Shown: one piece after another, positions 1-64,000 of the stretch | How positions within the stretch are numbered: position 1 is the first letter of the stretch | Layout of the letters: the number at the start of each line of letters is the position of its first letter | Origin: Eledone cirrhosa | Taxonomy: Eukaryota | Length of the DNA: 64,000 nt | Direction of reading: 5' to 3' | Assembly (NCBI GenBank): GCA_964016885.1 | Contig: OZ024742.1 | Span: forward strand, 227,106,001-227,170,000 | Notes under the pieces: model-generated | What the model was told of the DNA's origin: nothing | Database searches by the model: none | The model's input: the letters and a program-made list of their open reading frames with translations, nothing else | Translations under genes and position numbers: made by a program

Positions 1-3000
1 TGCCACCCAACCGCAGTCTACCTACCACTGCCAGCCAACCACAGTCTACCTACCACTGCCACCCAACCGCACTCTACCTACCACTGCCACCCAACCGCAC
101 TCTACCTACCACTGCCACCCAACCACTGTCTATCAGCCACAGTCTACCTACCACTGCCACCCAACCGCAGTCTACCTACCACTGCCACCCAACCACAGTC
201 TACCTACCACTGCCACCCAATCACTGTCTACCTACCACTGCCACCCAACCACAGTCTACCTACCACTGCCTCCCAACCACAGTCTACCTACCACTGCCAC
301 CCAACCACAGTCTAGCTACCACTGCAACCCATTCACTGTCTACCTACCACTGCCACCCAGCCACAGTCTACCTACCACTGCCACCCAATCACTGTCTACC
401 TACCACTGCCACCCAATCACTGTCTACCTACAACTGCCACCCAACCACAGTCTACCTACCACTGCCACCCAACCACAGTCTACCTACCACTGCCACCCAA
501 CCACAGTCTACCTACCACTGCCACCCAACCACGGTCTACCTACCACTGCCTCCCAACCACAGTCTACCTACCACTGCCACCCAACCACAGTCTACCTACC
601 ACTGCCACCCAACCACTGTCTATCAGTCACAGTCTACCTACCACTGCCACCCAAACACAGTCTACCTACCACTGCCACCCAACCACTGTCTACCTAACAC
701 TGCCACCCAAACAGTCTACCTACCATTGCCACCAACCGTAGTCTACCTACCACTGCCACCCAACCACAGTCTACCTACCCTGCCACCCAAACACAGTCTA
801 CCTACTACTACCACCCAACCACTGTCTATCAGTCACAGTCTACCTACCACTGCCACCCAAACACAGTCTACCTACCACTGCCACCCAACCACAGTCTACC
901 TACCACTGCCACCCAACCACAGTCTACCTACCACTGCCACCCAGCCACAGTCTAGCTACCACTGCCACCCAACCACAGTCTACCTACCACTGCCACCCAG
1001 CCACAGTCTAGCTACCACTGCCACCCAACCACAGTCTACCTACCACTGCCACCCAACCACAGTCTAGCTACCACTGCCACCCAACCACAGTCTACCTACC
1101 ACTGCCACCCAGCCACAGTCTACCTATCACTGCCACCCAACCACAGTCTACCTACCACTTCCACCCAACCACAGTCTACCTACCACTGCCACCCAACCGC
1201 AGTCTACCTACCACTGCCACCCAACCGCAGTCTACCTACCACTGCCACCCAACCACAGTCTACCTACCACTTCCACCCAACCACAGTCTACCTACCACTG
1301 CCACCCAACCGCAGTCTACCTACCACTGCCACCCAACCACAGTCTACCTACCACTGCCACCCAACCACAGTCTACCTACCACTTCCACCCAACCACAGTC
1401 TACCTACCACTGCCACCCAACCGCAGTCTACCTACCACTGCCACCCAACCACAGTCTACCTACCACTTCCACCCAACCACAGTCTACCTACCACTGCCAC
1501 CCAACCGCAGTCTACCTACCACTGCCACCCAACCACAGTCTACCTACCACTGCCACCCAACCACAGTCTACCTACCACTGCCACCCAACCACAGTCTACC
1601 TACCACTGCCACCCAACCGCAGTCTACCTACCACTGCCACCCAACTACAGTCTACCTACCACTGCCACCCAAAAGCAGTCTACCTACCACTGCCACCCAA
1701 CCACTGCCACCCAACCACAGTCTACCTACCACTGCCACCCAACCACAGTCTACCTACCACTGCCACCCAACCGCAGTCTACCTACCACTGCCACCCAACT
1801 ACAGTCTACCTACCACTGCCACCCAACCGCAGTCTACCTACCACTGCCACCCAAAAGCAGTCTACCTACCACTGCCACCCAAAAGCAGTCTACCTACCAC
1901 TGCCACCCAACCGCAGTCTACCTACCACTGCCACCCAACCACAGGTTACCTACCACTGCCACCCAACTGCAGTCTACCTACCACTGCCACCCAACCGCAC
2001 TCTACCTACCACTGCCACCCAACCGCAGTCTACCTACCACTGCCACCCAACCACAGTCTACCTACCACTGCCACCCAACCGCAGTCTACCTACCATTGCC
2101 ACCCAACCGCAGTCTACCTACCACTGCCACCCAACCACAGTCTACCTACCACTGCCACCCAACCGCAGTCTACCTACCACTGCCACCCAACCGCAGTCTA
2201 CCTACCACTGCCAGCCAACCACAGTCTACCTACCACTGCCACCCAACCGCACCCTACCTACCACTGCCACCCAACCGCACTCTACCTACCACTGCCACCC
2301 AACCGCAGTCCACGTACCACTGCCACCCAACAACAGTCTACCTACCACTGCCACCCAACCACAGTATACCTACCACTGCCACCCAGCCACAGTCTACCTA
2401 CCACTGCCACCCAAAAGCAGTCTACCTACCACTGCCACCCAAAAGCAGTCTACCTACCACTGCCACCCAACCGCAGTCAACCTACCACTGCCACCCAACC
2501 ACAGTCTACCTACCACTGCCACCCAACCACAGTCTACCTACCACTGCCACCCAACCACAGTCTACCTACCACTGCCACCCAACCACAGTCTACCTACCAC
2601 TGCCACCCAACCGCAGTCTACCTACCACTGCCACCCAACCGCACTCTACCTACCACTGCCACCCAACCGCAGTCTACCTACCACTGCCATCCAACCGCAG
2701 TCTACCTACCACTGCCACCCAACCGCAGTCTACCTACCACTGCCACCCAACCGCACTCTACCTACCACTGCCACCCAACCACAGTTTACCTACCACTGCC
2801 ACCCAACCACTGTCTATCAGCCACAGTCTACCTACCACTGCCACCCAACCACAGTCTACCTACCACTGCCACCCAACCACAGTCTACCTACCACTGCCAC
2901 CCAACCACTGCCACCCAACCACAGTCTACCTACCACTGCCACCCAAAAGCAGTCTACCTACCACTGCCATCCAACCACTGCCACCCAACCACAGTATACC

Positions 3001-6000
3001 TACCACTGCCACCCAGCCACAGTCTACCTACCACTGCCACCATAAAGCAGTCTACCTACCACTGCCACCCAAAAGCAGTCTACCTACCACTGCCACCCAA
3101 CCGCAGTCAACCTACCACTGCCACCCAACCACAGTCTACCTACCACTGCCATCCAACCGCACTCTACCTACCACTGCCACCCAACCGCAGTCTACCTACC
3201 ACTGCCACCCAACCGCAGTCTACCTACCACTGCCACCCAACCGCAGTCTACCTACCACTGCCACCCAACCACAGTCTACCTACCACTGCCACCCAACCAC
3301 AGTATACCTACCACTGCCACCCAACCACTGTCTATCAGCCACAGTCTACCTACCACTGCCACCCAACCACAGTCTACCAGCCACTGCCACCCAACCACAG
3401 TCTACCTACCACTGCCACCCAACCACAGTCTACCTACCACTGCCACCCAACCGCAGTCTACCTACCACTGCCACCCAACCGCAGTCTACCTACCACTGCC
3501 ACCCAACCACAGTCTACCTACCACTGCCACCCAACCACAGTCTACCTACCACTGCCACCCAACCGCAGTCTACCTACCACTGCCACCCAACCGCAGTCTA
3601 CCTACCACTGCCACCCAACCGCAGTCTACCTACCACTGCCACCCAACCGCAGTCTACCTACCACTGCCACCCAACCACAGTCTACCTACCACTGCCACCC
3701 AACCACAGTATACCTACCACTGCCACCCAACCACTGTCTATCAGCCACAGTCTACCTACCACTGCCACCCAACCACAGTCTACCAGCCACTGCCACCCAA
3801 CCACAGTCTACCTACCACTGCCACCCAACCACAGTCTACCTACCACTGCCACCCAACCGCAGTCTACCTACCACTGCCACCCAACCACAGTCTACCTACC
3901 ACTGCCACCCAACCACAGTCTACCTACCACTGCCACCCAACCACAGTCTACCTACCACTGCCACCCAGCCACAGTCTAGCTACCACTGCCACCCAACCAC
4001 AGTCTACCTACCACTGCCATCCAGCCACAGTCTAGCTACCACTGCCACCCAACCACAGTCTACCTACCACTGCCACCCAACCACAGTCTAGCTACCACTG
4101 CCACCCAACCACAGTCTACCTACCACTGCCACCCAGCCACAGTCTACCTACCACTGCCACCCAACCACAGTCTACCTACCACTTCCACCCAACCACAGTC
4201 TACCTACCACTGCCACCCAACCGCAGTCTACCTACCACTGCCACCCAACCACAGTCTACCTACCACTTCCACCCAACCACAGTCTACCTACCACTGCCAC
4301 CCAACCGCAGTCTACCTACCACTGCCACCCAACCACAGTCTACCTACCACTGCCACCCAACCACAGTCTACCTACCACTGCCACCCAACCACAGTCTACC
4401 TACCACTGCCACCCAACCGCAGTCTACCTACCACTGCCACCCAACCGCAGTCTACCTACCACTGCCACCCAACTACAGTCTACCTACCACTGCCACCCAA
4501 CTACAGTCTACCTACCACTGCCACCCAAAAGCAGTCTACCTACCACTGCCACCCAACCACTGCCACCCAACCACAGTATACCTACCACTGCCACCCAACC
4601 ACAGTCTACCTACCACTGCCACCCAACCACAGTCTACCTACCACTGCCACCCAACCGCAGTCTACCTACCACTGCCACCCAACTACAGTCTACCTACCAC
4701 TGCCACCCAACCGCAGTCTACCTACCACTGCCACCCAACCACAGGTTACCTACCACTGCCACCCAAAAGCAGTCTACCTACCACTGCCACCCAACCGCAG
4801 TCTACCTACCACTGCCACCCAACCACAGTCTACCTACCACTGCCACCCAACCGCAGTCTACCTACCACTGCCACCCAACCGCAGTCTACCTACCACTGCC
4901 AGCCAACCACAGTCTACCTACCACTGCCACCCAACCGCACCCTACCTACCACTGCCACCCAACCACAGTCTACCTACCACTGCCACCCAACCACAGTCTA
5001 CCTACCACTGCCACCCAACCGCAGTCTACCTACCACTGCCACCCAACCGCACTCTACCTACCACTGCCACCCAACCGCAGTCTACCTACCACTGCCACCC
5101 AAAAGCAGTCTACCTACCACTGCCACCCAACCGCAGTCTACCTACCACTGCCACCCAACCGCACTCTACCTACCACTGCCACCCAACCACAGTTTACCTA
5201 CCACTGCCACCCAACCACTGTCTATCAGCCACAGTCTACCTACCACTGCCACCCAACCACAGTCTACCTACCACTGCCACCCAACCACTGCCACCCAACC
5301 ACAGTATACCTACCACTGCCACCCAACTACAGTCTACCTACCACTGCCACCCAAAAGCAGTCTACCTACCACTGCCATCCAACCACTGCCACCCAACCAC
5401 AGTATACCTACCACTGCCACCCAGCCACAGTCTACCTACCACTGCCACCCAAAAGCAGTCTACCTACCACTGCCACCCAAAAGCAGTCTACCTACCACTG
5501 CCACCCAACCGCAGTCAACCTACCACTGCCACCCAACCACAGTCTACCTACCACTGCCATCCAACCGCACTCTACCTACCACTGCCACCCAACCGCAGTC
5601 TACCTACCACTGCCACCGAACCGCAGTCTACCTACCACTGCCACCCAACCACAGTCTACCTACCACTGCCACCCAACCACAGTATACCTACCACTGCCAC
5701 CCAACCACTGTCTATCAGCCACAATCTACCTACCACTGCCACCCAACCACAGTCTACCAGCCACTGCCACCCAACCACAGTCTACCTACCACTGCCACCC
5801 AACCACAGTCTACCTACCACTGCCACCCAACCTACCTACCACTGCCACCCAACCGCAGTCTACCTACCACTGCCACCCAACCACAGTCTACCTACCACTG
5901 CCACCCAACCACAGTATACCTACCACTGCCACCCAACCACAGTCTACCTACCACTGCCACCCAACCGCAGTCTACCTACCACTGCCACCCAACCGCAGTC

Positions 6001-9000
6001 TACCTACCACTGCCACCCAACCGCAGTCTACCTACCACTGCCACCCAACCACAGTCTACCTACCACTGCCACCCAACCGCAGTCTACCTACCACTGCCAC
6101 CCAACCGCAGTCTACCTACCACTGCCACCCAACCGCAGTCTACCTACCACTGCCACCCAACCGCAGTCTACCTACCACTGCCACCCAACCGCAGTCTACC
6201 TACCACTGCCACCCAACCGCAGTCTACCTACCACTGCCACCCAACCACAGTCTACCTACCACTGCCACCCAACCACAGTATACCTACCACTGCCACCCAA
6301 CCACTGTCTATCAGCCACAGTCTACCTACCACTGCCACCCAACCACAGTCTACCAGCCACTGCCACCCAACCACAGTCTACCTACCACTGCCACCCAACC
6401 ACAGTCTACCTACCACTGCCACCCAACCGCAGTCTACCTACCACTGCCACCCAACCGCAGTCTACCTACCACTGCCACCCAACCACAGTCTACCTACCAC
6501 TGCCACCCAACCGCAGTCTACCTACCACTGCCACCCAACCGCAGTCTACCTACCACTGCCACCCAACCGCAGTCTACCTACCACTGCCACCCAACCGCAG
6601 TCTACCTACCACTGCCACCCAACCACAGTCTACCTACCACTGCCACCCAACCACAGTCTACCTACCACTGCCACCCAACCACAGGTTACCTACCACTGCC
6701 AGCCAACCACAGTCTACCTACCACTGCCACCCAACCGCACTATACCTACCACTGCCACCCAACCACAGTCTACCTACCACTATCACCCAAACGCAGTCTA
6801 CCTACCACTGCCACCCAACCACTGTCTATCAGCCACAGTCTACCTACCACTGCCACCCAACCGCAGTCTACCTACCACTGCCACCCAGCCGCAGTCTACC
6901 TACCACTGCCACCCAACCACAGTCTACCTACCACTGCCACCCAACCACAATCTACCTACCACTGCCACCCAACCACAGTCTACCTACCACTGCCACCCAA
7001 CCGCACTCTACCTACCACTGCCACCCAACCGCACTCTACCTACCACTGCCACCCAACCACAATCTACCTACCACTGCCACCCAACCACAGTCTACCTACC
7101 ACTGCCACCCAACCACAGTCTACCTACCACTGCCACCCAACCACAGTCCACCTACCACTACCACCCAACCACAGTCTACCTACTACTACCACCCAACCAC
7201 TGTCTATCAGCCACAGTCTACCTACCACTGCCACCCAACCGCACTCTACCTACCAATGCCACCCAACCACAGTCTACCTACCACTGCCACCCAACCGCAG
7301 TCTACCTACCACTGCCACCCAACCGCAGTCTACCTACCACTGCCACCCAACCACAGTCTACCTACCACTGCCACCCAACTGCAGTCTACCTACCACTGCC
7401 ACCCAACCGCAGTCTACCAGCCACTGCCACCCAACCGCAGTCTACCTACCACTGCCACCCAACCACAGTCTACCTACCACTGCCACCCAACCACAGTCTA
7501 CCTACCACTGCCACCCAACCACAGTCTACCTACCACTGCCACCCAACCACAGTCTACCTACCACTGCCACCCAACCACAGTCTACCTACCACTGCCACCC
7601 AACCGCACTATACCTACCACTGCCACCCAACCACAGTCTACCTACCACTATCACCCAAAAGCAGTCTACCTACCACAGCCACCCAAACGCAGTCTACCTA
7701 CCACTGCCACCCAACCACTGTCTATCAGCCACAGTCTACCTACCACTGCCACCCAACCGCAGTCTACCTACCACTGCCACCCAGCCGCAGTCTACCTACC
7801 ACTGCCACCCAACCACAGTCTACCTACCACTGCCACCCAACCACAATCTACCTACCACTGCCACCCAACCACAGTCTACCTACCACTGCCACCCAACCGC
7901 ACTCTACCTACCACTGCCACCCAACCGCACTCTACCTACCACTGCCACCCAACCACAATCTACCTACCACTGCCACCCAACCACAGTCTACCTACCACTG
8001 CCACCCAACCACAGTCTACCTACCACTGCCACCCAACCACAGTCCACCTACCACTACCACCCAACCACAGTCTACCTACTACTACCACCCAACCACTGTC
8101 TATCAGCCACAGTCTACCTACCACTGCCACCCAACCGCACTCTACCTACCACTGCCACCCAACCGCACTCTACCTACCACTGCCACCCAACCACAATCTA
8201 CCTACCACTGCCACCCAACCGCAGTCTACCTACCACTGCCACCCAACCGCAGTCTACCTACCACAGTTTACCTACCACTGCCACCCAACCACTGTCTATC
8301 AGCCACAGTCTACCTACCACTGCCACCCAACCGCAGTCTACCTACCACTGCCACCCAACCACAGTCTACCTACCACTGCCACCCAACCGCAGTCTACCTA
8401 CCACTGCCACCCAACCGCAGTCTACCTACCACAGTTTACCTACCACTGCCACCCAACCACTGTCTATCAGCCACAGTCTACCTACCACTGCCACCCAACC
8501 GCAGTCTACCTACCACTGCCACCCAACCGCAGTCTACCTACCACTGCCACCCAACCGCAGTCTACCTACCACTGCCACCCAACCGCACTCTACCTACCAC
8601 TGCCACCCAACCGCACTCTACCTACCACTGCCACCCAACCGCAGTCCACCTACCACTGCCACCCAACCGCAGTCTACCTACCACTGCCACCCAACCACAG
8701 TCTACCTACCACTGCCACCCAACCACAGTCTACCTACCACTGCCTCCCAACCACAGTCTACCTACCACTGCCACCCAAAAGCAGTCTACCTACCACAGCC
8801 ACCCAACCGCAGTCTACCTACCACTGCCACCCAACCACAGTCTACCTACCACTGCCACCCAAAAGCAGTCTACCTACCACAGCCACCCAACCGCAGTCTA
8901 CCTACCACTGCCACCCAACCACAGTCTACCTACCACTGCCACCCAAAAGCAGTGTACCTACCACAGCCACCCAACCGCAGTCTACCTACCACTGCCACCC

Positions 9001-9875
9001 AACCACAGTCTACCTACCACTGCCACCCAAAAGCAGTCTACCTACCACAGCCACCCAGCCACAGTCTACCTACCACTGCCACCCAACCGCACTCTACCTA
9101 CCACTGCCACCCAACCACAGTCTACCTACCACTGCCACCCAACCACATTCTACCTACCACTGCCACCCAAAAGCAGTCTACCTACCACTGCCACCCAACC
9201 ACAGTCTACCTACCACTGCCACCCAACCGCACTCTACCTACCACTGCCACCCAACCACAGTCTACCAGCCACTGCCACCCAACCGCAGTCTACCTACCAC
9301 TGCCACCCAACCACAGTCTACCTACCACTGCCACCCAACCGCAGTCTACCTACCACTGCCACCCAACCACAGTCTACCTACCACTGCCACCCAACCGCAG
9401 TCTACCAGCCACTGCCACCCAACCGCAGTCTACCTACCACTGCCACCCAACCACAGTCTACCTACCACTGCCACCCAACCGCAGTCTACCTACCACTGCC
9501 ACCCAACCGCAGTCTACCAGCCACTGCCACCCAACCACAGTCTACCTACCACTGCCACCCAACCACAGTCTACCTACCACTGCCACCCAACCGCAGTCTA
9601 CCAGCCACTGCCACCTAACCACAGTCTACCTACCACTGCCACCCAACTACAGTCTACCTACCACTGCCACCCAACCGCAGTCTACCAGCCACTGCCACCC
9701 AACCACAGTCTACCTACCACTACCACCCAACCACAGTCTACCTACCACTGCCACCCAACCACAGTCTACCTACCACTGCCACCCAACCACAGTCTACCTA
9801 CCACTGCCACCCAACCGCAGTCTACCAGCCACAGTCTACCTACCACTGCCACCCAACCACAGTCTACCAGCCACT
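1..9875. repeat. 28-bp minisatellite array, consensus CCACTGCCACCCAA-CCACAGTCTACCTA, about 350 units, runs off the left edge
   Basis: Direct 28-nt periodicity. The 28-aa repeat in the ORF track equals three units. Variants include 14-nt insertions (CCACTGTCTATCAG) and half-units. Confidence 0.98.
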
Positions 9876-10027
9876 GGCCACACATCACATATAGTCAGCA
9901 TTATGGTGATCATTACAAACAATGTAGAGTTAACAAACATTTTCTTTTCACAATCTAGGTCAAGACTGTTGTGTTTAACAACATAATATACTTCTTGTTG
10001 TAGACCTGTGTATGTATGTATGTATAA

Positions 10028-10062
<35 letters not shown>

Positions 10063-10354
10063 GTACTGATGATATATACACATATATCATTTTACCCTGT
10101 GTTTTTCTAAGGTTGCATGGGTTGGACGGACACACACACACACACATTCTCACTCACACACACTCACTCACTCTCACACACACATACACACACACATACA
10201 CACACATACTCTATTGAGTGACATTTTACTGAAGGCTTCTATAATCTATAAGTATAAATTTGATATTTGATATTTGTTGACCTAAAGCAAGAGGCTAATC
10301 ACATAACCTAGTTATAACCAATAATAATGAGGAGGTAATCCAATACTATACTCC

Positions 10355-10510
10355 TTGCATGGCTGTGAGGTTAAGAGGTTTGCTTAGCAACTATGTGGTC
10401 TTGGGTTTTATCTCACAGTATCTCACTTTGAGCAGCATATTCTTTTATTATAGCCATGGGCCAACCAATTTGTGTGAAATTTGCTAGACAAGCTGAAAGG
10501 AAGACTGTCA
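10355..10510 (+). mobile_element. Degenerate tRNA-derived SINE (family also at ~40315-40440, 48730-48876 minus, 50682-50850, 51180-51330)
   Basis: A-box-like TGGCTGTG-GGTTAAG, B-box-like GGTT..ATC, and a shared body ending in tgtgaaatttg.tagac.gaaactg across copies. Confidence 0.6.
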
Positions 10511-10530
10511 TATATATATATATATATATA

Positions 10531-10642
10531 TAATGAAGGAAATGTGGTAAGGAACCAGATGGACCATAACGCACCAAAGTACTCAATACTTAGCGTAGTA
10601 GAGTGGATAATAGGAACGAGTAGGACCCCTACTCGTTCCTAT
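10531..10642 (-). mobile_element. Short foldback element, family A, in (TA)n
   Basis: Reverse complement of ~11955-12048. Terminal hairpin ATAGGAACGAGTAGG-acc-CCTACTCGTTCCTAT at 10610-10642. TA tracts on both sides. Confidence 0.75.
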
Positions 10643-10847
10643 ATATATATATAGTTTGATATGTATTTTCTCAAAGCTGTAAGGGAATCATTCTGTCACT
10701 ACCATAACAGAAGTCCGATTAGCTTTTGTTTCCATAGTTGGACCCTATCAATACAGATCAAACCTTGACCTGATCAATCGCAAAACGTGCATCACACCTC
10801 AATAAATGTAATGAAGACCTAACACCTCGTCCTTTTTATTATTATTA

Positions 10848-11175
10848 GCACTGGGTATTTGCTGGTGTTGTGCCAAAAGTAGAAACAATTATTATTATTA
10901 TTATTATTGCCTATCATCTTTACAGGGTCGCTAAAATAAAGTACCAGTAATACACTGGGGTAATTGCTGGCCTTGTGTCAAAAGTAGAAACAATTATTAT
11001 TATTGGCAGTATTGGTAGAAAGTCTGATGCCATTCTTTGCAGCACAGAGTTACTGCCCTTTACAGTTTGAGGTTAACTTTGGCTTTCATCCTTATGGGTT
11101 CGATAAAATAAAGTACCAGTAATGCACTGGGATAATTACTGACCTTGTGCCAAAAGTAGAAACAATTATTATTTA
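10848..11175 (+). mobile_element. Tandem partial copies of the dominant tRNA-derived SINE with (ATT)n tail
   Basis: gcctttcatcctta.ggggtcgataaaataaagtaccagtaatgcactggg...gtgccaaaagtagaaacaattattatt repeated; matches full copies elsewhere. Confidence 0.85.
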
Positions 11176-11642
11176 TATATATATACATATCATCATCATC
11201 ATACCGTTTAACATCCATTTTTCCATGCTAGCATGGATTAGATGAGTTGTCCTGTTGTAAGACAAGTAAAATCAGGTAACTATATCTTGATCATATAGAA
11301 CTGGTTCTGGCTTGGTTTCTATGGCTGGATGCCCTTTCTAACACTAACCACATTTACAGAGTGTACTAGGGGCTTTTTATATATATGACCAATTATAGCA
11401 AAGTTGCACATGAAAAAACCAAACACATAGATGCTTTTGTTCATTTGTCTTAACTTCCTCTTCAGTCACTCTCTGGGCAGTGCAGTTGTGTGCATAAGGG
11501 TGGTATTGCATAATATTACATCCAGATTGCATGAGACAACATAACATAGAGACAGGGGCCAGCAAGTGTCTTTTGACTGAAAACAGGACAGGATATATAT
11601 ATATGTATATAATAATATATATATATATAAATATATATATAT

Positions 11643-11798
11643 ATATTGTTATACTTTGGGAGGGTCATGTTGCCAATAAGAAACACACACACTGGTGCGT
11701 GTGTTTCTTATTGGCAACATGACCCTCCCAAAGTATAACAATATCGGTTTCAACACACGATTTCAGATAAAGAATCTTGCTAAACAAATTCAGAAACG

Positions 11799-11800
<2 letters not shown>
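11643..11800 (+). mobile_element. Short foldback element, family B: 46-bp perfect inverted arms plus ~55-nt tail, in (TA)n
   Basis: Arms 11643-11688 and 11699-11744 are exact reverse complements. A related end (atgaccctccccaagtataacaatat) is at ~12405-12430. Confidence 0.75.
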
Positions 11801-11854
<54 letters not shown>

Positions 11855-11859
<5 letters not shown>

Positions 11860-12048
11860 AACGAGTAGGACCCCGACGGCTGAGCTCGAGCCGTTTCGAC
11901 GGCTAATTCAGTCCAGAATTAGCCGTCGAAACGGCTTGAGCTCAGCCTTCGGGGTCCTACTCGTTCCTATTACCCACTCTACTACCCTAAGTGTTGAGTA
12001 CTTTGGTGCGTATGGTCCACCTGGTTCCTTACCACATTTCCTTCGTTA
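11855..12048 (+). mobile_element. Foldback element, family A: 55-bp arms plus ~78-nt tail, in (TA)n
   Basis: Arms 11855-11909 and 11916-11970 differ at 2 positions. GTCGAAACGG follows the apical stem. Confidence 0.75.
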
Positions 12049-12185
12049 TATATATATATATATATAAATATATATATATGCGCAAAGAAGACAAAATAAA
12101 ATAAACAAACAAATAAATAAATAAATATATAAACAGACTAAATAAAGATGGCGTAGACATACAATGTAACGGGAGGAAACAATAG

Positions 12186-12226
12186 CACCACTGACGATGT
12201 TGCAGATGTGCAACGAAAGAACTTTC
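12186..12226 (+). ncRNA. Hammerhead ribozyme core remnant (CTGACGA-T-GTTGCA-gatg-TGCAAC-GAAA)
   Basis: Canonical CUGANGA and GAAA boxes around a perfect 6-bp stem II with one extra U. No stem I partner found. Confidence 0.5.
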
Positions 12227-12453
12227 ATAAACTATATATATGTGTTTGTGTCTATATTGTATCTGTATTATTTTTGACTGTTGGTCAGTCAATGGCAACA
12301 TTGAGGACCGAATAAATTAGATTACCGATATAAAAGACACAGAAGCGAAAACCAACCAACCAGTGAGTGTGTTCTGTTATTAATTCTGGCAATATTACAC
12401 AAATATGACCCTCCCCAAGTATAACAATATATATATATATATTTATTAAAATA

Positions 12454-12526
12454 ACAGATTAAAGTTTAAGCAAAGAATTGCTACTTTCACCCTTAACGGG
12501 ATCTTCTGAAACTAAAGTCAATCTGT
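12454..12526 (-). ncRNA. Type I hammerhead-like ribozyme with variant core CAGAAGA (inverted copy)
   Basis: Minus strand reads ACAGATTGA-cttt-AGTTT-CAGAAGA-T-CCC-gttaa-GGG-T-GAAA-GTAG-caattct-TTGC-T-T-AAACT-TTAATCTGT; all three stems pair. Confidence 0.6.
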
Positions 12527-13399
12527 GAATGCAGAAGTGAATATTTCAAAAAACGTAGCAACCGGAGGAAGACAGGAAGACGATACTTTGGTTCGTGGAA
12601 ACGTTCCCTGGCAAAGAACGGGAAAAAACGAATATAATACGTCATTATTTGGAGCGGTGAAAAACAATTACACGCAAAGACAAAACCACGTTTATGGTAT
12701 AAAAGAAGTCGTAGACTAATATTCTATTAGGTGGTTCATAGAGACGTTCTCAAGCATATACGTTTATTTAATTTTATGTATACACGCACACACACACATA
12801 TATATATTTTTATATATATTTTTATGTGTATTTGGTGTACACATTTGTATGCGTGCGGGTACAGGCGTTGCGTGTGTTTTTTTTTTTTTTTTTTTTTTTG
12901 TGTACGTGCATGTATTTGTATACCTATGGCGAGTATTTTCGCGTATGCTTGTGTATGTACGTATATGGATGCGTGTATGTATTTATTTATCTCAATTACC
13001 TCTGTATTTTATTTACTTTATTCATAACTCTAAAGCCGAGAATCATTCGGTTTCCTAGTTAGAATTTTAGTCTACGACTTCAGTTATACCATTTACGTGG
13101 TTTTGTCTTTGCGTGCAATTGTTCTCCGCGTTCCACATATGACGTATTATCTTCGTTTTTTCCGTTCAGTGCCAGATAACGTCTCTATGAACCACCTAAT
13201 AGAATATTAGTCGACGACTTCTTTTATACCATAAACGTGGTTTTGTCTTTGCGTGTAATTGTTTTTCACCCCTCCAAATAATGACGTATTATATTCGTTT
13301 TTTCCCGTTCTTTGCCAGGGAACGTTTCCACGAACCAAAGTATCGTCTTCCTGTTTTCCTCCGGTTGCTACGTTTTTTGAAATATTCACTTCTACGTTC

Positions 13400-13475
13400 A
13401 CAGATTGACTTTGTTAGTTTCAGAAGATCCCGTTAGGGGTGAAAGCAGCGATTCTTTGCTTAAACTTTAATCTGT
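13400..13475 (+). ncRNA. Type I hammerhead-like ribozyme with variant core CAGAAGA
   Basis: Stem I 13416-20/13462-66 plus distal helix 13400-08/13467-75; stem II CCC/GGG; GAAA 13441-44; stem III 13444-48/13456-60; NUH triplet CUU, predicted cut after 13461. Confidence 0.65.
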
Positions 13476-13576
13476 TATTTTAATAAATATTTGCTCTACG
13501 GTTCATATATATTTGATATATATTTATCCTTATCGAGCCCTCTTTGGATTTTAGTCTTCAAATTTATTATTATTAC

Positions 13577-13655
<79 letters not shown>

Positions 13656-13802
13656 TGTGTCTGAGAGGGATATATATCATCATCATCATCATCATCATCA
13701 CCGTTTATAGTTCAATGTTTATAGTTGATTAAGAGCACTCAACGGTTCCTGGAGCAATTAATCAATAAAAGTAAGCATTAAAAAACTCTATATGTAATTA
13801 TG

Positions 13803-14090
13803 CATCATCATCATCATCATCACCGTTTTACGTCCGTTCTTCCACGCTAGCATGGGTTAGACGGGTTGTCCTGTTGTGGGCAGTGTCTGGTCGGCTGACC
13901 AAGCCTTGCTCATACAGGAACTGATTTTGGCTTGATTTCTACAGCTGGATGCCCTTCCTAACACCAACCTCATTTACAGTGAGTGCTGGGTGCTTTTTTT
14001 TCCGTGGCGCCTACACGTCCACTCTACAGTGCGGGCTGGGTGCTTTTTTGCTGTGGCACGTCCACGACCACTTTGCAGTGTGAGGGTGTG
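13803..14090 (-). mobile_element. (ATG)n-tailed RTE-related 3' repeat / SINE (many other copies, e.g. 11190-11375, 31133-31357, 41050-41325, 50880-51150, 54890-55400)
   Basis: (CAT)n tail on + strand, conserved ggatgcccttcctaacaccaacc motif and ~50-nt internal repeats ccactttacagtg..ctgggtgctttt. Confidence 0.7.
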
Positions 14091-14171
14091 GGGTCATATT
14101 GTCTATATGCTTCAGTTTGTACCCATGGGAGGTCGGGTACTCTATTACTGCGTGATGCCAGAGGTCAATAA

Positions 14172-14472
14172 ATAGAGAAACTGTGTCTGAGAGGGATAGA
14201 ATGTAGTGTGCGAGAGAGGAGACTGAGGTAGTATGGACATGCGATGCGCATGGAGGATGACCGATGGGTGAAGAAGTGCCAGGAAATGCCAGTTGAAGGA
14301 AGACGTGGTAGAGGTAGACCACGAAAAACATGGACGGAGGTGGTGAGAACAGACCTCGCTGAAGCTCTCGGTGGAGATGACGAAGGACCGTGACAAGTGG
14401 AGAGATGCTGAATAAGACCCGTCCCACCTTTGCAAGCAGGGAAACGCGGACGTAAAATGATGATGATGATGA
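14172..14472 (+). mobile_element. 5'-truncated RTE LINE 3' end
   Basis: Near-identical to the reverse complement of 42345-42655; (ATG)n tail. Confidence 0.9.
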
Positions 14473-14484
14473 GAGAAGGCACAC

Positions 14485-14650
14485 AATTTATTTCAGATGG
14501 AAATCACTTCTACAGGACTAGCATTGTTTCATTCAGTTGAAACTATCATTGTTTTCCTGATGATTTCAACCAAATGATACAGTGCTAGTCCTGTAGTAGT
14601 CATTTCCATCTGAAATAAATTATATATTTCATTGTTATCATAAAAAATAG
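14485..14650 (+). mobile_element. Foldback element, family D: ~64-bp imperfect arms with hammerhead remnant
   Basis: Arms 14485-14548 and 14558-14621. Right arm begins at CTGATGA-T-TTC-aacc..AAT-GATAC (GAAAC in the left arm) and ends with AATAAA. Confidence 0.55.
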
Positions 14651-14739
14651 ACATTAAATGATGATGGTATATATCATCATCATTTACTGTCTGCTTTCCC
14701 TGCTAGCAAGGGTTGGACAGGTCTACATAGACCAAGTCA

Positions 14740-16680
14740 GTATTGACTAACTCTATTACTAAACAACTCAGTTTAAATGGCCATTTCAAAAATACAGAAA
14801 AAGAATTATACCCACTTTGTGAATCAAGAAGTCCCCAACTTGTGGCATGCTCTAAGTGTGGATGGAAGATTTGCCTGCTCCCTTTTCACAAGAAAAGCTA
14901 GCCTCGGCTTTAGGTCAACTCAAGAGCAGTAAGGCCCAGGGACCAGACAACATCTCCTCAGAATTCTTGATACAGTGCCAGCCAAGATTCCAGGCATGGC
15001 TTTATCAACCAAATCATACTGAAGATCTGACAGAAGGCTACTGTCATTGCCTTTCCAAATCCAAAGAAACCTGTAGATGAACCAAAGAACTACAGATCAA
15101 TCTCCTTCCTATGTGTCCTCTTCAAACTTCTAGAGTGACTGGAAGCAATAGTCGATCCACAACTGCCAGATGAGCAAGCAGGTTTTCACCATAGCCGGAA
15201 CACAGTACATCAGATCATCAAGCTGATAATAAGTTTGAAGACAGCTTTGAAAAGGGTTACAAGGCTGGCACTATCCTGGCTGACCTAACTGCAGCCTGTT
15301 ACACTGTGTAGCACCCGAACCTGACAGATGTAACTAAGAACCATTCCTGAATGTATAAAGCATACTAACAGCAGACATGCAGACATAACCCAACTGGTAA
15401 TATATTTCAAGAGCTGGGAATTGAACCTAAGCATCGCAAAAATGACTGCAACAGCATTCCACTTGAATACCAAGGAGCCCAATCACCAGCTCACCATTAA
15501 CCTCTATAGCACACCCCTCCCATATAATGCCACATCAACCTATCTTGTGATGAAATTGGACTGACAGCAAACCTATAGACAGTAGCTTAAGTCTTTACTG
15601 CAAAAGTGTCCATGAGGAACAACATTCTATGCAACTTGGCAGGCTCATGATGGCTTGCTGGCACATCCACTCTATGTACCAGTGCCCTAGCCTTGGTCTA
15701 CAATGATGTGGAGTATGCCTCCCCAGTATAGTGATGGAGCTCCCATACTAAGAAGCTAGATACAGCCCTGAACAACACCTTCAGTCTCATCACTGGATAT
15801 CTCCATCCTATAACTAAATATCTACCTGTGCTCTAAGACAGGCATGTCAAACATGCGGCCCTTTACAAGTACACCTGCGGCCTGCACAAAGGTTTTTACA
15901 GCGCGAGCATGTTTTATCTTTGTAATATAAAATATAAAATATTAGTTGTAATGTGCACAATTAGTTGTCGTGTGTGGCCCTCAGACAACACATATGTGAC
16001 CCATGTGGCCCTCAGGGGACCCTTAGTTTGACATGCCTGCTCTAAGGTATTGCTCTTGCACCACTTCTAGAGAGTATCTCATTCATAGATTAGTACCCAA
16101 GGCTTCAAAAGACCCAATTCATCTGCTCCTTGACATGGCTGAAGATTCTCGGCTACTGGACCAACATCACTTGACATCATACTGCCTTTTCTCTTGTCAT
16201 ACAGCAAAGCTGCGAAACTTACATTCTAACATTCTTCAGACATGGAAAGCTAGCTGGCAACAGACCTCCCAACCTGCCCAACTGAATGTCAATCCTAATA
16301 CAGCCCTGCCTCAAAAGGAGTGGGTGCCCCTAAATTGGCTACACACAGTTGTCAGCCAGTTAGATGCAGCCGTGCACCACTAGGGCCTGCGGCCATCAGA
16401 AGCTTGCTAGTGTGGCTCAACAGGGCAGACTGTGGAACACAAAGTGAGTGCCCAGATCTCTGCCCAACTCAGTGTATGTACCTCACACACCCTAATCGCA
16501 CTACCGTGAATTGGTTGCCGTGCCTGGGGGGATGCACATGATTGTTGACTCTTGAGGTTTCTTGGGTGTTTAAATGATAGGGACCCCAGTCCTATTATGT
16601 TGTTACAGTTCACACCTATGTACATTTAGCCTGTTTTCTACGAGGTTATATCTCATAGGAGGTTTCTTGGGTGTTTTAAC
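14740..16680 (+). mobile_element. Degraded non-LTR retrotransposon, probably RTEX clade
   Basis: Frameshifted RT remnants: KAQGPDNISSEFL, NYRSISFLCVLFKLLE, DEQAGF, LADLTAA. A ~110-bp tandem 3' repeat also appears reversed at 59880-60080. Confidence 0.7.
15839..16039. mobile_element. hAT (Charlie-like) MITE
   Basis: TIRs CAGGCATGTCAAAC/GTTTGACATGCCTG; 8-bp TSD ctctaaga/ctctaagg. Confidence 0.9.
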
Positions 16681-16908
16681 TCTTTTGTTACTATATTTCT
16701 AATGAAATACTTTGTATTTGAATTATCTAATGAAGAATTCAGAGGGATTTACTAAAATTATTGTTTTATTATTAAGTTGGTTATGAGAACATAACTAAAT
16801 TAAGGTTCTTACATAAAATTATGGTGGAAGGTCTTTAGATAAATATAGATACTTTAAAATATACATTTATTTATCATAGAACCAGAGCAACTGGTATCAA
16901 AAGGTTAA
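16677..16908. mobile_element. TTAA-flanked (piggyBac-like) MITE family 2 (also ~27005-27227, 36309-36550, ~55950-56168, 62761-62850)
   Basis: Ends TTAAC(C/T)CTTT...ggtatcaaaa(g)GGTTAA with a shared internal sequence between copies. Confidence 0.6.
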
Positions 16909-17109
16909 AACTAATCCTACCCCCATCATATAATTAATAGATATTATGTGTTGTAATTTTTTAGGTGTGGTTTTAATCTTGTGACTAAAAGATCCAGCTT
17001 AGTTGACTGTAGCACCATCATAAATATATTGAGACCACCTGACCAGGTTATATAGATTAGTTGACATCAAGCTTGAAGGGGTGTAATTGTCATTTTATCA
17101 TAATCAGCA

Positions 17110-17280
17110 TCGCCATCAACACCACCATCACCATCACCATCACCGTAACCATCACCAACACCATCACTAACACCATCACCAAAACAACCACCAACACTAC
17201 AACCACCATCACCACCACCACCACCATCACTATCACCACCACCAACATTACCACCACCATCACTATTACCACCACCACTA
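17110..17280. repeat. Degenerate (ACC/ATC)n trinucleotide tract
   Basis: Directly visible low-complexity repeat. Confidence 0.9.
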
Positions 17281-17699
17281 GTCTCATCTATTTCAGTATA
17301 ATTGGTCTGGATTACCAGTTCTGTCCACTGTCCTACATATATGTCTTTGATGGTCATTAGTTCCATAATCCTTAAATTACATCTAATTACAACTAATTAC
17401 ATCTTCGTTAGTGATGATCCATTCTTCTTCTACACATAACACTTCTCTCCATGTCTTCATACCATCCAAAAACTGCTTTAAATTACAGTTGGAAATTATC
17501 TTGTGATGATGATGATGCTTGTTATTTGGTTATAAATAATATTTAAGGTCAAACTCTACCCAAGTGCTGATAACACTTAACTTCCTGTAATGATATGGTA
17601 GAAAATTAAAGATTGTTAATTCAAATGTTTATAGTATCTTTACTTCAGGACAGATTGTGAATATCTGCAGTATTAGAAGAAAAAAAATGTTTAATGTGC

Positions 17700-18070
17700 T
17701 GTGAATACGATTGCGAATACAAGCAGTTGAAATGAGGTTCCTCTGAAGGATCCTTGCAGTAACATTACTGGATAAAGTGCATAGCTAGGAAATCAGAGAG
17801 TCACTCCAAGTAGAGCCACTACTTCTTCAAATTGAGAAACCACAGCTCCCATACCATGGGCATGTGGTTAGAATGTCTCAGGAAAGAGTCGCTGGACAGA
17901 TTTTACGGGTTAAACCAACTGGCAGGAGACTCAGGGGTAGACCTTGAGCAAGATGGTTGGATGACATCCATGAGCTTGGCTGGTCTCACTTGGGGATTCA
18001 GCCGGATCAGTTGGAGACGGTTGCTTCTGACAGGACCCGCTGGAAGGATTAAGTGGACAAAGAAGAAGAG
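17700..18070 (+). mobile_element. RTE-BovB/Expander-like LINE 3' fragment (other copies ~25490-25835 minus, ~49600-50045 minus, 62855-63165 plus)
   Basis: Remnant peptide IQAVEMRFL...EIRESLQVEPLLLQIE...GHVVRMSQER...RGRP; (GAA)n tail. Confidence 0.75.
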
Positions 18071-18215
18071 CTGCAGCCATAGTGCTGTTTTGGTCTTTTT
18101 AAGAATGTCTTGTGAACAAGGTTTCATGTTAGTTAATTAAAATGTTTAAAGAATCTTAACTAGCTGGCAGGCTGTTGTGAAAAATTTGCAGTATTAATCT
18201 GAAGACTTGAATATT

Positions 18216-18410
18216 TAACCCTTTAACATTTAAACGGGCTGTATCTGGCCAGAATTCTCTCACCTCTTTCTGTTCAAACCGGCCGTAACATGATACTCAT
18301 AGTGACGTTAAAGTATTGTTCTCAAAATAAATAATATCAAAATCTCGTATATTTGATATTATGTGAGATAAAGCCTTGACCGCAAAAATACAATAGTAAA
18401 TATAGAGTAA
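18216..18410 (+). mobile_element. piggyBac-like MITE family 1, interrupted copy (other copies 38104-38713, 39877-40082, 45072-45269, 47658-47873, 56505-56716)
   Basis: TTAA-CCCTTTAGCATTTA ... TAAATGCTAAAGGG-TTAA termini and a conserved ~200-bp body (ggccagaattctctca). Confidence 0.8.
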
Positions 18411-21400
18411 TCATCATCATCATCATCATTTTACGTCCGCTTTTCCCTGCTTGCAAGGGTGGGACGGGTCCTATTCAGCACAGCATCTCTCCACTTGTCA
18501 TGGTCCTTCGCCATCTCCTCTGTGAGCTTCAGCTATCTGAGGTCTGGTTGCACCACCTCTGCCCATGTTTTTTGTGGTCTTCCTCTACTGTGTCTTCCTT
18601 CTACTGGGATTTCCTGGCACTTCTTTACCCAGTAGTCATCCTCCATGCGCATCACATGTCCATACCATTGCAGTTTTCTCTCCCGCACACTACAACTTAT
18701 CCCTCTTATACAGTTTCTCTCTCAACTCATCTATGCTTGGTCGTTCACGGACATTGACATTACACATCCAACGAAGCATGCTTGCTTCATTTCTCTCCAG
18801 CCATCGCATATCCTCTGCAGTTGCTGCCCGTGTCTCACTACCATGCAGCATCGCGCATCTCACACAGGCATCATATAACCGGCCTTTCGTACGCAGGGAG
18901 AAACCCTTCTTTATCAACAGAGGAAGCAGCTCCCTAAACTTCTTCCAACCTGTCCTTATTCTAGATACTATGGCCTCGGAATACCCCCCCCCCCTTCCCA
19001 TGCTAATCTGATCACCTATATACCGGAAGCTATCAACCACTTCTATAGAACCTACCTGCATTTGAAAAATGTGTCTATCACTGCAACTTCTACTGTCAAA
19101 TTTCCCTGTACATCTATTGCATATGTAGTTTGCCTGCTATCCCACTACAACTCTTGTGTACCCAAGATTTGCATTGTGTACATTTTATAGAATTTATGCC
19201 AGCTCCTTTTTGTACATATTGAACATGGCCATTTCCCTGATGGAATCAGAGTTTTGTCCTGTTTTCTATTTATCAACACTTTTGTCTGAGCTAGGTTCAC
19301 TCTCAGTCCTCTTGATTCCAACTGCAGAATCAGTAGGAGCTAGAGAATAAATTCTAACTATGGAAACCATAGTCAGAATTTATTCTCTAACTCCTACTGA
19401 TTCTGCTATAAGAACCAGATCGTCAGCATAGAGAAGTTCCCATGGGCAGCCAGTCTTAAACTCCTCTGCTATGGCTTGGAGGACTATAATGAACAAGAGC
19501 GAGCTGAGGACCGAACCCTGATGTACTCCTACTTGTATCTGGAATTCCTCACTAAACTCCATTCCTACTCTCACTTTACTGACAGCACCTCTGTATATAG
19601 CTTGCACTGTCCTCACAAGCCATTCCTCTACACCTGGTTTCCTTAGGGACCACCTGATGACAGATCGGGGTACCCTATCAAAGGCCTTCTCTAGGTCAAC
19701 AAAAGCTAAGTATAGTGGCTTATTCTTCTCTAAGAACCTCTCTTGTAGTTGTCTCACTAAGAAGAAGGCATCTGTTGTACTTTTCCCAGGCACAAAACCA
19801 AACTGCATCTCATCTAATTTGATCCTTTCTCTAATTAGTTGCGCTAATATTCTTTCTGCCACTTTCATAACCTGATCCATCAGTTTTATAGCCCTATAAT
19901 TGCTCCTCTCCAGAGCATCCCCTTTACTTTTGTAGCAATTTGTGAGAATACTGCTGCACCAGTCTTTGGGTATGACTCTGCCATTTATAGCTTGGTTGAC
20001 GATGCATGCAACCACTTCTGTACCTACTTCTCCTGATGCCTTCAGCATCTCAGCAACTATCCCCGACTGTCCAGTGGCCTTACCATTTTTTATTTCCTTA
20101 ATTTCCTCTTGGACCCTATATTCATCAATCTCAATAGCTGGCCTCTCTGTCGGGTCTACTGGGGGTAGTTCTCTCTCTCCCATTTGCTCTTCTTATTCAT
20201 CAGTCTCTCATAATGACATTTCCAGGCCTCCTTTTTCTGATCATTCGTGACACTAAGTACACCAGCATCATTCCGGACACATTTATCTCCAACAACATTC
20301 TGATTTGCACTGACACACTGCCTTGCAATGTGGAACACCGCACGTCTCTGATATTCCCCTCGCAGAACATTGACAAACCTCCTACTCTCAGCCTCCCTGC
20401 GTGCTAGGTACACCTGACATCTAGCTTCTCTCTTAGCGGCTGTGTACCGGTCTCTACTCCCACCATTTTTCCAAGTGTTGCATACTAGTCTTTTGTCTCT
20501 AATGGCCCTCTCTACCATGCTATTCCACCACCAGGCCACTCTCTGTCTGGTTGGAGCTCTGCTCCAGCCACAAGTTTCTTCAGTAGCCTGCAATAAGTTG
20601 TCACGTAAGAAATTCCAGTTATCATCTATTTCATATGATTCTAAATCGTCTTCTTTTTCGTCATATACATCTTGAAGGGCTTTCCTAAATTTATATTTTA
20701 GTGAAAGGTCTTTTAGCTTCCAGACCTTCCTTCTCCACACCTTCCTGTATGTCTCATTTTGTCTCTTGCTTATTGCTGTGGGAGTACATTCTTCCCCAGA
20801 GTATGCCTTAGTATTTCACACCATCTGTCGGTCTCGCTGCCTAACTAACAAGAAGTCAATTTGACGTATGTATTCGCCTGATTGTAGGATATTAGCTGGT
20901 TGATAGGTTTCTTGAAGTTAGTGTTGCAAATGGTTAGTGCACTTGCATCACAAAATTCAAGAAGCCTCATCCCTTCTTTGTTTCTTGAGCCATAACCGTG
21001 CCCACCATGTACCCCAGTGTATCCATCCTGGAGCTGTCCAACATGACCATTGAAGTCCCCTGCTAGCATAACCATGTCTCTGTCCTCTGTCATTGAGGCT
21101 GTTTCTAAAAGTTGCTTGTAAAAGCAGTCTTTCTCTTCTTTACCTAGGCCCGCCTGGGGAGCATAGGCAGAGATGATTGTCAGCAGTCTCTTGCCTACAA
21201 CTAATCTAATCTTAATTATTCTATTACTGACTCTAACTACCTCTATTGTCTTATCAATCCATCTCTCAGCCAGTAAATGCCTACCCCACCTAACCCATCA
21301 TCATTATCTACCCAGAAAAGCTTACAAGTAAGATGTTTGCCTGCAATTAGTCTTGCTGAGGCACCTCTCCATCTCACCTCTTGCACGCAGCACACATCCA

Positions 21401-21600
21401 CATGTATTCTCACTAGCATCTCCACTATCTCACCAGATCTACCTGTTATAGTGCCAACATTAAGTGTGGCTACTCTGAGCTTCGACGTCTTCATACTCTT
21501 GTTCTTGTTGTATGATTGCTTGATGACGGTCGAGAGGGGGGGGGGGTTTCTCAAACATGGCCGCACCAGCCACCCCACTACTGTGCGCAGCCCTAACATA
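18411..21600 (-). mobile_element. Near full-length but mutated RTE LINE (APE endonuclease + RT)
   Basis: APE motifs LRVATLNVGT, CCVQEVRWRG, LAGDFNGHVG; RT motifs QFGFVPGKST, FVDLEKAFDRVP, GVHQGSVLS, LLYADD; multiple frameshifts; (ATG)n tail. Confidence 0.95.
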
Positions 21601-22190
21601 GTTAGTGTTATTGCTGTTTATGCAGTTGTTGCAATCCTCATTTTGTTGTGCTCATAGTTTTTGGCATTAATATATACTGGTCGTATGCCCTTCCTAACAC
21701 CAGCACCACTTTACAGCATGGACTGGGTGCTTTTAGTCATGCCACCAGCACTAGAGAGGTTGTCTTACTGGACTCGGGGGACCCTCTCCTGCCCTCTATT
21801 TTACAGCATGGACTGGGTGTTTTTATTCATGCCACCAGCTCTAGGGAAGTTGTCTTACTGGACTTAGGGGACTTCTCCACCCCGCACCAATTTATTCGGA
21901 GTGATAGCTCTCCTAGTTCTTCAGACAGAAAAATTGAGTGAAAGCTAACATTTCCGGCTGAGGTGGTAGGGGCCTGGTAGCTAGAGAGAACATATAAAGT
22001 TAGTAGTATTCTGGGTGGTAGTTAAGTGGTCAGCCACCCACACCTCTGCATCAGGGCAAAGCTGTCAGGAGGTTCTGAAAGTTAGAAGGGAGTGGACATT
22101 CAAAGCAAAAACATGTGTTTTTTTTTAGTCCCCTCTCTTTCACCCATAATTGCCTTGGAAATGTTACCTTTTATTCAATAGTAAATATTA

Positions 22191-22221
<31 letters not shown>

Positions 22222-22225
<4 letters not shown>

Positions 22226-22570
22226 CACCCCGTCCCACCACCCCCACCCCATCCACACCACCCCGTTCTATGTAAAGTTATATTGGTGCCGCGCCATCCA
22301 GGCCGAAACAAATGAGATCGTGTAGGTGTCACGACAAAAAAACACACAGTCCACGCTGTAATGTGGCCGTGTAGGCAACACGGTAAAAACCTCCCAGACC
22401 CACACTGTAAATGTGGTTGGTGTTAGGAAGGGCATCCAACTGTAGAAAACCTGCCAGACAGTCCTATACGAGCAAGACAATCACTCTTGCCTCAAGTGGG
22501 AATACCCCCGTCCAAACCCATGCAAGCGTGGAACACGGACGTTAAACGTTGATGATGATGATGATGATGA
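22222..22570 (+). mobile_element. 3' UTR of a second RTE subfamily
   Basis: Reverse complement of ~28648-28990, which there follows an RTE ORF end; (ATG)n tail. Confidence 0.8.
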
Positions 22571-23063
22571 TATATATATATGCAACATTGAAAGAGGAAA
22601 CAATGCCACTTTTATCTTATCTGCTTACATATCAGACTGTAATGTAAATACTAAAGGGTTAATGTGATGTAGTTCATTAGTGGTAACAGTGGTGGTGGTA
22701 GTAGTTGTAGTAATTATCATCATCTTCAGTAGTGGTGGTGGAAGTAGTAGCAGTAGAAGCAGTGGTGGTGGTAGTAGTAGTAGTGTACCCATACGAGATT
22801 GTAAACAATGTTGTCAGTAATAGAAATACATAGGTGTGGTTTTACTTGTTAACAACTACATTTACCTGTTAAGTACTTTATTTTCTCACACCTTTCTACT
22901 ATAAAGGTGTGGTACTTTTTAGAAATTCCATTGATAAATTCTTGCCGAAACAATGAATATACTAATGAAGTAGTTTGTGTGGAATCATTGTTATTTTCAA
23001 TGGCTTCACCTTAGGTACAAAATTATTTTGTGGGTTATAATCGGGTTATAATTGTTATCAGCT

Positions 23064-23612
23064 GAGTCCATCGTGAGGATTGCCTCACCCTCTTCCTTTA
23101 GCCAGGAAGGGCAGGCAGTTTTTATCTGCCTGGTGGCCATGGCGAAAGAGATAGTGTGGTGGACGCATTTGAAAGGGCTGAAGACGAGCACTTACCTCTT
23201 CGGTGATGCCCTGATTAACTTTTTCAAATTTCATTTGAAAAGGAATATCAGAGTAGAGAGGAAAGTGCTCTCTTCCCAGCATTTTGTTGAAAGATGGGTG
23301 AGAGAGGAAAGCATGGCCTGAGTAAATGGGCCTACTCTGAGTATGTGCCTGTAGATTGAAGGTGGAAAACTGGGAGAGGGCACTTGCCCTGGTGATCAGG
23401 GTCACCGTGGCTTTTTTAATGGGCTTTCTCCACGAATGTCCCTCGGAAGTCTCTCCCCTATTGGGGAATTTTTCATTGTTTCTTTTTTTGTTACATCCTC
23501 TGTTTTTTTGTTTTTTTTACATGCAGAAATGCCCATTTGTACCGTCCTGTATTGTCCTTAATGTTTTACTTTGTGTTAACCCTTGTGGTTAATAAAGAAA
23601 GCATTATTATTA
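23064..23612 (+). mobile_element. 5'-truncated Tx1/L1 3' end with (ATT)n flank
   Basis: Peptide AESIVRIASPSSFSQEGQAVFICLVAMAKEIVWWTHLKGL... aligns with the C-terminus of the 31910-35422 ORF; AATAAA then attattattat. Confidence 0.9.
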
Positions 23613-23614
23613 TA

Positions 23615-23794
23615 AAGGTGGTGGATTGGCTAAAACATCCAACAACATGCTTTGCAACATAGAGTTATGTCCCTTTATGGTCTGAGTTCAAATCCCGCCA
23701 AGGTTAACTTTGCCTTTCATCCTTATGGGGTCGATAAAATAAAGTACCAGTAATGCACTGGGTAATTGCTGGCCTTCTGCCAAAAGTAGAAACA

Positions 23795-23826
<32 letters not shown>

Positions 23827-24146
23827 GGGCAGTGGATTGGCAGTATCAGTAGAGTGTCAGACACCATGCTTTGCAGCATAGTTATGGGCTTTACTTTCTT
23901 AGTTCAAATCCTGCCAAAGTTAGCTTTGCTTTTCCTCCTTATGGGGTCGATAAAATACCAGTAATGCACTGGGGGTCGATTTAATCAACTTTCCCTCCCC
24001 TAAATTGTTGGCCTTATGAGTTATTATTATTATTAAATCCCGCTGAGGTTAACTTTGCTTTTCATCCTTACGGGGTCGATAAAATAAAGTACCAGTATAC
24101 TGGGTAATTGGTGGCCTTGTGCCAAACGTAGAAACAATTATTATTC
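23615..24146 (+). mobile_element. Tandem trio of the dominant tRNA-derived SINE (also 26795-26930, 38131-38510, 41566-41757 minus, 43892-44100 minus, 54344-54538, 57519-57725, 59486-59675)
   Basis: A-box TGGCAGTATCGG, B-box GAGTTCAAATCC, central gcctttcatcc..ggggtcgataaa domain, (ATT)n tail. Confidence 0.9.
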
Positions 24147-24854
24147 TAGGTGACCGTCTTTCTTTGTGGGCTCTCTTCAAGAGTGACCCCCAGAGGTCTT
24201 CCGCTATTGAGAAATCTGTTTTTGTTTGATTTTAAATGTTTTTTTTAAAAAGTTTTTGTAACTGTCTTACAAACAATATGTGTTATCTGTATAGATGGCT
24301 GTGTATACTCATGTAAAAGTTTAAAAATTGACTTTTTTAGGTAAACTTCATCGGGGTCAACAACATAGATACTAATTTCAAGGGGTTAAAATTTACACTA
24401 TAATCCAAAATACCATATCAAGGAGCAGAAGCCCAAATAAACTCTAAATGAATACCATTTGTACAGTAGTAATAATTTCTTTATTATTGGCCACAGGGGC
24501 CGAATTTTTACAGTAATAATTGTTTCTATTTTAGGCTCAATACCAACAATTTGGGGAGGGAGAAGGCAATTAAATCAACCCCCATTACTTGATTAGTACT
24601 TAATTTTATTGACTCCGAAAAGAAGAAAAGCAAATTTGACTTTGTGAGTTTATAACTTAGATTGTAAAGAGCCAGAACAAACACTGCTTTACATTTGTCT
24701 AATGCTCAAACATCTCTACCAATCCACTACCCTCAGAAATTATAGCAATAATACCTATGTTTCTCTTCATCAAGTTACTACTACCAAAACATGTATACAA
24801 GGCTGTGTAGCTCTTATAAATATTTCAACTTACATATAACAGGACATTGTAGTG

Positions 24855-25137
24855 TCTGTCTCAAGCCAAAAGGCTCATTAGGCCAGTGCTTATCCTGGTT
24901 TATGGCATGAAGTGATTGGGAGTACAAGTACAAGACTCCCTTCTGGACAGGACACCAGTCCATCACAGGGTTAATCCTCCAGCTATTGCTGGTACTCATT
25001 TTCAGCTGAGTATACAGGAGCAACGTGAAATGAAGTGTTTTGCTCAAGAACACAACATGCAACCCAACCCAGGAATCAAACTCACAACACTATGATCATA
25101 AGTTCAACAGCCTTACCACAAGCTCACGTGCCTTCAC
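24855..25137 (-). mobile_element. tRNA-derived SINE with CORE-like centre (also 27908-28025, 30970-31060, 31385-31528 minus, 52972-53285)
   Basis: gaaggcgcgtgg..agtggtta A-box, gagtt.gattcc B-box, tgtgttcttgagcaa.acactt central motif. Confidence 0.75.
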
Positions 25138-28051
25138 ATAGTAGTGTAGAAAAATTAATTTCCTCATTGTTATATTTATATTCAGGATAAAACCATTTAT
25201 ATTGAGGATAAAATATTGATCTGTTGTCTGTGTCGAACTGGGGTCAATGTTTACGTGATATGTTGAAATATCCAAATTTGCGGGCAAAAAGTAGGGATTC
25301 AACTTTTACATGAGTATATATGGTAGATTATGTCTTCAATGTGATTCCATAGTTCATCAGTTAATTGTTTTGCCAACATAAATATTTTGTGTATTATAGA
25401 CTATGCCTCTGATATCATTCCATAATTAATCAATCATTTTACAATCAATACACATGTTATATCTCTAATATATTATCAATTTCCTCCTCGTCTTCTTGTT
25501 TTCTTCTTTACTCAATTATTCATGGGAGGGTCGTGGGAGAAGGGTCCTGAAGCATGCCTTCCAACAGGTCCTGTCAGAAGCAACTGTCTCCAATTGATCT
25601 GGCTAGATCTCCAAGCGAGACCATCCAAGTTCATGAATGTTATCAAGCCATTTTACTCGGGGTTTGCCTATGGATCCCCTCCAATTGGTCTTGCTCATAA
25701 AATCTGTCCAGTGATTCTTTCTTGAGACATTCTGACCACATATCCGTAGTATCAGAGCTGTGCTCACCTGATTTGGGCAAGTAGTAGCTCTGCCTGGAGC
25801 GACTCCCTGATCTCTGAGCTACGCACTCTATCAAATAACATTATTCCAAACTATGGGAGAAAATCAGTACCAATTAACAATTGGCACTGATTTCCTTCCA
25901 TAGTTAAGTCAATTGGCTTATAAACTATATTAATGTTTTGTCTATAATATATTATGTTCTGATATTGTTCCATTGTTAATTAGGCAATTGTCTTACAAAT
26001 AATGTATTTATAATAGATTATTTCTTTGATTTCCTTCCATAGTTAAAGTGTTACAGCTGTAGATGATAGCAAAATAATAACTTAGATTATTTTTTAAATT
26101 GATTCTAATAAGATCTTCTATAATGATGGATTTAGAAAGGAATAACAGATTTATTGTAATTTTTCATTTCCTACATTCTTAATGATGCATAAATATATAT
26201 AATAGGAATTGTTTTTAGCTTATGGAAGCAATGTTTATGATTTATATTCATAAATCAACTAAAACGTTTGTTTATCTGATGAAATACATAAAATGAAATA
26301 TTTCTAAATCCTATTCCACTATTACTTTAAAGTGTAATTTATTGTTGAATTCAAATTTTAACACTTACATGACCATATATCTAATGAAATATATACTGTC
26401 TAAATAAAATTGATCCATTTACCAAGCTATTGAACAATTTTGAAAATTTGCAAATATCTAATCTCCTTTTTTTTAAGCTGCACAATTCATATATTAACTA
26501 TAAAATAGTTGAGTAAATTAACCCTGGAGATGTAAAAAAAGGTGGATATCTGAATTATACTATGAAACTGCAATACAGCAGGTGCATGGTTTGATTTCTA
26601 CAGGTCTCTCTGTCCATTTTTTCGTCTGTCTCCAAGAGTAATTTACCCAACTGATTCAACTATTTTATAATTCATATATATTGTGGCTGCTTTACAAAAA
26701 AAAAATAAAGTTTCCAAATTTTCATACTTATGTTTTAAGTTTCCATATAAAAAATTTCATGGGATTTATTTAAACAACTTTTTATTATTAAGCTGAGAAC
26801 AACTTTGCCTTTCATCCTTCTGAGGTCAATAAAATAAAGTACCAGTTAAATACTGGGGTAGATATAATCAACTTTCCCCTTCCCCTTCCCCAAATTGCTG
26901 GCCTTGTGCCAATGTTAGAAACCACTATTAAGCTAATATCTAAAATGTGAGCAAAAGGTTCTTACATAAGATTATGACAGAAGGTAATTTAAATAGGAAT
27001 ACTTTAACCCTTTCATGACTGCATTTTTAATGAAATAACTCTTTCAGTTGTTTAATAAAGAGTTTTGAGGGATTTACTAAAATTATTTAATTAAAGATTA
27101 GCAACTTAACATATGTTTTTTTATATAAAATTATGTTGGAAGATTTTAATATGAACCCTTTAAAATGGGAACTTTTGTTTTATAGAACCAGAGTTGGTTT
27201 TGACTGGGTTGGTATCAAAAGGGTTAACCCTGTTGATACCAAACCACCTAGTTTTATGATACATAACTGTTGGTGATCTACATGATAATTACACCCAGGA
27301 CACACAAACCCATTGGACGCAGTGGTTGGTGATAGGAAAGCATCCAACTATAAAGAACTTGCCATACAAAGGTTCGGAAGGACTCTTCATTTGTGCCAAA
27401 GACATGGCAACCTCCCTAGTGATGGCACCATCATAAAGTGCAGGAACATATGTGAGATGTAAGCCCCTGGCCCATCTGTGAGGTCAGTAACTCTGCTTGG
27501 GTACTGACTCAATCTGCAAAGACCTGCCCAACCCTTGCTAACAGGGAAAATGGATATTAAATGATGATGATGATGATGATTATGTTTATTATAAAGTGTT
27601 TATATTTTTGTAAAAACCTTCCATCATAATACTATGTAAGAATCTTTATGTTCCAAACACCAACTTAATAACAAGAAAGTTAGTTGGGTTTGTTGATTAA
27701 ATCACAGTACTTGATTTTATCAACCCCAGAAGGATGAACGGCAAAGTTAACCTTGGCTGCATTTGAACTCAGAATGTAGAGAACCAGAACAAACACCACA
27801 AAGCATTTTGTCTGATGTTCTCCTGCTATTGCCAATCTTCTTATCTTCACCTAAACTCCTGCATAAGTCAACATGCTTAAATTTTCTCGTATGTAAAACA
27901 GATAGTGAAGGTGTGTGGCCTAGTGGTTAGGGTGTTGGACTCACAATCGTTAGGTTGTGAGTTCGATTCCTGAACCAAGTGGCATGTTGTGTTCTTCAGC
28001 AAGACACTTCATTTCACATTGCTTTTCATGATAGGACTAGAGCCCTTATCA

Positions 28052-28258
28052 TTAACTCTTAACATCCTATAATGATTTAATTGAAAATATCTAAAAATGA
28101 GTTTCTTAATTCAAATGTTTATAGTATCTTTACTAGTGAACTTATGAAAATTTGCAATATTAGACAAAAGACCTTAATTTTTCATGTGATGCAGCCATAA
28201 TGCTGCTTTGTACTTTTCAAAAATATGGTTTTATGTGGTACAAGATGTTAAGAGTTAA
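28052..28258. mobile_element. TTAA-flanked MITE family 3 (also 61712-62093, and an interrupted copy at ~17577-18160)
   Basis: TTAA-CTCTTAACAT ... ATGTTAAGAG-TTAA; shared body ttaattcaaatgtttatagtat. Confidence 0.75.
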
Positions 28259-28647
28259 AACACCCAAGATACAACTTTGTAAGAGGCCAGCTCGTGCTTA
28301 CATAGCACCCAGTCTCCCTATAAGATAGTAGTGTTGGAGTCATAAATTGCCTCCAATACACACTGTAAAGTGGTTGGCATTCAGAAAGCAAGCCAAATCA
28401 GAGCATATGAGCAAAATGCAGTCATTTGACTGGTTTGGTCTCAGCACACAACAATCTGTCTAACCTAGAGGTGAGGAACCTTTTCATATTGAAAGGCCAC
28501 ATTAAGTTACTTGTGATGTAATAAGACCACATTCAAGAAACCATAGTTCTTAAAATCTACATGTAAATTGACATTCTATTCACAGTTGTATAAATAACAT
28601 TACAAATTTTTTATAATTTTTACAGAATGAAAATATAAACACAAATA

Positions 28648-29290
28648 ATCATCATCATCATCATCATCAACGTTTAACGTCCGTGTTCCACGCTTGCATG
28701 GGGTTTTCCCACTTGAGGCAAGAGTGATTGTCTTGCTCGCATAGGACTGTCTGGCAGGTTTTCTACAGTTGGATGCCCTTCCTAACACCAACCACATTTA
28801 CAGTGTGGGTCTGGGAGCTTTTTACCATGTTGCCTACACGGCCACATTACAGCGTGAACTGTGTGTTTTTTTGTCGTGACACCGACACGATCTCATTTGT
28901 TTCGGCCTGGATGGTGTGGCACCAACATAACTTTACATAGAAGGGGGTGGTGTGGATGGGGTGGGGGTGGTGGGACGGGGGTGTATTTTGTTAGAGTTGC
29001 CTACTGACTGTAGTAGGTTTTCCTTTGTATTTAGGTAAGGCGGGTCTTCTCTATTACTGAGTACCGCCAAAGGTCTCGGTCCAGTGACATTGTCTTGGTG
29101 AGGTGTAAGTGTGTGAGGTCGGAGTTTATCAGCTCGTCCCAGGTTTTTCTGGGTCTGCCTATTCCGTGGCTACCGTCTATCTTTATTGCCCTGCACTTTG
29201 TTATACAGCTATCGTCCTTCATGCGCATCACGTGACCATACCAACGTAGCCTTCTCTCTAGTAAACAACATCTGATCCCTCTTATTTCTA
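28648..29290 (-). mobile_element. 5'-truncated RTE LINE (ORF C-terminus, long 3' UTR, (ATG)n tail)
   Basis: ERRLRWYGHVMRM...GRPRKTW...EKTRLT* then ~380-nt UTR. Confidence 0.9.
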
Positions 29291-29439
29291 ATTTTTTTAA
29301 TTTTAATTTTAATATATACAATTAATTATTGCTAGGAACTTTATAAATATAATACATAAAAATATATAATCAAAGCTAGAGAAAAAAACATCAATTCAAT
29401 ACTCAGTGCATCAATCGGTCACATACCACAAGGACCATT

Positions 29440-29660
29440 GGAAATTTTTCAGGGAAGCCAACACGTTCATAGCCTTACCACTGGTGATGGTGAGGCTAAG
29501 GCACTAAAACAACCAAGTACCCTCACGTGCATCACCTGACACCTCGGATAAGTGAGCCGCTAAGGATGTCAAGAATTTCACTGTCAGCGGTCCAGCTCCA
29601 CCAAACGTCTCAGACACCACAGGCTGGAAAAAATATTTGATAATTCCCAGTATTTTAGGA
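29440..29660 (-). mobile_element. CRE-clade non-LTR retrotransposon C-terminal relic
   Basis: Minus-strand translation YFFQPVVSETFGGAGPLTVKFLTSLAAHLSEVSGDAREGTWLF*CLSLTI; similar to 37180-37330. Confidence 0.65.
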
Positions 29661-30723
29661 GTGACCCTCACAATTACTGAGGCATCCAGAATGTGGAATA
29701 TTATTTTGTAAAAATCTAATTACTATGCACTAATTATCTAAAAAGTGAAAAAATGTAATTTTAAAGCTAATTACCTTGTACATTCTAAAATCACATTAGA
29801 ACTAAAACATGAACATAGAAAGTGCTGAAATGCCCTTTATAGTCTACTATAAATTCTGGCTGTATGTCAGTGTGGATCATTTTGTTAAATTTTCTTTTAC
29901 TTTGTGGTATTTAAAATACGTTCATCTTATGGATTTAATTAAAATAATAAGAGATAGACAAAAGCATATTAATAAAAATTTTTAATTTGTTGGAAATTTT
30001 TTATTCTTTCAAAAGGCCGCACAGAATGGCATAGAAGGCTGCATGCAGCCTTAAAGCCACAAGTTCCCCATTTCTAGTCTAACCCATACAAGCTTGAAAA
30101 TAGATGTTAAACAGTGATGATGATAATAAATATTGCCATGGTAACATTCAGATTCTCTCATTTCTCTTCTACTGTTCATTTTCATCTCTCTTTTTATTCC
30201 TTATCAGGCCTTGTTCCTTTACCATTTACATTCTAGTAGCTTCCAAAACCTCCATATTCCATAATGCTTCAAGCAAATTATAATACTTAATTATGTTATG
30301 CCATTTTTTTGTGACTAAAAAAAAAATCTAATATAAACATATATAGATAGAACTGATTTTTAATTCTTTCCTTATGCATGTATGCATGGTCATGGAACTT
30401 CTGAGGGAGTTGTAGGGGTGCTGTATTAACAATTAGCATTTCTAGGCAATTGTTTAACCTGGCAGAGCCCATCTCCTCTCCTTGTCTGAATACAGCAGAT
30501 TTCTTCCAGAGAAGGATAGAGAGTGAGAGAATAGAAGTGAGAAAGAGATATAGAGGAAGAATTGACCCCAGTTAGACTGGTTCTTTTTTTTATCGGCCTC
30601 AATGGGATTTGAACTGGAAAAGTAGAGAGCCGAAACGAATACTGCAAAGCATTCTATCTGATGTTCTAACAACTTTGCTAATTTGCCACCTCTTTCCTTA
30701 TACAATGTACTACAACTAAATAA

Positions 30724-31014
<291 letters not shown>

Positions 31015-31941
31015 TAAGATTATAGGCCCGATTCCTGGACTAGGCAACGTGTTCATTTCTTGCTCTTTTCTTTTCTAACTTTACTTTGATAAACAGTTTA
31101 ACTCACAGTGTCAGATCCCTTCTCTTTCTTCATATCATCATCATCATCATTTCATTTTACGTCCACTTTTCCCTGCTTGCAAGGGTGGGACGGGAACTGA
31201 TTCTGGCTTAATTTCTACAGTCGGATGCCCTTTCTAACACCAACCTCATTTACAGTGAGTGCTGGGCGCTTTTTTTCCATGGCACCTACACGTCCACTTT
31301 ACAGTGTCGGCTGGGTGCTTTTTTTGCCGTGGCACCTCCACGACCACTTTGCAGTGGAATGATAGGGACCCCAGTCCCTATCATCTCATTTCTACAGCTG
31401 AGTGAACTGGAGCAATGTGGAATAAAGTGTCTTGCTCAAGGAAACAACACATCACCCGGTCTGAGAATTGAACTCACAACCTTTCGATTGCAAGGCCAAT
31501 GCTCTAACCACTAAGCCATGTGCCTCCATATAGTGTTCATATTTTCGTCCATGTTTACTTTTTTCATTCTTTTTTCACTTTTTGTTTACTGTTTTAAACT
31601 TCATGTTTTGCCTGTATATCACAATGTCCTTTTGTGTTGTCTTTACCTATGTATGCATGTGTGTGTGTGCCTTTGATAGTGTACCAAATAATATATTAAC
31701 AAGAAGTAATAAAACACTGTTCATCACTTGGATAAAAAAAATATAATATTAAAATGTTGTTTATAATTTGTATCTAGTGCTTTTATCTTTCCACAGACCT
31801 ATCAAGATATAAATTTAGTTTATATCTTATTCCCTGAAAGATGAAAGTGATAGATTTATATTATAAACGACATCATTTTATTATTATATTTTTATCCAAG
31901 TAAAAAACAGTGTTGGCAATTATATTTTATAAATCCAGCCA

Positions 31942-31943
<2 letters not shown>

Positions 31944-32008
<65 letters not shown>

Positions 32009-32098
32009 GCCTGCCTGCCTGCCTGCCTGTCTGCCTGCCTGCCTGCCTGTCTGCCTGCCTGTCTGTCTGTCTGTCTGTATGCCTGCCTGCCTGCCTGT
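31944..32098. repeat. Compound (CT)n-(CTGC/CTGT)n microsatellite, 5' flank of the Tx1 element
   Basis: Directly visible. Confidence 0.95.
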
Positions 32099-35000
32099 TT
32101 GGCCCGGATCAGCAGCATGCGACAGCTAACCCCCACCTTTGATGACTTTGAGATGCACGCATCTCTCTGTCAGCCCGGAGGTGGGGGTGGGGTTGTCGTT
32201 CTGCTGCAAAAACATCTGGGTCTCGCTACACAGACGGTACACTTGGACCCGGAGGGTCGACTCGTGGTTCTGGACCTTGGCAATGGCGAAGGCGAAGCTT
32301 TTAGGCTTGTCGCCGTATACGCCCCTTTTGGGGCAATGCGGTCGGACTTCTTCCATCGTCTGGAGACTTTTCTAGGGACGTCCCGCTCCTTGCTTTTAGT
32401 GGGGGACTGGAATGGTATCCTAGATGCACGTTGGGACTATGTGGGGGCATGTCCCGATAGAGGGGGGTGTAACAGCCTTAAGGGGTTAATCGGCCGATTC
32501 GACCTGGCCGATAGATACCGACTAGATTTTCCGACTGTACCAACCTGGACCTGGTCAAATAACAGTGGTCAATCTAGATCGTACCTAGATAGGTTCTTAG
32601 TTAGAATTAAGGATAGGGACTTTTTAAGTTGTCCAGAAATGCTCATGGTGGGCTATTCAGACCACAAGTTAGTGACCTGCGTAGTCCACCTTGATAGAAC
32701 GCATAGGCAGGGGCCCGGTTACTGGAAGCTCAACTTGTCCTTACCAGCAAGTAGAGCTTACAGAGACCGGATTAGAACCTTAGTTAAGGAGCAGTTGACG
32801 GGCGCCATCGTCAACAACAGGTGGTGGGGCTCTCTAAAAAGAGAGATTAGAGTAGTTTCAATAGGAGTTAGTAAGGAGTTAGCCTCAGATAGAAATAGTA
32901 AGGAAAGGGAGTTGGTAGTTAATGTTGAAGAGGCAATGAGAAGCGGCAACGTGGCCAGAGTGCAAGCGTCGAGAACGGTCTTGAACCAGTTCTTCGACGC
33001 GAAACACGAAGGCTGCGTTGTCCGAAGCAAAATACGTGCTCTGGGAAACGAGGGGACCAAAGCTGTTAGCTGGGCCCGCGTGACAGAAGCGAAAAGTGGG
33101 ATTAAATCCACTATCCGGTCTTTGCGAGACCAGGATGGACGGCTGATCCTTGAACCTAAGCAAATGTGCGAGGCCTTTCAAAGGCACTTTGCCGAATTGT
33201 TCGGGAGGGGCGGGGAGCCGGTTGGAGATGTGGATTTCGGTCCATACCTCGACGGCCTGCCGCGTCTTTCGGACAGGGAGGCGAGGTCCTGCGACGGGCC
33301 GATCTCAGCTGCTGAAATAGGGGACGTGCTGAGCCTATGCGGCAAACGCAAATCTCCAGGACTCGATGGTCTGCCCTACGAACTATATATTAATATGCCG
33401 GACTTGTTCCCCGATCTCCTCGAGGCGGTCTACTGCAACTGGCAACAGAACGGGAGAATTCCCTGTTCTGTGACCAAGGGCGTAGTCTCGCTAGTGAGGA
33501 AGGACGAGAACAAGGGGGATGACATTAGTAATTTTAGGCCCATAACTCTGCTAAATGCAGAGTTAAAGATTTTGGCGAAGGTGTTAGCGAAGAGGTTGGC
33601 GCTTGTCGTGGGGGGCCTGGTGGGAGATGCGCAGACATGCGCTATCCCGTCCAGGTCCATCCACGACAACCTCCACCTCACGCGATACATCATAGAGAGG
33701 GTTGGGAACGAACCCGGCTTTGGTGGGGCCCTGATAAATTTAGATCAGTCTAAAGCGTTCGATAGGGTGGACCATGGTTACCTGGATGCGGTGCTAGCGG
33801 CGGCTGGGTTCGGACCCGTTTTCAGGGGCTGGATCACTGCCATGCACAGCAGCCGCATCTGCTCTAGAGTCAAGGTGAACGGCTACCTTTCGGAGCCGTT
33901 CGAAATCACCCGCTCCATCCGACAGGGGTGCCCTCTCTCCTCCCTTCTGTATGTGTTGACTCTCGAGCCATTACTGCGGAAGTTGGAGTTGTTGCAGGGC
34001 ATCCCTTTGGAACCGGGATTGCGCAAAGCGGTGTCGGCCTACGCCGATGACGTAACAGTAATGGTGTCGACCGCCTCGGAAATCGAGGCAATCGGCACCT
34101 TACTAGAGGAGTACGAAAGGTTGACAGGGGCTAAGCTGAACCGGGACAAGTCAGTCGCTTTGCAACTCGGCGAGTGGAGGGGCAAAGCGATGTCGTGCGA
34201 CGGTATCGTCGGACGGTGGACGGAGGGCCCGGTGAAGTTGCTTGGGGTCTGGTTCGGACCGGACCTCCAGGTGGAGAAAAACTGGGGTGAGGTGACGAAT
34301 AGGGTGTTTGCACTGACCCAGAAGTGGGCCGAGTGCAAACTATCCCTAAAAGGTCGGGCGGAGGTGGCGAATGCTTACATAGCGTCCGTCATCTATTACC
34401 GCTTGACTGTCGTGCCTTGCCCGGGTGAGATCCTCGCCAAAATGGAGCGCGCCCTCTTTTATTTCCTTTGGAAGAATAGGTCTCCTCTGGTGAGGAGATC
34501 CATCTGCTGTCAACACCCTTTGAAAGGAGGGCTGGGGATGCCGTGGCTAAAAATGCGTAAACACGCATTGAGGCTAAGGCACCTCCACGTATTCCTCACC
34601 GGTCAACCGGTGTGGGCCCCGTTTGTGAGGCGAGCCTTCCCGAGGCTCGTCTCGCTCACCGAGCTGCAGTCCTGGGTGAAGCAAAGACCGAGAAAACTGG
34701 GCGACTGGCACACCGAGTGTGCCCAGGCGCTCACGGCTCTCTGGCAGGCGGACCCGGCTATCGACGGAGACTCCACCTCGTCATTCTATAGAGGGCTGGT
34801 GGTTAGCGGGTGCGACGACGCCCTCGGAGAAGCCCTAGGCATGGAGGAGGACGAACTGGCCAGTCTATTCGGTAGGACTTTCGGCCCGGGACCTATGGAC
34901 AACTTCCAGAAGTCCTTGGCCTGGCAGTGCTACCGAGGGGCTCTGCCCGTTCGGGATAAGCTCTACAGACACGGGCGCCCGGGTAGGGACCCCTCGAAAA

Positions 35001-35643
35001 AGATCTGTCCCAGATGCGTGCGCGACGAGGAAACCGTCGCGCACGCATTGGTGCACTGCCCGGGCGTTGCCGATCTGTGGGGCTATGTCGAACGACTGTT
35101 GTCACGGGTGGGACCAATTAGGTTGACCACCGAGTCCATTGTAACGATCAAGCCGCCTCCCCCCTTCAAAAATGAAGGAGAGGCGGTCTTCCTCTGTGTA
35201 ATAGCCATGGTAAAAGAGGCTATATGGTGGACGCGTCTGAAAGGGTTGAGGTCGGACACCTTTCTCTCCGGCCAACAACTGGTCCTTTTCTTCCGATACC
35301 ATTTCGGAAGAAGGATCAGGATGGAGAGAGAGGTGCTCCACTCCAGCCAGTTTTATGAAAGGTGGGTGAAAGTTGCGAGAATGGCCCGTGTGAATGGGCC
35401 TTCTCTCTACCTCAGCCTGTAGGTGGAACAGAAAGAAGGGAGCACCCTCTCTTTGTGCTCCCGTGGAGAAGGGTCGCACACTTTTTTCGGGGGTGTGTGT
35501 GACCCCAAAACGATCCCTCCCTATTGAGGACCTTCTTGTTATTATTTTGTTTGTTATATTTTTCTTACTCGATTTTTATGTAAACTCCCCCCACCCATGT
35601 ACATGTCCCTTTCTTTTGTGCCCTAGTGGCAAATAAACAGAAA

Positions 35644-35646
<3 letters not shown>
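32099..35646 (+). mobile_element. Young 5'-truncated Tx1-type L1 LINE; ORF2 (APE-RT-CCHC) open to the stop at 35422
   Basis: ~1100 uninterrupted codons: VGDWN, LDRF, SDH (APE); SPGLDG, NFRPITLLN, LDQSKAFDRVDH, RQGCPLS, AYADD (RT); CPRC..ETVAHALVHC. AATAAA at 35632 then (GTCT)n. GC-rich against an AT-rich host. Confidence 0.96.

Positions 35647-35725
<79 letters not shown>
35647..35725. repeat. (GTCT)n-(GT)n microsatellite, 3' flank of the Tx1 element
   Basis: Directly visible. Confidence 0.95.
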
Positions 35726-36599
35726 AAGTAAGTTGTAGTTAGAGTATTTTGGTGTGAACATAGTGGTAGTACAGTTTTATATTATTACTGTTTGATTTGT
35801 TAAATCGAAGTCCATTAAACCAAGGTTTTACTATATTACATTAATTTCATTAATATCATTAATGTCATTGGTGATGACATCCAAATGTTCTCTAATACTA
35901 CATACAGCAAACATTGCCATAGTCATCATAACTAGTGAAGGAATCAGCAGATAGTTTAGTATTTATCTCCACCACAGCAGAACCAATTATCTGCTGCTAC
36001 TACTGCTGCTGGTCTTATGTATATTTCTTTCTATATTTAGACAGCAAATCCTTTGTCAACATATTTTCATTGGATTATGATGAAGATTTATTTTTCAAAT
36101 TATTTTTCTAGAAAAAAAATCTCTAAAACACAGTAAAATTGTTTTGACTCGGCAGTTTTTGCTTATAAAAGAATTTGTTTGCTTTAAATCAAAAGAATAA
36201 GTCTCAAGAGAATTACCATTCTGGTTCTGTAAATAGGTATTTATTGACATTCCTGGTTTAGTTTCTGTCAAGTGGTTGGAAGAAATGGTTGCCTGACTAA
36301 ACACATGGTTAACCTTTTTGATACCAAACTGGCTGAAACCATAGATATTTCTGTAATACAAAACTGTTTGTTTTAAAGTATTTATATTTACATTTAAACC
36401 TTCCACCATAATTTTTTATGTAAAAACCTTTGTTCCAAACACCAGCTTCAAAATGACAGTTATATTACTAAATCACTTCAAATTATTATTTTCAAAATAA
36501 TCTTAAATTAGGCAGTGTTTTTCATTAGCAATATAGTAATGAAATGTTTGAAGTGTTTATATTTATATCGAAAACCTTCCATAATTTTATGTAAGACCT

Positions 36600-37430
36600 G
36601 ATCTAAAGGAGGATAGATTGAAGCAGAGAGTCTGAGACAATTTATCTTCAAAAGACTCGACTCTCTCTTTGATCAATTTGCTCAATTCTCAAGATGCTAC
36701 GTACTTTCTTGTGTGCAAAATTCTCAGAGATAGAAGGGTGGGGACTGGGTTGATGTTCTATTCATGACCTACATTGGTGGCTTACTCAGTCTGGATCAGC
36801 TCTGCATCACCATTGAACTCAGAGCTGGAGCCAATGTCTGTGGGGATTGAAATATCATGATAGCAAGTCCCTTGACACAAAAGGTTTTCTTGCTGCCTGA
36901 ATGCAGGTTGCTTCGATCACCATACTGACCTAAACCCTATAAAAGTGTTTTGGCTCGAGTCAATATCTCCTCAATTCTGGAGCCAGCTGGATTGTTCAAG
37001 TCTAATAGGAAGAGACCAGATAGACCTTTACCCCTGGCTAAGCGGTAAATATTTTATTTGAGATGCCACAGTTAGCGACTCTTTTTCTCCTCGCATTCTG
37101 GATGATGTGATGAAGATGAAAGTCACTGAATTTGTAGCCAAATGAAATAGAATTCTAAAATATCAAGAATTATCAGCAAACTATTTTTTGCAGCCTGTGG
37201 CATTTGAGATGTTTGAGGGAGTTGGGAGACAGGGATTGAGGTTTTTGTCATCTTTGGCAGCTGACCATACCAAGGGTGCTTGGTTATTCCAATGGCCTCA
37301 CTATCCCCTGCAGTAATGCTGTGTGTTGGCTTGCTTTAAAATTTATTTGAGAGAGGCTCCAGCACCCTTTGTGGTGTGTGATTTTGTGTATAGGTCTCTC
37401 CTCCACCCTTTTTTCTTTTTACTTTTTTTT
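36600..37430 (+). mobile_element. Degraded CRE-clade retrotransposon 3' portion (restriction-like endonuclease domain)
   Basis: Remnants GDWVDVL...LCITIELRAGANVC, SILEPAGLFKSNRKRPD, PWLSGKYFI*DATVSDS, KYQELSANYFLQPVAFEMFEGVG resemble CRE RLE motifs. Confidence 0.75.
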
Positions 37431-37472
37431 AAAAAGTATTGTATATATCTACAGTTTTATTCATTATATAAA

Positions 37473-37969
37473 CTAGCAGAAAAACCACCCTTCGCATGGT
37501 TTTCTGCTAGCATGTGTAGTGTGTATATTGATATTATACGCAAGTATATATACATGTAGATATGGTACATCAAATAAAATCGAAATTGAGCGAAGACTAG
37601 GTTACACTGGCTTATGTAATCAGTAACGTAATCCATGATACATTAAAAAAAGACGATATTATATATAAACTGCATTAGGAGAAAATTAGTGATGGAAAAT
37701 TAGTATGTTTATTTTAGCGATGGCCAACCGGAAGTGTTGACATTTCAGAAATTTCAAAGAAGTGAATCTTTAAATAAACAAAATATATTTAATGAACAGC
37801 CACGAAATTTAGTAGATAAATTATGTAATATTCATTCATTATTTATTCAAAGTAATCCAACTTATTTTACTAAGGGGATAAAAAATTATAAACCGTACGC
37901 AGTCCCGCGCTCCTTACTTTATTATAGTTTAGATTGTAGTCCTGCGCTTCTTACTTTATTATATTTAGA
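37473..37969 (-). mobile_element. Probable non-autonomous Helitron
   Basis: Minus strand starts A|TCTAAATATAATAAA (duplicated ~37 nt) and ends with an imperfect hairpin then CTAG|T. Confidence 0.5.
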
Positions 37970-38799
37970 TTGTATTGATATTTTTTGTTCTAAAATAAAT
38001 ATCTCATTGTTTAAAATGTATGCAACCTATGTTATGTTTCAAACACTCGCTTAATAATGAAAAAGCTAGTTATCTTACAAATTCCATCCAAATTCTTGAT
38101 TATTTAACTCTTTAGCATTTGCATTATTTACAGTGGATTGGCAGTATTGGTAGAGAGTCGGACGCCATGCTTTCCAGCATAGTTACGTCCGTTTACGATC
38201 TGAGTTCAAATCCCGCCGAGGTTGACTTTGCCTTTCATCCTTACAGGGTCGATAAAATAAAGTACCAGTAATACACTGGGTAATTGCTGGCCTTGTGCCT
38301 AAAGTAGAAACAATTATTTACAGTGGATTGGCAGTATCAGTAGAGGGTCGGACGCCATGCTTTGACGCATAGAGTTACGGTCCTTACCATTCTGAGTTCA
38401 AATCCCGCCATGGTTAACTTTGCCTTTCATCCTTACGGGGTCGATAAAATAAAGTACCCGTAATGCACTGGGTAATTTGCTGGCCTTGTGCCAAAAGTAG
38501 AAACAATTATTCTATATATACTATTGTATTTTCACAGTAAAGGCTTTATCTTACATAATTATCTCACATAATATCAAATTTATGAGATTTTGATATTATT
38601 TATTTAAGAACAATACTTTAACGTTGGTATGAGTGGCCAGTTATAACCGATTTGAACAGAAGATATGAGAGAATTCTGGCCGGATATGGCCGGTTTTAAT
38701 GCTAAAGGGTTAAAAATCATTTGAAAACTATAGGCAATGTCTTTCATTAGAAGTATGATAATGAAAAGGTTATGAGGTGATCCAGTTTTGGTATTTTAC

Positions 38800-39665
<866 letters not shown>

Positions 39666-40585
39666 ATGGTGTTGATGGTAGAATGGTCATAGAAAACTTT
39701 CTAAACAAAAGAAAGGACTCTTCAGTTGTGTCAAAGACATGACAACCTCCCTTGTGCTGAGGACCTTCATCATACACTGAACTTTGTGCAGTGCAGGAAT
39801 GTATGTAAACAAGATGTGACCATGGCTCATCTGAGGGGTCTGTCCAACACTTGTTAGCATGGAAAACAGACATTAATTAACCCTTAAACGTTTCCATTAC
39901 TCTATATTGACTATTGTATTTTCACGATAAACACTTTATCTCACATAATATCAAATCTACAAGATTTTGATATGATTTATTTTGAGAACAATACTTTAAC
40001 ATAAGTATGAGTGGCCGGTTTGAACAGAAAGAAGTGAGAGAATTCTGGTCAGATATGGCCGGTTTAAATGCTAAAGGGTTAAATGATGATGATGATATAT
40101 ATATATATGGGGAGGGGAGAGAGAAATGTGAAGGTATTAGTACTAACTAGCTTTAAAGAGAGATTGATTGAGGACACTTCAGTTCTTAAATGATATATAG
40201 AAGTGTGATTATGTAATTAGCTAGTTGTCAGATTGTTTGAAGAATGTGTTGCCTTCTTTTGGAAATGGTATATAGATGGGTGAAAATATGATTAGCACTA
40301 GCTGTTTTTAAAGCTCGGCTTGGCTGAATGGTTAAGAAGTTCACTTCACTTTCATGTCGTCACAGTTTCAATCCCACTGTATGACATCTTGGGCAAGTGT
40401 ATTTACCATAGTCTCAGGCCAACTGATGCCTTGCGGAAGAGAAGACCATCAGATGGACTGTAACTATAATTAAAAGATCCAGTCTTGTCACATATTGTGT
40501 CACATTAATTTGGCTTGGGAATTATTTTAAGGGTAAACATGTCTATGGAATACTCAGCCACTTACACTATAACTCAAGTTGGATT

Positions 40586-40765
40586 GTACCATGTAATTCA
40601 AAAGTTCAAACTTGTCACATATTCTGTGACATTGATTCTGTCACATTGTACCATGTAATTCAAAGGTTCAAACTTGTTACATATTGTGTAACATTGATTC
40701 TGTCACATTGTACCATGTAATTCAAAGGTCCAAACTTGTCACATATTGTGTCACATTGATTCTGC
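40586..40765. repeat. 62-bp tandem repeat, ~3 copies
   Basis: gtaccatgtaattcaaa starts at 40586, 40648 and 40710. Confidence 0.9.
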
Positions 40766-41382
40766 CTGAGAATTATGTTAAGGGGACACATGACTGTGGA
40801 ATACTCAACTATTTACACATTAATTCACAAGTTGGATTTTCAGTGATTGAATAACTAACATTCATTGTGGAAACCAACAAGGGTTCCATCGTGTACACAC
40901 TCACTCAGTCTCTCTCTCTCTCTAAATTGTATACCTCAATACTATATACCATATATAACAACCTTCCATCCACCCCCATGCCCTCACACCCACCCTCTTC
41001 TGGCCACACTACTGTAAAGTTACACTGTAAAGTTATGTTGGTATCACAAAAAAAAGCATCCGGACATCACTAAGGTGGTTGTGTAGGTGTTATTACAAAA
41101 AGCACCCAGCCCACACTGTAAAGTGGTCATGTAGGAGTCACAACAAAAAGCATCCAGCACACACTGTAAATGTGGTTGGCATTAGGAAGGGCATCCAGCC
41201 GTAGAACCTAGCCAGAAACAGTTTTGTATGAGCAAGATACAGTCACATGACCCAACTTGCCTCTAATGAGACAACCTGTCTAACCCATGCTAGCATGGAA
41301 AAATGGACATTAAACAACGATGATATATATATATAAGTTAAAACAATGAAATAAAAAATCAAGTCATTAGAAATATTATCTC

Positions 41383-41425
<43 letters not shown>

Positions 41426-41453
41426 GCACACACACTTATACATGCATACATAC

Positions 41454-41519
<66 letters not shown>

Positions 41520-41523
41520 TCAT

Positions 41524-41569
<46 letters not shown>

Positions 41570-42337
41570 ATTGTTTCTACTTTAGGCACAAGGCCAGCAA
41601 TTACCCAGTGCATTACTGGTACTTTATTTTATCGACCCCGTAAGGATGAAAGGCAAAGTCAACCTCGGCGGGATTTGAACTCAGATCGTAAACGGACGTA
41701 GCTATGCTGGAAAGCATGGCGTCCGACCCTCTACAGATACTGCCAATCCACCGCCCTATATATATATATAATAATGAGTATAACCGAAGCTGCAGCTGCG
41801 AGAAGTAGATTCACATTCGATTTTCGAAGGCTGTCACAAAGCACTCAATGAAAGAGTAATCAATAAATAACTCCTCAGAGTCAACATATATATATATGTA
41901 TATACACACAATATTATACACACTCCAAACAGTTGTAGCCAAATTACCATCATCAGCACCACCCACTTATACCATACCATCACCACCTCCAATAACAGCT
42001 GCTTCTGTTCTCCAGTAGTTCTCCATATGTTTACTTAATATTTACAACACTGCTGCAAGTCCATCCAACATATGACACTAAAATTAAACAGATCTAAACT
42101 GTTATATGTTTACTTATTTCACTACCTTATTCCATAAGTAATCTATAATATAACATATATCTGGTCTCACTAAGTAGAGAGGTAAGCAAATAGTCTAAAC
42201 CTATTTATTCAATGATATATAATTACTTTAGTGTCAACACACAAGTTCAGATCAATCCACTTGCTAGACATGTATAACTCCAATATATATGAGTAGGTGT
42301 GTGTGTCTGTGTGTGTGTGTGTGTGTATTCGTATAAC

Positions 42338-43797
42338 ATCATCATCATCATCATCATCATTTTACGTCCACTTTTCCCTGCTTGCAAGGGTGGGACGGGT
42401 CTTATTCAGCACAGCATCTCTCCACTCGTCACGGTCCCTCGTCATCTCCACCGTGAGCTTCAATGATCTGAGGTCTGTTCTCACCACCTCCGCCCATGTT
42501 TTTCGTGGTCTACCTCTACCACGTCTTCCTTCAACTGGCATTTCCTGGCACTTCTTCACCCATCGGTCATCCTCCATGCGCATCACATGTCCATACCACC
42601 TCAGTCTCCTCTCCCGTACACTACATTCTATCCCTCTCAGACACAGTTTCTCTCTCAACACATTTATGCTGGGTCGTTCACGCACATTTACACTGCACAT
42701 CCAACGGAGCATGCTTGCCTCATTTCTCTCCAGCCGTCGCATATCTTCTGCGGTAGCTGCCCATGTCTCACTACCATGCAGCATCGCGCTCCTCACACAG
42801 GCATCATACAACCGGCCTTTCGTACGCAGGGAGAAACCCTTCTTCGTCAACAGAGGAAGCAGCTCCCTAAACTTCTTCCAACCCGTCCTTATTCTAGATA
42901 CTATGGCCTCGGAACACCCTCCTCCCATGCTAATCTGATCTCCTAGGTACCGGAAGCTATCCACCACTTCTATAACGCCCTCTCGCATTTGAAAAATGTG
43001 TCTATCAGTGCGACTTCTACTGTCTAATTTCCCTGTACATCTACTGCATACATATTTCTCCCTACCTGTTAGTTTGCCTGCTATCCCGCTACATCTCTTG
43101 TGTACCCAGGACCTACATTGTGTGCATTTTATAGAATTTATGCCAGTTCCTTTTCTGCATATCGAACATGGCCATTTCCCTGACGGAATCAGGGTTTTGT
43201 CCTCTTTTCTACTCATCAACACTTTTGTCTTAGCTAAATTTACTCTCAGTCCTCTTGCTTCCAACTGCTGTTTCCATAGCCGGAATTTATTCTCTAGCTC
43301 CTCTACTGATTCTGCCATAAGAGCCAGATCGTCAGCATAGAGAAGTTCCCATGGACAGCCAGTCTTAAACTCCTCTGTTATGGCTTGGAGGACTATAATG
43401 AACAAGAGCGGGCTGAGGACCGAACCCTGATGTACTCCTACTTGTATCTGGAATTCCTCACTAAACTCCATTCCTACCCTGACTTTACTGAGAGTACCTC
43501 TGTACAAAGTTTGCACTGTCCTTACAAGCCATTCCTCAACACCCAACTTCCTTATGGACCACCAGATGACAGATCGGGGTACCCTATCAAAGGCCTTCTC
43601 TAGGTCAACAAAGGCCAAGTATAGTGGCTTATTCTTCTCTAAGAACCTCTCTTGCATTTGTCTCACCAAGAAGAGGGCATCTGTTGTACTCTTCCCAGGC
43701 ACAAAACCAAACTGCATCTCATCTAGTTTGACCCTTTCTCTAATTAGTTGTGCTAAAATCCTTTCTGCCACTTTCATAACCTGATCTATCAGTTTTA
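42338..43797 (-). mobile_element. Young 5'-truncated RTE LINE with open ORF (RT, PHD-type finger, C-terminus)
   Basis: 479 uninterrupted codons with FVDLEKAFDRVP, GVHQGSVLSP, LLYADD; stop directly before the (ATG)n tail; possible TAACA TSD. Confidence 0.96.
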
Positions 43798-44328
43798 ACA
43801 ATGGTTAAAATTTTCTCTCTCTATGTCCAGTTATTTGCTTTGGTTTCAACAAAGTCTCAGATCATGTCACTTGCCAACCATATACAAATCCTTAATAATG
43901 GTTTCTGATTTAGGCACAAGGCCAGCAATTTGGGGGAGAGGGGAAAGTTGATTAAATCGACTCCAGTGCATGACTGGTATTTTATTTTATCGACCCTGTA
44001 AGGATGAAAGGCGGGATTTGAACTCAGAATGTAAAGGTACATAACTCTATGCAAAGCATAGTGTCCAACACTCTACTGATATTGTCAATCCACCGCCTTT
44101 GCCAATACACCACCCTCAATAATATATCTTCAGTAATTTATGCTGAGTGGTTGAGCAGTTGGTTGATCAGCTGGTTGGCTGGCTTGGTGGTTGGTTAGAT
44201 AGCATGTTGGTTGGAGTGGATGTTTGGTGGAGTGTATGGCAGGTTGGCTATATATGTGGGTGGGTAGGTGGTTGGATAGCTGGGTGGGTAGTTGGTTGGT
44301 TGGCTGGCTGACTGGTCGGTTGGATTGT

Positions 44329-44535
44329 TGGCTGGTTGGTTGGCTGGTCAGTCAGTTGTTTGGTCGATTGGATGGCTGGTCAGTCGGTTGTTTGGTCGAT
44401 TGGATGGCTGGCCAGTCGGTTGTTTGGTCGATTGGATGGCTGGTCAGTCGGTTGTTTGGTCGATTGGATGGCTGGCCAGTCGGTTGTTTGGTCGATTGGA
44501 TGGCTGGTCAGTCGGTTGTTTGGTCGATTGGATGG
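44329..44535. repeat. 32-bp minisatellite, ~6 copies, within a degenerate (TGGY)n tract
   Basis: tggtcgattg recurs at 44361, 44393, 44425, 44457, 44489 and 44521. Confidence 0.92.
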
Positions 44536-45608
44536 CAAGTTGGTCGGTTGGCTGATTGGTTGACTAGGTGGCTGGGTAGCTGGTCAGTTGGTCAGTTAGA
44601 TTGTAGGTTGGCAGTAATTCAACTAGCTGTCCATTAAGCCATAACATATTACAGTCAGCTCATCATGTCCTCTTTATTAACTGTGCAGTATTTCTGTTTT
44701 TTATGTAAACCATGATAAGATACAATGATTCATTCAGTGATAGCAGTGAAATTTGAACCCTTTTACTCTCAAATAATACAAAGGTTTAAAACTGCTAATG
44801 ACATGCTTCATTGGCAACAGTTTTGTCAGTAAGGCTTTAGTGAAGTTTCCATGTTAAATTTCTCAAACATGATTGGAAAAGATCAATTGCTATATTTGAT
44901 TACATGATAGATATCATCATCATCTACATCATCATTTTATGTTTATTTTCCATGGCTTGGATGTATTGTTACAATATGGGACTAAATGGGTTGGGGGATC
45001 ACATCTTGCTCCTATGTTCCAAATTTGGTATGGTTTCTACAGCTGGATGACCTTCCTAACACCAAGCACTTTAACCCTTTAGCATTTAAACCAGCTGTAT
45101 CCGGCCAGAATTCTCTCACCTCACTCTGTTGAAACTGGCTGTAACTGGCCACTTATACTGATGTTAAGGTATTGTTCTTCAAAATAAATATAAAAATCTC
45201 ATAGATTCGATATTATGTGCAATAATTTATAATAGTAAATATAGAGTAATATAAATGCTAAAGGATTAAAGGGTATACTGAGTACATTTTATGATGGCAC
45301 CAGCAGTGCCACTTTACAGCATGTACTGGGAGTATTTTATTATTGCAGCAGCACTACAGAAGATTATCATGAATTCTGCCAGACTAAAGAGTCCTGTCTA
45401 TCCTATATTGTTTCTGTTTGATCACCAATCACTTTACAGACTGCAGTGGGTGCACTTTAGCATGGCACCAACACTAGTGAAGGTTTTCAGGTATTTGACA
45501 GATTCAGAGGGTCCTCTCTATATTGTCTCAGTCATTGTTGGTGGGATATTAATAATTCCCCTCTAAATGAAAATATTCTAATCCACTTGATTTTAAATTT
45601 ATTTTTAG

Positions 45609-45735
45609 ATAACAACTTTGAAACTGACCAAACTTCTAAAACTTTCGAAAGATGGGTGTGATGAGAATTTCAGGAGTTCCCAAGCACAACGTAACCTCTG
45701 TATAATATTAGGCTGTTTGGCAGAGAAAATGGCTG
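45609..45735 (+). CDS. RSPRY1: RSPRY1 internal exon (phase 0 to 1)
   Basis: tttttag acceptor, gtaagt donor; ITTLKLTKLLKLSKDGCDENFRSSQAQRNLCIILGCLAEKMA vs human HRNTSAVLGCLAEKLA. Confidence 0.92.
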
Positions 45736-45814
45736 GTAAGTTGCTTTTACAGTATTGTGAGAGATATATAGGCAGAGGAAATGTTTGGTTATCATTGCAT
45801 TTTCTTAAAGACGT

Positions 45815-46020
45815 GGGTGTCCTGTTAGAAGCAGCATGGATATGGTTGGACAAATGAGGGTATCTTGTTAGAAGTAACAAGGATATGATTGGACAAAGGA
45901 CAGTGTCTTATAAGAAATAACAGGAGTATTGTTGGACAGGGTGTTAGAAACAATAGGGGTACTGTTGGACAGAGGGTGTCTTGTTAGAAGTAATAGGGGT
46001 ATTGTTGGACAGAGGGTGTC
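45815..46020. repeat. Degenerate ~40-bp tandem repeat
   Basis: ttggaca.agggtgtcttgttagaagtaa..ggggtatt recurs about 5 times. Confidence 0.75.
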
Positions 46021-46144
46021 TACAATCAATGCTCCAGAAATGAATGTGTAAGTGGCTGAGCATTCCACAGACGAGTGTGCCCTTAATATAATCCTCAACC
46101 CTGTCGAAAACTATGGAAAGCACAACATTCAGCATGACTTAGAA

Positions 46145-46424
46145 CAGAGGTTTTCAAACTTTTGAGGCCACTGTCCCCCTCGCGGCCACATAATACCCTC
46201 AGCCCCCCCCCCCCCCTCTATTTCCAGACAGACCTGTCTACATGCAAATTGTAAATAATATATAATAAATAAAATCGTTAATTTATATATAATAAACAAT
46301 ATAATATATACTTTCATTTGATATTTAATATACTATTATATCATTTCTACTGCCCCCTGGACCTTCTCAATGACACCCCCCCCCCCCATCCCGGGAGCAG
46401 TAGCACCCACTTTGAGAGCCTCTG
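46145..46424. mobile_element. hAT MITE
   Basis: TIRs CAGAGGTTTTCAAA / TTTGAGAGCCTCTG; 8-bp TSD acttagaa/acctagaa. Confidence 0.85.
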
Positions 46425-46669
46425 ACCTAGAATGTGACTAGGCTGGCTCTTGAATTATTGGTAAAGTCCATGTTATATTATAGTGAAAGTGGTAGTCTCT
46501 TTCTTTCTCTGCTAATCTCTTTCTCTTAACATTACTCCTTTTTGATGAAGGACTAACATCCAATATGGTGAGACATATTTTTCTTTTTTTCCTATAAGCC
46601 TAAAACTAATTTTAAAAAAACTTGTGTAATTGTTCTCTGTATTTGTGTCTTCTTATTTAACCTTGACTA

Positions 46670-47517
46670 CAGGGTGTGGACGATATTTGTTCGCAAGATT
46701 ACTGTCTAGGAAAAAATAACACAGTAGTTTTATTTTTTAAGATATATTTATCAAACTTGGGTCAGTTTGTCTTCATGACTTGTTCTTTCGATCTCACTCG
46801 ATAAACCCGCCATTGGCTTTGATGACAACCTCAAGGCGGCCTTGGAACCGGCTACAAGCCTTCGTCACTGTCCCCCGACTTAGGCCCCTAAAGGCACTTA
46901 TGATCCTGGCCTTGAGATCGTTTTTCGAATTGCAGCTAGATCTGTTGGTGTCTTGTTCCACTGCGAGCTGGGAGGCCAGATGTCAGGTGAAGTGTGGTCG
47001 ACGAAGTTCTCTGACAGCCAGGCTTGGGTCTTTCGGCTGGTATGGCAGGGCGCTGAGTCTTGCTGCCACACGTACGGCCTACCTGCAGCTACCTAGTCGA
47101 TCCAGGGCTTTACTACCTCGCTCAGAACGTGGATGTAGCCATCGGTGTTCAGCTTGAGGCTCTTCAGTGAGGTGGCATGACGTTACCTTGACTGCTGACG
47201 ACACCTAAGACCAATGTTGTTGCTGGAAACTTTGTCTGCATGACTCTGGGCACGTCTTTGGATGAGACACCATTCTCCTGCTGATGCTGAGAAAGTCTGA
47301 AGTTTCCTTATTTGTCCTCCCGGCACGGATTCCAAGAAGAACTCTGTGTCTCTTCCACAAATTTGGAGGTTCAAAATTATTCATAATCAATTATTCTGAA
47401 AATAAATAATGGAAATATAGTCACTGTTTTTATGAAGACAAGAGTGACAATGGAAGTAAAAATAATTTGCATAAAATTAGCAGTTGAAAATTACGAACAA
47501 ATATCGTCCTCACCCTG
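46670..47517 (-). mobile_element. Internally deleted Tc1/mariner-superfamily transposon
   Basis: TA-flanked TIRs CAGGGTGTGGACGATATTTGTTCG / CGAACAAATATCGTCCTCACCCTG; N-terminal remnant KRHRVLLGIRAGRTNKETSDFLSISRRMV and C-terminal KACSRFQGRLEVVIKANGGFIE. Confidence 0.88.
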
Positions 47518-47548
47518 TATATATAAATTTTTGTTCTCATTCATCTAG

Positions 47549-47610
47549 GACCAAGTAGTATTTCATTATTGACCCGAGACGTTTTAGATTATTTAATTTC
47601 AAATATGAGG
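47549..47610 (+). CDS. RSPRY1: RSPRY1 internal exon (phase 1 to 0); not in the ORF track
   Basis: tcatctag acceptor, gtaagt donor; (G)PSSISLLTRDVLDYLISNMR vs human [21 protein letters not shown]. Confidence 0.9.
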
Positions 47611-48879
47611 GTAAGTAACTGTTTTTTTATTTAACAGAAACTCTGTCAAAAATTCCTTTAATCCTTTAGCATTTATACCGGCCATATCCGGTCAGAATTC
47701 TCTCATCTCTTTCTATTCAAACCGGCTGTAACCAGCCACTCGTACTGATGTTAAGGTATTGTTCTCAAAATAAATAATATCAAAATCTCATAGATTCAAT
47801 ACTATGTGAGGTAAAGCCTTTACTGCAAAAATATAATACTAAATATAGAATAATGTAAATGCTAAAGGGTTAAATGTCCAGAACTTTGATAGGCAGAAGT
47901 GTTTTTTTATTTAACAGAAACTCTGTCAAAAGTTCCTTTAAATGTTCAGAATTTGGATAGTCAGATCTGCTGTACTAATCCTTTACTTTTTTACTGATTC
48001 CAGTCTATGGCTCTGTTGGAGCACTGCCTTGGTCATATCAATCCTAGTACTTGTTTTTTCAAGTATATTTATTTCATCAATGTCTGTTTTGTCAAACTGG
48101 GTAGATGCTTGACTTCTTTAATTAAACCAGTGGTTCCCAAATTTATTTTACTCATGGAACACTTATTGGTCATGTCTCAGAATATGACAACTTGTTGATC
48201 TCTTTTTATTGAACCCCAAAGTTACAGGGTTCAAACAAACACTAAACCTAAATGCATACACATGTGCACATATATGCATGTGTGTACGTGTGTCTGGTTT
48301 AAAATAGTTACACTGTATATCTGCATGTTGTAAGAAGCAACTAAGAGGGTTGGTGTCAAGAAGGGCATCAAGCTGTGAAACATTGCCTCAAAAAGTCCTG
48401 TCCAACTTATGCCAGCATAGAAAAACCAACGTAAAAATGATATCATCGTCATCATTTAACATCCATTTTTCCATGCATGGGTCAGATAGGTTGTCTTTGT
48501 GAGAGACAAGTTTGGTCACACTGTACCTTGCTCTGACGGGACTGTAAATTTGGCCTGTGTTTTTATAGCTGGATGCCCTTCCTAACACCAACCACATTTA
48601 CAATATTGAAAAAGATAAGGTCTTTTTTACCTTTCTTCTCTCAGACCATGACAACCTGTCCAACCCATGCCAACATGAAAAGCAAGAGTAAAATGATGAT
48701 AATGATGATGGCAATACAACAGCCATCCACACTGTTTCTATCTATCAAATTCCACTTATAAGATATTGGTCAACCTGAGACTATAGTAAAAGATACTCAA
48801 TATGCTATGCAGTGTGACTGAACCCAAAACCACGTGGTTGTAAAGCAAACTTCTTAACCACACAGCCATGTCTGCACCA

Positions 48880-49392
48880 ATCAGAAAAGCCTTAACATGG
48901 TCAGCCATAAACAAATCTAACAAAACATGGCAATCATCTCCCCTTGAAGAGACTAAAGCGTATGTTCTTCAAAGCCACAGTAGAAAGTGTGTTACTCTAC
49001 AAGTTGGAAGCATGGACACTTAATAAAACCCTCAAAACAAGACTAAATGGATGTTACACGAGACTCCTGAAACACGCTTTCAACATATCTTGGCGACAGA
49101 GAGACACAAATGGAGAACTCTATCTGGATAGTCCTCCCATGTCAGATATTGTTTGTCTAAGAAGGATGTGTTTTGCAGGACATTGTTACAGGGCAAAAAA
49201 CGAGTGTGTCAGCCATGTTCTTTTATGGAAGCCTGCAGAGAGTCATAGAAGTAGAGGTCGTTCTTCAACAACGTATCTGGATATGCTATATGATGACACC
49301 GGATGGAATTTAATAGAAATTAGAGTGATGATACTAGATTGAGACAAATGGGTCGAGGAAACTTGACTCGTTAATGAGTGAATGAGTGAGTT
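48880..49392 (+). mobile_element. RTE-like LINE 3' fragment
   Basis: VESVLLYKLEAWTL...RLNGCYTRLL...ISW...RRMCFAGHCYR; (TGAG)n-like tail. Confidence 0.8.
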
Positions 49393-49478
49393 CAAAGATA
49401 AATTAGTTCAAAATTCAACTTTTCATTAAATATTACTCCTGTGTTCTAATGAAATCAATATTCTTTGTATATTTTCAG

Positions 49479-49542
49479 CACTCTGATTCTCCAGTTGTCA
49501 TACTTCATTCCATTATAGCCATGGAGAAATTTGCAGAAACTA
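49479..49542 (+). CDS. RSPRY1: RSPRY1 internal exon (phase 0 to 1); not in the ORF track
   Basis: attttcag acceptor, gtatgt donor; HSDSPVVILHSIIAMEKFAET(S) vs human [20 protein letters not shown]. Confidence 0.9.
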
Positions 49543-50119
49543 GTATGTCATAACATTTTTTTACTTTTTATTTCTGTTTAGTCAGAAAAGGAAGGGCAGT
49601 GCCCAGCCAACCACCCTTTTCAGGACCTTCTCTTCTTTTTCTTTGCCGACTTATTCCAGGGAGGGTTGTGGTGGCAGAGTCCTCAAGAACACCTTCCAGA
49701 GGGTTCAGTCGGAATCAACCATCTCCAATTGATCCGACTGGATCCCTAAGTGAGAACATCTGAGCTCATGCACAGTGTCTGCCCCTAGGTCTCCTACCAG
49801 TTGGTTTTTCCCCATAAAATCTGTCCAGTGATTCTTTCTTTAGATCCCCTAATCCTAACCACATGTCTGTACTATTGGAGCTGTGATCTCTTAATTTGCA
49901 GAAGTAGTGGTTCTACCTGGAATGACTCTCTGATCTCTGAGCTATGTACTTAATCGAGTAATGTTACTCCAAAGGCTCTTCAGTGGAACCCCATTTCAGC
50001 TGCTTGCATTCGCAATCATATTCTTTCAGTCATTACTCAAGACTTATTCAACTATTTCATAGTTAGCTTTGCAAAAAGGCAAATGTACTTTCAAATTTTA
50101 AACAGTGATAAAAAGTAAT

Positions 50120-50390
50120 ATTATATGGGTTGAATTGGATCTTTTCCAGCACTGCTTTCCTCCACCTACTGCATTCCTTCATCATCTCTTCTGACAGGTT
50201 CATCACTTCTATCCAGATCTTCCTTAGCCATCTACTGCTGCTTCCTTCCACTGGAAATTCTTGGTACTTCTTCACCCAACAATCATCATTCATACACATC
50301 ACATATCCATACCAGTGCAGTCATCTTTTCTGCACACTATATTTGAGTCCTCATAAACCCAGTTTTTCTCTCAGCCTTTCATTCAGTAAA
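50120..50390 (-). mobile_element. Old RTE LINE 3' fragment
   Basis: DDCWVKKYQEFPVEG...WRKAVLEK resembles the C-terminus of the 42362-43801 ORF. Confidence 0.75.
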
Positions 50391-50483
50391 ATATAATTTT
50401 TGAACAATTAAATACCATATTAACAACTTTTACCTTTTTTTAAAATTTATTTAAATTAATAATTTATTTATTCATTTTTACAG

Positions 50484-50624
50484 GTGAAAATAAAATCACA
50501 ATCAACAAAGTGCTCCAGTCAGACCCCAAGAACTTATTAATTTCTCTAGAAAAATGGTACCGCTCTCCTCAGGCGGAGAAACGAGAAGTTGGCTTCTGTG
50601 CACAATGGTTATTAGATAATCTTT
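50484..50624 (+). CDS. RSPRY1: RSPRY1 internal exon (phase 1 to 1)
   Basis: tttttacag acceptor, gtaggt donor; (S)ENKITINKVLQSDPKNLLISLEKWYRSPQAEKREVGFCAQWLLDNL vs human ENKLTI...KRQVGFCAQWSLDNL. Confidence 0.93.
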
Positions 50625-52773
50625 GTAGGTATTTCTTTACCAGAATATATTATTTTATTCTACTTTTTCTGTTAAGTATAGACATAGCTGTACCATGGTT
50701 AAGGAGTTTGTTTTGCAACCACATAACATTGGATTCATTTCCACTCTGTACTTCTGTGCCACCTTGATCAAGTGTCATTTACTAAAGCCAAGGCTTGACC
50801 AATTCCTTGTGAGTGAATTTCGGTAGACAGAAACTGTGTAGAAGCTTGTATGTGTGTGTTTGTGTGTATATATATATACTCAGCCCACACTGTAAGGTGG
50901 TCGTGTAGGTGTTACGACAAAAAGCACCCAGCCCGCACTGTAAGGTAGTCATGTAGGAGTTATGACAAAAAGCACCCTGCACACTCTGTAAATGTGGTTG
51001 ATATTATGAAGGGCATCAAGTCGTAGAAACCTTGCCAGAAACAGTTCTATATGAGTGAGACACGGTCATTTGACCCAACTTGCCTCTAATGGGACAACCT
51101 ATTTAACCCATGATAGTGTGGAAAATGGACGTTAATTGATGATAATGATGATATATATATATCAATACATATACACACACATTGATGTGGTTAAGTAGTT
51201 TGTTTCACATTTACATGTTTTGGGGTTCACTCCCATTTCATGGCACTTTGACCTTGTCTTGTATTATAACTTCAAGTTGACCAATTCCTTGTGAGTGAAA
51301 TTTGGCAGACAGAAACTGTAGATACCTGTGTGTGTGTGTGTGTGTGTGTGTGTTTACATCTAATTCTCATTAATGTCCTGTGACTTAGTAATTCAACATA
51401 AGCTACAGACTTGAAATAATAAGTACTGGGGTCAACATGATCAACTAAATCTCTTCAAGACTGTGCTACAGCATGGCCGCAGTCTAATGAGTGAAACTAA
51501 TAAAAGAATAAAAGAAAAATAACTCTACATTAAGGAATAGTAGAGTCTGTGAATTACCAATGTTCTGGAATAATTCCAGGCTAATAAAGCAGTCTTAAAA
51601 TTAGGCAAGAAGAAGAGCAATGTGAAATTGTCAGAATTAATTTCTATAAAATTACACTTATTTTTATATTGTTGGGAAGCTTCTATATTATCACACAGAC
51701 TCACACTCACTCACTCACACTCACTCACTCACACACACACAAGAAGTACTGCTGTTATGGTAAAATGCATCCAGTACATTCTGTAAAGTATTAGTGCTGG
51801 TGCCATGATAAATTGCACCTGGTACACTCTCTAAAAGAATTGATGTTAGGTAAGTCATAAAGTCATAGAAAACATACCAAAAATTGGAATGTATAAATGA
51901 GACGTAATTCTCCTCTTCCTTCGCCAAGGGCAGCAACTCTGTATAATTGCTAACTCTGACCATAATCTGCCAGCATGGAAAGTAGATAAAATAAGGCATC
52001 TCTCTCTCTATATATATACACACACAGTAAATGTGGTCGGTGTTCTGAAGGGCATCCAGCTGTAAAATTTCCAGTCCCGTCGGAGCAGGGTACGGCGTGG
52101 CAAATTCTGGGCAGACTTGTCTCCTGGTGTGGTCAACCTGTCTAACCCATGGAAAAATGGATGCTAAATGGGGATGATGATGATGTTATATAGATAAAGA
52201 GAAAGCCAACAAGAAAATACAATAATGGTGTAGTAGTTTAATGCTTAATAGAGTTGGGTAAAGAGTCTTAACATTTTGGATGCTAGACCTTCATCAGAAG
52301 GTAGATTATAATAATAATAATAATAATAATAATGAAATTATTGTGTACAGTGCTCAGGTGCACTACAACTCATCAAAGGTGCATGTATAGTACATAGAAT
52401 AATTATATATATCTTTACTCTACAAAGATGATTTAGTTGAATTAATGTTAATTTAAATGACATTATTAAATATTTTTGAAATGTATGTTATTCGTATTTT
52501 CGCATGTAATTAAATTTTCTCTACAAACTGAAATATTGTTTTCTGATATTTGATATATATTTCTATATGAGTTTTTTTTTATTAAAATTGAATATATGTT
52601 TCTTTTTCCCAACACCCTACAAACCTTACAATAACTTAATGCCTTATAAATCGGACATCAACTGGACTTCCTAAAAATCAACCATGCCAATTGGATACCC
52701 TACAAACCTGACATTAAATTAACCTCCTATAAATCTACCACATCAACTGGACATTCAACAAAATGGAATCTAG

Positions 52774-52784
52774 TCATTGTAGAG
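52774..52784 (+). CDS. RSPRY1: RSPRY1 11-nt microexon (phase 1 to 0), encodes (F)IVE
   Basis: ctag|TCATTGTAGAG|gtaaat. Bridges the phase mismatch between flanking exons and restores DNL-FIVE-GRKFTYE, collinear with human DNL-FLKE-GRQLTYE. Confidence 0.8.
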
Positions 52785-52851
52785 GTAAATTTCTGAATTT
52801 TATTTTTTCATATTATATGTATATATTAAGTGTGCATGTTTATCTGTACAT

Positions 52852-52940
52852 TAGGCATGGGCAACCTTTTTCAAGCAATAGACTGCATAGGATGTGATTC
52901 ATCATAAGGCAGGTCGTAGGCTGCAATTTGCCTATGGCTG
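52852..52940. mobile_element. Small hAT MITE
   Basis: Imperfect TIRs taggcatgggcaa / ttgcctatggctg; 8-bp TSD ctgtacat/ctatacat. Confidence 0.7.
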
Positions 52941-54089
52941 CTATACATGTTTTTGTGCAAGTACATATGTATGAAGGCGCATGGCTTAATGGTTAGAGCG
53001 CAGGTCTTACACTTTTTGGACTGTTCTTTGTGTTGTGTTCTTGAGCAAGACATTTTATTTCATATTGTTCCAGTTTACTCAGCTGTAGAAATGAGTTGTG
53101 ACATCACCAGTATCAAGCTGCATCAGCCATTGCCTTTCCCTTGGACCTCATTAGTGGCGTAGAGAGGGGAGACTGGTATGTATGGGCGGCTGCTGGTATT
53201 CCACAAACAACTTTGCCCTAACTTACGCCTCGGAGGGGAATTTCCCATGGTCATTTGAGACCAAAGGGGGTCTTTACCTTTTACTTTATGAGTGTATGTG
53301 TATATATTTATGAAAATAGACGACTTGTATGTAACCCTAGATACTAAATACACATTAAATAATCTTGAGTTCCATGTGTGACCTAACAATAAAATAATAG
53401 GCAGTAAGATGGGTTGGTATGGCAAGCTGTCTAAACTTTGGATAGAGCTGTTGGGTTTCCATTGTAACTTTGGCATTAAACCTGGTGGAGTTCATTCCTC
53501 ACCAAGTCTGAACACGGCCGATTTCTTCCAGAGAAGGCGAGAAATAGTGAGAGAAAGGAAGAGTTGGTGCTTCATTTAACAACCTCAAAAAAATGAATGG
53601 CAAAGTTGACCTCGGTGGGATTTGAACTCGGAACACATGGAGGTGAAATCAATACAGCAAATTACTATCTGTCGTTCTTATGACTCTGCCAATTCGCCAC
53701 CTTCTTAAAATGAAAGTTCAAATAATTGAATTATCTAAATTTCATTCCGTATCTTGGATCGATTGCATGAACAAAATTTTATGTAAATTTAGAGTTGCCT
53801 CCCTTACGGAGCTCTACATGTGTGTTGAAACTAACATTTTAGCGACAGCTGTAATGTTTGGCAAGTGAGACCGTATATTGAAACTAAAGCAATTATATCA
53901 TAGAAGAGTCATTTTAGCTATTTCAAAAGAAAACAACTGTTAAATTCATTTTATATTTATCTCAATTTTTATAAATTCATATCTGTACACACACGATTTA
54001 ACCGAAACTGTGAGAAACTTATATGTAAATATATATGTGAATACATCTTGGTGTTAACATTTTTTTCCGTCATACTGTTTACGACCTAG

Positions 54090-54311
<222 letters not shown>

Positions 54312-54785
54312 TAAGAAGCAGTGTTCATTGCTTGTTATTATTATTGGAATGACAGTATCGGTAGAACGTCACACACCATGCTTTGAAGCATAGTGTTATG
54401 GCCCTTTACGTTCTTAGTTCAAATCCCGCCAAGATTAGCTTTGCCTTTCATCCTTACAGGGTCAATAAAATAAAGTACCAGTAATGCACTGGATAATTGC
54501 TGACCTTGCGCCAAAAGTAGAAACAATTATTATTATCATTTTACATCCACTTTTCATGCTGGTATGGATTGAACATTTAACAGGTTGTCACGATCTGAAA
54601 CAAGACAGGTTGGAATGGCCTCATCTTGCTCATATGTTCCATGTCTCCAGTACACTCTGCAAAGTGGTATTGCTGGTGTCAAGATAAAATGCACCATGTA
54701 CACTGTAAACTGGTAGTGCTTGCGACATGATAAATTGCATTCGGTAGAGCACTGGACTGTATGTAAGCAAGATGCGGACCTCTCT

Positions 54786-54823
<38 letters not shown>

Positions 54824-56142
54824 TTGTTCAATCAACTGAACATCTATCTTGTGAATTAACATGTTAGTGGACACATGTATATCATTGTCATCATGTGTCC
54901 ATTTTTCATGTATGAATGGATCAGAAGGGTTGTCGTATTATGTGTTAGGTCAGATTAGGTGACTGTCTTGCTCATACGAATCTGTATTTTGGCTTGGTTT
55001 CTATGGCTGGATGCCCTTCCTAACACCAACCATGTTGCAGTGTGGACTTGGTGCCTTTTATCATGGCACCAAAACGACCATCTTACAGAGTGCACTGAAT
55101 GGTATTATGTTTTGTGATATTACCAGCACAACCACTTTGCAGGGTGGACTGGGCACTTTTTGTCATGTCACCAGCACAATTACCTTAGAGTGGACTGGGC
55201 ACTTTTTGTCATGTCACCGGCACAACCACCCTACAGGGTGGACTGGGTGCTTTTTTGGTTTTGTCATGTCACCAGCATGACCACATTACAGGATTGATTG
55301 TGCTTTTTGTTGTGTCACTAGAATGACTAATGTACAAGATGGATTGGGCACTTTTTCTTGTGTCACTAACACGATCACCTTACAAAGTGGATTGGAAGCT
55401 ACATTTTTTGCTTGATAAACAGGAAGAAAATTATGATAATAAGGAGAAAGAGGGGGTGGCTTTACACCTCTGTCTAGCCGGTATATGTCAGCTGTGCCCT
55501 GCAGACATGATGGTGAAAGTATTACCATGGAGAACAGCCAACAACATCTGCTGTTTATAATGAAGCCAAACAGATCTGTCATCCACAAACTTGTCTATTT
55601 AAACCTGGTTTCTGTTGATGGTAATTCTGCATTTTTGGAATGTAAATTTTTTTCAGAAGAGATAACATTTAATTTAATAATATTTATAAACACAGTGTGT
55701 GTTAATTTCATCCTCAGCCAATATTTCAATTGAACCAGAGAAACAATTTCATATTTCACCCACCACACACTACTTCTAATATAGTCTTCATACTGGTGCC
55801 GTTTTGAAGTATGTCAATAAAATTAATGCTTTATCTCCTACGATTTATCTGTCCATGTATTGTTTGTCATAACACTATATTTGAAGCTATTTCTTCAAAA
55901 TGTTAAAGAATCTAAGATAATTTAAAGTAGTTAACTAGTTTTTGTTTTTTGTTGTTGTTTTTTTTTGTGTTTGTTCTAATGAAAGAATTTGGAGGAGTTT
56001 AGTAATATAACTTTCTCAGTATTAAGTTTGGCTTGGAATATAACTTAAACATTCCTATTCAAAATTATGATAAAAAGTTTTAAAATAAATATAAACACAT
56101 TAGAATAAACTGATTTGTATGATAGAACCAAGGACAATTTAA

Positions 56143-56424
<282 letters not shown>

Positions 56425-57772
56425 TAAGCCTCAATTGGTTATCTCCCCTCTTTTGGATAAGCTGCAGGGGTGGGTAGTAGTTAATGTAATATTTTAGTTA
56501 TCCTTTAACCCTTACATTACTCTATATATACTATTATATTTTCATGGTAAAGGCTGAATCTCTCATAATTGTCTCACATAATATCGAATCTATGAAATTT
56601 TGATATTATTTATTTTGAGAACAATACCTTAACATATGTATGAGTGGCCAGTTATGGTCAATTTGAACAGAAAGAGGTGAGAGAATTCTGGCCTATTTAA
56701 ATGCTTAAGGTTTTAATTAGATATGATTACAGACAATCCTACCATGACCACCTAGTTTTGGTTTTCCTTATTTTGGGGTGTGTCAGAAAGACCTCATCTT
56801 GCTCATATGGTCCATATTTAACATGATTTCTATTGCTGGATGCTATTCCTAACACCAACCACTTTACAAAACACACCCAGTACACTCTGTAAAGTGGTTG
56901 GCTTTTGGAATGACATACAACTGTAGAAACTATGCTTAATATGGTATGTATGAGCTAGATGAGGTCCCCTACTTTCCTCCCTGCCCTCAACATGTCTAGT
57001 CTTGCACCATGACAACACATCCAAGCCATACCACCATGGAAAAGGTATGAAATAATGATGGTTGTGATTTTTTTTTTTACATGAATAGTATACTTGGAGT
57101 ATATCAGTTGTTGTGTCCTTGTTTAAGACTTTATCGTTAGGGTATACATGATAAAGAAGAATAACTACAATTTCTCATATTGTCATCATCATCGTCGTCG
57201 TCATCATTTTATGCCTGTGTCCATGTTGGGAGGGGTTGGCTGGGTTGTCACATTGTTGTACTAGACAGGTCTGTGACCACAACTAACTCATATGTTCCAT
57301 TTTGGGCATGGATTTTATGGCTTGATGCCCTTCTTAATGCTAACCACTTTACAGAGTGTATTGGGGGGCATTTTATGGTGGCACCAGTACTATCTCTTTA
57401 CAGGATTTACTGGGGGCATTTTATTGTGGCATCAACACTACCACTTTACCTAATAACATTGATTTTATACAACAAAATCTTATCAAAATAAACTGGATTA
57501 GATATTAAAACTTAACATTATCAGTAGAGGGTCGGACGCCATGCTTTGACGCATAGAGTTACGGCCCTTGCCATTCTGAGTTCAAATCTCGCCGAGTTTA
57601 ACTTTGCCTTTCATCCTTACGGGGACGATAAAATAAAGTACCTGTAATGCACTGGGGTTGATTTAATCGACTTTCCACTCTCCTTCAAATTGCTGGCCTT
57701 GTGCATAAAGTAGAAACAATTATTTAAGCAAACTAACTGAAAGAGGTTTTATAAATATTTTATTAAATGTAG

Positions 57773-57910
<138 letters not shown>

Positions 57911-58014
57911 TGATGTTGTTATGTTCATATATTATACCTTAGTTGTCATTATCATATGTCATATCTTCTTTGTTGCAATCATATATCATATTTCTCAGTT
58001 ATGACTTTTCAAAT

Positions 58015-59297
58015 CTAATTTATATTCATAAGTATCTGGCTTTATTTTTTCCTGCCAAAACCAATGCTGCATGAGTAAAATCGCGTGCTTGTGTAAAAGT
58101 TTTTACTGGTAGGCAGCATCAGTTCCCAGCTGTTAGGCCTAGAACACAAACATGTAGGATTTCCATTTTCAAGCAAGATGACTGAACGCATCAAGCAAAG
58201 ATATTGCTTCAAGTTTTGCTAAAAACAAAGTGGTGATACTCAAGCTCAAACTATGCAGAATATTCAGCAGGCTTTTGACAACTATGCCATGGGCAGAACT
58301 CGGATCAAGGGAGTTGTACAACCACTTCAGACATTGTTGCACCTCAATGGAGAGTGAGGCACACTCAGGCAGGCCATCCACAAGCTGAAACAAGGAGCCG
58401 ATTGAGAAGGTTCGGCAAATAGTCATGGAAGACCATCGTGTAATAATCCAGGAAATTGCTCACAAAGTGGGAATAAGCATAGGATCAGTGCATTCTATTT
58501 TAACGGAGGATTTGTGCAGGTGAAGAGTGTCAGCGGAATTCATTCCCAAGGTGCTGGTGGAGCAGCAGAACCAACTCCACATTGCTCAGGACATGTTGGA
58601 CTGTGCAAACCACGACCTAGACCATGAAGACCATCATCACTGGTGGTGAGACATAGGCTTATGGTTATGACCCAGAAACCAAGTTCTAATCCTCCCAATA
58701 GAAGCATCCGTCATCACCAAACCCCCCAAAAAGCACGACAGGTTCACAGCAATGTGAAGGAATGTTGATCTGTTTCTTTAACTCCCATGGTATTGTGCAT
58801 CATGAATATGCACAATGAGGCCAAACAGTCAATAAAGAATACTACCTGACGGTTATATGTCGCCTTCGTGATGTGCATTGAAAGCGGTGGACATGTCAGC
58901 TGCAAAGAATTGGTAACTTCATCACACAATGCGGCCACTTACTCTGTCTATATAATCCAAGCTTTCCTGGTCAAGAACAACACACCACTTGTTTGACAGG
59001 CTCCATAGTCTCCTGGCTTGGCACCATGTGACATCTAGCTCTTCCCAAATCTGAAAACCACGCTGAAAGAGAAGTGATTTGAGTCACGGGAAGAAATTAT
59101 GAGAAAAGCAACGGCGGCGCTCCATAGCATTCCAGAGAATGTGTTCCGGAGGTGTTAGCAGCAATGGTAGAACCACTGGGAGAAGTGTGGGAACTCCCAA
59201 GGGGAGTATTTTGAAAATCATTAAATAAAATTTATGAAATATACAAAATTATTATTTTTATGCCCAAAGGTTGGATACTTTTGGAACGCACTTCATA
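58015..59297 (+). mobile_element. Degenerate full-length mariner element; transposase pseudogene ~58179-59220
   Basis: Remnants QRYCFKFC, HSGRPSTS, FIPKVL, IITGGET..YGYDPETK, GQTVNKEYY, P*SPGLAPCD, WEKC..SQGEYFE; right TIR ggatacttttggaacgcacttca-ta. Confidence 0.92.
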
Positions 59298-60254
59298 TAT
59301 CATTTCATAATGTATTTGTTGTAGTCATATATCATATTTAATTCATATCATTTAATTTGTTGTCATATATCACATCTTATTTCTCATAGTCATATATCAT
59401 CACATTTGTTATAATCATATCATATTTTTGTTGTAATATCTTATATCTTATTAGAGTCATGTCATATCTTACTTGTTAGTCAGTCGTGGATCAGCAGTAT
59501 TGGTAGACAGTCGGACGCCATGCTTTGACGCATAGAGTTATGGCCCTTTCCATTCTCAGTTCAAATCCCACCAAAGTTAATTTTGTTTTTCATCCTCACT
59601 GGGTCAATAAAATAAAGTACCAGTAATGCACTGGGTAATTGCTGGCCTTGTGCCAAAAGTATAAACAATTATTTATTACAGTCATATATCGTGTATGCAG
59701 GTGTGGTAAGATGCATATATTCTAGCCATTAGAAAAAGCAAAATGGATGCTTCAATGTTCGATGGCGCGATGACTCAAGAAGATATATCGTGTCTAATTA
59801 GTTAGTCGTATACCATATAAAGTTAAATCATATGTAAGGCAATGAATTATAGTTGTTAGAGTATTAGCTAGAATGTCTTGTGGTAATGATAAATTGAGGG
59901 CCCTATCATTAAAACACAAAAAACCTGCTATGAGATGCAACCTCATAGGAGGCTAGCTAAACCTACCTAGTGTGAGTTGTAACAATGTGATTGGACTGAG
60001 ATCCCCATCATTAAAAAACCCAAGAAGCTTCCTTCTCGAGGCTAGTTAAACTTATATGTGTGAGCTGTAACAACATATAGTTAATTTTGATCATATTAAA
60101 ATTCATCTTCTGTTACTGTTTCAAAGGTAGTTTTGAGACAGTTCAGAATATTTGGGAGTTTTTTTCTGTAAATCCAACCAGGACTCGTGTTTTTTTATTT
60201 TATTTTATTTTATTTTATTTTATTTTATTTCATATATATATATATATATATATT

Positions 60255-60654
60255 TCAAACTGATTCAGAACTTTGTGAAGCAAGTTTATTTATAAAATCT
60301 TGCATTTTGGCACTGGCAGTGTGTCGTAAAGCTCTTCTGGCTGTATTGAGAGGAATTACTGGTACATTTTGGTAAATTTCGCTTGGGAATCCTGCCATTG
60401 TGAACAGAGCAATTTTATTCATTACATCTTTCTCTTTTCTCAGTGGTTTTGTTAATTTCCAGTTGTCATTTTTTACTCTAAAATTTTCATATTGAGTTAA
60501 AGAAGGTTGTTTATATGTGTCTGTCTCTAATATTTTATTGTTATGTGTTTCTGTTGTTTCCATGTCAGTTTCTGTTGTTATTGCTGGCTTTTTAGGAGAT
60601 TTCTTTAGAAAATGTTTGATTCTAATATAGATATTATTATTATCATAATCATCA

Positions 60655-60687
<33 letters not shown>

Positions 60688-61697
60688 CTCTTTGACTGTG
60701 ATCTATTTTGTATATGACTAATTTTCAGAATTTCTGTAACACATTTATTACTGTCAGTTGTATCATCATCATCATCATCATTATCATCATTGTTATTATT
60801 ATTGTTGTTGTATTTTAACAATGCTCTACTATTTTCACATTTGTTGCTGTTACTACTATTACTACTGTGCTGTTTTCCCAAAAGAGTTCCTTTCCTATTG
60901 ATACTTGGTAAACCAGGAGATTTTAAACTTGTAATTCCATAATCACTATTTTGTTCAGATTCACCAATTCCTCCATGTTGTAATATCGGCAGCAATATGG
61001 AATCTGTTTCATCTTTCGGGCTTTTAGCAGAAGATTCAAGTAAAACAGAAAACTTTTGTTCTCTATTATTGGAAGTAAGAAATTCTGGCAAATATTTCCA
61101 CTGATCAGAACTCGGATTTTGTTCTGATTCATATGGGATATAATCAAAGTTAGTTTTATCATTCCTCATGGTTCGTGTTTCTAAACTATTTGAAGTTTTT
61201 ATTTTGGACTTTTTTGTTTTAAAATTCTTTATTTTATTTGGCTGACCATCTGTGCATATCTTTGGCACTTTTGTATATTCAGATGGTTTTGAATTGGTGT
61301 TTATATTTGACATTGTGGCTGAGTTATTAAGTCTCATTCTTATAGGGTAGCGCTGGTTTTTCTCCAAGTAAAACTGATTGAGGCAGAGTCCATGATGACT
61401 CAAAGACGTTGTCAATCGTGATTCATCTTTCTTGAAGTCGCGATCAGGAAAATATCTTTTCTTCAATTCCAACTGTGCATGTTTCTTTTCCAGTGAAAAT
61501 TCCTTAATTTTCTGTCGTAGATATATCACTTGACCTGTGATTTTATGAAGTCTTGCCTGAAGTTGACGATCCATTTCTTTTTCAACTACGTTCAGGGCAT
61601 TTTCATAAATATTATCTTTTGCTATCTTTAAGCGATCATTGGTCAGTTTCTTCCTTTCTCTTGTCCAATCACATTCTAGTAATGTCTGTGCTTCCAT
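60255..61697 (-). CDS. Uncharacterised 480-aa protein with helical N-terminus and low-complexity Asn/Asp-rich body; nested antisense in a RSPRY1 intron
   Basis: 1443-nt stop-free frame in AT-rich DNA; AAG-ATG-G start with an in-frame stop 24 nt upstream; only triplet microsatellites inside; AATAAA array just past the stop; no TE motifs recognised. Confidence 0.75.
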
Positions 61698-63449
61698 CTT
61701 TACATCATTTATTAACTCTTAACATTTTGTATGATGTAATGATATAGCAGTAAATATCTAAAGACAAGTTTGTTAATTCAAATGTTTATAGTATTTTTAT
61801 TTGTGGACAGACTGTGAAAACTTGCAGTTATTAGACTAAAGACTTTAGTTTTTAATATGATACAGCCATAGTGCTGTTTTGTAGTTTTCAAGAATGTGTT
61901 GCTAATGTGGTTTCACATGGTTTGTTAATTGAATTGTTTATAATATCTTTACTAGTGGACAGATTGTTCTGAAAATGTGCAGTATTAGAGTAAAGACTTG
62001 AATTTTTAATGTGATGAAGTCATTGTGCTCTTTTGTACGTTTCAAGAATTTCTTGCTGATGCAGTTTCATGTGGTATAGAATGTTAAGAGTTTATACTTG
62101 GTTTTAGATTACAGCAAATCTGAAACAACAATGTACCATTAAATATGAGTTTTTTCTAAAAACTGAAGCATTTTTAATTTTATTCAATTTTTTTTTTTAA
62201 ATCGACAATTATAAATTGTCTGGGCTTTACATTAGATGGAATGTTTAGATAAATATATACATGAAATAATAACATTTTATCTAATATATCATTTAAAGTT
62301 CGTGTTTTCATGCTAGAATGGATCGGGCAGATCATCACAGAACAAGCTGGTACTTAATCTCTCTCTCTCTGCATATATATATATATATATAATGAGGTGG
62401 GTGTTAACAAGGGCATCCGGCTGTAAAATCCCCGACCAAATTTACAGTCCTCTTTGGAGCATGGTACAGTGTGGCCAATTCTGGTCAGACTTGTCTCGCA
62501 ATATGGACAACCCATCTAACCCATGCAAGCATGAAAAAATGAATGCTAAACAGTGATGATGATGAATATATCGAAATAAAAACGTCTTGATTTCATTGTT
62601 CTGTAAAGAGCTCAATGGAAGTAAGATGAGAAAAAACCTATTCCAGAGCGTATTTATGAAAGAATATTACAGAAACATTATATATTGTAATACATATGAC
62701 AAGGAACAAAAGTAATCAGAATATATTAATTACATTACTTGTTATACCTTTACAGTTATCTTAACCATTTCATTACCATATCTCTAATGAAATACACAAC
62801 CCATGTGTTTCAATTTATTTTGAAAATAATAAAGAATTTGATAAAGTGCTTAATTCAGAGATCAGAGAGTCACTCCAGGTAGAGCTGCTACTTCTCCAAG
62901 ATCACAGCTCCAATACTACGGGCTTGTGGTTAGAATGTCTCAGGAATGAATCACTGGACAGATTTTATGGGCAAAACCAACCAGCAAGAGATCCAGGTGT
63001 AGACAACGAGCATGATGGTTAGATAACATCCATGAGCTAGGCTGGTCTCGTTTGGAGATCAGTTGGAGACGGTTGGTTCTGACAGGACCCACTGGAAGGA
63101 GTGTTTGAGGACTCTGCCTGCCCCCACGACCCTCTCAGGAATAAGTGGGTGAAGAAGAAGCTGAAGAATTTGATGGAATTTAATAATATAGCCTAACGTT
63201 TTCATTGTTAATTTCACTTTATCACCACAATTATTTAGTACAAGGTCTTGTGTGCGTGTGTGTAAAAAACATTGTTTTATGTCTGTCTTCCATGCTAGCA
63301 TGGGTTGGATGTGTTGTCACATTCTGAAACTAGACATGTCATCTGGCTCATATGCTCCATGTTGGTAAGGTTTCTGCTTGTACTGGGTGCATTTTTTTAT
63401 TGGGAGTGCATGCGTATGCACACACACACACATATATATAAATATCATA

Positions 63450-64000
63450 ATCTAAATGAGGAGAATAAATGGGAGAAAGACAGTCTCCCCCACATCGACC
63501 CAATAGAGGGACCAGCAGTGTTAGTCGAGGGTAGTATAATAAGTAAGGCAATCAAAGATATGAAGACGGGTAAGGCAGCTGGGCCTTCGGAAATAGTTGC
63601 CGAGATGCTGAAGGCATCTGGTACGGTGGGACACACCATGGTCACCCGGATAGTCAACCAAGTCGTACAGAATGGGGTTGTTCCGAAGGACTGGCGTAGC
63701 AGCATCATCGTTAACTGTTATAAGGGTAAAGGAGATGCCCTAGATAGGAGTAACTATAGAGGCATTAAATTAATCAACCAGGTCATGAAGGTCACGGAAA
63801 AAGTAATAGCGCAACTAATCAGAGAGAGAATTGATCTAGATGAAATGCAGTTCGGGTTTGTGTCAGGCAAAAGTACCACAGACGCTCTTTTCATTGTACG
63901 ACAACTACAGGAGAAGTACCTAGCTAAAAGTAAACCCCTATACTTAGCTTTTGTCGACTTGGAGAAAGCCTTCGACAGAGTCCCCCGTTCCATTATCTGG
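63450..64000 (+). mobile_element. RTE LINE RT region, continues past the right edge
   Basis: MKTGKAAGPSEIVAEML...KGKGDALDRSNYRGIKL...QFGFVSGKSTTDALF...FVDLEKAFDRVP. Confidence 0.93.

What the first reader, a model, noticed from the sequence alone, without database searches (positions are those of the whole stretch)
10510..14650. Cluster of unrelated foldback elements sharing one architecture: inverted arm + direct arm + unpaired tail, mostly in (TA)n, with hammerhead motifs
Seen: four unrelated families (A 10531-10642 and 11855-12048; B 11643-11800; C 12439-13570; D 14485-14650) each have a palindrome whose one arm continues into a ~30-80-nt tail. A-C sit between TA tracts; C and D end in AATAAA; A, C and D carry whole or partial hammerhead boxes. 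Established: Penelope-like elements carry hammerheads in their pseudo-LTRs, form inverted pLTRs at 5' truncations and have a short 3' tail. Inference: a microsatellite-targeting hotspot of non-coding ribozyme-bearing PLE derivatives, possibly undescribed in this lineage. No RT or GIY-YIG ORF is present here.
Basis: partly seen in the sequence, partly recalled or inferred. Interest (0 to 1): 0.75.

Follow-up and report, generated by a model that had tools for sequence, protein, structure and literature searches.

The report
Penelope retroelement stubs in TA repeats
The hairpin-plus-tail repeats clustered here between TA microsatellites are cut-short and miniature copies of Penelope-like retrotransposons, a known kind of jumping gene, and were likely pasted in by that element's reverse transcriptase and nuclease; this is an ordinary though clean example.

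Summary
The palindromes, one-sided tails and TA flanks are real and repeat genome-wide. The region holds six insertions of five families: A (twice), B, a missed sister family B2, C and D.

- **Target:** 30 of 30 A copies and 28-29 of 30 B copies elsewhere lie in (TA)n with exact ends.
- **Link to coding elements:** longer C copies run into a 618-aa ORF with a telomerase-like reverse-transcriptase fold and a GIY-YIG-type C-terminus. B is the 3' end of a ~3.2-kb element with RT and a Pfam-supported C-terminal GIY-YIG nuclease.
- **Structure:** copies keep a constant 3' end, vary in 5' truncation, carry an adjacent inverted copy and have the tail on one side only. This is the published signature of endonuclease-bearing Penelope-like elements, which are also known to prefer (TA)n.
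- **A and D:** they share this architecture, but no coding parent was found. A has about 4,500 copies with one identical hairpin turn.
- **Hammerheads:** not confirmed in A, C or D. Only B2 (12187-12228) carries a hammerhead-like core.

This scan reached the same reading before on other pieces of this genome. It is a new member of a known kind.

The parts
10510..10532 (.). (TA)n tract flanking A copy 1
10533..10638 (-). Family A copy 1, reverse orientation. Complete tail (10533-10608); the hairpin is reduced to a 12-bp stem by an internal deletion.
   Evidence: A positions 94-187 match 10629-10535 at 94.7%; 30-nt remnant hairpin
11593..11646 (.). (TA)n tract left of B
11647..11799 (+). Family B short element: ~98-nt hairpin plus a 55-nt tail (11745-11799). 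It is the snapped-back 3' end of a ~3.2-kb RT + GIY-YIG element (PLE-B).
11800..11857 (.). (TA)28 tract between B and A
11858..12046 (+). Family A full element: 110-nt hairpin (6-nt loop) plus a 76-nt tail (11971-12046).
12047..12079 (.). (TA)n tract between A and B2
12080..12430 (+). This copy is 5'-truncated and tail-less, and ends at the arm end directly in (TA)n.
12187..12228 (+). Hammerhead-like core inside B2: CUGACGA, a one-base bulge, a 6-bp helix II, GAAA, a 2-bp helix III and a weak helix I.
   Evidence: not detected by Rfam
12439..12755 (-). Family C inverted 5'-truncated copy (left arm). It ends at the arm end and has no tail.
12756..13490 (+). Family C direct 5'-truncated copy, all 3' UTR of PLE-C. 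It includes an internal 140-nt tandem duplication (13060-13337) that other copies also have.
   Evidence: 92% identical to L124 2217-3060
13491..13577 (+). Family C tail, followed by (TA)n at 13578-13610
   Evidence: 28 of 30 copies carry it
14472..14484 (-). 13-nt remnant of the family D tail, cut off by the 3' end of an (ATG)n-tailed retroposon (14199-14471).
   Evidence: compared directly with the tail starts of related D copies; inference
14485..14621 (.). Family D hairpin (64-nt arms, 9-nt loop). An old family: copies are 72-85% identical.

Best explanation
The interval holds six insertions of Penelope-like retroelements (PLEs) and their non-coding miniatures in (TA)n microsatellite DNA, and they were likely put there by target-primed reverse transcription by a PLE reverse transcriptase with GIY-YIG nuclease.

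Shown:
- Each family has a constant 3' end: an 'arm' ending in a short TA-rich joint, then a 55-87-nt tail.
- Copies have variable 5' truncation points.
- An inverted copy of the 3' region often abuts the truncation point, which makes the palindrome.
- The tail is present on one side only.
- For B and C, the same 3' ends terminate longer elements that encode RT plus a C-terminal GIY-YIG domain.

Inferred:
- The nuclease would nick (TA)n.
- The TA-rich 3' end of a read-through transcript would anneal to the nick and prime cDNA synthesis.
- The inverted copy would arise by self-priming (snap-back) of the cDNA or by priming from the second nick. It would stop at the internal TA joint, where it can pair with the other (TA)n end, leaving the tail unpaired.
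- Each insertion keeps TA repeats on both sides, so the same tract is hit again. This would explain the cluster.
- A (about 4,500 copies with one identical hairpin turn) and D are predicted to be mobilised in trans. They are copied as whole hairpins.
For: Target:
- 30 of 30 A loci have (TA)n on both sides with exact ends.
- B has it on the left in 29 of 30 loci and on the right in 28 of 30.
- 28 of 30 C loci end tail + (TA)n, and the 2 tail-less copies end arm + (TA)n.
- 12 of 13 tailed D copies end in TA-rich DNA.
- The window background for (TA)>=4 tracts is 1.17%.

PLE link, family C:
- L124 has a 618-aa open frame followed by ~1.2 kb of 3' UTR that is 92% identical to window 12756-13576.
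- Its motifs are conserved in 25 homologues: FD..YPSI, YRDDGL, then Y..Y.G..FK.R..H and CxxC..E..N..CxH.
- The predicted fold (pLDDT 82.8) best matches telomerase catalytic subunits, 3du5 at E 1e-9.
- ESM Atlas look-alike clusters carry RVT_1 and GIY-YIG.

PLE link, family B:
- L145 and L146 share 3.24 kb at 93% identity.
- They carry YVDD RT pieces (RVT_1 E 4.5e-4, below Pfam's cut-off) and GIY-YIG at 24.0 and 23.3 bits against a cut-off of 22.6.
- Both end in the B arm.

Structure:
- Variable 5' ends joined to inverted copies are seen in C and B-long.
- Hairpin turn points vary among the 15 A-tail hits outside the A-selected loci, two of which are the window's own copies.
- In L146 the tail is on the inverted copy and not on the full-length one.

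Propagation of the miniatures:
- 4,486 genome matches to the A turn and 59 to the B turn, against 0 in the controls.
- Arm-specific variants shared by 9 and 11 of 30 A copies show that the whole hairpin is inherited.

Heritable tail: the B and B2 tails are homologous.

Literature (passages read): EN+ PLEs show 5' truncation, an adjacent inverted copy, a 30-40-bp one-sided tail and a (TA)n preference, and self-priming has been proposed for them (PMC8557442, PMC3846280).
Against: - No coding parent was found for A or D. The 30 GIY-YIG loci examined carry no A or D sequence at their 3' ends.
- Local Pfam does not recognise the PLE-C protein. Only 2 of 26 family members touch GIY-YIG, with a best E of 0.012. 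The profile alignment of its C-terminus to the PLE-B nuclease has E 0.0025 but only 12% probability.
- Both PLE-B copies examined have broken frames.
- The tails are 55-87 nt, against 30-40 bp in print.
- Snap-back alone cannot give L146, where the tail-less copy is longer than the tailed one. More than one route is needed.
- Target-site duplications cannot be read within (TA)n.
Confidence: 0.85

Rival explanations
1. They are DNA-transposon miniatures (MITEs or foldback elements, for example Tc1/mariner-type with a TA target duplication). The hairpin arms would be the terminal inverted repeats, and the elements would be moved by cut-and-paste.
For: Insertion at TA, flanking TA on both sides and long inverted repeats are typical of Stowaway-like MITEs (recalled). 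Target duplications cannot be excluded within (TA)n. No parent was found for A or D.
Against: - The true outer ends are not inverted repeats: the left end is the arm and the right end is the unpaired tail.
- The 3' end is constant while 5' truncation and hairpin turn points vary.
- B and C are colinear with the 3' ends of RT + GIY-YIG elements.
- No transposase ORF was seen in the long copies.
Confidence: 0.05
2. They are products of a single-strand, HUH-type (Helitron-like or IS200/IS605-like) transposition, in which a terminal hairpin is the recognition signal and insertion occurs between A and T.
For: There is a hairpin at one end only, there are no terminal inverted repeats, and insertion between A and T is compatible with the flanks.
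Against: - The ends do not match the recalled Helitron 5'-TC and CTRR-3'.
- No Rep/helicase ORF was seen in the long copies; they carry RT and GIY-YIG instead.
- Hairpin length and turn point vary between copies while the tail stays constant, which does not suit a fixed recognition hairpin.
Confidence: 0.03
3. A and D are short non-coding retroposons mobilised by a different retroelement, for example a microsatellite-specific LINE, and only resemble PLE insertions.
For: No PLE parent was found for A or D. Microsatellite-specific LINEs exist (recalled). LINE fragments lie nearby (14800-15200).
Against: - A and D have the same hairpin, TA joint and one-sided tail as B and C, whose parents are PLEs.
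- They lack a poly(A) or simple-repeat tail of their own.
- They share TA tracts with B and C at many loci.
- The genome holds at least 10,597 GIY-YIG candidates, and 150 of 150 scored pass Pfam's cut-off.
Confidence: 0.07

Closest known systems
Complex insertions of endonuclease-bearing Penelope-like elements (Arkhipova et al. 2013, PMC3846280; Craig et al. 2021, PMC8557442; passages read)
   Same: Heavy 5' truncation. An inverted 5'-truncated copy abuts the 5' end. The junction is palindromic, which those authors interpret as self-priming. A short tail sits at only one end. The ORF has RT plus GIY-YIG. Several clades (Naiad, Hydra, Neptune) insert into (TA)n.
   Different: The tails here are 55-87 nt rather than 30-40 bp. 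No direct pseudo-LTRs were seen in the copies examined. Rfam finds no hammerhead in the PLE-B or PLE-C copies examined.
Hydra clade of C-terminal EN+ PLEs (Craig et al. 2021; passages read)
   Same: PLE-C is short and highly divergent (Pfam-blind). [quoted passage not shown]
   Different: The paper states that canonical hammerheads are universal in Hydra. None was found in 3.3 kb of L124, which is a 5'-truncated copy. No phylogeny was made here, so clade membership is a lead only.
Neptune/Nematis-type EN with a CX2-5CxxC linker (Craig et al. 2021, citing Arkhipova 2006; passages read)
   Same: PLE-B has CIDKKCIIC (CX4CXXC) just upstream of GIY-YIG. The paper suggests this linker mediates the (TA)n bias.
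   Different: The clade was not determined by phylogeny. The hammerhead-like core has a one-base bulge and is missed by Rfam.
Animal non-LTR retrozymes (bioRxiv 10.64898/2026.07.22.740005, abstract and passages read; Cervera and de la Pena 2020, recalled)
   Same: Non-coding, proposed to be mobilised by PLE enzymes, and derived from PLE terminal sequence.
   Different: Retrozymes are tandem units built around a hammerhead. A, B-short, C and D are single hairpin + tail units without a hammerhead.
Non-autonomous Chlamys elements such as MRC1 (Craig et al. 2021; passage read)
   Same: Non-coding PLE derivatives that share 3' ends with autonomous families.
   Different: Those form pseudo-LTRs and head-to-tail arrays in a green alga. 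The elements here are hairpin miniatures in an animal genome.

Membership tests
EN+ Penelope-like elements (families B and C) | Reverse transcriptase of the PLE/telomerase-related kind | tested here: met
   PLE-C: the model's best PDB matches are telomerase catalytic subunits (3du5, E 1e-9), and RT motifs A and C are conserved. PLE-B: YVDD; RVT_1 E 4.5e-4 at 20.4 bits, below Pfam's cut-off. No RT phylogeny was made.
EN+ Penelope-like elements (families B and C) | GIY-YIG endonuclease fused to the RT | tested here: met
   PLE-B: Pfam GIY-YIG at 24.0 and 23.3 bits against a cut-off of 22.6, C-terminal to the RT. PLE-C, weaker: conserved Y..Y.G..R..H..E..N motifs and a beta-beta-alpha-alpha-beta-alpha prediction; hhalign E 0.0025 at 12% probability; 2 of 26 members touch Pfam GIY-YIG.
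EN+ Penelope-like elements | 5' truncation with an adjacent inverted 5'-truncated copy | tested here: met
   C. B-long. L146 unit. Window C copy.
EN+ Penelope-like elements | Short tail at only one end of the insertion unit | tested here: met
   A in 30 of 30 copies and B in 29 of 30. In C the tail is on the direct copy in the window and on the inverted copy in L089. In L146 it is on the inverted copy only. Exceptions: L107 and L177 carry tail sequence on both sides. Length is 55-87 nt, longer than published.
EN+ Penelope-like elements | Direct pseudo-LTRs (partial tandems) | tested here: inconclusive
   Not seen in L124, L145 or L146. A partial duplication in L104 was noted but not analysed.
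EN+ Penelope-like elements | Hammerhead ribozyme motif (canonical clades) | tested here: inconclusive
   Rfam finds none in the window region, L124, L123 or L146, yet the same model finds 18 hits elsewhere in the genome. A hammerhead-like core in PLE-B and B2 has 94% of cells paired and 3 compensatory pairs. Cleavage is untested.
Non-autonomous PLE derivatives (families A and D) | 3' end shared with an autonomous PLE family | tested here: not met
   The 30 GIY-YIG loci carry no A or D sequence at their 3' ends. This is a small sample of at least 10,597 candidates, so the parent may simply not have been sampled.
Non-autonomous PLE derivatives (families A and D) | PLE insertion geometry and (TA)n target | tested here: met
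Non-LTR retrozymes | Hammerhead in each unit; tandem arrangement | tested here: not met
   There is no hammerhead in A, B-short, C or D. These are single units, not tandem arrays.
MITEs / foldback DNA transposons | Terminal inverted repeats at both outer ends, plus a target-site duplication | tested here: not met
   The outer ends are the arm start and the tail end, which are not complementary. A duplication cannot be read within (TA)n.
Helitrons | 5'-TC and CTRR-3' ends, a small 3' subterminal hairpin and a Rep/helicase parent (features recalled) | tested here: not met
   The ends are GGAACG...TTCGT (A) and TGTTATAC...AAACGA (B). The parents carry RT and GIY-YIG.

The most novel reading that the evidence does not exclude
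The hairpin-plus-tail miniatures are true 'SINEs of Penelope elements'. The arm, TA joint and tail, about 130 nt, would be all that a PLE enzyme needs in cis. A, with about 4,500 copies, is copied as a whole hairpin. The one-sided tail, together with the TA joint, records a simple rule: both ends of a PLE insertion are set where (TA)n target DNA anneals to one of several TA-rich sites in the template. This would give a directly testable handle on the unsolved PLE integration mechanism.
Probability: 0.35. Interest if true: 0.55.

Novelty: new member of a known kind. Interest (0 to 1): 0.3.

Why it matters
How Penelope-like elements integrate is still called undefined in the literature (PMC8557442, passage read). 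This locus and its relatives give many independent junctions in one genome:
- hairpin turn points;
- tail-less versus tailed ends;
- TA joints;
- a ~3.2-kb unit in which the tail sits on the inverted copy.

Any model has to reproduce these. Practically, the elements explain why TA microsatellites in this genome are interrupted by unrelated-looking palindromes. Such palindromes can be mis-annotated as microRNA hairpins, as Rfam's weak miRNA hits show, or as MITEs. They can also trouble assembly and microsatellite genotyping.

Tried and rejected
- **Rfam:** scans of the window region, L124+L123 and L146 gave only weak, sub-threshold miRNA-like hairpin and viral 3'-UTR hits, which I take as chance.
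- **Pfam on the PLE-C protein and four homologues:** nothing usable. A PDB sequence search with the family profile gave 0 hits.
- **My first hammerhead scan:** it required helix II to start directly after CUGANGA, so it missed the bulged core in B2. The looser published descriptor found it.
- **Search for an A or D parent:** looked among 30 GIY-YIG loci and found none. The many C-query hits in that call are microsatellite noise.
- **Palindrome-length function:** too crude, and replaced by folding. The first pairing index was off by three and was redone.
- **Self-BLAST of the window for other inverted repeats:** it cannot see tight hairpins and was not used.
- **AATAAA at the arm ends of C and D:** considered as a polyadenylation signal and set aside. 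A and B lack it, and no copy has a poly(A) tail.
- **Twin priming as for LINE-1 5' inversions:** the classic form gives non-overlapping segments, whereas here the two copies overlap.
- **Notes from the same scan:** the look-up by place returned nothing.


Full report
**What is there**

The window is a piece of a ~3.0-Gb animal-type genome: G000 contig C3, bases 227106001-227170000. Between 10510 and 14650 the sequence alternates (TA)n tracts with palindromes.
- A: a full copy at 11858-12046, with a 110-nt hairpin and a 76-nt tail. A second, reverse copy at 10533-10638 has a collapsed hairpin.
- B: 11647-11799, a ~98-nt hairpin plus a 55-nt tail.
- B2 (new): 12080-12430. It is a sister of B, 5'-truncated and without a tail.
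- C: 12439-13577. A 317-nt inverted arm, a 5'-truncated direct copy and an 87-nt tail.
- D: a hairpin at 14485-14621.

None of these families has another copy in the other 60 kb of the window.

**They are mobile families with exact ends in (TA)n**

| Family | First-look candidates in the genome | Identity of scored copies to the window copy |
|---|---|---|
| A | at least 1,845 | 92-98% |
| B | at least 641 | 90-99% |
| C | at least 5,956 | 88-96% |
| D | at least 1,374 | 72-85% |
| B2 | at least 2,518 | 95-99% |

- All 30 fetched A loci read ...TATATA|GGAACGAG...CCTTCGT|TATATA....
- B has (TA)n on the left in 29 of 30 loci; in L048 the palindrome runs on instead. It has (TA)n on the right in 28 of 30; L046 has none and L047 only three units.
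- 28 of 30 C loci end tail + (TA)n. The other two (L083, L089) end at the arm end, directly in (TA)n.
- (TA)>=4 tracts occupy 1.17% of the window, so chance is excluded.
- Different families share one TA tract at many other loci. B sits next to A in L011. A-like elements sit next to C in L064 and L078. B sits next to C in L072. A or B sit next to D in L103, L104, L113 and L118. B2 sits next to C in L190.

**Link to coding elements**

Most C copies lack the window's left arm and continue 5' into sequence that is absent from the window.
- L124 (C1:248238200-248241500) has a 618-aa frame, open at its 5' end, then ~1.2 kb of 3' UTR, the arm, the tail and (TA)n.
- A word-seeded search gave 896 homologues at E <= 0.001 among the 8,000 candidates scored. 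The best is 55% identical.
- An alignment with 25 of them conserves RT motifs (F..FD..YPSI, YRDDGL). It also conserves a C-terminal Y..Y.G..FK.R..H block flanked by cysteine/histidine motifs.
- The AlphaFold model (pLDDT 82.8) best matches telomerase catalytic subunits, then retron, DRT, LINE-1 and group II RTs. PLE RTs are reported to be the closest relatives of telomerase (PMC8557442 abstract).
- Local Pfam is blind to this protein. ESM Atlas look-alike clusters carry RVT_1 and GIY-YIG in part of their members. I count the Atlas result as a lead only.

B leads to a second element.
- Incidental B tails sit on longer bodies. A search with that body and two fetched stretches showed a ~3.2-kb element shared by L145 and L146 at 93% identity.
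- The frames are broken. They carry YVDD RT pieces, a CX4CXXC linker and a GIY-YIG domain above Pfam's cut-off in both copies.
- Its 3' end is the B arm.
- PLE-B and PLE-C proteins are not detectably similar by BLASTP beyond the YIG block. Two distant PLE lineages therefore use the same target.
- The genome has at least 10,597 GIY-YIG candidates, and 150 of 150 scored pass the cut-off. About 12 of the 30 fetched loci belong to yet another family that ends ...CCCTGTTTTCA|(TA)n.

**Geometry**

C and B-long copies share the 3' end and start at many different points. The start often abuts an inverted copy of the 3' region.

The inverted copy normally ends at the arm end, where every family has a TA-rich joint:

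| Family | Joint (arm end \| tail start) |
|---|---|
| A | CCTAT\|TACC |
| B | CAATAT\|CGG |
| C | AAATAT\|TTGC |
| D | ...TTTA\|TACT |

- This is why the palindromes called run a few bases into the flanking TA.
- The tail is on one side only, and that side can be either one. In L089 and L146 the inverted copy carries the tail and the direct copy does not.
- Exceptions exist: L107 and L177 have tail sequence on both sides.
- Alternative ends fall at other TA-rich sites inside the C tail, at the position equivalent to 13527 in L071 and L089.
- The tail belongs to the element and is not filler. The B and B2 tails are homologous, and A subfamilies keep the tail while their arms differ.

**Are the miniatures copied as such?**

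- The exact A turn (32 nt, up to 2 mismatches) occurs 4,486 times: 2,246 forward and 2,240 reverse, with 0 in the control.
- The B turn occurs 59 times, again with 0 in the control.
- Among the 30 A copies, two variants are present in both arms in compensating form, in 6 copies each. Single-arm variants are shared by 9 and by 11 copies.
- Whole hairpins are therefore inherited, with occasional re-symmetrisation. These 30 copies are the best matches to the window copy, not a random sample.
- The 15 A-tail hits outside the A-selected loci, two of which are the window's own copies, show other turn points and shorter left arms.

**Hammerheads**

- Rfam gives no hammerhead at E <= 10 in 10000-15200, and none at E <= 1 in L124+L123 or L146.
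- The same family model finds 18 matches above its gathering score elsewhere in this genome, so the method works here.
- Those hits belong to another hairpin + tail family in (TA)n, in which the ribozyme lies in the tail.
- A, B-short and C have no CUGANGA heptamer. D has one, without a partner.
- The descriptor of Craig et al. (CUGANGA, 7-17 nt, GAAA) does hit B2 at 12191. The homologous site in PLE-B has an 18-nt spacer.
- On 18 B and B2 copies, a hammerhead-type fold (helix I 4 bp, helix II 6 bp after a one-base bulge, helix III 2 bp) has 94% of cells paired, against 21-42% when partners are slid. Three pairs are changed on both sides.
- Those three changes all lie on the single B/B2 split, so this is suggestive and not proof. 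Cleavage is untested.
- The site lies ~200 nt (B2 in the window) to ~240 nt upstream of the arm end, so B-short has lost it.

**Family D**

- Copies are old, and only the hairpin matched the window query.
- 13 copies found in the D loci carry a conserved ~62-nt tail on one side, ending GGGATAAAC before TA-rich DNA. Copies of the window's subtype carry a related tail.
- In the window, the sequence right of the hairpin does not match that tail. The 13 nt to the left (14472-14484, reverse strand) do match, and they are then cut by the 3' end of an (ATG)n-tailed retroposon. This is my reading.
- A and D tails share a motif (...GTRTTGAGTAC...). 4 and 1 of 1,000 shuffles reach the observed alignment score. 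The A/B, A/C and B/C tail comparisons are at chance.

**Comparison with what is known**

The passages I read describe exactly this geometry for EN+ PLEs. They also report a (TA)n preference in Naiad and Hydra, with the CX2-5CxxC linker proposed as the cause in Neptune, and they offer self-priming as the reading of palindromic junctions (PMC8557442; PMC3846280). Non-coding PLE derivatives are known as non-autonomous Chlamys elements and as retrozymes.
- I found no description of hammerhead-less hairpin + tail miniatures with thousands of copies in three literature searches. That is a thin basis, and Repbase and Dfam were not available.
- Notes of this same scan reached the same reading on two other pieces of this genome and in other genomes. 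They are not independent evidence.

**Verdict**

- The mechanism beyond the geometry is inferred.
- This is a new member of a known kind and of modest interest. Its main use is as a dense natural record of PLE junctions.

Noticed in passing
window 12187-12228; L126-L144 and L184-L194 at the homologous site: A hammerhead-like core (CUGANGA, a bulged base, a 6-bp helix II, GAAA, minimal helix III) is conserved between PLE-B and its sister family B2, with three compensatory pair changes. Rfam misses it.
   Followed up: yes
L177-L182 (around position 1500 of each locus): Another hairpin + tail family in (TA)n carries a canonical Hammerhead_1 match (37.8 bits) inside its tail. Its copies end at two alternative TA-rich sites, about 125 or 235 nt after the arm.
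   Followed up: partly
window 13648-13672 and 14174-14198: A perfect 25-nt direct repeat (AGAGAAACTGTGTCTGAGAGGGATA) brackets about 500 bp of (CAT)n-headed SINE-like sequence. It looks like a long target-site duplication of a nested retroposon insertion.
   Followed up: no
window 9000-9881: A 28-nt minisatellite of about 30 copies at 91% match (CAACCACAGTCTACCTACCACTGCCACC), just upstream of the finding.
   Followed up: no
window 10853-11186; also 11203-11378 against 13822-13998: Three copies of a ~95-170-nt SINE-like unit ending ...AAAAGTAGAAACAATTATTATT, and two copies of a (CAT)n-headed SINE (84-87% identical). (TA)n tracts sit at the joints of these units and are used as PLE targets elsewhere, for example in L046.
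   Followed up: partly
L147-L176: The genome holds at least 10,597 GIY-YIG candidates, some in open frames of 844-1,096 aa. About 12 of the 30 fetched loci belong to a further PLE family whose 3' end ...CCCTGTTTTCA abuts (TA)n.
   Followed up: partly
L190 (C4:36595353-36598645): The same juxtaposition as in the window recurs here: a tail-less B2 end, a short (TA)n, then an inverted C arm, but with a different C hairpin turn. This is either repeated use of the same kind of site or a chimeric insertion.
   Followed up: no
window 14800-15200: A fragment of a LINE-type reverse transcriptase frame (...NYRSISFLCVLFKLL...) lies just beyond the finding.
   Followed up: no

Follow-up and report, generated by a model that had tools for sequence, protein, structure and literature searches.

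Hammerhead ribozymes are nearly universal in Penelope-like elements (PLEs), yet cleavage proved dispensable for insertion in the one in vitro system (PMC11167929). The minimal hammerheads of PLEs are described as having low activity, with dimers proposed (PMC4209133), and that of the Anolis element PAc is reported to be assisted by protein (PMC11167929). Inverted 5' copies and pairs of hammerheads on opposite strands are likewise described for PLEs. Natural hammerheads with U10.1-U11.1 and weak stems are known, and the conserved U4 of the core is described as contacting the A6-N7 phosphate; in a natural viroid, a U4C variant has low activity in vitro that suffices in vivo (all PMC3088659). According to a deep mutagenesis study of a type III hammerhead, all single and double mutants of the CUGA turn have low activity, the C-G swap excepted (PMC9901934).

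Two hammerhead folds in which A stands at position 4 were found in the window, the whole 64-kb stretch of Eledone cirrhosa DNA that was analysed. When both strands were scanned with a descriptor that allowed any base at position 4, exactly two matches were returned, with C3 at 13421 on the forward strand and at 12508 on the reverse strand, whereas Markov-simulated sequence gave 0.017 loose matches and 0 equally good matches per 54 kb (60 runs). This bears out the original prediction of two complete type I folds in opposite orientations with an A4 core. The right fold (13400..13475, forward strand) is of type I with a near-palindromic stem-loop III. Its stem I pairs 13416-13420 with 13462-13466 and 13400-13408 with 13467-13475, with a 7-nt bulge; the core spans 13421-13427, with A4 at 13422, and is accompanied by a 3-bp stem II, GAAA at 13441-13444, a 5-bp stem III and a CUU triplet, with the predicted cut after 13461. 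The left fold (12454..12526, reverse strand) has A4 at 12507 and its predicted cut between 12468 and 12467, and bears a 3-nt bulge deletion and two transitions. A U·U at 10.1/11.1 had also been claimed and was confirmed (13428/13440). It is, from the sequences compared, normal for the Hydra clade of PLEs, being present in 14 of the 25 Hydra families of File S2 in PMC8557442 and in a sister lineage of the same genome.

Stems I, II and III are arranged around the three-way junction in type I order, 95.6% of 545 stem cells are paired across 42 copies, and C3, G5, A6, G8, A9, G12, A13, A14, A15.1-U16.1 and H17 are all present and unchanged in the majority sequences of three subfamilies. Rfam gave no hammerhead match at E<=5, and fold z-scores were only -1.2 to -1.7. 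For the right copy the hammerhead fold was computed at -13.7 kcal/mol vs -18.6 kcal/mol for the minimum-energy fold, about 5 above the minimum. Stem-loop III has a computed self-duplex energy of -12.9 kcal/mol vs -3.6 kcal/mol for the hairpin, and that of the sister lineage behaves alike. The four differences said to separate the ribozymes of the two arms (the bulge deletion, one in loop II, one in loop III and one C-G turned into U-G) are as claimed; three are peculiar to the left arm and the fourth to the right. Since these are private changes in a family that is 3.1% diverged from its majority, they provide no evidence of selection.

Both folds belong to a single insertion, forming the two ends of one 5'-truncated Hydra-type PLE copy with an inverted 5' piece, and the window copy is best seen as a passive by-product that has no function itself. 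The inverted piece (12439..12751, reverse strand) matches the right arm over 316 nt at 96% identity by blastn and aligns in reverse to the pLTR of genomic copy L061. It lacks the tail, stopping at the element's short 3' end, which is a recurrent end in DNA contigs. Four junction bases (12752..12755) separate it from the forward copy (12756..13575, forward strand), which maps to L061 4269-4887 and 1353-1681 and comprises 3' UTR, pLTR and tail with no ORF; matches in genomic copies L006, L015, L029 and L030 begin at 12756. Within the forward copy, a 140-nt tandem duplication in the element's 3' region (13060..13337, forward strand) is a feature of the family, and its repeats gave no hammerhead in the descriptor scan. 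The tail extension (13491..13575, forward strand) is found at the right end only, as judged from the family's two recurrent 3' ends and from the flanks of family copies. The insertion lies in a (TA)n target, at 12427..12438 on the left and 13577..13610 on the right. Two recurrent 3' ends characterize the family, at L061 1596 and 1678, seen in 140 and 91 of one run's DNA contigs, respectively; their distances downstream of the predicted cut are 29 and about 111 nt, and the two ends of the window copy match them. Paired 3' ends of this kind are a PLE tail signature, explained by two internal reverse transcription start sites (PMC11167929).

The right arm carries four family-minor alleles (13177, 13213, 13355 and 13394), all absent from the left arm, when compared with copies picked by their likeness to the right arm; a rare variant at 13369 is common to both. 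The arms may derive from two templates or reflect later conversion. Elsewhere in the window, short palindromic (TA)n insertions at 11627-11744, 11855-12069, 12402-12446 and 10510-10666, with arms 93-96% identical and second copies nearby, resemble head-to-head ends of other (TA)n-targeting elements and gave no hammerhead descriptor match. A 28-nt satellite array of about 350 copies fills 1-9880, an apparently intact LINE whose frame of 1,172 codons is unbroken and includes APE endonuclease, RT and zf-RVT lies at 31904-35422 (forward strand), and a 487-codon low-complexity frame at 60255-61718 (reverse strand), with no Pfam family above the cut-off, is possibly a host exon.

The arm is a dispersed repeat of the 3.0-Gb genome, its best copies being 95-97% identical. 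Direct-repeat pairs of the motif 3,259-3,261 nt apart flank an ORF, giving a unit of 3.26 kb, and copies L141 and L143 have an open 713-codon frame with the A4 motif on either side. The element ORF encodes 709 aa with an RT plus a C-terminal GIY..YIG-type motif. It contains RWR (in place of RWK), DKT, YRDD, a CxCX5C linker, CxxC and CxH, with a single Cys between GIY and YIG and no CCHH cysteine pair. Pfam scans of the ORF itself returned no family and no solved structure matched it, while its atlas neighbours carry GIY-YIG, HTH_animal and RVT_1. As these protein motifs match the definition of the Hydra clade in PMC8557442, the family is best described as a putative Hydra-clade PLE, a placement drawn from the motifs. 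Tandem and inverted pLTRs, a tail and the (TA)n target are all present in the family, and the canonical pLTR hammerhead core expected of the clade is absent, A4 standing in its place. The non-coding parts of intact copy L143 contain no other CTGANGA or TTGANAA. A non-LTR retrozyme was ruled out, the unit being a 3.26-kb coding element whose 140-nt repeats are free of hammerheads.

PLE-type hammerheads are very abundant in this genome: among loci L005-L210, no fewer than eight further canonical families were encountered by chance. Very short palindromic copies with the inversion junction at proximal stem I or in the core (L159, L170, L171 and L172; L306, L316 and L343/L344) occur in the focal and sister lineages alike, and reflect either a hot spot of inversion at the ribozyme or non-autonomous derivatives that were amplified.

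In a genome-wide exact search with identical flanks, A4 was found in 19,774 of 19,981 matches vs 207 with C, G or T, and canonical U4 is thus not the state of the family. Thirty of the exceptions were fetched (G in 12, T in 10 and C in 8), a spectrum that looks as expected of scattered later mutations. The same base is found in older subfamilies, whose copies are about 80% identical to each other and whose decayed ORF pieces share 30-83% identity (55-75% for most) with the young protein. A4 is present in 29 of 30 older-subfamily copies found by DNA similarity, in 23 of 24 and 17 of 17 copies compared in register (counts restricted to indel-free copies with undamaged anchors), and pattern matches of the older subfamilies, 220 in all, have it in 94 of the first 100. 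U4 is the base in all 25 Hydra families listed in PMC8557442, in a 714-codon family of the same genome and in the closest sister lineage (94 of the first 100 of 7,090 matches). Because the older subfamilies have A4 and the sister lineages U4, the U4-to-A change was fixed on the focal lineage before its known subfamilies split. The suggestion that A4 was a private decay mutation is therefore refuted, A4 being the family state and older than the young subfamily; the alternative suggestion of a natural core variant gains support from the same counts.

Two other histories were considered and rejected. A generic A4 search gave 863 matches (control, 96) and hinted at A4 in the sister lineage as well, but the sister's A4 copies proved to be mutants dispersed through a U4 family, so that A4 was not ancestral to the focal and sister lineages together. 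When a U4 subfamily was sought within the focal lineage, 122 and 116 matches came back, which on inspection by eye consisted of copies with point mutations, accidents at junctions and a single small family that is unrelated. One tandem array (L309-L315, G000:C1:53.36 Mb) holds seven A4 copies of another hammerhead repeat, unrelated and ordinarily U4; a core mutant of this retrozyme-like repeat has apparently spread locally. The literature searched yielded neither this family nor a natural U4A hammerhead, a provisional result limited to the texts covered. What is provisionally new is the lineage-wide A4 core; the element type, the pLTR hammerhead, the inversion and the U·U were known already.

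To see how the ribozyme has changed on the A4 background, the majority bases of the young subfamily were compared with those of the older subfamilies O1 and O2, a comparison that covers three source lineages. Between young and O1, 0 of 52 paired or core positions differ, against 9 of the 21 that lie in the bulge and loops or at N7 (Fisher p=3e-6; four further ribozyme positions served as anchor and lie outside the 52). Between young and O2 a single paired or core position differs, where C-G has become U-G at a CpG. N7, the free core position, is the sole core position that changes, and none of the 14 junction positions, G5, G8, A9, G12 and the NUH triplet among them, changes from one subfamily to another. 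With paired and core positions unchanged while loops vary, the fold has been preserved against a background of A4. As judged from these alignments, the data point to selection on the rest of the core in that background and not to selection for A4 itself; an A could have been retained at one position across three subfamilies by chance.

The flanks differ at 8 of 62 positions between young and O1, so that the ribozyme is the more conserved (p=0.0075). They are themselves well conserved on both sides (19 of 22 and 35 of 40 identical), which suggests that the whole 3' block is constrained; in the upstream pLTR, 139 of 285 columns are identical between young and older sequences, gaps counted. Covariation, proposed as a check on the stems, gave a mixed answer. 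One compensatory pair was seen between subfamilies, at the end of stem I (U-A in 14 of 15 O1 copies and C-G in 10 of 14 O2 copies), together with one wobble (another pair, G-U in 6 of 14 O2 copies). Two-sided measures over 42 copies were near those of shuffles (68, 23 and 14 of 500); this count was made without distal stem I, where the aligner left a 1-nt insertion unplaced, and distal stem I was counted by register.

On balance, the account that fits best, and by a little the likelier side of the question, is that the folds are the pLTR hammerhead of a truncated, 5'-inverted Hydra-type copy and that A4 marks a natural variant that is probably slowed and still functional. In transcripts of full tandem copies, the motif would form a hammerhead core, probably by dimerizing via the palindromic stem-loop III or with the protein of the element assisting; a dimer is proposed because the self-duplex of stem-loop III is more stable than its hairpin. 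The RNA would then be cut after CUU, at a point that lies upstream of the two reverse transcription start points by 29 and about 111 nt. The rate would probably be low, since A could not contact the A6-N7 phosphate as U4 does and mutants of the CUGA turn show weak activity in vitro. An element that inserts from uncut RNA may be well served by slow cutting. A4 is not needed for success, as the U4 sister lineage is also abundant. The bolder claim that the A4 hammerhead cleaves usefully, with dimerization or the element protein replacing the U4 contact and more than 20,000 copies making up an active U4A class, may be right, although we hold it with less than even confidence. Were it true, a lineage of active animal retrotransposons would have carried A4 through several amplification waves, missed by CUGA-based searches.

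The main rival of the slowed ribozyme is a core that is dead or nearly so, in a fold kept as a structural handle for the RT-endonuclease near the starts of reverse transcription. It is rather unlikely, though it draws on several observations: the flanks and tail are conserved too, catalytic mutants of the Anolis PLE are reported to insert normally with uncleaved RNA as the main template (PMC11167929), mutants of the CUGA turn were weak in the assays of PMC9901934, and copy 5' ends do not pile up at the predicted cut (0 of 41 loci, three of them duplicates). The last of these is uninformative, as canonical U4 control families show no pile-up either (nearest end at -2 among 25 loci and at +6 among 13, the latter with a truncated reference). 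Against a mere handle, 14 of 14 junction positions are unchanged while N7 and the loops vary, and a core so folded would be expected to cut somewhat. The same constancy bears on a third reading, in which the ribozyme was inactivated once and then hitch-hiked neutrally in a successful lineage. That U4 is nearly invariant elsewhere and that Naiad PLEs are described as thriving without canonical hammerheads both speak for it, but the stems and core did not drift while about 43% of loop positions changed, and this reading, already disfavoured, is the least probable of those that concern the core.

A little above it, and still improbable, is the proposal that A4 was kept because the core CAG serves as the splice acceptor of a 5'-UTR intron, with damage to the ribozyme as a consequence. 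In young and old subfamilies the remaining core is indeed preceded by a pyrimidine tract and CAG, and the intron of D. virilis Penelope is reported to end at the 5' end of helix I (PMC4209133); yet another AG lies 6 nt upstream, no conserved donor was seen by eye in the alignment of old and young sequences, and no GT..AG skip was found among the joints listed from two sets of contigs of unrecorded kind (15 + 15; 66 + 17 more exist). Finally, the inverted pair at this locus had been suggested to act in read-through RNA, which would mask the ribozyme and feed ADAR. The arms are able to pair as claimed, 72 of 76 ribozyme bases being paired in the predicted minimum-energy fold of such an RNA. That the pair is a selected regulatory device is nevertheless very improbable. 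Among the first 100 exact matches, 26 neighbour pairs lie within 5 kb, 19 of them divergent as here, 6 direct and 1 convergent, and both orientations occur together at 13 of 28 other fetched loci. With opposite pairs routine in the family, the inverted pair in the window is ordinary: divergent inverted pairs are a routine insertion product, thousands of inverted copies exist, and the Pfam-recognized long ORFs of the window are retrotransposon pieces.

The slowed-ribozyme account and its main rival differ in what they would mean. If the A4 hammerhead cuts, descriptors assume too strict a core consensus and whole families go uncounted in genomes; otherwise, selection can keep a hammerhead fold for a non-catalytic job. 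The focal lineage with A4 and its sister with U4 share the same architecture, making a natural experiment with a matched control in one genome. The sister is a Hydra-type lineage with a 758-codon frame (L133-L140), 52% identical to the focal element in protein and placed with it in the same 100/100 clade of a 19-protein tree of own-genome and unnamed database proteins. Its hammerhead is like the focal one in its U·U, 3-bp stem II and palindromic stem-loop III, and unlike it in having U4.

Among described systems, natural core variants were reported by Perreault et al. (2011, PMC3088659) as rare single cases, whereas the focal family has about 20,000 copies; U4A is absent from the main text of that paper. 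The minimal PLE hammerheads of Cervera and De la Pena (2014, PMC4209133) resemble the focal one in lying in pLTRs and having a palindromic stem III, and often occur, like the window pair, as opposite-strand pairs 100-700 bp apart. The core variant described there is a compensatory U3-A8 swap, with no position-4 change found in the text covered. The Poseidon element PAc of Anolis (Frangieh et al. 2024, PMC11167929) has, like the focal element, two internal RT starts that define a tail, with the hammerhead upstream, but it belongs to another PLE clade, the core residues assayed were C3 and G8, and its activity was shown whereas that of the focal hammerhead is predicted. The closest likeness is to the Hydra clade as described by Craig et al. 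(2021, PMC8557442), which shares a C-terminal GIY-YIG without CCHH; DKT, CxCX5C, CxxC and CxH; the (TA)n target, tandem and inverted pLTRs and a tail; and a type I hammerhead near the 3' end, with a bulged stem I in Hydra-1_cRog. Three probes from the focal motif had no match in the supplement of that paper, and Hydra-1_Obim has another N-terminus and another hammerhead. The focal element differs from the clade as described in its RWR in place of RWK, its longer stem-loop III, its 3.26-kb unit (most Hydra elements being <3 kb) and, above all in the present context, its A4, where every listed Hydra family has U4.

What the first reader, a model, noticed from the sequence alone, without database searches (positions are those of the whole stretch)
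52572..52790. Frame-essential 11-nt microexon behind a 200-nt AG-free zone
Seen: the exon ending at 50624 is phase 1 and all nearby acceptors of the 54123 exon are phase 0. TCATTGTAGAG fixes the frame and supplies four residues matching the recalled human length. No AG occurs from 52572 to 52771, the pyrimidine tract is far away (~52599-52610) and the AG context is purine-rich. Skipping gives a stop at 54140-54142. Inference: distal branch point, and a possible NMD on/off switch that automated annotation would likely miss. The zone is G-poor, which weakens the AG-exclusion argument.
Basis: partly seen in the sequence, partly recalled or inferred. Interest (0 to 1): 0.7.

Follow-up and report, generated by a model that had tools for sequence, protein, structure and literature searches.

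The report
Essential 11-base exon in mollusc RSPRY1
An 11-base exon is spliced into the message of this octopus-type animal's RSPRY1 gene and is needed to keep the protein in frame; it likely arose when a new intron cut a longer ancestral exon early in mollusc evolution, and it is likely a routinely included piece rather than an on/off switch.

Summary
The microexon (52774-52784) is real. A spliced contig has exactly 11 nt, ending in AG, between the flanking RSPRY1 exons. It supplies F-I-V-E, as in Octopus sinensis, Argonauta and other cephalopod proteins. Skipping frameshifts.

New here is its likely origin. Nine of nine intron-bearing metagenome loci, including a bird-like one, keep these 11 nt fused to the next exon (five as one 116-nt exon). 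Oyster-, snail- and cephalopod-like read-through ORFs and the Sepia and Mya models show the extra acceptor. So an intron was probably gained in early molluscs.

The 200-nt AG-free zone is real and twice the gene's next longest, but most of it is a diverged duplication, and its best branch-point motif is lost in a relative. A distal branch point and an NMD switch remain untested; most features of neural eMIC microexons are absent. O. vulgaris and Sepia models miss the exon; RefSeq has it.

The scan had no earlier RSPRY1 note; it noted a similar 6-nt ADAM17 exon in this genome. Verdict: a new member of a known kind.

The parts
52774..52784 (+). 11-nt coding microexon of RSPRY1 (phase 1 in, phase 0 out); completes F and encodes I-V-E
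   Evidence: Spliced contig has 11 nt ending in AG between 50624 and 54123 (record 25). It is the only open-frame 11-nt AG..GT candidate in the interval that ends in AG. Homologous proteins read FIVE-GRK.
50484..50624 (+). Upstream RSPRY1 exon (141 nt), donor TTT|GTAGGT, the weakest of 9 donors by match to CAG|GTAAGT (5 of 9)
50625..52773 (+). 2,149-nt intron at the ancestral position (DNL|F, phase 1), shared with other animals
   Evidence: All 9 intron-bearing metagenome loci have an acceptor at this position. A manatee isoform has two extra residues here (P0102).
52572..52771 (+). 200-nt AG-free, nearly GT-free, A/C-rich, unstructured zone before the acceptor
   Evidence: folding z +1.48 for 52560-52810; no Rfam match
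52599..52610 (+). Longest pyrimidine run, 164-175 nt before the exon (second T run at 52572-52580)
52614..52764 (+). Diverged tandem duplication (52614-52678 and 52697-52764) that makes up most of the zone
   Evidence: both copies' core words appear present but rearranged in a related species (my reading of its difference tables)
52543..52547 (+). Distal branch-point candidate CTGAT (-231); a GAG lies 24 nt downstream of its A and would have to be bypassed
   Evidence: motif scan only; inferred
52708..52723 (+). Proximal branch-point candidates CTGAC (-66) and TTAAC (-55)
   Evidence: motif scan; both overlap gaps in the related species
52785..54122 (+). 1,338-nt phase-0 intron, inferred to be a molluscan gain at an AG|G site; donor GAG|GTAAAT (7 of 9), acceptor with CTGAC at -30
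54123..54227 (+). Downstream RSPRY1 exon (105 nt); 11 + 105 = the 116-nt exon of other animals
54140..54142 (+). TGA reached if the microexon is skipped; 85 nt before the next junction
30744..57884 (+). Span of RSPRY1 coding exons in the window (also 30744-30909, 45609-45735, 47549-47610, 49479-49542, 56224-56367, 57773-57884). The first coding exon lies about 18.5 kb before the window and four more lie 38-57 kb after it.
   Evidence: tblastn with the O. sinensis protein on the window plus neighbouring stretches

Best explanation
The 11 bases at 52774-52784 are a coding microexon of RSPRY1 that is spliced into the message and keeps it in frame; it likely arose when a new intron was inserted 11 nt into an ancestral 116-nt exon in early molluscs, and it is likely included by default rather than switched. 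Shown: inclusion, frame need, and the unsplit exon in other animals. Inferred mechanism: the exon is too short to be recognised on its own, so one flanking intron is removed first. The likelier one is the younger downstream intron, which has a good donor and an ordinary acceptor; removing it rebuilds the ancestral 116-nt exon. The upstream acceptor has no nearby T tract, so it would be found by scanning from a branch point somewhere 55-230 nt upstream to the first AG. The AG-free zone would make that first AG the right one and keep the two AGs inside the exon (52781, 52783), both destructive if used, from being chosen. The zone's unusual length is in large part owed to a local duplication that pushed the T-rich tract away from the AG.
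For:: contig 25 of run X5 (1,808 nt) matches 50484-50624 at record 819-959 and 54121-54228 at record 969-1076 with no mismatches, which leaves 11 nt ending in AG; only this candidate fits. FIVE-GRK in O. sinensis, Argonauta and 7 of 7 Logan-derived cephalopod-type proteins (one on 149 contigs). F is kept in 118 of 120 homologues; of 14 metagenome loci, 5 are contiguous, 9 have an acceptor 11 nt before the GR codons, 5 of these read ag|116 nt|gt, and none has an acceptor directly before GR. L015 is bird-like (177/204 identical to Eudromia); among 109 short homologues, 30 read through into the unsplit type (including named Ceratitis, Timema, Glandiceps) and 11 into the split type (..Q|GR, Q|NR or Q|DR). 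Split-type nearest named matches: oysters 31/35 and 30/35, Pomacea 31/35 and 29/35, Argonauta 30/35. The Sepia and Mya gene models jump to the same phase-0 point.
Against: The 9 inner letters of the insert were not displayed. X5 is not on record as RNA and gave one contig. No inclusion level or tissue data exist here, so 'by default' is inferred from the frame need. The split type outside this genome rests on protein read-throughs and faulty gene models, not on DNA showing the microexon. Six of the 11 split-type ORFs have weak or unresolved affinity (26-29 of 35), and P0195 looks non-molluscan and lacks the next intron, so the gain could be older, or repeated. No securely identified annelid, brachiopod or nemertean locus was seen. 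The weak acceptor and long AG-free zone are features of regulated exons (PMC8797185 section 10; PMC1431707 passages), and constitutive human microexons tend to have strong splice sites (as cited in PMC8831610, passage read). Order of intron removal and branch point are untested.
Confidence: 0.72

Rival explanations
1. The microexon is a regulated on/off switch: it is skipped in some tissues or states, and the skipped message is destroyed by NMD, possibly under eMIC/SRRM-type control.
For: Weak acceptor and the gene's longest AG-free zone. The skip product has a stop 85 nt before a junction. Fly eMIC exons have weak 3' sites and long AG exclusion zones (PMC8797185 section 10). Human exons with zones of 150 nt or more were cassette exons in 32.5% of cases against 19.8% overall (PMC1431707, figure legend passage). 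The O. vulgaris model ends in a skip-type frameshift.
Against: Nearest UGC is at -89; no UCUC and no CUAAY in the zone; the upstream donor is weak, not strong. The O. vulgaris model uses a donor 4 nt downstream and is a prediction, not a shown isoform. The zone is being remodelled between related species.
Confidence: 0.13
2. The exon is real, but the AG-free zone has no function beyond an ordinary 60-90 nt exclusion zone; its length is a by-product of a G-poor duplication.
For: The duplication covers about 150 of the 200 nt. Other acceptors of this gene already have zones up to 95 nt, and two other complex AG-free gaps of 200 nt or more occur in 528 kb of strand. Canonical-looking branch points lie at -66 and -55. 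PMC1431707 estimates that only a half to a fifth of human zones of 100 nt or more mark a distant branch point (passage read).
Against: The proximal candidates fall in gaps in the related species, and none of its 10 listed substitutions and 12 listed gaps creates an AG (6 substitutions, 2 gaps and 74 letters were not shown). No T tract lies near the AG. This rival is compatible with the best explanation and differs only on the zone.
Confidence: 0.45
3. The second intron is ancestral, and most animal lineages lost it; or it was gained more than once at the same AG|G site.
For: P0195 shows the split type but resembles non-molluscan sequences. In plants, loss of flanking introns merges microexons into long exons (PMC8831610, passage read).
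Against: The unsplit type is seen in vertebrate-like, insect, hemichordate and chelicerate-like sequences, which would need several losses.
Confidence: 0.15
4. Intronic motifs complementary to the microexon and to the upstream donor form an RNA bridge that controls inclusion.
For: All 4 plus-strand CTACAAA words of the window lie in 52420-52706, and 52409-52435 is the best partner of the upstream donor (-18.7 kcal/mol, better than the best of 99 other 500-nt chunks).
Against: 6 of 150 resampled introns do as well, and this was 1 of 9 donors tested. Two of the four words come from the duplication. Both words that could be checked in the relative are altered. Pairing to the microexon itself is unremarkable.
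Confidence: 0.07

Closest known systems
RSPRY1 (RING finger and SPRY domain-containing protein 1), O. sinensis XP_029640866.1
   Same: Same gene; exons in the window are 83-98% identical over the tblastn matches. The RefSeq protein already contains FIVE.
   Different: No paper on its microexon was found. Vertebrate-like and arthropod loci carry these residues in one longer exon.
Conserved, often misannotated coding microexons of 15 nt or less (plant set of PMC8831610; passages read)
   Same: Tiny, coding, needed for a correct protein, not a multiple of three (about half of the plant set), missed by some annotations, present as part of a longer exon in other lineages.
   Different: Animal gene. 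The paper's passages explain fused forms by intron loss, whereas here the fused form looks ancestral.
Distant-branch-point exons with long AG exclusion zones (PTB exon 11, GABBR1 exon 23; PMC1431707, passages read)
   Same: [quoted passage not shown]
   Different: No strong branch motif inside the 5' end of the zone; the best distal candidate lies upstream of a GAG; pyrimidine runs are short (9 and 12 nt); zone not conserved in sequence in a relative.
eMIC/SRRM4-dependent neural microexons (PMC8797185, section 10 read)
   Same: Short exon, weak 3' splice site, long AG exclusion zone.
   Different: No UGC near the acceptor, no UCUC tract, no CUAAY, weak upstream donor, kilobase introns, frame-essential.

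Membership tests
Coding microexon (15 nt or less) | Internal exon of 15 nt or less with canonical AG and GT ends | tested here: met
   11 nt, TAG|...|GTAAAT
Coding microexon (15 nt or less) | Present in spliced product | tested here: met
   11-nt insert ending in AG in one spliced contig; FIVE in related proteins; inner 9 letters not displayed
Constitutive frame-essential microexon | Skipping breaks the frame | tested here: met
Constitutive frame-essential microexon | Inclusion near 100% across tissues | not testable with these tools
   Only contigs and RAD-seq reads were offered
RSPRY1 orthologue | Sequence match to named RSPRY1 proteins with SPRY (PF00622) and RING (PF13920) domains, exons in order | tested here: met
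Distant-branch-point exon | AG exclusion zone of 100-150 nt or more | tested here: met
   200 nt
Distant-branch-point exon | Consensus branch point with adjacent pyrimidine tract near the 5' end of the zone | tested here: inconclusive
   TTCTGAT at -233 precedes a GAG and then T9; no YNYTRAY inside the zone
Distant-branch-point exon | Branch point mapped by lariat or mutation | not testable with these tools
   needs lariat reads or a minigene
eMIC/SRRM4 neural microexon | Weak 3' splice site and long AG exclusion zone | tested here: met
eMIC/SRRM4 neural microexon | [quoted passage not shown] | tested here: not met
   nearest TGC at -89 and -134
eMIC/SRRM4 neural microexon | Long UCUC-rich pyrimidine tract and CUAAY branch point | tested here: not met
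   no TCTC/CTCT in the zone and no CTAAY in 52437-52773
eMIC/SRRM4 neural microexon | Neural-specific, eMIC-dependent inclusion | not testable with these tools
   no tissue RNA reads
AS-NMD switch exon | Skipped form has a stop more than 50 nt before the next junction (rule recalled) | tested here: met
   85 nt
AS-NMD switch exon | Skipped form exists, is regulated and is NMD-sensitive | not testable with these tools
   contigs cannot show rare forms

The most novel reading that the evidence does not exclude
Probability: 0.12. Interest if true: 0.62.

Novelty: new member of a known kind. Interest (0 to 1): 0.3.

Why it matters
It corrects gene models: O. vulgaris RSPRY1 is split into two genes and the Sepia and Mya GenBank models delete 15-16 residues at this spot. 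It gives a datable case of a microexon made by intron gain inside a conserved exon and then kept across three mollusc classes, even though every splicing error there kills the frame. The intron could serve as a rare-genomic-change marker for mollusc relationships. The acceptor without a nearby T tract is a compact test case for how cephalopod spliceosomes find a weak AG. If skipping were regulated, it would be a lineage-specific off switch on a gene whose loss causes a skeletal dysplasia in people (recalled, from no call).

Tried and rejected
No RNA holder was listed for the region. X5 depth over the two flanking exons equals that of the one inclusion contig, but contigs drop rare variants, so this says nothing on skipping. 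X5 and the RAD-seq run X6 gave no useful cover of the zone.

Other frame fixes were rejected: the +4 donor joined directly, the acceptors at 54090 and 54102, and a 213-nt exon from the GAG at 52570 do not restore the frame (the last by arithmetic). Using the +4 donor together with the microexon is also out of frame. Of 137 open-frame AG..GT candidates of suitable phase up to 60 nt, only those up to 20 nt were printed; among the 11-nt ones only 52774 ends in AG.

The zone is not a repeat family in this genome (1 match), has no Rfam match (one weak hit elsewhere, E 0.53) and folds worse than shuffles. The RNA-bridge idea failed its controls. An older four-unit repeat reaching back to 52410 was not supported: 1 of 4 pairings reached 11/500 and the rest 93-146/500. 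An editing-partner reading of the CTACAA words was dropped for the same reasons and was not tested with reads.

The genome search holds no relatives for this genome, so the microexon's DNA was not seen in other molluscs. In one search, 60 of 109 short homologues were not classified (contiguous, too short or unmatched by the script) and 8 were ambiguous.

Literature: 'RSPRY1' + 'microexon' gave 0 papers; 'microexon' + 'octopus' gave 4 (3 listed); 'RSPRY1' + exon + intron gave 16, with none of the 12 listed on gene structure by title or abstract start; searches added background only. Most subscription journals are not searched. Supplements of the bioRxiv study 10.64898/2026.09.05.749416, which includes O. 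bimaculoides, are closed and may list this exon.

Full report
What the window is. The region is part of a large RSPRY1 gene of an octopod cephalopod. The exon before the finding is 98% identical to an O. bimaculoides RSPRY1-like protein. tblastn with the O. sinensis protein finds 8 exons in the window in order, a first coding exon about 18.5 kb before it and four more 38-57 kb after it. The microexon is too short to be found that way.

The exon 50484-50624 ends in phase 1 and the exon 54123-54227 starts in phase 0. Joining them directly, or through the donor 4 nt downstream, gives a stop; adding 52774-52784 gives an open frame reading DNL-FIVE-GRKF. There is no AG from 52572 to 52771. The acceptor has 25% T in its last 20 nt, against 50-70% at the other 8 acceptors; their AG-free zones are 19-95 nt (the first exon's start was set one base late there). 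Base shuffles give an AG-free zone in 0.09% of trials. In 264 kb of this genome read on both strands, 28 of about 31,400 gaps reach 200 nt, and 3 of these are complex sequence, this one included. So the zone is rare, although the test is after the fact.

The exon is spliced in. Eight runs were listed, none on record as RNA. One of them, X5, holds a 1,808-nt contig that matches the upstream exon at record positions 819-959 and the downstream exon from record position 969, where the first two matched letters are the AG just before 54123. That leaves 11 nt ending in AG between the exons. Among the 11-nt open-frame candidates in the interval only 52774-52784 ends in AG. The other nine letters were not displayed, and this is one contig from the same study as the best DNA holders. 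Independent support comes from proteins. O. sinensis RefSeq, Argonauta and all 7 Logan-derived proteins of two cephalopod-type clusters read FIVE-GRK. The DNL-to-LN spacing is 21 residues in 123 of 125 measurable proteins, of 132 examined. F is kept in 118 of 120 homologues.

Annotation. Of six informative cephalopod gene models, four contain FIVE: O. sinensis, Argonauta and two O. bimaculoides models that go wrong just after it. O. vulgaris is split into two proteins at this point, the first ending in the frameshifted +4-donor product. Sepia pharaonis jumps from KQE to GRK. A seventh model ends earlier and says nothing.

Origin. 11 + 105 = 116 nt. A scan of metagenome contigs for the downstream motif gave 14 loci. 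Five are contiguous coding sequence. Nine have an intron, and in all nine the acceptor lies 11 nt before the GR-equivalent codons; five read ag|116 nt|gt. One is bird-like (177/204 to Eudromia), four are nearest to a chelicerate at low identity, and the rest are unresolved. This fits my recalled human exon of c.902-1017; one search shows only that those numbers fall at the same codons. Short homologues predicted straight from genomic DNA read through into introns and so reveal the acceptor. Of 109, 30 show the unsplit type, 11 the split type, 8 are ambiguous and 60 were not classified. Split-type ORFs include two oyster-like (31/35 and 30/35), two gastropod-like (31/35 and 29/35 to Pomacea) and one cephalopod-like (30/35); six are weakly placed, and P0195 looks non-molluscan. 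With the Sepia and Mya models, three mollusc classes show the extra acceptor. The simplest reading is one intron gain at an AG|G site (proto-splice site concept recalled; seen only in search listings) in or near the mollusc ancestor. An older or repeated gain is not excluded.

The zone. About 150 of its 200 nt are two diverged copies of a 65-70 nt unit. It is single-copy in the genome, unstructured and matches no Rfam family. In a related species (run X4) one 450-nt contig covers 52462-52568 and 52655-52807, with 74 letters in place of 86 between them and 27 gap positions in the second piece. The listed differences remove the CTGAC and TTAAC branch candidates and create no AG; 6 substitutions, 2 gaps and the 74 letters were not shown. 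The microexon bins are covered at full depth, but identity there is not shown. So the zone's sequence is labile; whether its lack of AG is under selection over the whole length is open. PMC1431707 (passages read) puts the share of long human zones that mark a distant branch point at a fifth to a half.

A side lead that failed. Four CTACAAA words upstream are complementary to both the microexon and the similar upstream donor, and 52409-52435 pairs with that donor at -18.7 kcal/mol. But 6 of 150 resampled introns do as well, it was one of nine donors tested, and both words checkable in the relative are altered.

How it likely works. Shown: inclusion and frame need. Inferred: stepwise splicing, probably the downstream intron first (donor 7 of 9 to consensus, CTGAC at -30), which rebuilds the ancestral exon, followed by scanning to the first AG. 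The exon's two inner AGs would give a TAG stop or a zero-length exon, so first-AG choice matters. I put default inclusion with a molluscan origin at about 0.72 and a regulated NMD switch at about 0.13.

Comparison with what is known. It belongs with small conserved coding microexons that annotation often misses (PMC8831610, passages read). It shares the weak acceptor and long zone of fly eMIC exons but lacks their UGC, UCUC tract, CUAAY motif and strong upstream donor (PMC8797185, section 10 and passages read). In mammalian SRRM3/4 targets the AG exclusion zone correlated only weakly with inclusion (10.1101/2024.09.17.613571, passages read). The cross-species study 10.64898/2026.09.05.749416 includes an octopus but does not name RSPRY1 in its main text (passages read; supplements closed). 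Searches for RSPRY1 with microexon found no paper. The scan had no note on RSPRY1; an unchecked note on a 6-nt ADAM17 exon in this genome describes a similar case.

Verdict. A real, frame-essential microexon, already implicit in RefSeq, with a probable origin by intron gain that I did not find described. New member of a known kind; interest 0.3.

Noticed in passing
window 1-9900: A 10-kb tandem array of short units with very long open frames in more than one reading frame (Thr/Pro/His-rich); it lies inside the first RSPRY1 intron and is probably a satellite.
   Followed up: no
window 50613-50631 and 52774-52788: The upstream donor region and the microexon with its donor share the word TTGTAG followed by GTA within 1-2 nt; this may mislead aligners, and may be chance.
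   Followed up: partly
window 30710, 56206: CTACAA also stands 18-34 nt before two other RSPRY1 acceptors; 18 copies in the window in all.
   Followed up: no
window 47549-47610: The 62-nt exon PSSISLL... is missing from all three O. bimaculoides models, which read into the intron instead.
   Followed up: no
proteins P0172, P0222-P0224: An unnamed lineage seems to have a different extra intron about 8 codons further into the same ancestral exon.
   Followed up: no
protein P0195: Split-type acceptor before GRK in a sequence that looks non-molluscan and lacks the next intron; a possible independent gain at the same site.
   Followed up: partly
L016-L023, about 18-34 kb past the window end: About 15 kb of AG-free simple-repeat sequence (ACC/ACT-type) within an RSPRY1 intron, with one gap of 8,376 nt.
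   Followed up: no
window 31930-35500: A GC-rich stretch with long open frames inside an intron, probably a transposable element.
   Followed up: no
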